From: Bacillota bacterium
GTDB lineage: Bacteria > Bacillota > JACPQU01
Assembly (NCBI GenBank): GCA_016190305.1
Contig: JACPQU010000156.1
Span: forward strand, 1-34,191
Reading direction: 5' to 3'
Length of the DNA: 34,191 nucleotides
Under the pieces are notes generated by a model. That model did not search any database. It worked only from the letters and a program-made list of their open reading frames with translations, and was not told the origin of the DNA. The number at the start of each line of letters is the position of its first letter. The first letter of the stretch is position 1. The translations under genes and the position numbers were made by a program. This document shows, piece by piece, positions 1 to 34,191 of the stretch.

Positions 1-225
1 CCGGAGGTGGACCACGAGCACTCCCCCCGGTTCAAGGGGCAGGATAAGGTACTTTCCCCGCCGCCCGGGCAGCCGGAAACGCTTTCCCTTCAACCCCTCG
101 GCAAGTTCTTCGGAGCCGGGCCTGGCCACCTTGGGCAAAAAAACCTCCACCTGCTCGATCCGGCGCCCGGGGATCTCGGCAGCCAGAGTACGCCTCACAG
201 TTTCCACTTCGGGGAGTTCAGGCAC
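1..225 (-). CDS. mutM: Formamidopyrimidine-DNA glycosylase (Fpg/MutM), 5' part; runs off the window
   Basis: Not in the ORF track. Minus strand from GTG at 225 reads MPELPEVETVRRTLAAEIPGRRIEQVEV...RRGKYL...VVHL, the Fpg N-terminal signature. Overlaps the polA stop by 8 nt; polA-mutM is the usual Bacillota order. Confidence 0.95.
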   Translation of the reverse strand, partial: MPELPEVETVRRTLAAEIPGRRIEQVEVFLPKVARPGSEELAEGLKGKRFRLPGRRGKYLILPLEPGGVLVVHLR

Positions 226-3187
226 GGGTGATTTTCACCATCTCGTAGAGATTGGGGCCCACCTTCACGTCTACCTTGAGGGGAACCCGGAGCGGGTACG
301 CCTTCTCCATCGAACCTACCACGAGGGAACGCAATTCGTCGAGCTCTTCCCGGGGGGTCTCGAAGATCAATTCGTCATGGACCTGGAGCAGCATCCGGGC
401 CACAAGGCCGGAGGTCCCCAACTTCTTATGGAGATCCACCATGGCGATCTTGATGATGTCGGCCGCGCTGCCCTGGATGGGAGTGTTGATGGCGGTGCGT
501 TCAGCGAAGAGCCTCGTGTTGTAGTTCCGCGATACGAGGTCGGGGAGGTACCGCCTTCGGTTCAGGATGGTGGTGGCGTAGCCGTGCATGCGACCCCTGG
601 TCACCGCCGCGTCGATGTACTTCCTGACCCCGGCGTAGCGCTCGAAATAGCTTTCGATAAAGGCGGCGGCTTCGGAGCGGCCGACTCCGAGCTGCTGGGC
701 GAGGCCGTAATCGGTCATGCCGTAGGCGATCCCGAAGTTCACCGCCTTGGCCCGCTCGCGCAGTTCGGCGGTCACATCATCCATGGGGAGCCCGAATACT
801 TCGGCCGCCGTCCTCCGGTGAACGTCCTGGTCCTTTTCGAAGGCATCCACCAGCCCGGGGTCTTCCGAGTAATGAGCCAGGATCCGGAGCTCAATCTGGG
901 AGTAATCGGCGGCCAGGAACACCCAGCCAGGATCGGAGGGCACGAAGGCCTTCCGGATCCGCCTGCCTTCTTCCAGCCTGATCGGGATATTTTGTAAATT
1001 CGGTTCGGTACTGCTGAGGCGGCCGGTGGCGGTCACCATCTGGTTGTAGGTGGTGTGCAGCCTGCCCGTGGCGGGATCCACCAGGGTGAGCAGGGCGTCG
1101 ACGTAGGTGGACTTGAGCTTGGCCAAGTGACGGTAGGCCACCAGCTTCGCCGGAAGCTCGTGCCTTGAGGCGAGCTGCTCCAGGACATCGAAGTCAGTGG
1201 AAAAGCCGGTCTTGGTCTTCTTCAAAGCCGGGAGCCCGAGCCGCTCGAAAAGGATCCGGGCGAGCTGTTTCGGGGAGTTGAGGTTGAACTCCTCGCCGGC
1301 CAGCGCGTAGACTTCCCTCACCAGCCCGTCGAGCTTCTCTTCCAGCTCGCCGGACAGGGAACGCAGATACTCCTGATCCACCCCGATCCCCGCCGTTTCC
1401 ATGGACGACAGGACCTCCACCAGGGGCAGTTCCACTTCCTGAAACAGGGGTTCCAGCCCCTGCTCCCCCAGGGCTTTCGCCATTGCGTCGCGGAGCGCCA
1501 GGGAGGCCGCGGCAAAGACGAAAGGGTCATTTTCCGAGCCGGGGAGTTCGGCGGAAAGATGTTCCCGAACCAAGGAGCGGAGATCGGGGAGCAACCGGCC
1601 GGGGTTCAAAAGATAGGCGGCGAGGGCCAGGTCGAACTCCAGCCCCCGAAACTTGATCCCGGCCCTGGCAAGCAGCCCGATCACCGGCTTGGCATCGTAC
1701 ATGACCTTCCGTGGCACCGCCGCCGTCAGAACGGGCGCCAGAAGCCCCAAGGGACCGGCCGGAAGGGGGGAGGCGGCTGGGGACCCTGCCGGGCGGCCGG
1801 GATCGTTAAGCGGCACGAAACAGGACACCGCGGCTCCATCCCCGGCGCGATAGCCGAAGCACAGGCCCTCGAGGCCCGGGATGGACTCGGGGGCGTAAGG
1901 TTCAGGGGCTGCGTCGCCCGTACGGGTGTCGCCGGTGCCGTCGGTGCGGTCCCCGCCGCGGCCGCCGGTTCCGCCGCTGGAGCCCGTGGCAGCCGATCGG
2001 AAGCGGGCGAAAAGGGATACCTCGGGTAGATCCGCGAGCTTCCGGGTCAAGGCTTCCGCTTCCTGCCTGGTCGGCACTCCCCGCTCGGGGGCCGGGGCTT
2101 CCGGTTGCCGGTCCCCATCTTCGAAGAAGCCAAGCTGCCTGGGTGACGGAACCGGCTGCAGGCCAGGAGCCTGGCTCGGGGTGGGGAACGGCGCCGGAGC
2201 CGCGGTCAAAGTATGGGGCGGAGCGGGAATCGGGGCCGGGACATCGACTGAAGTTGAGGCCGGCACCGGCTTAGGTGCCGGGGTTGAAGACGGATCGTCG
2301 ATCCGTGAACCGGTTTCCTCCAGGCCCATCCTCTTGATCAGGCTGCCGAACTCCAGTTCCCGGAAAAGCTCCAGGAGAGCGCTCCGGTCCGGTTCACCAA
2401 GAACCAGGGTATCCCAGGTGAAGTCGAGGGGGACGTCGGTCACGATGCGCGCCAGACGGCGGCTGAACAGAGCATCTTCTCTCCGCCCCTCCAGCTTGCG
2501 TCTCAGGCCTTCGGTGCCGACCGCCTCCAAGGAGTCGAAGAGGACCTCCACGTCTCCGAACTGCTGGACCAGGCGAAGCGCCGTCTTCTCACCAATCCCG
2601 GGGATCCCGGGGATATTGTCGGAGGGATCCCCCATGAGAGCCTTGACCTCCACAAGCTGGACGGGCTCCACACCGAAGCGCTGCCGGATCTCCTCCACCC
2701 CGACGATCTCCATTTCACTGATCCCCTTCCGGGTGAGGAGCACCTGGACGGCCGGGGATACCAACTGGAAGGCGTCTCGATCCCCGCTCACGATCATGGT
2801 GGTGAAACCGTCCCGCTCCCCCCGGCGGGCAATCGTTCCAATGACGTCGTCGGCCTCGTAGCCCGGGGCGTCAAGGGTCCGGATCCCCCAGGCCGCCAGG
2901 ATCGCCTCCACGAAGGCGAACTGCTCCAGCAGTTCGCCGGGCATCTTTTCACGGTGAGCCTTGTAATCCTGGAACTCCGCCTGGCGGAAGGTGATCTCCG
3001 GCCGGTCGAAAGCCACCGCGATGTGAGATGGTCGTTCCTGGGCGAGAAGGCGATGGAGCATCCCGGTAAATCCGTAGACGGCGTTCGTATAGTGCCCCGT
3101 CCTGGTCACGAAGGTGGAAGGGAGGGCGAAGAAAGCCCGGTAAACCAGGCTGTGCCCGTCCAGGAGCATGAGGACCTTTCCCGCCAA
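218..3187 (-). CDS. polA: DNA polymerase I
   Basis: 5'-3' exonuclease motifs (LLDGHSLVYRAF, EADDVIGT, SGDRD, GDPSDNIPGIPGIGEKTA) and polymerase motifs (TATGRLSS, DYSQIELR, KAVNFGIAYG, LQVHDEL). Start placed at TTG 3187 behind a GAGGGG RBS; the ORF track begins at 3205. Confidence 0.97.
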   Translation of the reverse strand: MAGKVLMLLDGHSLVYRAFFALPSTFVTRTGHYTNAVYGFTGMLHRLLAQERPSHIAVAFDRPEITFRQAEFQDYKAHREKMPGELLEQFAFVEAILAAWGIRTLDAPGYEADDVIGTIARRGERDGFTTMIVSGDRDAFQLVSPAVQVLLTRKGISEMEIVGVEEIRQRFGVEPVQLVEVKALMGDPSDNIPGIPGIGEKTALRLVQQFGDVEVLFDSLEAVGTEGLRRKLEGRREDALFSRRLARIVTDVPLDFTWDTLVLGEPDRSALLELFRELEFGSLIKRMGLEETGSRIDDPSSTPAPKPVPASTSVDVPAPIPAPPHTLTAAPAPFPTPSQAPGLQPVPSPRQLGFFEDGDRQPEAPAPERGVPTRQEAEALTRKLADLPEVSLFARFRSAATGSSGGTGGRGGDRTDGTGDTRTGDAAPEPYAPESIPGLEGLCFGYRAGDGAAVSCFVPLNDPGRPAGSPAASPLPAGPLGLLAPVLTAAVPRKVMYDAKPVIGLLARAGIKFRGLEFDLALAAYLLNPGRLLPDLRSLVREHLSAELPGSENDPFVFAAASLALRDAMAKALGEQGLEPLFQEVELPLVEVLSSMETAGIGVDQEYLRSLSGELEEKLDGLVREVYALAGEEFNLNSPKQLARILFERLGLPALKKTKTGFSTDFDVLEQLASRHELPAKLVAYRHLAKLKSTYVDALLTLVDPATGRLHTTYNQMVTATGRLSSTEPNLQNIPIRLEEGRRIRKAFVPSDPGWVFLAADYSQIELRILAHYSEDPGLVDAFEKDQDVHRRTAAEVFGLPMDDVTAELRERAKAVNFGIAYGMTDYGLAQQLGVGRSEAAAFIESYFERYAGVRKYIDAAVTRGRMHGYATTILNRRRYLPDLVSRNYNTRLFAERTAINTPIQGSAADIIKIAMVDLHKKLGTSGLVARMLLQVHDELIFETPREELDELRSLVVGSMEKAYPLRVPLKVDVKVGPNLYEMVKITRA

Positions 3188-3206
3188 CCGGACCCCTCCC
3201 CTCAAC

Positions 3207-3242
3207 CTTACCGGCTTACTTACCGGCTTAGCGACTTACCGG
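3207..3242. repeat. Short tandem repeat upstream of polA (CTTACCGGCTTA x2 plus a partial third copy)
   Basis: Copies at 3207-3218, 3219-3230 and CTTACCGG at 3235-3242. Confidence 0.7.
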
Positions 3243-3299
3243 TAGCCTTAAAACAAGGGGCCGGGGACCCTGGTACAGGCCACCGGCCCTGAAATTATT

Positions 3300-3325
3300 A
3301 TTCGCTTTGGAAGAACAGCTAACCT
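3300..3325 (-). promoter_or_regulatory. Possible sigma-H-type promoter for polA-mutM
   Basis: Minus strand AGGT-N18-GAAT versus SigH consensus AGGA-N18-GAAT. Confidence 0.35.
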
Positions 3326-3429
3326 TCCCTGCTATCTGCGACCCTGCCGCACGGCCTCAGGACGCACACCGTTTTGCAGTACATCATCATGCTTTTACAA
3401 CGCCAGCCATATAACGATATCCGGTCGCG

Positions 3430-4791
3430 TCACGCTCCGCTCCCGCGGCGCCGGACGGTCTTGACGCCCCACCAGGCGAGCCCCAGGATGAGGATCATTG
3501 GGATGAGCCCGCCGATGAAGCCGACCAGGTAGACTGTAGCGAGGGCGACCCGGCTGGTGGTCCGGATGAAGACGTCCATGGTCCGCTTCCAGACCTCGTT
3601 AAAGGGTCCCGGGCCCGGCTGGCCCTGCTCCTCGCCCTTGCGAACGAGGCTGACGTTCACCGTCGCCATTGCGGCGAAGCTCTCAAGGTACCGGAGCCGC
3701 CCGACCATCATCTCGATCTGTTCCCGCACGCGGGCCAGTTCGTACTCCACCCGCAGGACCTCGTCGATGCTCTTGGTCTGGGCCAGCAGCTCCTGAAGGC
3801 GCTTCTCCTGGCGCTCGTAGTTCGTCCGGCGGGCCTGGAGGTCAACGTACTCCTCGGTGACGTCGCTGGTGGAGATGGAGCGATCGCGACTCTCGCCGAG
3901 ACGTCCCAGCTCCCCGAGGAAGCCCGCGAAGCGTTCGGACGGCACCCGGACGACGATGTTGGCCCAGGTCGGGCCTTTCTCCGTCGACTGGACGGATGCG
4001 TTCTGGACGAACCCGCCCCACCCGCCGGCCAGTTGGATCACCTGATCGTAGGAACGCTCCACGTCCTCGACGCTCAGGGTCTGGTTGGCGTTGGTGATCA
4101 GTCTCCGCTCGGTAACCTGGTAGGGAAAGCTTCCGGAGCCGCCCGTCATTCCGCCGCCCCCGGGGCCTCCCGGGCCGATCATCCCCATCTTATCGCCGGC
4201 GATCGCCTCTTCTTTTCGAATGGGCATCGGGGACGGGGGCGCAGCCGGTGCGCCCTGATTGCCTCCATCCCGTTCGGCGTACTCGCCCCTGAACTCGGGC
4301 GGCATCGCCCCCCTGACGGGACCTTCCATCGCCGGCTCGGCGCCGATGGCCATATCTCCTTTTTGGGCCGCTGAAGGCGAACCCATCAGGCCCGAACCGT
4401 AGGGGCCGGCCCCCACACCCAGGGCCTCGAGAATCCCGAAGGTCAGGAAAAGAACCATGACCCCGGCCAAGCCGTACCCCACCACCCGCCACTTACCGAT
4501 GTTGCCCAGCCAACCGAAGAAACTTCTCATTCCCACCCACCTCCCGCTGGTAGGGGAGGGCTCGGCAGCCAGTCTGGCCATGAGGGCTTCGTGAAATCCC
4601 CCGGGGACTTCGACTTCCCCCAGGGCAGCCACTTGTCCCGCCGCCGCCTGGAGCTCCCCTGAGAGCCCGCGGCACTCGGAACACTCGGCCAGGTGCCGCT
4701 TTACGGCCTCCCGCTGTCGGGGTGGAAGGGCGCCGTCGACGTATGCGGATAGGAGGTTAATGATCTTGCGGTGTTTGTAGGCCACTTCCAA
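3430..4791 (-). CDS. Zinc-binding anti-sigma factor (zf-HC2/ZAS) fused to a DUF4349-like domain, membrane anchored
   Basis: N-terminal LLSAYVDGAL...HLAECSEC (HxxxCxxC), TM helix, Gly/Pro-rich linker, DUF4349-like DVTEEYVDLQAR...LARVREQIE...ATVNVSL, C-terminal TM. Directly follows an ECF sigma gene. Start may be GTG 4785. Confidence 0.85.
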   Translation of the reverse strand: MEVAYKHRKIINLLSAYVDGALPPRQREAVKRHLAECSECRGLSGELQAAAGQVAALGEVEVPGGFHEALMARLAAEPSPTSGRWVGMRSFFGWLGNIGKWRVVGYGLAGVMVLFLTFGILEALGVGAGPYGSGLMGSPSAAQKGDMAIGAEPAMEGPVRGAMPPEFRGEYAERDGGNQGAPAAPPSPMPIRKEEAIAGDKMGMIGPGGPGGGGMTGGSGSFPYQVTERRLITNANQTLSVEDVERSYDQVIQLAGGWGGFVQNASVQSTEKGPTWANIVVRVPSERFAGFLGELGRLGESRDRSISTSDVTEEYVDLQARRTNYERQEKRLQELLAQTKSIDEVLRVEYELARVREQIEMMVGRLRYLESFAAMATVNVSLVRKGEEQGQPGPGPFNEVWKRTMDVFIRTTSRVALATVYLVGFIGGLIPMILILGLAWWGVKTVRRRGSGA

Positions 4792-5386
4792 CCCTCCCTA
4801 TCCGGCTTAGACGCGGGCCCCCGACTGGAAGTTCCACGCCCGGGGGTTCCTTGTCCTCGAGCAGGTCGCGCAGGGCCAAGCGAGCCCGGTTGAGACGTGA
4901 TTTAACCGTCCCCACGTTGACCGCGGCGGCGGAGGCGATCTCCTCGTAGCTCAACCCCTGCAGATCTCTCAGGATCAGGCAGAGGCGCTGGTGATCAGGC
5001 AAGGACACGATGGCGGCATGAACCTTTGCCAGCCGCTCCCGCTCCTCGGCACGCTCGTGGGGTCCCGGGGAGGGATCGGCGACGGTCGGCTTCAACTCGC
5101 CGGCCTGTCTTTGAGGGGTTCGGCGCCGAAGGGCATCCAGGCACAGGTTGCTGGTGATCCGGTACAGCCAGGTCTTGAAGGAGGATGCCCCGCGAAAACG
5201 GCTAAGGGCCCGGTAAGCTTTCAAGAAGGCCTCCTGGGCCAGGTCCGAGGCGTCCTCCCGGTGACCGAGCATCCGGTAGGCCAGGTTGTACACCCACTTC
5301 TCGTGGCGTTTCACCAGCACGCCGAAGGCTTCGAGATCGCCTTGCTGCGCGGCGGCAACGAGGACCGTATCCGAAAGCCCGCTCAT
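4757..5386 (-). CDS. ECF RNA polymerase sigma-70 factor (RpoE/SigW-like)
   Basis: Region 2 (DLAQEAFLKAY, FKTWLYRITSN) and region 4 (GLSYEEIA, GTVKSRLNRAR); GGAGG RBS upstream. Confidence 0.95.
   Translation of the reverse strand: MSGLSDTVLVAAAQQGDLEAFGVLVKRHEKWVYNLAYRMLGHREDASDLAQEAFLKAYRALSRFRGASSFKTWLYRITSNLCLDALRRRTPQRQAGELKPTVADPSPGPHERAEERERLAKVHAAIVSLPDHQRLCLILRDLQGLSYEEIASAAAVNVGTVKSRLNRARLALRDLLEDKEPPGVELPVGGPRLSRIGRVGSGLQTPQDH
4807..4835 (-). promoter_or_regulatory. ECF-type promoter inside the 3' end of the sigma gene, pointing at the anti-sigma gene
   Basis: Minus strand GGAACTT-N16-GTCTAA, matching the RpoE-type consensus, just upstream of the anti-sigma RBS. Confidence 0.65.
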
Positions 5387-5645
5387 CCCTATTCCTCCCG
5401 ACCTGTTCCGAAGCCTGCCTGTTTTCGAAGGTCCACAACCTATAGTATCATCGCGACCGGTTGATTGCAGGCCGGTTCAGCACGTCTTGCTCATCCAAGA
5501 ATACTCGTACGCAGAACACTCTACGAAAATAAGGGGATTTTCGCGAGGTGTCTTGCGATCCCTTCAGGTTTCGCGCGGGGGTCATTGCCAGATCAACCGT
5601 GCATTGGTGGACGGCCTTGTCTCGGGACACCTTGTTTCTAATAAA

Positions 5646-7298
5646 TTAGGCGGGGCCCGGTGATGAAGACCATGGGACCGGCATGAGGGAGAGGGGGGAC
5701 CCGGGGGAAGGACGGACTGCGGGATCCTCCCGACCTTCCCCCCGACCCTGGGAACGAATCTCCACGCGGCCGGACAGCGGGCTCCACAGAAGCTCCAGAC
5801 CCAGGGAAGCGAGGCCCCCGTTGCTGATCCATAGCCGGTCCTCGCGCATCCAGCCCCGGATCTCGGTTCCACCGGAAAGGGCCGCCTGCTTTTCGGCGGA
5901 CCAGACAAAACGCCGGTTGACCCTGGCGCTGATCTCCGCCAGGGGGAACCATACCTTCCGCTCCCGAACGAGGGATGGAAGGAAGACCGGCTTGTCGTTC
6001 CAGTAGACACGCAGGAAAGAGACTTCGACGGCCAGGTTCCGCTCCACGATCCTGGTTGTGCTCCCGGGCAGGTACGCGGGCAAATCCTTCGCGGGCACCA
6101 CCATGGTTCCTTCCACCCGAACAGCAGTCGGTACCGGCTGTCCCTCCACCATGACCATCCCGAGAGCCGCGTCCCAGGTGATCTTGAAACCCAGACTGTC
6201 AGCCAGCAGGCGCAGAGGAACATAGGGCACACCTTGGAGTTCAATCCCCCCCACGGTCAACAACTCGCCGTTGACGAAGACGGGGATTCCCTCGGAGATC
6301 ACCGTATGGGCGACCCCGGCTCTCTTGAGGAGTCTGCCCAGGCGATCCGCGGAAATGCGATCAAGCAGCCCTAACTCCCCCAGCATCCGGCGGATTCGAT
6401 CGTCCCGCCCGGGATCAAGCCGGTAAGCGTCCGGGTATACCTCCAGGTACGGCTTGCCTGAGAAAGGATCAAAAGCGGACTCCACCGTATCGTAGCGGAT
6501 TTCGACCGGGGTCCCCACCATCACCTGATCGGTAAGCCACTCCACATCATCGTTGAACAGCCGAACGCATCCCAGCGAGACATACTGGCCCACCGAAGCG
6601 GGAAGATTGGTGCCGTGGAGGCCGTAACCGCTTTTGGACAGCCCGAGCCACCTTGTGCCAAGGGGATTCAAAGGACCGGGCGGAACCGGCTCCTTGTTCT
6701 CGACGCTTTCCGGCGGAAACCAAGTCGGATTGATCAACTTGTTGATGATCCGGAAGTTGCCGGTCGGGGTGCCTGCATCCAGCTTTCCCACCCCTACGGA
6801 GAACACCTTCACGGGTTCATCACCTTCAAACATGCGCAGACGATGGGCGGCCAGGTTCAAGCTGAGGCGCACGTCGCGCCGGATGAGCCTCTGTTCCGCG
6901 GGCTTCTTGAGACCCGGGTCCTGCTGATCGGCCGGGCTGTTTTGAACACCAGGGTTCGTCAGACCACCGACGCCGGTTGGAGAACCCGGGCCGGTTTGAG
7001 CATCAGTGCCCGTCTGAGCCTCCGAACCTGTTTGATCACCCGGACCGGCTTGACCGCCTGAACCCGTTTGATCCCCCAGGTCTGGTTCCCCTTCGAACCT
7101 TTCAGGAAAGACGGGTGGACTCTGATCCCTTGGAGCCAGACGGAGGGCCCCTTCCAGCAGGGTTCCGGTCGCTTGGACCGGGGTGTCTTCCTCAAAAAGC
7201 CCGTACTCTGCCACCCTCGCCATGACCAGGGCCGCCATAAGCATCAGGATTCCGGCAACGAGCCGGGCGATTCGGCGGGAGTTCAGCCTGTCGCGCAT
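5646..7298 (-). CDS. L,D-transpeptidase (YkuD family) with N-terminal membrane anchor and C-terminal copper-amine-oxidase-N/stalk-like domains
   Basis: TPTGNFRI, NPTWFPP, NPLGTRWLGL and catalytic YGLHGT...SLGCVRL; C-terminal YVPLRLLADSLGFKITWD; GGAGG RBS. Confidence 0.9.
   Translation of the reverse strand: MRDRLNSRRIARLVAGILMLMAALVMARVAEYGLFEEDTPVQATGTLLEGALRLAPRDQSPPVFPERFEGEPDLGDQTGSGGQAGPGDQTGSEAQTGTDAQTGPGSPTGVGGLTNPGVQNSPADQQDPGLKKPAEQRLIRRDVRLSLNLAAHRLRMFEGDEPVKVFSVGVGKLDAGTPTGNFRIINKLINPTWFPPESVENKEPVPPGPLNPLGTRWLGLSKSGYGLHGTNLPASVGQYVSLGCVRLFNDDVEWLTDQVMVGTPVEIRYDTVESAFDPFSGKPYLEVYPDAYRLDPGRDDRIRRMLGELGLLDRISADRLGRLLKRAGVAHTVISEGIPVFVNGELLTVGGIELQGVPYVPLRLLADSLGFKITWDAALGMVMVEGQPVPTAVRVEGTMVVPAKDLPAYLPGSTTRIVERNLAVEVSFLRVYWNDKPVFLPSLVRERKVWFPLAEISARVNRRFVWSAEKQAALSGGTEIRGWMREDRLWISNGGLASLGLELLWSPLSGRVEIRSQGRGEGREDPAVRPSPGSPLSLMPVPWSSSPGPA
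6960..7075 (-). repeat. Degenerate 18-bp (hexapeptide) coding repeat in the L,D-transpeptidase linker
   Basis: DQTGSG GQAGPG DQTGSE AQTGTD AQTGPG SPTGVG. Confidence 0.7.
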
Positions 7299-7350
7299 TT
7301 CGGTCCTCCCCGGAAGAGCCTCCTTCGAGCTAAAAGCCCTCCCGAGCGAT

Positions 7351-7380
7351 GATTATGCCAGGGTCGGTACAAGCATATGC
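7351..7380 (-). promoter_or_regulatory. Possible forespore sigma (SigG/SigF)-type promoter for the L,D-transpeptidase
   Basis: Minus strand GCATA-N18-CATAATC resembles the SigG consensus GNATA-N17/18-CATAMTA. Confidence 0.35.
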
Positions 7381-7462
7381 ACGATCACCCTTTGTTGAAG
7401 ATCTTTGGAATGGGGAAAGCACGGAATCGCGTAGGACGGGTTCGCCAATGCCAAGCGACACC

Positions 7463-7493
7463 AAAGAGAAGGGACAGGAGCTTGTCCTGTCCC
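7463..7493 (-). terminator. Intrinsic terminator downstream of the micro-ORF
   Basis: 9-bp stem GGGACAGGA/TCCTGTCCC with 5-nt loop, followed on the minus strand by TTCTCTTT. Confidence 0.65.
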
Positions 7494-7571
7494 TAAGTCT
7501 GTTGTCGCCGGTTACTCTAGGTCCCCGATGACCGGTGGCCTGTCTTTCCGGCAGCTACCACCACCGAAAAG

Positions 7572-7604
7572 CTACTTGCCCTTGGGCTTCTTCTTGGCCA
7601 CCAT
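7572..7604 (-). CDS. Candidate 10-aa Lys-rich micro-peptide MVAKKKPKGK
   Basis: AAGGAGG RBS immediately before ATG GTG GCC AAG AAG AAG CCC AAG GGC AAG TAG; followed by hairpins and a terminator. Confidence 0.45.
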   Translation of the reverse strand: MVAKKKPKGK

Positions 7605-7743
7605 GTTCCCTCCTTCACTGGGGGGTGGGACACACAATTACACCTTCATATTAAGATGGACAGGGTCCTTCTACAAGATATTTTATCCAGGTCTTAAAAA
7701 GCTGTTCCGGATTGCGAGAAATTTCCTTCATCCCGAAGATTAA

Positions 7744-7773
7744 TTGCATCCGGCTCGCACCTCGTGATAACAT
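7744..7773 (+). promoter_or_regulatory. Possible sigma-A promoter for the tRNA
   Basis: TTGCAT-N18-TAACAT with an extended TG; an additional TATAAT at 7785-7790. Confidence 0.4.
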
Positions 7774-7800
7774 TCACTTGAATTTATAATTCCTTTTCAG

Positions 7801-7887
7801 GCCGAAGTGGCGGAATGGCAGACGCGGGCGACTCAAAATCGTCTGGGGTGATCCCTCGTGGGGGTTCGACTCCCCCCTTCGGCACCA
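7801..7887 (+). tRNA. tRNA-Leu(CAA)
   Basis: Acceptor stem GCCGAAG/CTTCGGC, D-loop GGAATGGCAGAC, anticodon loop CT-CAA-AA, long variable arm, GGTTCGACTCC T-arm, encoded ACCA end. Confidence 0.97.
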
Positions 7888-7893
7888 GAGTAC

Positions 7894-7920
7894 GACGACC
7901 CCGTCCGGGGTCGTCTTCTA
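7894..7920 (+). terminator. Hairpin / likely terminator after the tRNA
   Basis: GACGACCCC-GTCC-GGGGTCGTC followed by TTCTA (weak U tract). Confidence 0.5.
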
Positions 7921-7949
7921 TGCTCGGGGAAGATGCTTGGGGAGAACCG

Positions 7950-8097
7950 GTGAACGCACGGCGACGGAGCGAAGGCCTTCCCGGAGCGAGGGCTTCATCC
8001 AGAGCGACAGATCCCGCCGGGGCGAACGATTCCACTTTATTGACCCGCAGGGAAGGAATCATCCTCCGGCATACCGAAGAGTCCGCCGTGCTTTCAC
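7950..8097 (+). ncRNA. Candidate structured RNA of unknown family
   Basis: Closing helix 7950-7965 with 8081-8097 encloses nested helices GAAG(G)CCTT/AGGGCTTC, GCCGGGG/CTCCGGC and GATTCC/GGAATC; G-U pairs favour the + strand. Confidence 0.35.
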
Positions 8098-8117
8098 GGG
8101 CGCGCTTGTCGCTTCCA

Positions 8118-8181
8118 GTGACCAAACTCATGGGTCGCGGTGACTATAACCCTTTGTCTGCGGGACCGGGAAAATTACGAT
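8118..8181 (+). promoter_or_regulatory. Possible Crp/Fnr-family site and sigma-A promoter for the 8238 gene
   Basis: GTGA-N6-TCAT at 8118-8131; TTGTCT (8154-8159)-N16-TACGAT (8176-8181). Confidence 0.3.
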
Positions 8182-8237
8182 AGAGATCGGCCGGGACTTT
8201 AACCCAAATCCCAGTCACCGTGCCAGGAGGACATTCC

Positions 8238-8693
8238 GTGAGTCCTATTTCGAGATATTTCATCAAGGCAGGGCTGATCTATCTCGTGCTGGGATCCGGC
8301 ATCGGGTTGTTGATGGCCTTGGCTGCGGTACCAGTGGGCACCTTGCGCATCGTTCACGCCCACTTCAACCTTCTCGGATTTATGGCTTTCTTCATCTTCG
8401 GGGTGGCCTACCACATCCTCCCCCGGTTCCATGGCCGCCTTCTCTACAGCGAGAACATGGCCTGGGTTCATTTTTACCTGGCGAATTTCGGGCTGGTCGG
8501 AATGGCCCTTTCTTTTGTGATCAGGGACCCGCTCCTGACGGAGGGCCTCCTGGGAACTGCGGAAGCGGCGTCCGGGACGGCGGCGGTCACCCTCCCGCTG
8601 GCGGGCGTTGTCAGCGTGGCCGGAATCCTGCTCTTCGTCCTCAACATCTGGAAGAGTATGGCCCCGCTCAAGCCGACCCCGCCTCAGGGATAA
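8238..8693 (+). CDS. Small 4-TM membrane protein resembling a heme-copper oxidase subunit I fragment (COX1/cbb3-I-like)
   Basis: HAHFNLLGFMAFFIFGVAYHILPRF and AWVHFYLANFGLVGM motifs; GTG at 8238 after AGGAGG. Confidence 0.7.
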   Translation: MSPISRYFIKAGLIYLVLGSGIGLLMALAAVPVGTLRIVHAHFNLLGFMAFFIFGVAYHILPRFHGRLLYSENMAWVHFYLANFGLVGMALSFVIRDPLLTEGLLGTAEAASGTAAVTLPLAGVVSVAGILLFVLNIWKSMAPLKPTPPQG

Positions 8694-8699
8694 ACAAAC

Positions 8700-8732
8700 A
8701 CGCTGGGGAACCGGAACGACGCTGGGGAACCG
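8700..8732. repeat. Direct repeat ACGCTGGGGAACCG x2 (19-bp period)
   Basis: Copies at 8700-8713 and 8719-8732. Confidence 0.7.
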
Positions 8733-8878
8733 AAATAAACCTTACACTGAAACCCTGTCCCACCGAGGCACCTGCCGCCGCGCCCCGAGCGCCGGAGCCG
8801 GAGCCCCGGGAAGGGCTCGGGAGCCGCTTCGGCGGCCCCCTGGTTGGAGAGAGAACCGGGGGAAAGGGGGTGCTACAA

Positions 8879-9085
8879 ATGGCAGACAAGAGGATCCCCG
8901 TGATTGATGCGGACCTGTGTACCGGTTGCAACATCTGCGTGGATGAGTGCCCGACAGATTCACTGGAACTCAACGCGGAAGATATTGCCGACCTGGTCCG
9001 CCCGGAGGATTGTGACGGCGAAGAGGAGTGCGGTACCTGCAGCGACGTCTGTCCATTTGAGGCAATCAGCTACAAGCCGGCCTGA
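8879..9085 (+). CDS. 2x[4Fe-4S] ferredoxin
   Basis: CTGCNICVDECP and CDGEEECGTCSDVCP in an acidic 68-aa protein; AAGGGGG RBS. Confidence 0.9.
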   Translation: MADKRIPVIDADLCTGCNICVDECPTDSLELNAEDIADLVRPEDCDGEEECGTCSDVCPFEAISYKPA

Positions 9086-9168
9086 ATATGCCGGATTGTA
9101 ACGGCCAAAGTCATACCCCGGGGCGAGTCGCGCAGGTACATCTGCCATGGCTCGCCCCGGCACTTGGA

Positions 9169-9945
9169 AGGGGCAGTGGCGACTTGCCGGTAATGCCGAT
9201 CCATAGGTGGCTTTTCAGCAAGATCAAGATGGTCGCGGGGCGGGAGGAGTTCCTGGTCCATGAGATGACGAGCCGCTTCGGAGCTGACCCGGGCAAGCTG
9301 GCCGAAGAAGCCTTGAGCAAGTACGCTCCTCCGGCCGGCGACCTTCAGCTTGAGAAGGAAGCCCAGGAGATGTCCATCCACAACTGGCTCTACAGCCAGA
9401 TCGCCGCCGCCGAGACGAGGGAAGGCGCAGCGGTCAAGGCCTTCGAGGAGAAGCTCGGCGACGCGGGGATCCAGGCGATGCGCGAGATCTACCGGAACCA
9501 TGGACGGAACGCGGCCGAAGCGCTCCGCGAGGGTCCGGCAGGATCGAATCCGGCGGGGGTCCAGGAAGCTTTCGGCCTCCTGCAGAACTGCTTCCTGGAC
9601 GGGATGCCTTGCGATCAGGTCGTCGAGGTGGCCGAAGCCTCGGGGAACCGCATCGAATGGCACCATGCCGATTGCCTCCACCTTGAGCACTGGAAGGAGG
9701 CAGGGGTTTCCGGAAAAACGATGTGCTCCTTGCTGGGGGAATGGCTCCAGGGGTTCGCCGCAGGGCTCAACCCAGGGATCGTCCACCAGCGGAAGGCCGC
9801 CATCGTCAACGGCTCCCAGGCCTGCATCGACGTCTACGAACAGGCAAGTTGAAGAACCTAAACGGAAACCCTAAACGCAAGGAATACTAAGGAATACTAT
9901 ATATGCTTCAATGATCCGGGGTCCCGCTGACGGCGTGGACCCATT
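9169..9945 (+). repeat. Long direct repeat, copy 1 (partner 21820-22630)
   Basis: Homology starts at AGGGGCAGTGGCGACTTGCCGGT, covers the CDS and resumes at TGATCCGGGGTCCCGCTGACGGCGTGG (9912-9938). Confidence 0.95.
9193..9852 (+). CDS. Conserved Cys-rich protein, V4R / ATC-hydrolase-like C-terminus (copy 1)
   Basis: PIHRWLFSKI, SIHNWL, LDGMPCD, CLHLEHW, GFAAGLNP and GSQACIDVY motifs, recalled from a clostridial hypothetical family. Start ATG 9193 or TTG 9184. Confidence 0.7.
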   Translation: MPIHRWLFSKIKMVAGREEFLVHEMTSRFGADPGKLAEEALSKYAPPAGDLQLEKEAQEMSIHNWLYSQIAAAETREGAAVKAFEEKLGDAGIQAMREIYRNHGRNAAEALREGPAGSNPAGVQEAFGLLQNCFLDGMPCDQVVEVAEASGNRIEWHHADCLHLEHWKEAGVSGKTMCSLLGEWLQGFAAGLNPGIVHQRKAAIVNGSQACIDVYEQAS

Positions 9946-10019
9946 CTTTCGCTGAAAGGAGAGCCCGCCTGGCCGACCAGCCGCCCGCCAGCAACAGCGC
10001 CCCGGCAGGGACAAACGAG

Positions 10020-10652
10020 AATCGGGCAGCCGCGGGTTGTCAATGCAATCAGGCCGGTGATTATCAGGACGATGGGCAACACCAGTTGCCCCGCCAGGAT
10101 CCCCATCGAAAAAGAGGTGAGCGCAGCAGGAGCCGGGTCGACTCCCGAACCGCCGCGGTACCCCGACTGCCCGAATGGATCCAGCCGGCTACGAAAGCCG
10201 ATTGGATGGCGATCATGAAGAGGGAAATCCACCGGGCCGTTCGGAGCGCATCCGCGGATGACCCGGTCCGAGTCGAAAGGCAAACAACCAGCAGCACGCC
10301 TCCGAGGCCGCTGGTCAGGCTCGTGCCGAGGGAAACAAGGAACGAGACCCTGCTACGCCAAAACGGGATGGCGTTGAAGGAAGCCAGCAGCATCGCGGGA
10401 TAGAGGGTGAGCAAACCGGGCGGAACCCCTTGAGATCCACGCCTTCCGCCAGCCGGACAACAGGAAGACGGTACGCTGCGGGTTCCGCGCTTCAAACAAC
10501 AGGACCAGGCCGGCGAGAACCCCTGCCAGGGCGCCCAGGAAGACCGCCGCGCGGCTCGCCAGCACCAGCCCGAACAGGATCATTGCGCCACAAAGGCCTT
10601 CCAGGAACAGGGAGGCGGCGGTCAATCCATACCAGTGTTTCTGGACTTGCAT
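10020..10652 (-). pseudogene. NrfD/DmsC-like (PadD-like) membrane anchor, frameshifted and deleted
   Basis: MQVQKHWYGL..SLFLEGL...SGWRKAWISRG in one frame, YPAMLLASFNAIPFW in a second and GILAGQLVLPIVL in a third. Left end approximate. Confidence 0.7.
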
Positions 10653-10669
10653 CGCAGGTATCCCCTATT

Positions 10670-10936
10670 TCAAGTAATACACCGATAATACACCGAAGGC
10701 TCGGTGCCCGCCTCATCCAGCAGCCTGATCCCGCCCCGCTCCCTGATCAGCCGTGCGACCAGGCCTCTCGGTTCATCCAGGTCTCCGAACCAGCGCGCCC
10801 CGGCCGGGCACAAGAGCACGCAGGACGGGGTGGCTTCCGGATCCTCCCCCGGAGACGGCGCACGCCTGGCAGCCGATACACCGATGGTAATCGACGTAAA
10901 CTATGCCGTCCGCCCGCTTGATCGTGGCCCAGTCAT
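10670..10936 (-). pseudogene. 4Fe-4S dicluster subunit (DmsB/PadC-like) remnant
   Basis: RBS plus ATG ACT, then out-of-frame ATIKRADGIVYVDYHRCIGCQACAVS, then EDPEATPSCVLLCPAGARWFGDLDEP...GTEPSVYY; 11-bp duplication at 10675-10696. Confidence 0.8.
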
Positions 10937-10955
10937 TTCAATCCTTCCCCTTCAC

Positions 10956-11075
10956 CTTGCGGATCCGATCAGCCTTGCGGACCCGCTTAGCCTACGGGTT
11001 GCAATCCCATCCCGGCCAGAATGAGCATCTTGCGGACCCTATCAGTCTTGCGGACCCGCTTAGCCTTGTAGACCC
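10956..11075. repeat. Degenerate 18-bp units CTTGCGGA(C/T)CC...AG(C/T), two blocks
   Basis: Two units near 10956-10992 and two to three units near 11029-11075, at the 3' end of the molybdoenzyme remnant. Confidence 0.7.
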
Positions 11076-11620
11076 GAACCTTGACCTGGTCCTTGGAGCC
11101 CCCGCACTCGTTGGTCAGCTCGATGAGGCTGGGCGCCAGCGAGTCAAGGTTGGGCAGTTCCATGTCCTTGGCCACGGGGGTGATCCAGTGCCCGAACCAG
11201 TGGGTGGTGACCACAGCCAGAAGGGATAATCGTCCGGTTGCTTTCCGTAGCACCGGATCAATACCTCATCGAGGATCTCCGCGGGATTCTCGAACGACGG
11301 CAGGGGTTGATACTCGGCAAGTTGGCGATCCCACCAGCGGATCCCGCGTTCGTGCAGCCGCTGTCCCAGTTCGGCCCCGATCCGCATGAACCGCTCCTGG
11401 TAAGGAAGCTCGAAACGCGCGCCGGGTCGCTTCATGGTCCGGCCCAGGTACCAGGGGCGGAAATAAGCGGGCCCCAGGTAGTACATTCCCTTCACCCTGG
11501 CCCCGGGATTGGGGACGAAGAAGCCGCCGTGCTCCTTGAACCAGTCGAGCCCGTGCTCCACCCGGCCCCCTTTCAGGAGCCGGGTCGCGGCCCGGCACAG
11601 GCGATCGTAGATCTATTCAG
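10987..11620 (-). pseudogene. C-terminal remnant of a molybdopterin oxidoreductase large subunit (PadB-like)
   Basis: HGLDWFKEHG, RFELPYQER..RIGAELGQRLHERGIRWWDRQLAEYQPLP, DYPFWL, then a frame change to GHWITPVAKD..PNLDSLAP. 5' part is lost at the AT-rich junction near 11620. Confidence 0.7.
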
Positions 11621-11785
11621 TTAGCACCTTGGGCATGGGGAACATAAGTTTGGGTTAAACGCATGAAATCCCTTTGGTCTTATGAAAAATACATTGCTTG
11701 AGCAATTTGCCGATTTGGTGCTCTTTCAAAAAGCGCAAAACCGAAAGCTTAGTCTCGTTTTCATAAGACAAAGCCTCGTGTCTTC

Positions 11786-13702
11786 TCAAGATATTACTTC
11801 AATTTTACTTTCCAACGGAAAACATACTTTAAATGTTGACCCCTCTCTCCCTGTTTCTATCTCTATTCTGGCATGATTGTCTTCAGCAATCCTGTGGCAA
11901 ACCGCCAGGCCGAGGCCGGTTCCTTTCTCCTTGGTCGAAAAGAACGGAGTGCCTATTTTATTGAGTACTTCCGGAGCGATCCCTTCCCCCTGGTCCTTGA
12001 CGGCCAGCACTACGGAATCGCCGTCCAGACAGGTTTTAATGGTTAACACACCCTTGTCGGCCATCGCTTCCAACCCGTTCCGGACGAGATTGAGTATGAC
12101 CTGCCTGATCTGCTTCTCATCCAGGAGCAGTTCGGGGACCTCCTCCAGAATGGCGTTGACCACGATCCCGTTCTTGCCGGCATCAGCCTTGATCATAGGC
12201 AACAGAGCGGACACGATATCGTTAAGGAAATGTTTTTTCTTGTATATGGCCGTATTCTTGGACAGAGAGAGAAATTCGGAGATAATGAGATTAATGCGGT
12301 CGATCTCATCGAGCATCGTGGTTAAGTGATCTTGATAAGAAGCTAGTTCGGTTTTCTTCTTGAGCAACTCGAGATAGCCCTTAACCACGGTTATCGGATT
12401 TCTGACCTCGTGGGCGATCCCTGCCGCGATCGCCCCGATCAGGTTAAGGCGTTCCAGGCGCGCCAATTCCTGTTCGAAGTGTTTCTTCTCGGATATATCT
12501 TTCAAGGTCGTCAGCCAGCAGTCGGCATCGTCAAGCTTGATCACCGATAATGAGGCCATGGTTCTGATGGTCTTCCCCGACTTGGCGCGGATATCCAATT
12601 CTTGATTGACTATGCCGCCCTGTTCCGGCAACTGTTCTCCCAAGCGTTGCAGGCCCACCCAGTCATCCTGCGACAATATGCCCAATCCAACAGGTGAGTG
12701 GCCGATAACTTCATCGGGAGCAAAGCCGAGGTTGTCAAGATAAGACTGGTTTACTTCTACGATCTTGTTGTCCGACATTTTTAAAATAGCGATCATGTCA
12801 GGACTATTGTTAAATATCTTGTAGAAGCGATCCTCCGATTGGTGCAGATCCACCTCGCGCAGCTTATCGGCGAGAGCGCGGTAACGTCCCTCGCTCTCCT
12901 TGAGCGCCTGCCCCATCCGCTCCCGCTGGGTGATATCGCGAAATACCAGGACTAACCCGATGATGTTTTCCTGATCATTTCTAATGGGTGCTGCCGAGTG
13001 CTCTATCAGGATCTCCATTCCGTCCCGCGTTACTAAAATCGAATTATTGACCGGACCTACGGCAACACCCTCGCGCAGAATACTGGTCACCGGGTTCTCG
13101 GTATGCTGGCGTGTCTCACTGTCGATGATATTATACACCTCAGTTAACTTGCTGCCCGAGATCTCTTCCAGCTTCCAGCCCAGCAAGTCCTCCGCAACCG
13201 GGTTCATGAAATTGATCAGGCCTTGCCCGTCGGTAGCAATCACAGCTTCCAAGATGCTCCTGAGCGTTATTTCAAACCACTTCTTGTTCTCTTGTAATTC
13301 TCTTTCCATATTATGCTTGTAGAGAGCTATCTCGATAGCTATGTACAGTTCCCTATCTTCAAAGGGTTTGAGTATATATCCATATGGTTCCGCGATCTTG
13401 GCGCGCTGCAAGGTGTCTTCATCCGAATAGGCGGTAAGGAAGACAATCGGAATATCGAAATGTTTATAGATATATTCGGCAGCTATTATTCCGCCCATTT
13501 CTCCATAGAGCATGATATCCATCAAAACCAGGTCAGGCTGTGTCTCCTGTGCATTTTTCACAGCTTCTTCCCCGGTAGATGCGATAGCAGGAACGAGATA
13601 TCCCAGCCTGACCAGCTTCCGTCGCAAGTCAAGGGCTACAACACCTTCGTCTTCAACAATCAATATCTTCTTCAGTTGTTTAATGCCGTTTGCGTTGGGC
13701 AT
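11786..13702 (-). CDS. Hybrid sensor kinase REC-PAS-PAS-HisKA-HATPase
   Basis: ILIVEDE...DLVLMDI...KPF receiver, two PAS/PAC domains, AHEVRNP H-box, NLVRNG, DQGEGI, PFFSTKEKGTGLGL; AAGGAG RBS. Confidence 0.93.
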   Translation of the reverse strand: MPNANGIKQLKKILIVEDEGVVALDLRRKLVRLGYLVPAIASTGEEAVKNAQETQPDLVLMDIMLYGEMGGIIAAEYIYKHFDIPIVFLTAYSDEDTLQRAKIAEPYGYILKPFEDRELYIAIEIALYKHNMERELQENKKWFEITLRSILEAVIATDGQGLINFMNPVAEDLLGWKLEEISGSKLTEVYNIIDSETRQHTENPVTSILREGVAVGPVNNSILVTRDGMEILIEHSAAPIRNDQENIIGLVLVFRDITQRERMGQALKESEGRYRALADKLREVDLHQSEDRFYKIFNNSPDMIAILKMSDNKIVEVNQSYLDNLGFAPDEVIGHSPVGLGILSQDDWVGLQRLGEQLPEQGGIVNQELDIRAKSGKTIRTMASLSVIKLDDADCWLTTLKDISEKKHFEQELARLERLNLIGAIAAGIAHEVRNPITVVKGYLELLKKKTELASYQDHLTTMLDEIDRINLIISEFLSLSKNTAIYKKKHFLNDIVSALLPMIKADAGKNGIVVNAILEEVPELLLDEKQIRQVILNLVRNGLEAMADKGVLTIKTCLDGDSVVLAVKDQGEGIAPEVLNKIGTPFFSTKEKGTGLGLAVCHRIAEDNHARIEIETGREGSTFKVCFPLESKIEVIS

Positions 13703-13715
13703 GGTGCCATTCTCC

Positions 13716-14759
13716 TTATTTCAAAGCCTCAAACATAATCATCACATTGGTTCCGCCGCATGAATCCAGATGAATAGTGCCTCTAAGCTGCTGAACCAGC
13801 ACGTTCACCAATGTCAATCCCAGTGATTCACAATTCTGTATATTGAATCCTTCTGGCATGCCGATACCATTGTCGCTGACTGTCACTTGAATTTTATTGC
13901 CGGGACTTTTTTTCATGGCAAGCCGGATTTCAGCCTTGCCGTCCACACACTTTGCCGAATCAGGAAAGGCGTGTTTGAGTGAATTGGAGATAAGTTCGTT
14001 GATGATCAGAGCACAGGGAATTACCGTATCGACACTGAGCGTAAAATCTTCAACACTTATGCTTGGTCTGATGCCCTTCTTGGTCGCCCCGTAAGATTGG
14101 AACAGGTTGGAAACCAGACCCGGAATGTAATCCCCGAGTTCAATCCATGCCAGGGATTGAGATTGGTATAGCTTTTGATGAATAAGCGCCATCGAATAAA
14201 TGCGGTCTTTACTCTCCTTGAACAATTCAATGGCCTGCTCGTCTTTTATGTAACCCATTTGCAGATTGAGCATGCTGTGGATGATCTGTAGGTTATTCTT
14301 AACGCGGTGGTGTATTTCTCTTAGAAGCGCATCCTTTTCTCGCAGTGAATCTTTGACCCGATCCTCAGCATGCCGGAGTTCCTGGTTGACGGCCTCGGTT
14401 TTTTCTCTCTCCATGTCAAAGTCATCGAGGATGTTCAACATTGCCCGCTGCGCATCTTCCAGCCGGGCCTTCTCCCCGGCAAAATCTTCCAGAATATTGA
14501 GCGCGGCGCGATATGTTACTTCAAGACGCTCTTTCTCATCGGCGAAGTCCTCAAGGATATTTAGCATCGCTTTTAGATAGTCCTCGACGTTAATCGTTGA
14601 TGTCACTTGTAAAGCTTCAGACATCAAGACTATCTCTTTCTCCCGGCTATCATCAACATTGGTAATCGCTGATTCTAGATGCAATGCTTCAGGCACCAGG
14701 CCCCCCCCTATCCAGCAATGAGCAATGAGTCCTGCTTTGAGATTCTCTAACCTCTCCAC
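13716..14759 (-). CDS. Cytoplasmic HisKA_2-type histidine kinase with N-terminal 21-aa repeats
   Basis: [13 protein letters not shown]-box, [21 protein letters not shown]. Start uncertain (GTG 14759 or ATG 14624). Confidence 0.9.
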
Positions 14760-14761
14760 CT

Positions 14762-17700
14762 CTAAGCTTCATCCTGTGCCACCGCTACCTCCTGTGCCAC
14801 CGCTACCTCCTTGAGCGAGGTATCCATTGGCGCACTTGCCTTCCGTATTAAAGAATTTTCCCTCTGCAATTCTTCGATCTCCTTCTTCAGTTCGATCATC
14901 TTCAACTCCCGCCCGACGGTCAACTTCTGAAACCGTTCCAGTTCGGCCTGGCGCTCGAGCTCGCGTGCCCGCTGCTCCTCACGGGCTCTCTGCTCGGCGA
15001 TCTTCGCCTCGGCCTCCTTCTGGGTGGTGATGTCACGAGCGGCGGCAAAGACGCCGAGAATATTTTCCTGAGCGTCCCGGTACACCGAGGCGTTGTAGAG
15101 AACATCAGTGAACCGGTCGTCCTTGTGTCTGATCGTCAGCGAATAGTTCATGACGTACCCTTTGGAAAAAACCTGCTCGTATCCTTTGCGCGCCTTATCC
15201 GGCTCCGTGAAGTAATCAGAGAAGTCCGTACCGATCAGCCTGTCCCGGGGGATGCCGGTCACGTCCACGGTCGCCTCGTTGACGTCGGTGATCTTCCCCT
15301 CGGCGCTGATGGTGACGAAGGGGTCGAGACTGGCCTCAATCAGGCTGCGGGCGTAGAGAGACGCCTGGCGAAGTTGTTCCTCCGCCTGTTTCTTTTCCGA
15401 AATGTCAGTGCTCATCAGCAGGTAGCCGAGCGGGTTGCCTGCGGCGTCGTTGCGGCGGGTGACCACCACGCTGGCGATAAAGCGGGAGCCATTCTTACGG
15501 ACGCGCACGAACTCCCCTTCCGCCAGGCCCTCCTCGAAGGCAATCTTCAGCATCTGGTCCACCGCCCCCGAGGCGAGGTCCTCGGGCGCATGGAGGATGC
15601 TCGAACTCATGCCGATGATCTCCTCCGCCTCATAGCCGTAGTTGCGTACCGCCCCCTCGTTCCAGGAGAGGATCCGGTAGTTGAGGTCCTTGCCGATGAT
15701 GGAATACTTGGTCGAACTCTCCAAAATGTTGTCCAGCAAGTTTTTCGTCTCGGCCAGTTCCCGCATCACCTTGTTCGATTCAGTGACGTCCCGGGCGGCA
15801 GCAAATACGCCCAGCACGTTGCCGCGCACATCCTTGTAGACCGAGGCGTTGTAGAGAACATCGGTCAGGTTGGCATCCCGGTTCCGGATCACCAAGGGGT
15901 AGTCGGTAACGAAGCCCTTCTCGAACACCTTCAGGTAGCCTTCCCGCGCTTTGTCCGGCTCCGTGAAGTAGTCCGAGAAGTCCGTCCCGATCAACCGGTC
16001 CCGGGGTACGCCCGTCACCTTCACGGTGGCCTCGTTGACGTCGGTGATCTTCCCTTCCGGGCTGATGGTGACCAGGGGGTCGAGATTGACCTCGACCAGG
16101 CTGCGGGCGTACTGGGAAGTCTGCTGCTGAGCCGTAACGTCACGGGCGGCGGCGAAGACACCAATCACGTTGCCGCGCACATCCTTGTAGACCGAGGCGT
16201 TGTAAAGGACGTCGGTCAGGTTGCCGTCCCGGTTCCGGATCACCAGGGGGTAGTCGGTGACGAAGCCTTTATCGAACACCTGCTGGTAACCCTCCCGGGC
16301 CTTGTCCGGCTCCGTGAAGTAGTCCGAAAAGTCCGTCCCGATCAGCTTGTCCCGGGGGATGCCTGTCACCTTCACGGTGGCCTCGTTGACGTCGGTGATC
16401 TTCCCCTCCGGGCTGATGGTGACCAGGGGGTCAAGGCTGGCCTCAATCAGGCTGCGGGCATACTGGGACGTCTGTTGCTGAACCGTGACGTCCCGGGCGG
16501 CGGCAAACACACCTGCCACGTTGCCGCGCATATCCTTGTAGACCGAAGCGTTATACAAAACATCCACCAGGTTGCCGTCCCAGTTGCGGATCACCAGGGG
16601 GTAGTCGGTGACGAAGCCCTTCTCGAACACCTGCTGGTAGCCTTCCCGCGCCTTGTCCGGCTCCGTGAAGTAGTCCGAGAAGTCAGTCCCGATCAGCTTG
16701 TCCCGGAGGATGCCTGTCACCTTCACGGTGGCCTCGTTAACGTCGGTGATCTTCCCTTCCGGGCTGATGGTGACGAAGGGGTCGAGGCTGGCCTCGATCA
16801 GGCTGCGGGAATAGAGCGACGCCGCCCGGAGCTGCTCCTCCGCCCGCATGCGCTCCAGGAGATCCTCCCGCACCAGCCGGGAGTTCTCCAGAGAGATGGC
16901 CGCCTGCGAGGTCAGCAGTTCCGTCATCTGGGTCTTCCCTGACGTGAACACCCCGTCCGACAGCCGGTTTTCCAGGTACAGGATGCCGATCATCTTCGAT
17001 TGCTTGATCACCGGGAGGCAGAGGACGGAGCAGAGCGTCAACTCCTGGACCTCCGGTTTGTCCTTGAACATCCCTTCCTGGCAGGCGTTGTCGAGGATCA
17101 CCCGCTCCCCCGTCCGGTACACATAGCGGACGATCGCCTTGCAGATGTCGGCGGCGTCTTCCAGCTTTTTGTTGGAAGTCTTGACCACCTCTTTTTCGGT
17201 GATGTGGCTTTCCGCCCGGATAAACAGGTTGCCCTCCTCGGCGATGAGTAAATAGCCGTGCTGCGCCCCGGAACTCTCGATCACCACGTTCATGATCTTT
17301 TTCAGCAGGGCGTCCTGCTCCATCTCGGCCGAGATGGCCAGGGACGATTTCATCAAGTAGCTGATGTCCAGGTTGGGCAAGGTGTAGGAGGCGGAATCCA
17401 CCTCGAACTGCGAGCGCAGTGACTTCTCCGTCTCCCCGGACAGGGTGTAGGCGACCCCCTCCATCTCCCTCTGCGGGGAATGGGTTTTGTCCCTGTCGAA
17501 ATACTGGGGATAGCGCTCGATCAGGTTGATCTCCTTCCGTTTGGCGCCGCATTGCTTGTAGAGGTGCACCGCCTCGATGAAGTAGATCCGCTCGGAGCAC
17601 TGGCTCTCGTGCAGGAGCATCTCACCAAGACACTCGTGGAGGTACCCTTCCAGAAATGTATACTTTTGTTCGTGGGCACTGTTGATGGCATCCAGATAGA

Positions 17701-20700
17701 GGTTCCGGGCCTCCTTGAAAGAACCGGTGACCCGCTCCAGCTCGGCGTACAGGAAGGCGAGGTAGGGCTTCAGGAGGGGCCCCAGCGCCGCCCACTGCTC
17801 GACCTTGGTGATGATCGGCAGGATATCCGCCAGCAACTCCTCCTGGTTGGCGAACCCGATACCTCTTTCATACATTTTCAGGGCGTTCAACACCAGGAAG
17901 ACGTGCCACTGCCGCTTCAGTACGTTGTCCGTCAGGCCCGACAGGTAGCGCCGCACCCCGTTCAAGAAGACTTGCGCCTGCTCGTACTCCCCGAAGTAGT
18001 AGTGCGTCAGCCCCATGTGCACGCAATAGCTGCCCGCCGAGGCGATGTGATTGTCCCGCTCCCACTGCCTCAGCTTCTCCTCCATGGAGATGGGGGCGTA
18101 GTCCTTCTTCATCGGGGCGATCCAGCCTGCCTGCATCGCCTCGGCCAGGCCGACCGAGAAGGAGAGGTGGTACCGGTGGGAGAACTGCAGGCACTCTTTG
18201 GCGTAGTCTTCGATCAGGCACAGGTTCGCTCCCTGCACCTGCAGGTTCCACATCAGGGGGCCATAGGAGAGGCCGGCGTTATACAGGTCGCCGCAGGTCT
18301 TCCCGCACTGGATCGACCGCTGGCAGTAGTCCACAATCTCCCACGGGCTTTTGCGCGAGTGCATGTTGCACCAGACAATCCCATTCATGCCCCGGGTGGC
18401 CCCGAATGTGTTCGGGTACTTGGCGGACAGGTCGCGCGCCAGGTCCTCGTACTTGAAGGCCTGGGCGAACTCCCCCTGCTCCCCGAGCTGCAGCCCCATG
18501 ATGCTGAAGGAATAGATCACCGACTCGTCCATGCCGCCCGCTAGGCAGTGCCGGGTCGACTGCGCCGCCGACAGGTAAAGCTGCGGCACCATTCCGGACA
18601 TGTACAGGTCGGGGATCAGCTCGCTGTAAAAGGCTAGTTCGATCTTGCTCCGGCGGTCGGTGGTGAATGGCATGTTCAGGATCGTCCCCCAGACGTCCTT
18701 CTCCTGGGTGTCGATCTCCGCCATCAGCTCCCGCAGCCTGCGGTCGGCCTCCTCGGGGCTGTCCGGGATGGCCTTGCCGAAATAGGCCAGGCCGCGGTTG
18801 GCCGTCTCGATCGCCTTGATAAAGTTGCCGATGCTGGACAAGGAGGTAGTCTGCTCCGCCAGGCACTCCGCCTTGTCCAGATCGGTCTTGGCATGGTCGA
18901 GCAGCCTGGTGAGCAGCCGCTCGGAATTCTCGTAATTACCGCACATCAACTCGGTCTTGGCAGCCTTTTGAAAAATCCTGAAGGTGCGTTCGTAGTGTTC
19001 CTCCTCCCAGCAGTTCGCCGGCAGCAATTCCCGGCTAAGGTCGAAATACTCGTTGGCCGCTGACGTGGCCAGGGAATCCAGGGCCTTGTTGCCGGCGTGG
19101 TAGTTGAGGTCGGACAGCAGGTACGCCGTCTGGTTATCCAGGTCGCCCTCCCGCCCCAGGTTGAGGTGAGACACGATGGCGAACAGGTCCTCGTTGCTTT
19201 CGATCTCCTGGACGCTGTCGGCCACCGTGCCCAGCAGGTGGTTCCCGATCTGCCAGTGGATCTGGCGCCGCCTCTCCGCCGAGATATTGGACAGCGTCGC
19301 CTCCTGGACCTTGTCGTGGATGAACTGCAACCGGCCACCCTTGTTCTCCATCAGCAGCCCCTGTCCGAGAGCCGGTTTCAGGACCTCGAAGGTTTCCATG
19401 AGGGTCATCCCGTTGATCAGGGCGATGTCAGCGGGCGAGAAGGTGTTGCCCATGCAGGCGCAGTACTCCAGCAGGGTGATCAGGTTCAGTGGCAGTTTCT
19501 GGATCTTGGAGTTGAACAGGGCGACCACGGTGTTCGGCATGTCGGACTTGCGGATCTTGTCGATGTCCCATCGCCACTGCCGTTTATCATCGAAGTACAG
19601 CAGATCCTCGTTGTAGAGATAGGACAGGCTCTCGCTGACGAACAGGGGGTTGCCATCGCTTAGCATGCTGATGAAATCCGACAGAGCCTTAGTCTGCGCC
19701 AGGGAAAAGTCCAGGATGTAAGAGACCATCTCGTGGCAGTATTGTGGCTTCAGGGGCCCCAGTTGGATTTCCTCCAGCGGCTGGCCGCACTCCTTAGCGT
19801 TCCGGATCAGCCTGGTCAGGGGGTGGCTGGAGTCCACCTCGTTATCGCGGTACGCCCCCAGGAAGAAGAGATAGGGGTGGTCCTGGTAGTTGGCGAAGAT
19901 ATTGGCCAGGAAGTCAAAGGAGGCGGCATCGCACCACTGCAGGTCGTCGATGAACAGGGTCAGGGGGTTCTCCTTGCTGGCCAGGCAGGTCAGGAACCGG
20001 TCGAAGGTATCGTGGAACCGGTTCAGCGATTCCACCGGGGGCAGGGGTTTGACCTCGGGCTGCGGGCCGATCAGCAGATCCAGCTCCGGGATCTCCTCTG
20101 TCAGCACCCTCCCGTTCTGCCCGATGGCGCCCAGGATCCTCTTCTTCCAGAACACCATCCGCTCGTCGCTCTCGGTCAGGAACGTCCGCATCAGGTTCCG
20201 GAGCGCCTGGATCAGGGAACTGTAAGGAATGTTCTTCTGGTAGACGTCGAACTTTCCCGACGTGAAATAACCCTTGTGCCTGACGATTGGTTTTTGCAGG
20301 TCCTGGATCAGGCGGGTCTTCCCGATCCCGGACAGCCCTGAGATGAATAGCGATTGAAACGCTCCCGCCGCCGCCTTCTCGTATTCTTCGAGGATAATCT
20401 CGGCCTCTTCTTCACGCCCGACCATCTTGGAGACGAAGTTGACTCGGTGCGTATAAACGCTGCTCTCCAGTGGGAATTCGCGGATGATGCCGGCGGCCAG
20501 ATACTCGTCCCGGCAGCGCACCAGGTCGGCCAGCAGCCCGCTGGCGTTCTGGTAGCGCTTCTCGGGCGCCTTGAGCATCAGCCTGGAGATGATCTTGCTA
20601 AGGATTACGGGAATCTCCGGGTTCAACTCATGGACCTCCGGCGCCTCCTCCGCCAGGTGAGAGTGGATCAACTCCAGGGGATCGTCGGAGGAGAACGGCA

Positions 20701-21319
20701 GCGAATTGGTCAGCATCTCGTAAAAGACGACCCCGAGTGAGTAGAGGTCGGAGGTGAAGGCCACGATATGGTTGATGCGCCCGGTTTGTTCGGGGGAGGT
20801 ATAGGCCAGGGTGTCCTTGACAAAGGAGCGCTCGAAGATGAAGTGGCTGACGTCCCGCACGTCGACGGCGCTGATGAAGTCCGTCAGCCGGATATCCAGC
20901 GTGTCCGAGTTGACCAGGATGTTGTGCGGCTTGATGCCGCCGTGGATGATGCCCGCCTCGTGGATCTTGTCCAGGGCCTCGGCCAGTTGGCAGGCGATGG
21001 TGAAAAAATCTTTCAGGGAAAGAGGATGCGTCTCCCGCAGGTCGTCGAGCGCCATTCCGTCGAAAAAGTCCTGGCTGACAAAGCAGATGTCATCCTTGAC
21101 GTTGAACGCCGTGGGCGTGATCACGAAGGGATTCTTGAGCACCCGCAGGTGCTCGATCCGCTGGCTGAACTGGGCGATCTTATAGTTCGACAAAAAGAAG
21201 GCTTTCAAGACCTTCAACACCAGCAGCCGCTGCGGGTCTTTCTTGTGGTATGCCTTGTAGATCACGGCCTCCTTGCTTTCAGCGATCTTTTCGACAATTG
21301 CGTAATTCGGGATGATCAT
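14762..21319 (-). CDS. Giant Ser/Thr-kinase-like + P-loop ATPase + helical + GAF + 5xPAS protein ending in a coiled coil, no His-kinase domain
   Basis: YTSPEQTGR and SDLYSLG kinase subdomains, Walker A GLSGIGKT, Walker [33 protein letters not shown], five PAS/PAC, C-terminal [11 protein letters not shown]; AAGGAG RBS. Confidence 0.92.
15761..16813 (-). repeat. Three tandem 351-bp PAS-coding repeats, with a fourth copy starting at 15355
   Basis: Y(S/A)RSL(I/V)E..LDP starts at 16813, 16462 and 16111 (exact 351-nt period) and again at 15355. Confidence 0.92.
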
Positions 21320-21425
21320 TTTTGCTTCTCCTTATATGAAAATTCCCCGGAATCACGGGGCATTACGCCATTATCAGTCATTTATCGACATTTTTTGTCA
21401 AAGTATATGGTTATTGCTGAGTATA

Positions 21426-21439
21426 TTGATGGATATCAA
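21426..21439. promoter_or_regulatory. FNR-type palindrome upstream of the signalling cassette
   Basis: TTGAT-GGAT-ATCAA; minus-strand TATACT hexamers at 21402-21407 and 21420-21425. Confidence 0.4.
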
Positions 21440-21626
21440 TGTGATTACATTTTTTCTGCATGGCAAAATTCAACGCTCCGGCATAAATTGTGCTTTTCTT
21501 GGCTATCTCATTTCAAAAAAACACGCTAATAAGCAGACCTAATATCTAAAAATGATGGTTTTAAATTCTACTGGAATTACTTTCCTCCTTCGGTGAATCA
21601 TAACTACTATTGTCGAAACGTAGGTT

Positions 21627-21800
21627 CATTTAAGACGCTTGACCTCTTCTACCACGGACTGGTCCGCCGTGTTGCCGGGCCAGACCCAGCATCGCACCGG
21701 GATCCCTTCCCGGGTGACCGCAAGCCGATTACCGCCTCGGCCAGTTCCGGGTGGTTGTCCTTACTGTAGCCGTGCTTGCGGAGACCTTCTGCCGCCTCCG
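21627..21800 (-). mobile_element. IS1634-family-like transposase internal fragment, frameshifted
   Basis: Minus strand LRKHGYSKDNHPELAEAVIG, 1-nt frameshift, then AVTREGIPVRCWVWPGNTADQSVVEEVK; matches the G-x-SKD...G(I/F)P...GNTAD pattern. Confidence 0.8.
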
Positions 21801-21819
21801 CTGGCAGACAAGAGGATCG

Positions 21820-22630
21820 AGGGGCAGTGGCGACTTGCCGGTCATGCCGATTCACAGGTGGCTCTTCAGCAAGATCAAGATGGTCGCGGGGCGGGAGGAG
21901 TTCCTGGTCCGTGAGATGACCAGCCGCTTCGGGGCTGCAGCGGGCAGGATGGCCGAAGACATCCTGAGCAAGTATGATCCCCCCGCCGACGACCTGCAGT
22001 TGGAGATAGAAGCCCAGGAGATGTCCATCCAAAACTGGCTCTACAGCCAGATCGCCGCCGTCGAGACGAGGGAAGGCGCAGCGGTCAAGGCCTCCGAGGA
22101 AAAGCTGGGCGACGCGGGGATCCAAGCGATGCGCGAGATCTACCGGGATCACGGGCGGAATACTGACGAAGCGCTCCGCGAAGGCCCGACAGGATCCAAA
22201 AATCCGATGGGGGTCCAGGAAACCTTCGGCCTTCTGCAGAACTGTTTCCTGGACGGGATGCCCTGCGACCAGGTCGTCGAGGTGGCCCAGGCCTCCGTGA
22301 ACCGCATCGAGTGGCACCACGTCGATTGTCTGCACCTCGAGCACTGGAAAGAGACCGGGGTCTCGGGGAAAACGATGTGTTCCTTGCTGGGGGATTGGCT
22401 CCAAGGGTTCGCCGCGGGGCTCAACCCGGGGATCGCCCATCAGCGGAAGGCCGCCATCGTCAACGGCTCCCAGTCCTGCATCGACGTGTACGAACAGGCA
22501 AGTTGAAGAAACTCCCTGCAGAATAACCAGGAACGCGAGTACGAAAACACTCAGGAATCGAAGTATTTATATAACGTAGTGTTGATATGCTATATTGATC
22601 CGGGGTCCCGCTGACGGCGTGGGCCCCTTC
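21820..22630 (+). repeat. Long direct repeat, copy 2 (partner 9169-9945)
   Basis: Same 5' boundary, CDS and downstream hairpin (22596-22625). Confidence 0.95.
21844..22506 (+). CDS. Conserved Cys-rich V4R/ATC-hydrolase-like protein (copy 2)
   Basis: Paralog of 9193-9852; manual alignment gives 26 substitutions and 1 indel over 220 aa. Confidence 0.7.
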   Translation: MPIHRWLFSKIKMVAGREEFLVREMTSRFGAAAGRMAEDILSKYDPPADDLQLEIEAQEMSIQNWLYSQIAAVETREGAAVKASEEKLGDAGIQAMREIYRDHGRNTDEALREGPTGSKNPMGVQETFGLLQNCFLDGMPCDQVVEVAQASVNRIEWHHVDCLHLEHWKETGVSGKTMCSLLGDWLQGFAAGLNPGIAHQRKAAIVNGSQSCIDVYEQAS

Positions 22631-22640
22631 TCTTTTTCTG
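22602..22640 (+). terminator. Probable intrinsic terminator
   Basis: GGGGTCCCGC-TGACG-GCGTGGGCCCC followed by TTCTCTTTTT; a homologous hairpin lies at about 9918-9950. Confidence 0.55.
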
Positions 22641-22655
22641 TCTTCCTTAACACGC

Positions 22656-22685
22656 TTGACCGCCGCCAGGACAAATGTTTACAAT
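22656..22685 (+). promoter_or_regulatory. Possible sigma-A promoter for the symporter-oxidoreductase operon
   Basis: TTGACC-N18-TACAAT; direct repeats TTCTTATG at 22722 and 22733 downstream. Confidence 0.45.
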
Positions 22686-23020
22686 ATTACCATAAATCAC
22701 CTTTTTCAATAACTTGTCTTATTCTTATGTGGTTCTTATGAGATCACTTGCAGAGGACTGTTACTTCTCCGGCTTAGATATTGCCACTTTCCCCGCTGTC
22801 AGGCTGCAAGAACTTCCACCAGGCGCGCATCCGGCACATAATCCCGCAACCTGATTTGCGACCACTACACATCCTTTTAAACCGTCCGCTCATAAAACCG
22901 CACCCAGGGTGGATCCGGTCAGGGGGTGATGTCAAGAAAGTTGAACCGGTCAGAACAGGCCTTGTCAGACCGGTTCTCAAGGTAATACATCCAGGAACCG
23001 TTAAAAAAGGGGGTATCAGC

Positions 23021-23239
23021 TTGTCGAGGAAAGCTTGGCTCGTTCCTTTCGCTGTGATCTTTCTTCTCATCCTTACCTTCGCGGGGCCCGGGATCAATGC
23101 TTCCATGATCGGCGGCGCCATTCCGGCCTGGATGGTCTACGTGATTGCGCTTTACGCGATCCTTTCCTTGACCTCCGGCCTCTTCACGGCCTACGCCTGG
23201 CCGAAGAAGATCGAAGAGTTCGAGAAGAGGGGTGAGTAG
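23021..23239 (+). CDS. Small 2-TM symporter accessory protein (DUF3311/DUF485-like)
   Basis: TTG at 23021 after AAGGGGG; 72 aa with two hydrophobic segments; overlaps the symporter start. The ORF-track start at 22781 is probably too far upstream. Confidence 0.7.
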   Translation: MSRKAWLVPFAVIFLLILTFAGPGINASMIGGAIPAWMVYVIALYAILSLTSGLFTAYAWPKKIEEFEKRGE

Positions 23240-24758
23240 CTTGAACACAGCTGTAGGGATCTTCATCCTACTGCTCTTCTTCGCCATACTCCTTGCGAAA
23301 GGGATCCTGGCCAACCGGGTCAGTTCCAAGACAGTGGAAGATTACTACGTCGCGAACCGCACCCTGGGACCCTTCATCCTGGTCATGACCTCGTATGCCA
23401 GCCTGGTCAGCGCCTTCCTTTTCATCGGGGTCCCAGGCATGGTCTATAATCTGGGGCCCGGATTGATCGGCGCCATGACCCCGGGGACCATCGCCGCCGG
23501 GCTTGGCTTCTACCTGATCGGAGTCCGGGTCTGGATGCTGGGTAAGAAATACGGGTACCTGACACCGGTCGATCTCTTCCGGGAGCGCTTCGAGAGCCGG
23601 GCCCTGGCTGTGATCATGTTCGTAGTCATCGTTCTTTTCACCCTTCCCTTTATGGCCCTGCAGCCGATGGGGGCCGGACACTTCATCAACGCCCTCACCG
23701 GCGGAGCCATTCCCTACTACGCGGGTGCTGCCATAACCACCGTGATCCTGGTGGTCTACGTGCTCTTGGCCGGCATGCGCGGGGTGGCCTGGACCGACGC
23801 CCTCCAGGGATCCCTGCTTTTCATCTTCCTCTGGATCACCCTTTTCGCCATCGCCGGGGAAGCGGGAGGGTTCGCGGAAGGGGCCCGAAGGGCGGCCGAG
23901 GCGACCCCCAACTTCTTCGCACGGCAGGGGCCGACCGGGTTCTGGAACCCCAGGGCCATCTGGACCTGGTTCTTCGTGTTTTGTTTCTCCAGCGTGATGC
24001 AGCCCCATATCTTCGCGCGCTTCTATGCCGCCCGCTCCACCAGGACTATCAAGTCCCTGGTGACCTTCTGGCCTCTGATCATCGCATCCACCTACATCCC
24101 GGCGGTGCTGATCGGGGTCTACGGTAAGGTCGTCCTCCCGGGGCTAAAACAGGCCGACCAGTTGGTCCCGAAGTTCGTGGTTGAGTACCTGCCGGCCTGG
24201 CTGGGCGCCCTGATCTTCATCGGCGCCCTCTCGGCTATGATGTCAACGGTGGACTCCCAGTTCCTCGCCCTGGGTTCTATGGTCAAGCGTGACTTCTGGG
24301 AACCCCTGACCGGAAGGAAGGTCGATTCCAGGGATGAGCTCAAGATCAGCCGCTGGTCCATCGGGATCATCGCCGTAATCATCCTGATCCTGGCTTATAA
24401 ACCACCGGCCATGATCGGTATGCTAGGGGCCGCCACCTTTGCGGTCGTTGCCGTCCTGATGCCGGTGGCCGTCGGAGCCCTCTACTGGAAGCGGGCCACG
24501 GCGGTCGGATGCATCGTCTCCATCTTCAGCGGTACAGCGATTATCGGGGGCACCTACCTGAACTTCATCCCGAGGGCGGTGTGGGGAGGCTGGGATCCCT
24601 CCGGGCCGGGCCTCCTCGCAGCCGCCGTGACCATGGTGGTGGTTTCCCTCATCACCAAGGCCCCGGGTCAGGCCACTCTCGACAAGTTCTTCAAGTTCGT
24701 GGAGCCCTACTACGAGGAGCCCGCCGGAGCCAAAGCCGGCCGGTCGATCGCGAAGTAG
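23232..24758 (+). CDS. Sodium:solute symporter family protein
   Basis: DYYVANRTLG, SAFLFIGVPG, GMRGVAWTDALQG, SAMMSTVDSQ, ALYWKRAT; many TM segments. Confidence 0.95.
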   Translation: MSSLNTAVGIFILLLFFAILLAKGILANRVSSKTVEDYYVANRTLGPFILVMTSYASLVSAFLFIGVPGMVYNLGPGLIGAMTPGTIAAGLGFYLIGVRVWMLGKKYGYLTPVDLFRERFESRALAVIMFVVIVLFTLPFMALQPMGAGHFINALTGGAIPYYAGAAITTVILVVYVLLAGMRGVAWTDALQGSLLFIFLWITLFAIAGEAGGFAEGARRAAEATPNFFARQGPTGFWNPRAIWTWFFVFCFSSVMQPHIFARFYAARSTRTIKSLVTFWPLIIASTYIPAVLIGVYGKVVLPGLKQADQLVPKFVVEYLPAWLGALIFIGALSAMMSTVDSQFLALGSMVKRDFWEPLTGRKVDSRDELKISRWSIGIIAVIILILAYKPPAMIGMLGAATFAVVAVLMPVAVGALYWKRATAVGCIVSIFSGTAIIGGTYLNFIPRAVWGGWDPSGPGLLAAAVTMVVVSLITKAPGQATLDKFFKFVEPYYEEPAGAKAGRSIAK

Positions 24759-24855
24759 GACCTGGTCACCCGGTTCGAGAACTAAAGGTGCGCGGCTTGC
24801 TCTCCGGAGCGGGCCGCGCACTTGTATCACAGCGGCAGGAGGCGGTAGAGAGAAT

Positions 24856-27800
24856 ATGTCCAAGGTGTCTTTCCGGTTGAACGGTGCGCCCCACGTAGCG
24901 GAGTACGTGCCGGGCACCACCCTGCTCCGATACCTTCGCGACGGACTTCATCTCACTGGTACCAAGGAAGCATGCTCCAGGGGCGAATGCGGGAGCTGTA
25001 CGGTGATCGTCGACGGCAGGCCCCGGCAGGCTTGCGTCCTGGGGATGAAGGAACTGGAGGGAACCTCGGTGGAGACCATCGAGGGCCTCTCCGTCACGAC
25101 CGGAAACCTCCACCCCCTGCAACAGGGCTTCATCGACGCCGGGGCGGTCCAGTGCGGCTATTGCACTCCGGGGATGATCATGGCCGCCAAGACCCTGCTC
25201 GACCGGAATCCCGATCCCACCCCCGGAGAGATCAAGGAGGCCGTGGCCGGAAATTACTGCCGCTGCACCGGCTACGCCCGGATCGTCGAGGCGGTGCAGC
25301 GGGGGGCGGCGATCATGCGGGGCCGGGGCGAACTTCCGCGCTCCCGGGACGAAGAGCTTCCCGGTCCGAAAGCGCCCGCGCCCGGCGCTTCGTTTCCGGC
25401 CTTTGGAACTGAGTTTCCAGTCTCCGGTACTTCTTTTATAAGCAAGGATCTTCCCGAGCGCGCCTCCGGGCGGCTTCTGTTCACGGACGATCTCTACCGG
25501 GAAAACCAGCTCGTCGCGCGTCCCCTTCTGGCGGCCCATCCGCACGCGGTTATCGAGCATCTTGATACCCGCGAGGCCATGGCCGTCCCCGGGGTGGCGG
25601 GGATCCTGACCTCGGCCGATGTCCCGGGACCGAACCGGTTCGGCCGGTTCGTGAAGGATCGCCCGCTCCTGGCCGACGGGCGAGTGCGTTTCATCGGGGA
25701 GCCGGTCGCCGTGGTCCTCGCCGGGAACCACCGGGCAGCGGACGAGGCCCTGAAGAAAATAAAGATCACTTACCGCTCTCTTCCGGTCATCTCCAGCCCG
25801 GAGGAGGCCCTGGCCGAGGGGGCGCCCCTGGTGCACGAATGGGGCCCGGTGGCGGCGCGGGCCACCGTCCGGGGCGGCGACGCTGCCGGCCGCTTCGCCT
25901 CCTCTCACGTGGTCATGGAGCGCTCCTATCGCGCCCCGTTCCAGGCCCACGGCTACATGGAGACGGAGACAGCCGCGGCCGAGCCCGACGGGGAGGGCGG
26001 CGTGATCATCTGGTCGCCCACCCAGGTTCCGACCTACGTCCAGGGCGTCCTGTCCGACAATCTCCTGCTCCCCAGGGAGAAGATCCGGATCAAGACCATG
26101 CCGGTGGGCGGCGCCTTCGGCGGGAAGAACGACGTCATGCTCGAGGCATTCGTGGCCCTGGGCGCCTTGAAGACCGGCCGCCCGGTGAAGATGGCCTTCA
26201 ACCGGGGGGAATCCCTTCGCTTCGGCACCAAGGCCAACGCCGTCTCCCTGTGGCTGAAGACCGGGGCGACCAGGGACGGAAAGCTCACCGCGCTCCAGGG
26301 CCGGATGATCATGGACTCCGGGGCCTACGCCGCCGTCTCCCCCCTCGTCGCCCAGCAGGTGGCCATCCTGTCCAACGGCCCTTACCTCTGGTCCGACCTT
26401 GACCTGGAGGTCGTAGCCGTGACCACCAACAACCTCATCGGCAGCGCCCTCCGGGGATTCTGCAGCGAGCGGTTCCAGTTCGGGGTTGAAACCCAGTTGG
26501 AACTGATGGCGGAGGAGCTGGGCATCGATCCCCTGGAGTTCCGGATCCGAAACGTGGTCCGGGAGGGGTCCCGCCTCCCCACCGGGCAGGTCCTGACCGG
26601 AAAGATCTCCGCAGCCCGGTGCCTGGAAAAGCTGGGGGAGATCCTGGCGGGTGCCGGAAAAGGTGCCGGGAGCGGAAACGAAACGGGAACGCCCGTACCG
26701 GGCCCCGGCAAACGGATCGGGGTGGGGATCGGCTGCTCCATGAAGAGCGTCGGGGTCGGCCTCGGTTTCAAAGAGTCGGTGGATACGGTCATTGAGCTGG
26801 TCCCTGGAGAGACGCGAGGGTCCGGCTGGGCCGGCGGGGCCAACGAGTCCGGCAGAACCGGCGGGGCCGGAAATGCCAGGGGGGCCGGAGCTGAGCTGTA
26901 CATAACCACCTCGGTGGTGGACCTGGGGCAGGGGGTCAGCACGGTGCTGCCCCAGATCGTCTCCGCCGTCACCGGGATCCGTCCGGACCGGATCCGCATC
27001 TTCCACGCCGACACCGCCGTGGTGGGCGGGGCCTTCGGGGCCGCCCAGCGCCAGACCTACATGGTGGGGAACGCCGTCGTGGAAACGGCGGAGCGTTTCC
27101 TGTCCGTTCTGAAGGAATTCGTGGATGCCGAAACGGGGATTCAGTCGGAAAGCGTCCGGATCCTCGGAGACCGGGTGGCCGCCCGGATCGATGGGGAGGA
27201 GCGGATGCTCATGACCCTTGCTCAGCTACCCGCCCTCGCTGAGAAACGTGGTTTTGATCTCCGGGTCACCCACCGCTACGAGGGCCCCCTGACCTCTTCT
27301 CCCTGGGTCGAGGTGGACGTCTCGGGTCCCGTCCAGAGCTGGTCCGCCTACGATACGGAGGACGGCGGCACCATTAAAACCGATGTCGCCGGCGGCACCG
27401 GCGGCAGTGTAACCGGAGTCCCGCAGCATGCCCTCGCCGGGGAAACGCTTGCCGGGAAATCACCCCACTACATGGCCCTCACCTTTTACGTGCAGGCGGC
27501 GATCGTCGAGGTGGACGAGGCGACGGGCAAGGTCCGCCCCCACAAGATCATCGTCGTCCAGGATTCAGGGCGCGCCCTGAACCCCGACCGTATCCGGGCC
27601 AACATGGAGGGGGGCTGCGTGATGGGAACCGGGATGGCCCTGGCGGAGGAAATGGTCATGAAGGATGGACGGCTGCTCACCGACACCTTCCGCAAGATGC
27701 ACCTGCCCACCATCGCGGATGCCCCGGAGGTGGAGGTGTACCTCGTGGAGGAGCCCGATCCCCACGGCCCGTTCGGCGCCAAGGGCCTGGCCGAGGGATC

Positions 27801-28005
27801 TCTGGTCGCCACCATCCCGGCGGTGCTCAATGCCGTCTGCAACGCCACCGGGAGCCGGATCTACGAGTTCCCGGCGACCCCGGAGCGGGTGATGGAGAGC
27901 CTGAGGGAGGGCTCCCCTGAGGCGGCAGGCGACTCTTCCCGAGGAACCATTCCAGAGGATTCCTCCCCAATAAAAGAGGACTTCACGCCAGGGGAAACCT
28001 GCTGA
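24856..28005 (+). CDS. Fused [2Fe-2S] + molybdopterin xanthine/aldehyde oxidoreductase family protein (Mop-like, no FAD domain)
   Basis: TGTKEACSRGECGSCTV, QCGYCTPG, NYCRCTGY, HGYMETE, VGGAFGGK, DLGQG, PFGAKGLAE. Confidence 0.93.
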   Translation: MSKVSFRLNGAPHVAEYVPGTTLLRYLRDGLHLTGTKEACSRGECGSCTVIVDGRPRQACVLGMKELEGTSVETIEGLSVTTGNLHPLQQGFIDAGAVQCGYCTPGMIMAAKTLLDRNPDPTPGEIKEAVAGNYCRCTGYARIVEAVQRGAAIMRGRGELPRSRDEELPGPKAPAPGASFPAFGTEFPVSGTSFISKDLPERASGRLLFTDDLYRENQLVARPLLAAHPHAVIEHLDTREAMAVPGVAGILTSADVPGPNRFGRFVKDRPLLADGRVRFIGEPVAVVLAGNHRAADEALKKIKITYRSLPVISSPEEALAEGAPLVHEWGPVAARATVRGGDAAGRFASSHVVMERSYRAPFQAHGYMETETAAAEPDGEGGVIIWSPTQVPTYVQGVLSDNLLLPREKIRIKTMPVGGAFGGKNDVMLEAFVALGALKTGRPVKMAFNRGESLRFGTKANAVSLWLKTGATRDGKLTALQGRMIMDSGAYAAVSPLVAQQVAILSNGPYLWSDLDLEVVAVTTNNLIGSALRGFCSERFQFGVETQLELMAEELGIDPLEFRIRNVVREGSRLPTGQVLTGKISAARCLEKLGEILAGAGKGAGSGNETGTPVPGPGKRIGVGIGCSMKSVGVGLGFKESVDTVIELVPGETRGSGWAGGANESGRTGGAGNARGAGAELYITTSVVDLGQGVSTVLPQIVSAVTGIRPDRIRIFHADTAVVGGAFGAAQRQTYMVGNAVVETAERFLSVLKEFVDAETGIQSESVRILGDRVAARIDGEERMLMTLAQLPALAEKRGFDLRVTHRYEGPLTSSPWVEVDVSGPVQSWSAYDTEDGGTIKTDVAGGTGGSVTGVPQHALAGETLAGKSPHYMALTFYVQAAIVEVDEATGKVRPHKIIVVQDSGRALNPDRIRANMEGGCVMGTGMALAEEMVMKDGRLLTDTFRKMHLPTIADAPEVEVYLVEEPDPHGPFGAKGLAEGSLVATIPAVLNAVCNATGSRIYEFPATPERVMESLREGSPEAAGDSSRGTIPEDSSPIKEDFTPGETC

Positions 28006-28032
28006 AAGCTGAAAGGCACCCCCTGGAAAAAG

Positions 28033-28079
28033 GGACATCCCCCCGGGCACGGGAACGGACAGCAGCCGGGGGGATGTCC
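28033..28079. terminator. Inverted repeat between convergent genes
   Basis: GGACATCCCCCCGG ... CCGGGGGGATGTCC. Confidence 0.6.
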
Positions 28080-28121
28080 TATGGAGTTGATTTCAAACAG
28101 CGGATTCAAAGAGCTTGTATT

Positions 28122-29297
28122 TCAGGGCTCGACCACAATCGTGCCGTGCATACCGGCTTCGTAGTGGCCCGGGATCCGGCAAGCCAGTTCGTACGTGCCC
28201 GCTTGCGTGGGGATCAGGTACAGATCCACCTGCTCTCCCTCGAAAACCTCGATCTCATTGAAGGTCGGACCTTTGACCTCGCTCATTATGTCCTGGGCTT
28301 TGCGGACCGCCGCGGTGCGGAAGAACTCGGCGGCGTCGGCCTCGTGTTTGACCGTGCCCTTGTTGATCAGTTGCAGCTTATACGGGACGCCGACCTTGAG
28401 GGGCACGTCCTGGGGCTTGAAGTACATTTCGCCCACTTCGATATCCACCGTCTGCAAGCTCTTCCAATCAGCCGCCTGCACCCGGGCTTCCGCATCCACC
28501 ACGTTTGTCACCGTGGAGACCTTGCCGAGCTCGATCCGGGGCGAACTGGGCGCGGCGCCGGTCACGGTGATCGTCCCGAACATGCCGGCTTCCTTATGCC
28601 CCGGGATCTCGCAGACCAGTTCGTAGGTCCCCGGGATCAGCGGCACAAAGTAGAGGTCCGTCCGTTCACCGGCGAAAACCTCGATCTCCGTGGCGTAGGG
28701 CAGCTTGAATTCGCCCTGGTCGTCCTGCACCTTCCGCAGGGCGATGGAACGGTAGAACTGTCCGGCCGTGAACTCGTGCTTCACCGCGCCGATGTTGTGG
28801 ATTTCGAGCTTGTAAGGCTTTCCCGCTTCGAAGGTAAGGTTCTTGGGCGTGAAGGCCATCTCGCTCAGATCCACGCGCGCCGTCTCCATCTGTTTCCAGT
28901 CGGCGGCGGCCACGAAGTCAGCGGCGTTGGCCACGTATTCGTCATCGGCCACACCGCTCACGGCAGCCGGGAAGGTCACATCGGAGAGGTCAGCCCCCTT
29001 CGGCCCGACTACCACGGTCTGGGTGTCCGCATTCCACCGCACCTGCACATCCAGGGCCTCGGCGATGAAGCGGATCGGCACCATGGTGCGGCCGTTGATG
29101 ATGACCGGAGCGGCATCCAGATCCATCGGCTGGTCATCCACCGCGGCCTTCTGGCTGCCGAGCTTGAGGACGACGATCTTCTGGCCGGACGGCGCCGTTT
29201 CGGCGCTCACCATACCGATAGCAATCAGGGACAAGCCCAGGATTAAAATGCAGATCGGAATCAGCGCACTTCTCTTTAATCTCATCTTTGAACTCAT
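28122..29297 (-). CDS. Exported protein: copper-amine-oxidase-N/stalk domain plus two type-1 cupredoxin domains
   Basis: Signal peptide, APVIINGRTMVPIRFIAEAL, then KHEF...CEIPGHKEAGM and KHEA...CRIPGHYEAGM; AAGGAG RBS. Confidence 0.88.
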   Translation of the reverse strand: MSSKMRLKRSALIPICILILGLSLIAIGMVSAETAPSGQKIVVLKLGSQKAAVDDQPMDLDAAPVIINGRTMVPIRFIAEALDVQVRWNADTQTVVVGPKGADLSDVTFPAAVSGVADDEYVANAADFVAAADWKQMETARVDLSEMAFTPKNLTFEAGKPYKLEIHNIGAVKHEFTAGQFYRSIALRKVQDDQGEFKLPYATEIEVFAGERTDLYFVPLIPGTYELVCEIPGHKEAGMFGTITVTGAAPSSPRIELGKVSTVTNVVDAEARVQAADWKSLQTVDIEVGEMYFKPQDVPLKVGVPYKLQLINKGTVKHEADAAEFFRTAAVRKAQDIMSEVKGPTFNEIEVFEGEQVDLYLIPTQAGTYELACRIPGHYEAGMHGTIVVEP

Positions 29298-29371
29298 GGT
29301 TCACTCTCCTTTCTGAGTGGAAAACAGCAGGGTGACCCTTCAGGTTCCGGTACAGACGGCCGGAATCCGAT

Positions 29372-31246
29372 TTACTTGACAATCAAGGTGCCGACCATGT
29401 CCGGATGGCCCCTGCGTCCGCCGCCGCCCTGAAGTTCCCCGATCCCGCACCAGACGGTGCAGACGATGGGGAACTCGCCGGTTTTGTCTGCCGTGAACTC
29501 AACCGCCACCTCCTTTCCGGAGGGAACCTCCTGCTCGATTCCATAAGCCTCGATACCGATGCCGTGTTTGTCCAAGTCTTGCCCGGCAGGCTTGACCAGG
29601 AGGCCCGGAGATAGCCTCCCGGAGTCAGTGTTCACCAGCAGCCGGACCCGGTCACCCTTCTTGACCTCCACCTTGCCCGGATCCCAGCCGAAATGATAAG
29701 CAGTCAATGGGATCTCCTTGAGCGCCGGCTCGGCGGGCTTGGCCGTTGTTGCAGCCGGCGTCCTGCTCGCCAGGACTTCGGTCCGCAATTCCTGCACCCG
29801 CTGGTCGACCTGGACAATGGTGGCCTTGAGCTGGGTCAGGCTCTCCACGTTCTCCTGCAGCCCGGCCACCAGTGCGGCCAGCCGGTCCTGCTTGGCCGAA
29901 AGAGGCACGATCTCTCTCTCCAGGGACTGGAGGCCCTGAGCGACGACGGCCAGGTCACCGCGGATCTGACCTTCCGCCGCGATCCGCTGCTCGTGCTCCG
30001 CGTTGGCGCGGAAGCCGTCGGCAATCCATGTAAGGGCAAGCAACAGGGCCACAACGCCGACGGCCACTTTCCAGACGGTACCGTTCATATCTCCCTCCTC
30101 CCTCTCTTCAATGAAGTCGTCGGCGGCCCAGACGGAGGCGCCTCCGTGGGTTCCGCCCATAGCGTGGGCTTCCCGCGCGGCCGCACCAGCCAACCGTTGC
30201 GTGGTTGCGGCCGCCGCTGCGAGACCCGCCCTTGCCCACCGCGTGCGGACACCGGAGATTACCGAGTACGAGAATACGGTCCAGACGAAGGCCAGGATGG
30301 CTGCGAGTGTCCAATTGCCGAGGAATGGGATGTACAGGTCGCGGGGCTCGAACTCATACCGGTTGACCGCTGACTGGGGGACCTCCACGGTGGAGATGGC
30401 CTCGCCGCCCCGGTAGGCCGCGTTGCCTTCGAACACGGCCCTGACTTCGATATCCCCCTCGCGTCGAGGTGTGTAGGCAAGCCGGGCGATCCCGTTCGCA
30501 TCGGTAAGAACCGCCCCCAGCTTGACCCCTTCTGCTCCAAGGAAGGATCCTGCCCTGTAGAAGAGCACGCGGGCGCCCTTGAGCGGCTCCCCGGTTTCGG
30601 CCTGCAGAGCGGCTGAAATCTCGATACCGGCCTTCCCGGCCGCGCCGACCACCTGGATCCGGGAAGGCTGGGCCTTGGCGGCTGCGGAGTCCACTGTAAG
30701 AAAGCCGTTTTGCAGCAGCTTGTGACCCTCGCACTGCCGGACACACTTCATCGGGATCTTTCCGGTTTCAGTCGCCGTGAAGGACACCGTGCTCTCCTGG
30801 TTTCCCTCGTTCAGAACTCCGCTTTTCAGGTCCAGGGTCGGGAAGTAGACCTGGTGGGGATTGTCGTGTCCGAGGTCCCCGTCCCCGTAAACGAAGGTGA
30901 TCTCCACCCGCTCGCCGGCCCGCGCCTCGAGCGCGCCGCCGTCGAGCACCTTGAACCCTTCGTGGCCCACCTGGACCCGGATCCGGGTTCCGGATCCCGA
31001 GGCGGCACCCGTCAGGACCCCCGTCCCGGCCCCCGCCGCCGTCTCTGTCCCCCGGCCGGCCTCGTGGGACGCGGCTTCCGCGATCCAGCCCGCTCCGAAG
31101 AGAGTAACGAGGGCGGCCGTCGAAAGGGCTAAAAGAATCCTGGCCCGGTGCGCGACCCAACGCCTGCCCCAGCCTTTGCCCAAACTGTTGCCCCTACCCT
31201 TGCCCCAACGCCAGCCCCACCTCAGATCCAAACGCATCCGCTTCAT
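29372..31246 (-). CDS. Membrane-anchored multi-domain copper protein: cupredoxin, Ig-like, TM, TM, coiled coil, CuA-like cupredoxin; may be two fused genes
   Basis: Start placed at ATG 31246, overlapping the upstream stop. NPH...CVRQCEGH and HGIGI...CTVWC-x13-HPDM motifs; strong internal RBS and in-frame ATG at 30088. Confidence 0.75.
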   Translation of the reverse strand: MKRMRLDLRWGWRWGKGRGNSLGKGWGRRWVAHRARILLALSTAALVTLFGAGWIAEAASHEAGRGTETAAGAGTGVLTGAASGSGTRIRVQVGHEGFKVLDGGALEARAGERVEITFVYGDGDLGHDNPHQVYFPTLDLKSGVLNEGNQESTVSFTATETGKIPMKCVRQCEGHKLLQNGFLTVDSAAAKAQPSRIQVVGAAGKAGIEISAALQAETGEPLKGARVLFYRAGSFLGAEGVKLGAVLTDANGIARLAYTPRREGDIEVRAVFEGNAAYRGGEAISTVEVPQSAVNRYEFEPRDLYIPFLGNWTLAAILAFVWTVFSYSVISGVRTRWARAGLAAAAATTQRLAGAAAREAHAMGGTHGGASVWAADDFIEEREEGDMNGTVWKVAVGVVALLLALTWIADGFRANAEHEQRIAAEGQIRGDLAVVAQGLQSLEREIVPLSAKQDRLAALVAGLQENVESLTQLKATIVQVDQRVQELRTEVLASRTPAATTAKPAEPALKEIPLTAYHFGWDPGKVEVKKGDRVRLLVNTDSGRLSPGLLVKPAGQDLDKHGIGIEAYGIEQEVPSGKEVAVEFTADKTGEFPIVCTVWCGIGELQGGGGRRGHPDMVGTLIVK

Positions 31247-32631
31247 CTCCCCGCACCTCCCCCGGGCGCGTAACCGGGTACGGGACCGGCAGGCCGCGGC
31301 GCCGAGCGTTTCCGTTCCGCCAGGTCCCTGGCATCCGATTCGATCTCCAGCTCCTCGGCCATCTCCCACATGGGGATCAGGGGAACGGACTTGCCCAGGG
31401 TTCCCACGATCAGGGCGAAGCCGGCGAAGGTGGCGGCGACGATGGAGATCTCCACCCAGGTCGGGCTGTAGCTCCCCCAGGGGGTGGGTTGCAGCGGCAC
31501 CGCCATGGAGGGGATGACGATGAAGTAGCGCTTGATCCACATGAAGATGTTGATCAGTATCGAGGCAATGCCGATCCCCAGCATGTTCCTGGTCCGGGGC
31601 AGGGACAGGAGCAACAGCGGGATGGCCATGCCGCCGATCCAGTAGCTCCAGAAGTAACCGGAGTACGGGCCGTGGAAGAGGGCTTGCAGGAGCCCCAGTT
31701 CATGCTCGGACATCTTGTAGACGGCGGTGATGTACTCCGCGGAGGTGAAGTAGAAGTAGACCAGTCCCGCCGCCAGGAGGATGTTCCCCAGCCAGCGGAA
31801 GTGGTTCGGGGTGATGTACTTCTGGAAGCGGAAGGTCTTCCGGAAGATCCACATCTCGGTGACCACGGCGGCGATCCCCGAGTAGATGGCCCCGATTACG
31901 AAATAGGGGCCGAAGATGGTGCTGTGCCACCCGGCGCGCCACGTCATCGCGAAGATGAAGGAGACGACGGTATGGACGCTGATCATCACGGCGATGATCA
32001 TCATGCACATGGCCCGGATCCCCTTGTTCAGCAGCCGCCACTGCTCAGGAGTCCCCTGCCACCCAAGGGAGAAGGTGTGGAAGAACCAGCGGCGCAGCGG
32101 GCCCACCTTGTCGCTGAGCCGGTCCCGGCAGGTGGCCAGGTCCGGGATGAGCGGCAGGTACAGGTAGATCAAGGTGCCGGTGAAGTAAGATGTCACCGAG
32201 AGGAGGTCCCAGAGGATCGGCGAGTTGAGCTGGCCATGGTAGATGAGGTTCAGAATCCGGTCCGGCCGGCCCAGGTCGACCACCGGCATGGCGCCGCCGA
32301 CCAGGAGGGCGCCGACCGTCATGAACTCGGCCATCCGGACGACCGGGGTGCGCCAGCCGACACCGGTCAGGCGGAGCACGGCGGAGATGAAGGTCCCCGC
32401 GTGGCTGATCCCGATCCAGAAAACGAAGTTGGTGATGTAGAATCCCCAGGAGACGTGGTTCCGCATCCCGGTGACCTCCAGGCCGTTCCGGAGCTGGACG
32501 CTCCAGGCGTAAAGGGCCCAGAGGATGACGGCGACCGCCGCCAGGACGAAGAGAATGAAGGTCCTGCTTCGTTCCGTCACCGGGCGCAGCACGGCGGCCT
32601 CCATTTCCCGCACTTCAGCTTCCGCGTTCAA
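31243..32631 (-). CDS. NrfD/PsrC-family quinol dehydrogenase, ActC-like
   Basis: WGFYITNFVFWIGISHAGT, DLGRP, SPILWD, VHTVVS, GWHSTIFGPYFVIGAIYSG; about 10 TM segments. Confidence 0.92.
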   Translation of the reverse strand: MNAEAEVREMEAAVLRPVTERSRTFILFVLAAVAVILWALYAWSVQLRNGLEVTGMRNHVSWGFYITNFVFWIGISHAGTFISAVLRLTGVGWRTPVVRMAEFMTVGALLVGGAMPVVDLGRPDRILNLIYHGQLNSPILWDLLSVTSYFTGTLIYLYLPLIPDLATCRDRLSDKVGPLRRWFFHTFSLGWQGTPEQWRLLNKGIRAMCMMIIAVMISVHTVVSFIFAMTWRAGWHSTIFGPYFVIGAIYSGIAAVVTEMWIFRKTFRFQKYITPNHFRWLGNILLAAGLVYFYFTSAEYITAVYKMSEHELGLLQALFHGPYSGYFWSYWIGGMAIPLLLLSLPRTRNMLGIGIASILINIFMWIKRYFIVIPSMAVPLQPTPWGSYSPTWVEISIVAATFAGFALIVGTLGKSVPLIPMWEMAEELEIESDARDLAERKRSAPRPAGPVPGYAPGGGAGR

Positions 32632-32637
32632 CCATGC

Positions 32638-33444
32638 TCACCTCCCGTAGTCCTCACCGTGACCGGGTAGGTAGAAGACCCGCGGCCGGGTCCCCAGCTC
32701 TTCCTTGTCCCGGTAGGCGTGACGCTCGTGTAAGAAAGCGGACAATCGCACCGCCTCGGTGCCGTTGGTGGCCACGTCCTCCGTCAGGTCTCCCATCCAG
32801 AGGGCCTGCATCGGACAGCCCTCCACGCAGGCGGGGAGCTTGCCCTGCCGCAGCCGGTGACCGCAGAACATGCACTTTTCAGCGGTGCCGATGCGATGGG
32901 GAACCGGGTATTCGGGCGAGTAGCTGGCGAAGGCGGCGCCGGGCGGATTCTCCGGTTTCCCCCAGTTGAAGTAGCGGGCCTGGAAGGGGCAGGCGGCGAG
33001 GCAGAAGCGGCAGCCGATGCACCGCTCGTGGTCGATGAGCACCAGGCCGTCGGGGTTGTAATAGGTGGCCTCCACCGGGCAGACGTGCTCGCAGGGAGCC
33101 TTCTCGCAGTGCTGGCAGGGCCGGGGCTTGAAGTAGGTGCCTCCGCCCTCGTCGGGGGCCTCGTAGACCTCCATCCAGTTCTGCTCTTCCGGAACGAAGT
33201 GTTCCTTCTTGCAGGCCGCCTTGCACCGGGGGGGCTTGTCGATGGTGGTGCAGCCCTCGCACTTCTTGCGATCCACCACCATCACCCACTGGCGGCCGGT
33301 GCTCTGCAGGGTTTGCTCGCGGGCGGTGCCCTTGGCGTCCCCGGCCTGGCCGGCCGCTGCCAGGAACGGAATCACACCGGAGGCAACTCCTGCTCCGCCG
33401 GCGCCGATCCATCGCAGCAACTGGCGCCTGGTAACATCTGGCAA
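32638..33444 (-). CDS. Tat-exported 4Fe-4S dicluster protein (NrfC/DsrO/ActB2-like)
   Basis: TRRQLL twin-arginine signal; CEGC...CKAAC, CQHCEKAPCEHVCP, CIGCRFCLAACP, CMFC...ACVEGCP. Confidence 0.92.
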   Translation of the reverse strand: MPDVTRRQLLRWIGAGGAGVASGVIPFLAAAGQAGDAKGTAREQTLQSTGRQWVMVVDRKKCEGCTTIDKPPRCKAACKKEHFVPEEQNWMEVYEAPDEGGGTYFKPRPCQHCEKAPCEHVCPVEATYYNPDGLVLIDHERCIGCRFCLAACPFQARYFNWGKPENPPGAAFASYSPEYPVPHRIGTAEKCMFCGHRLRQGKLPACVEGCPMQALWMGDLTEDVATNGTEAVRLSAFLHERHAYRDKEELGTRPRVFYLPGHGEDYGR

Positions 33445-33520
33445 CTTGTGTCACCTCCCTGTTTGACTCCAGCATAGCCGCCGGTGATTCCGCGACACAT
33501 CGTAACCGGGACGTATTCTT

Positions 33521-33578
33521 AAAAAGGGAAAGACGCCATTTTGGGAATGGCGTCTTTCCGTCTTTTGAATGGCGTCTT
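33521..33578. promoter_or_regulatory. Inverted plus direct repeat upstream of the Fe-S/NrfD/copper operon (operator or terminator)
   Basis: Perfect 14-bp IR GGAAAGACGCCATT-N5-AATGGCGTCTTTCC (33527-33559); GAATGGCGTCTT repeats at 33545 and 33567; minus-strand T-run at 33521-33525. Confidence 0.55.
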
Positions 33579-33720
33579 AACTGCCTGCGCTTCCCGGTCT
33601 AAACCACGGTTTTGGTCATGGTCGGCAGCCCTTGGGCTCGCAGCTAACCATCATCCGAGGATGATAAACAACTACCAGTACCTCATCCCGACAGGGCGGC
33701 AGTGGAATCCGGATAGCATG

Positions 33721-33806
33721 GGGAACCTGGAAAACTGGGAAACCTGGACAGCCTGGGGAGCCCGGAAAGCCTGGGGAACCCGGAGACTCCACGGACTCCG
33801 GACCCC
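33721..33806. repeat. Degenerate 9-bp tandem repeats
   Basis: gaaaactgg gaaacctgg acagcctgg ggagcccgg aaagcctgg ggaacccgg. Confidence 0.6.
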
Positions 33807-33813
33807 AGTTATC

Positions 33814-34191
33814 CTAAACCTGCTCCGCCAGACCGCGCCGGACGGCGTACTGGACGAGTTCCGCCTTGTTGCGTAATCCCAGCTTGGCCATGAGCTTGCT
33901 GCGGTGACGCTCCACGGTATGGGGACTGATGGTGAGTTCACGGGCGATCTCCCGGCCTGTCTTCCCTGTCGCGATCAAGCGGAGCACCTCCGCCTCCCGA
34001 TCCGAGAGGGAGGCCGCTCCCATCAAGACACGGGAGCGCCGCTGCCGGATGAAATCGGACACAAGCAGGCGGGCCAGGGAAGGATCCAGGTAGGTTTCCC
34101 CCCGGGAAGCCATCCGGACCGCCTGGAGCAGATCATCCGGATCCGCTCCCTTCAGAAGATAGCCTGTAGCACCGGCCTCCAGGAGGCGGAA
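33814..34191 (-). CDS. NarL/LuxR-family response regulator, 3' part
   Basis: EAGATGYLLK receiver tail and LSDREAEVLRLIATG...EIARELTISPHTVERHR HTH; 5' end is outside the window. Confidence 0.93.
   Translation of the reverse strand, partial: FRLLEAGATGYLLKGADPDDLLQAVRMASRGETYLDPSLARLLVSDFIRQRRSRVLMGAASLSDREAEVLRLIATGKTGREIARELTISPHTVERHRSKLMAKLGLRNKAELVQYAVRRGLAEQV

Follow-up and report, generated by a model that had tools for sequence, protein, structure and literature searches.

Among described systems that pair an Fe-S protein with an NrfD-type membrane subunit, the nearest solved relative of the locus considered here is alternative complex III (ACIII, ActABCDEF), whose periplasmic acceptor is auracyanin, as set out in an excerpt of PMC10873879. 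The residues that form the quinol site and ion paths of its ActC subunit, 23 in number, are listed in Table 2 of PMC8076601 (excerpt). Here we describe a four-gene operon that most probably specifies an ACIII-related membrane complex passing quinol electrons to copper proteins. Our literature search returned no published description of a haem-free quinol-to-copper-protein module of this kind.

A four-gene operon lacking CxxCH motifs

The operon, G1 to G4, runs from 33444 to 28122 on the minus strand of the window, by which we mean the whole 34,191-nucleotide stretch of Bacillota DNA analysed (assembly GCA_016190305.1, contig JACPQU010000156.1); all features given below lie on this strand unless otherwise stated. 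A first-pass annotation, made from the sequence alone, had described four tightly coupled genes, and both the positions and the coupling were reproduced: G1 and G2 are 6 nt apart, the stop of G2 and the start of G3 share an ATGA, and all four genes have strong GGAGG-type ribosome sites 6-9 nt 5' of their starts, with G3 and G4 separated by 74 nt. Since the same gene order recurs in other genomes, the arrangement is not due to chance. The operon had also been said to be free of CxxCH, molybdo- and hydrogenase components, and indeed the four proteins contain 0 CxxCH motifs and none of the operon genes encodes a molybdopterin or hydrogenase subunit. The nearest molybdenum-cofactor gene, of the xanthine-dehydrogenase family (24856-28005), lies on the opposite strand and is convergent with the operon.

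Terminator-like hairpins flank the operon on both sides. The first (33527..33559; 14-pair stem and T-run) separates a regulator gene from the operon, which should therefore have a promoter of its own at about 33445-33526; a simple scan for this promoter found 0 sigma-70-like sites, against 0.8 expected. The hairpin 3' of G4 (28036..28057; 7-pair stem and T-run) is weak taken alone, because the region yielded six hairpins of this sort where 4.0 would be expected. The regulator gene (33814..34191) is truncated by the contig end; what remains codes for the last 125 aa of a NarL/LuxR-type response regulator (Pfam GerE, 73.6 bits). Regulators of this type adjoin most related clusters: a HisKA_3 kinase and/or a NarL-type regulator stands alongside 7 of 9 annotated NrfD loci, and in 8 annotated G4-like loci the tandem-cupredoxin gene is immediately preceded by genes for a sensor kinase and a NarL-type regulator. 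The operon is probably under the control of its neighbouring NarL-type two-component system.

G1 and G2 resemble the Fe-S and quinol-reactive subunits of ACIII

G1 (32638..33444; 268 aa) encodes a Tat-exported Fe-S protein of the NrfC/DsrO/ActB2 type (Pfam Fer4_11, 72 bits). It has a TRRQLL twin-arginine motif and four Cys4 motifs, whose 16 Cys are enough for four Fe-S clusters, and 11 homologues share R6, R7 and the 16 Cys without exception. NCBIfam scores all fall below cut-off (DsrO 179 bits against 200, NrfC 139.5, QrcC 122.9), and matches in the PDB include PsrB (4e-31) and the C-terminal parts of ActB (3e-26 to 7e-15).

G2 (31243..32631; 462 aa) encodes an ActC-like NrfD quinone-reactive membrane subunit (Pfam NrfD, 110 bits), and the solved structures closest to it are four ActC chains of ACIII (6f0k_C at 3e-64, 6lod_C, 6btm_C and 8k9e_C; E-values 3e-64 to 5e-56). 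Consistent with the ACIII-like character ascribed to the module at first pass, G2 keeps 19 of the 23 functional residues in the excerpted ActC list (PMC8076601), 18 of them identical and one conservatively replaced (S180 to T153). Those kept include S137, D142, the gate R368 and N-side channel residues. Two of the four quinol-site residues are changed (H139 to D119 and D253 to I226), and the multihaem relatives of G2 deviate from ActC at the same two positions (D119, V/I226). Judged from sequence, conservation of the proton half-channel and gating Arg suggests that the quinol step can couple to the membrane potential.

G3 and G4 carry four cupredoxin domains

G3 (29372..31246; 624 aa), the ORF that overlaps G2, is proposed to be a third subunit bearing redox heads. 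It comprises a signal or anchor, a cupredoxin domain, an Ig domain, a TM hairpin, a coiled coil and a second cupredoxin domain (AlphaFold2 model, mean pLDDT 78.9), and P0122, P0125 and P0126 are fused homologues. The N-terminal cupredoxin (residues 84-188; 30683..30997; model pLDDT 93.6) has the site H131...C168-x3-C172-x2-H175, in which H131, C168 and C172 are invariant in 43 family members; VIA-align matched it to the Hyphomicrobium NirK cupredoxin domain (Z 12.9, rmsd 2.2, 98 aligned) and further to the CuA domain of NosZ (Z 11.4) and to ba3 subunit II (Z 10.3). The Ig-like domain that follows (residues 193-292; 30371..30670; Big_1 24.9 bits, below cut-off) resembles intimin and macroglobulin-type Ig domains (Z 9-11). 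Hydropathy then predicts a membrane hairpin (residues 307-416; 29999..30328) of two hydrophobic helices with a cytoplasmic loop, the segments being 307-335 and 388-416 and the model helices 312-363 and 387-493.

The C-terminal CuA-like cupredoxin (residues 506-624; 29375..29731; Cupredoxin_1 33.5 bits) has the site H561-x34-C596-x3-C600-x13-H614-x2-M617, whose ligands are invariant in 4 fused homologues. It scores 60 bits against the CuA part of the NCBIfam L-NosZ model and matches ba3 CuA in the PDB at 3e-4, and VIA-align placed it with nitrosocyanin (Z 13.3), 2cua (Z 12.8, rmsd 1.5, 93 aligned, 32% identity) and NosZ (Z about 12). Both domains are high-confidence folds with CuA or electron-transfer cupredoxin matches at Z 11-13. 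Neither site, however, is canonical CuA, since the N-terminal C-x3-C-x2-H has Leu/Gln at the position of the CuA Met and the C-terminal one places 13 residues, against 3 in CuA, between second Cys and His. The earlier description of two CuA-like domains stands in that both are cupredoxins and the C-terminal one has an H/C/C/H/M set, and gives way for the N-terminal domain, which lacks the Met and is differently spaced.

G4 (28122..29297; 391 aa) encodes an exported protein with a signal peptide, a Cu_amine_oxidN1 domain (29010-29189; Pfam 65.5 bits) and two type-1 cupredoxin domains (28557-28898 and 28125-28475; Pfam Cupredoxin_1 65.2 and Copper-bind 53 bits over G4). The two C-x4-H-x4-M domains noticed at first pass were both recovered, as H174/C229-x4-H234-x4-M239 and H318/C373-x4-H378-x4-M383, and each H/C/H/M set is invariant in 24 aligned homologues. 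The top PDB match is auracyanin B (2.5e-4). G4 has 401 homologues at E<=0.001, with a core about 55% identical; because only 7 of 79 G4-like loci have NrfCD nearby, the family works mostly with something else.

Related clusters

The first-pass annotation had described modules of this kind as normally wired to multihaem cytochromes or to a catalytic subunit, and for the cytochromes the nearest loci bear this out: of 80 related NrfD loci, 63 have three or more CxxCH motifs within 5 kb on their own strand. The multihaem pattern runs pentahaem, a protein of about 820 aa, FeS, NrfD, tetrahaem, and these loci form one clade (SH-aLRT 98-99). The branch that contains the window's G2, which groups with a Symbiobacterium MAG and two Actinomycetota MAGs (support 100), is without multihaem cytochromes and has cupredoxin-type proteins instead; in the Actinomycetota relatives the third subunit is without any Cys pair.

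Across genomes the core order of FeS, NrfD and third subunit is conserved. A G3N-type (cupredoxin/Ig/anchor) gene lies 3' of NrfD in 10 of the 80 related loci and in 6 of the 7 G4-like loci holding NrfCD, and L159-L161 have the full set on one strand (kinase, regulator, tandem cupredoxin, FeS, NrfD, G3N and monohaem cytochrome c). That cytochrome, found in 5 of 17 related clusters, takes the position of the window's G3 C-terminal CuA-like domain, so being haem-free is not a family trait: the copper-only character proposed at first pass belongs to the variant in the window and does not extend to the family.

Proposed function and alternatives

We put the chances at a little better than even that the operon encodes a quinol:cupredoxin oxidoreductase, a haem-free and molybdopterin-free relative of ACIII and Qrc that would feed copper-entry terminal enzymes. 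If the four products form one complex and its sites bind copper, the ActC-like G2 would oxidise menaquinol at its outer-face site, and electrons would pass to the four Fe-S clusters of G1, on to the CuA-like centre(s) of membrane-anchored G3, then to the two type-1 coppers of exported G4, and finally to a terminal enzyme with a copper entry site.

The first-pass annotation had left this terminal partner unnamed, and a search of the genome, in an assembly 79% complete against which absences are to be read, now supplies a candidate. CxxCH occurs in only 9 of 1915 roughly called genes, one of them multihaem, so this is a genome poor in cytochrome c; cupredoxin-domain matches number 11. A nosZ gene (590 aa; TIGR04244 605 bits, just below the 625 cut-off) is present on a different contig from the operon. 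NirK, cytochrome b, cytochrome bd and full-length COX1 were not found in the 79%-complete genome, in which NosZ is the sole terminal enzyme with a copper entry site to have been found, and given that completeness an oxidase may be missing from the assembly. N2O reductase could thus be the terminal enzyme here, while a haem-copper oxidase might fill that role in most relatives.

The same complex might instead be dedicated to N2O respiration, running from quinol through G1-G3 and G4 to the CuA of NosZ as a nos accessory module and no general substitute for complex III. The standing of NosZ in the genome favours this, as do the top score of the G3 C-terminal domain, which is to the CuA part of an N2O reductase model, and the operon-side regulator, which shares 39% identity with a paralogue lying upstream of nosZ on C148. 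We nevertheless regard it as unlikely: operon and nosZ are on separate contigs, an oxidase may have escaped the assembly, and NosZ has a candidate donor set of its own a few kb away, a NapH-like protein between two canonical CuA cupredoxins (the genome's NapH-like gene is on C147, outside the operon). Moreover, of the 17 genomes that contain related clusters, only 6 have NosZ, against 15 with COX1.

Flow might also be reversed, the membrane potential driving electrons by way of the copper proteins to the quinone pool from an external source, be it Fe(II), Cu(I), Mn(II) or a partner cell. The homologous Qrc is a cytochrome c3:menaquinone oxidoreductase (excerpts of PMC13059093 and PMC6303296), and uphill flow has been proposed for ACIII in iron oxidisers (PMC13741234, excerpt). 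The conserved proton-path residues of G2 would suit such a role, as would weak, sub-cut-off matches of G4 to models for rusticyanin (47.5 bits) and sulfocyanin (40.5 bits). The potentials of type-1 and CuA centres, however, usually lie far above that of menaquinone, so that quinone reduction would run strongly uphill; the operon and its relatives' loci have no visible outer electron-uptake component, and the genome has in NosZ a reductase that requires electrons. This direction of flow seems to us distinctly unlikely.

We see only a slim chance that the operon serves copper stress or handling, with external copper bound or redox-cycled in a CopI-like manner, powered by quinol and induced by the neighbouring two-component system. 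CopI is the top NCBIfam model for G4, but at 90.4 bits is far under its cut-off of 280; the copper chaperone CupA is among the structural neighbours of the G3 domains (Z 10.6-11.6); and a CopA-type ATPase and small cupredoxin adjoin the Symbiobacterium cluster, yet a copper ATPase occurs in just 1 of 9 annotated NrfD loci. The sensor kinase and regulator that precede the tandem-cupredoxin gene in the 8 annotated G4-like loci would fit induction by copper. OmpR-type regulators are the usual type for copper sensors, whereas these are NarL-type, like regulators of nitrate and anaerobiosis, and no His, Met or Cys is conserved across the sensor domains of the kinases. A four-cluster Fe-S wire joined to a proton-path NrfD subunit is, besides, a respiratory design.

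That the operon merely houses an NrfCD pair beside unrelated exported copper proteins, as the 72 of 79 G4-like loci without NrfCD might suggest, is highly improbable given the ATGA overlap of G2 and G3, the G3N-type gene directly 3' of NrfD in 16 independent loci from several phyla, and the want of an electron acceptor or donor for an NrfCD pair alone.

Comparison with known systems

The quinol:cupredoxin oxidoreductase that we favour lies outside any described nos or cox system, a point raised at first pass. It shares with the NosGH/NapGH quinol dehydrogenase of clade II nos clusters the possibility of feeding NosZ from quinol, but NosGH is NapGH-like, of another membrane protein family than NrfCD (PMC3475470, excerpt). 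CopI has the type-1 cupredoxin fold of G4, which differs in being a tandem of two domains. QrcABCD and DsrMKJOP have the same Fe-S and NrfD pairing, and DsrO and DsrP give the top NCBIfam scores for G1 and G2 (the latter 116 bits); these scores, however, remain below the cut-offs (DsrO 200, DsrP 350, QrcC 400, QrcD 570), the operon is without QrcA/B, DsrJ and DsrMK, and Qrc reduces quinone.

The C-terminal part of G3, a cupredoxin preceded by a TM helix and bearing H-x34-C-x3-C...H-x2-M, resembles the CuA domains of NosZ and of subunit II in haem-copper oxidases, with 93 residues aligned to the CuA domain of ba3 at 32% identity; G3 differs by a 10-residue insertion ahead of the second His and by its fusion partner, which is a quinol-dehydrogenase subunit and neither an oxidase nor an N2O reductase. 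The multihaem NrfCD clusters of Nitrospirota, Acidobacteriota, Planctomycetota and others, which are ACIII/Qrc-like, hold the nearest relatives of G2 outside its own branch (42-48% identity) and share its D119 and V/I226 variants and the FeS-NrfD order, but have multihaem cytochromes and a large extra subunit and form a separate clade.

Against the ACIII structures (6F0K, 6BTM, 6LOD, 8K9E), the likeness lies in G2, with most quinol-site and proton-path residues of ActC kept, in the homology of G1 to the C-terminal part of ActB, and in a blue copper protein of auracyanin type as proposed final acceptor, G4. Unlike ACIII, the operon is without pentahaem ActA, monohaem ActE, the molybdopterin-like ActB1 domain, ActD and the second NrfD-like subunit ActF; ActC's H139 and D253 are replaced, and the cupredoxin/Ig/anchor protein G3 stands in the place of the cytochromes.

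Organisation of the operon

The genome assembly comprises 1.89 Mb in 204 contigs and is 79% complete, and the window makes up the entire contig C121. Four minus-strand genes encode G1, a Tat Fe-S protein of NrfC/DsrO/PsrB type (268 aa; 32638-33444), G2, a member of the NrfD family (462 aa; 31243-32631), G3, an anchor protein with two cupredoxin domains, an Ig domain and a membrane hairpin (624 aa; 29372-31246), and G4, an exported protein with a Cu_amine_oxidN1 domain and two type-1 cupredoxin domains (391 aa; 28122-29297). The gap between G1 and G2 is 6 nt, the stop codon of G2 and the start codon of G3 share the sequence ATGA, 74 nt separate G3 from G4, and GGAGG-type sites are found 6-9 nt upstream of the starts in 4/4 genes, all in agreement with the tight coupling proposed in the first-pass annotation. 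Its further observation that the operon lacks both CxxCH motifs and a molybdo catalytic subunit is borne out as well: the motif is absent from G1-G4, as it is from every roughly called gene across the window, and no Molybdopterin Pfam match falls within the operon.

A 14-pair hairpin with a T-run (33559-33527) lies between the operon and a truncated NarL/LuxR-type regulator gene (33814-34191), and a weaker hairpin (28057-28036) follows G4. Between the stop codon of the regulator and its terminator hairpin we observed an 18-nt tandem array (33704-33784; 4.6 copies, 76% matches) with a 9-nt sub-period, TGGGAAACC. The next gene downstream (24856-28005, plus strand), convergent on the operon, encodes a 1049-aa 2Fe-2S/molybdenum-cofactor fusion of the xanthine dehydrogenase/aerobic CO dehydrogenase family. 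At a Chloroflexia locus (L027, 10491-12692) a split pair of the xanthine dehydrogenase family follows NrfD on the same strand; with two cases only, this proximity of a molybdenum-cofactor gene to NrfD may be coincidence. Elsewhere in the window, 11786-21319 (minus strand) encodes a 2185-aa protein (Ser/Thr kinase, AAA_16, GAF and several PAS domains) and two histidine kinases, and G+C within this stretch is lower, at 0.49-0.54 between 12 and 16 kb versus about 0.64 elsewhere.

Domain architecture and candidate copper sites of G3

G3 opens with a hydrophobic segment that is a probable signal peptide (cleavage after AEA, read by eye), followed by cupredoxin domain 1 (residues 84-188), an Ig-like domain (193-292), two membrane helices around a loop (307-335 and 388-416), a long, probable coiled-coil helix, and cupredoxin domain 2 (506-624). 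The N-terminal part, modelled alone, reached a pLDDT of 93.6 and aligned best with the electron-transfer cupredoxin of three-domain nitrite reductase (Z 12.9, rmsd 2.2, 98 residues), then with the CuA domain of NosZ (Z 11.4) and subunit II of ba3 oxidase (Z 10.3). The C-terminal domain aligned with nitrosocyanin (Z 13.3), the CuA domain of ba3 (2cua; Z 12.8, rmsd 1.5, 93 residues, 32% identity) and NosZ (Z about 12).

The CuA motif of the COX2/NosZ type reads H-x(about 34)-C-x3-C-x3-H-x2-M within a cupredoxin fold. Using NosZ and the cupredoxins of contig C147 of the same genome for comparison of spacing, we found candidate ligands H131, C168, C172 and H175 in domain 1 (H-x36-C-x3-C-x2-H) and H561, C596, C600, H614 and M617 in domain 2 (H-x34-C-x3-C-x13-H-x2-M). 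The earlier description of both domains as CuA-like fits the fold, which resembles CuA/cupredoxin domains in each case, and needs qualification for the ligands, since domain 1 has no Met and domain 2 combines CuA spacing with a 10-residue insertion. A predicted complex of G1 (40-268), G2 (1-445) and G3 (84-345) scored 0.56, but one control reached 0.44, so that the score speaks neither for nor against binding.

G4 and its relatives

Behind its signal peptide and Cu_amine_oxidN1 domain, G4 matches Pfam Copper-bind (PF00127) at 53 bits, above the cut-off of 21.2, and the two His/Cys/His/Met sets are both invariant across 24 aligned homologues, as expected for the two type-1 sites initially assigned to it. 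G4 falls short of CopI, scoring 90.4 and 40.1 bits against NCBIfam equivalog cut-offs of 280 and 200. Among the candidates scored, the tandem-cupredoxin core has 401 homologues at E<=0.001, most of which are about 320 aa long and share about 55% identity. Five of them resemble G4 over its full length, amine-oxidase-N domain included, at 58-63% identity. A lipobox-like Cys, identified by eye, takes the place of this domain after the signal sequence in 15/24 aligned sequences.

A locus search with G4 alone mostly caught the amine-oxidase-N domain or distant cupredoxins, and an alignment query was used instead. The former part matched at 14/25 loci of the G4-alone search, and 14/14 of these belong to Clostridia, Bacilli or other Bacillota, which fits a Gram-positive host without proving it; a wall-tether role for the domain is something that we only infer. 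NrfCD is present at 7/79 loci with a G4-like gene, six of the seven also having a G3N-type gene, that is, one matching the N-terminal cupredoxin/Ig/anchor part of G3. The steadiest neighbour of G4-like genes is a HAMP/HisKA_3 kinase with a NarL-type regulator, directly upstream at 8 annotated loci; the sensor part of 12 aligned kinases has no conserved residue and gives no clue to the signal, and the best NCBIfam names for the pair, MctS/MctR, lie far below cut-off and are uninformative. At one locus (L145) a cytochrome b gene lies downstream of the G4-like gene. G4 is thus a widespread carrier of electrons, probably held at the membrane or wall, and is paired with the complex in some cases only.

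NrfD loci with and without cytochromes c

Relatives of G2 were collected at 305 loci, one genome per species, and the best 80 of the 305 were analysed with a GC3-based gene caller and start trimming (earlier callers chose antisense frames in GC-rich DNA). In these rough calls, approximate because the caller merges or misses some genes, 63/80 loci have at least 3 CxxCH motifs in same-strand genes within 5 kb, with a recurring order of pentahaem protein, a protein of about 820 aa, FeS, NrfD and tetrahaem protein, and 12/80 have no CxxCH. In 10/80 (L019-L025, L033, L041 and L061) the gene right after NrfCD matches the G3N profile; these ten are the loci most similar to G2 and come from MAGs labelled Symbiobacterium, Actinomycetota and Chloroflexota. 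Conserved order of the core genes (FeS, NrfD, third subunit), which the first-pass annotation had proposed as a check, is thus found within the best 80 of the 305.

A rapid maximum-likelihood analysis of 85 NrfD sequences, built without named references and after a coverage filter that removed L020, L021 and L023, places the multihaem type in a single clade (63-65 rows, SH-aLRT 98-99) and the G3N type outside it, and G2 groups with the Symbiobacterium thermophilum MAG locus L019 and the Actinomycetota loci L022 and L024 (support 100). The possibility, raised at the outset, that related clusters usually include cytochromes c applies to the multihaem majority of the best 80 of 305 loci; G3N-type clusters have one haem c motif in 5/17 cases and multihaem proteins in 0/17, again from approximate gene calls.

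A proposed third subunit with an exchangeable head

An exhaustive protein search with G3 residues 1-340 returned 489 homologues at E<=0.001, 158 at E<=1e-10 and 9 at E<=1e-30, a length of about 300 aa being common among the best 150 of the 489. Three relatives are fused like G3, in that a G3N part is joined to a C-terminal CuA-like domain (P0122, 575 aa, 49%; P0125; P0126), and they keep all candidate ligands of both domains. A search for proteins of near G3 length returned only the window's own G3, and G3 alone found no related locus among the genome contigs; an alignment of the four fused forms found one, L206. In this MAG, labelled Thaumarchaeota archaeon, 6289-9679 encodes FeS, an NrfD with 51% identity to G2, and a G3N-type protein of 398 aa, and no CxxCH occurs over the entire 12.5-kb contig; the cluster is therefore present also in a MAG labelled as an ammonia-oxidiser-type archaeon. 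A metagenome scan gave 15 loci that match the C-terminal domain of G3 only, and at these loci NrfC and NrfD were not matched, the G3 C-terminal and NosZ CuA queries being the only ones that were.

At the Symbiobacterium locus and at the Chloroflexota loci L159-L161 a monohaem cytochrome c gene follows the G3N-type gene, with cytochrome c biogenesis genes next in L159 and L161, and L033 carries a cytochrome c/EB_dh protein. The Actinomycetota third subunit retains the Ig domain and membrane hairpin, lacks a Cys pair and is His-rich in its outer parts. These proteins (L022:7176-8432, L024:5844-7295, L020:3546-4808) share the topology of G3, have HAEEE-type His-rich acidic repeats and contain a C-terminal stretch, VVPGKPEES, which presumably resembles planctomycete cytochrome c domains that lost CxxCH.

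Since CuA-like, monohaem c and Cys-free His-rich versions all occur among the relatives, the head of the third subunit is exchangeable, and the window shows its putative copper-only version. The MAGs in which members of the family occur bear the labels Chloroflexota, Actinomycetota, Bacillota, Acidobacteriota and Nitrososphaerota. We tentatively suggest, as a possibility on which we would not yet rely, that the window represents the all-copper form of an undescribed minimal family of three-subunit quinol dehydrogenases that combine an NrfC-type wire with an ActC-like NrfD and with an Ig/anchor subunit whose head may be a CuA-type pair (window), a monohaem cytochrome c (Chloroflexota/Symbiobacterium) or Cys-free and His-rich (Actinomycetota).

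Potential partners in the host genome

Among potential partners in this 79%-complete genome, nosZ is present, NirK was not found, and COX1 is represented only by a 157-aa membrane ORF. nosZ, on contig C148, encodes a 590-aa protein (TIGR04244, 605 bits versus a cut-off of 625) whose signal is of the lipoprotein type and which has a canonical CuA motif. Upstream of nosZ are genes for a kinase and a NarL-type regulator, and downstream are a gene for a four-helix membrane protein and nosD, which is cut by the contig end (L013:1-9082). Contigs C148 and C147 (L014:1-2500) overlap, the last part of the former matching the first part of the latter at 96.6% identity over 406 bp, and on C147 an NapH-like protein (494 aa, Fer4_5) lies between two small membrane-anchored cupredoxins with canonical C-x3-C-x3-H-x2-M, which therefore sit a few kb from nosZ. 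The NapH-like protein and its two CuA cupredoxins may correspond to the NosGH/NosC donor set with copper in place of the cytochrome.

Only 9/1915 roughly called genes of the genome contain CxxCH, the sole multihaem candidate (C55:21455-23233, five motifs) lying just upstream of two cytochrome c assembly genes, and there are eleven cupredoxin-domain matches. Cytochrome b and cytochrome bd, like NirK, were not found, a weak absence at this completeness. The COX1-like ORF (window 8220-9085, plus strand) covers the first 149 profile positions at 41.6 bits, is followed by a 71-aa 2x[4Fe-4S] ferredoxin, and represents a small protein of COX1 type or else a remnant.

Contig C140 (L015:4454-10279, minus strand) has another NrfC-NrfD cluster that lacks CxxCH. 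It encodes FeS (266 aa) and NrfD (434 aa), an Ig/anchor protein of 207 aa to which the G3N profile matches except for its cupredoxin part, two unknown proteins of 202 and 530 aa, and a protein resembling plastocyanin (182 aa). The nearest 40 genomes share only the phylum, each being of another family, and a G3 query found no homologue in them; within the genome collection, the MAG seems to be the only member of its class or order.

Proposed function and alternatives

The best-supported mechanism, towards which the balance tips slightly, is that the operon encodes a quinol:cupredoxin oxidoreductase feeding a copper-entry terminal enzyme. Quinol would be oxidised on G2, electrons would pass through the four Fe-S clusters of G1 to the proposed copper centres of G3 and then G4, and from there they would move on to the terminal enzyme. 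A version of the complex dedicated to NosZ is an unlikely alternative explanation: although the host has nosZ, among the genomes with G3N-type clusters NosZ is found in only 6/17 and COX1 in 15/17. Reverse operation, in which the same components would carry electrons the other way, we rate just below this. A role in copper stress, rather than respiration, for these putative copper proteins is less probable again. That the genes are merely co-located, given a G3N-type gene that recurs directly behind NrfCD, is very improbable.

Were the reading as an all-copper member of a three-subunit family true, CuA-type centres would be at work outside terminal oxidases and N2O reductase, as a proton-coupled substitute for complex III in an N2O-respiring bacterium almost without cytochromes c. 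To our knowledge, complex III and its substitutes are thought to pass electrons first to haem proteins; alternative complex III (ACIII), too, reaches auracyanin via cytochromes. A copper-exit quinol dehydrogenase would explain how the quinone pool is linked to copper-entry enzymes, for example N2O reductase and haem-copper oxidases, in bacteria and archaea that have few cytochromes c or none. It would also matter for the relative need for copper and iron in N2O consumption, while a three-subunit complex would offer a small model of how NrfD-type subunits couple quinol chemistry to membrane potential. In the full-text literature, with subscription journals and supplements outside its scope, we found no description of an NrfCD-cupredoxin complex, and the only two texts mentioning both NrfD and cupredoxin treat other subjects; the main text of the NrfD-family review mentions neither copper nor cupredoxin (PMC8076601), and the nearest cluster in a protein atlas is named only 'hypothetical protein'.

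Comparison with known systems

G1 matches Pfam Fer4_11 at 72 bits, with TRRQLL and all 16 Cys invariant in 11 homologues, and G2 matches Pfam NrfD at 110 bits. The best NCBIfam model for G1 is DsrO (179.2 bits, below the cut-off of 200), and G2 scores 115.6 against DsrP (cut-off 350); where DsrMKJOP has DsrJ, DsrM and DsrK, the neighbours here are cupredoxin proteins. QrcABCD includes QrcB and the multihaem QrcA, whereas the operon has no haem motif and falls short for QrcC (G1, 122.9 bits; cut-off 400) and QrcD (G2, 52.6; cut-off 570). NrfABCD likewise has the cytochromes NrfA and NrfB, unlike this CxxCH-free operon, whose G1 reaches 139.5 bits against an NrfC cut-off of 377.6. NosGH were dropped as an NrfCD-like relative because they resemble NapGH, as described in PMC3475470; NosH is an NapH-type membrane protein, whereas G2 belongs to Pfam NrfD.

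The only solved relatives of G2 at E<=0.01 are four ActC chains of ACIII (E 3e-64 for 6f0k_C to 5e-56). Calisto and Pereira (PMC8076601, Table 2) list for ActC a quinol site of His139, Ser164, Asp169 and Asp253 together with ion paths, and when these Rhodothermus residues are mapped onto G2 via a HMMER alignment, 18/23 listed residues are identical and 1 is conservative. Within that list, G2 keeps the whole N-side half-channel, the gating R368 and 2/4 quinol-site residues (S137 and D142), and differs at H139 (D119), D253 (I226), Y323 (T296) and E394 (K367). Further, ACIII has the pentahaem ActA and monohaem ActE cytochromes c, whereas G1-G4 have no CxxCH; its ActB carries a molybdopterin-like B1 ahead of the Fe-S domain, whereas G1 matches ActB chains only at residues about 680-970; and it has a second NrfD-like subunit, ActF, whereas the operon has a single NrfD match, the remaining five of the genome sitting on other contigs. 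The operon would work like ACIII with auracyanin, yet is not an ACIII member, because ActA/E, ActB1, ActF and half of the quinol-site residues are missing. Three features are distinctive here: two CuA-like domains are fused in a single anchor subunit, the carrier G4 has an amine-oxidase-N domain, and the host is very poor in cytochrome c.
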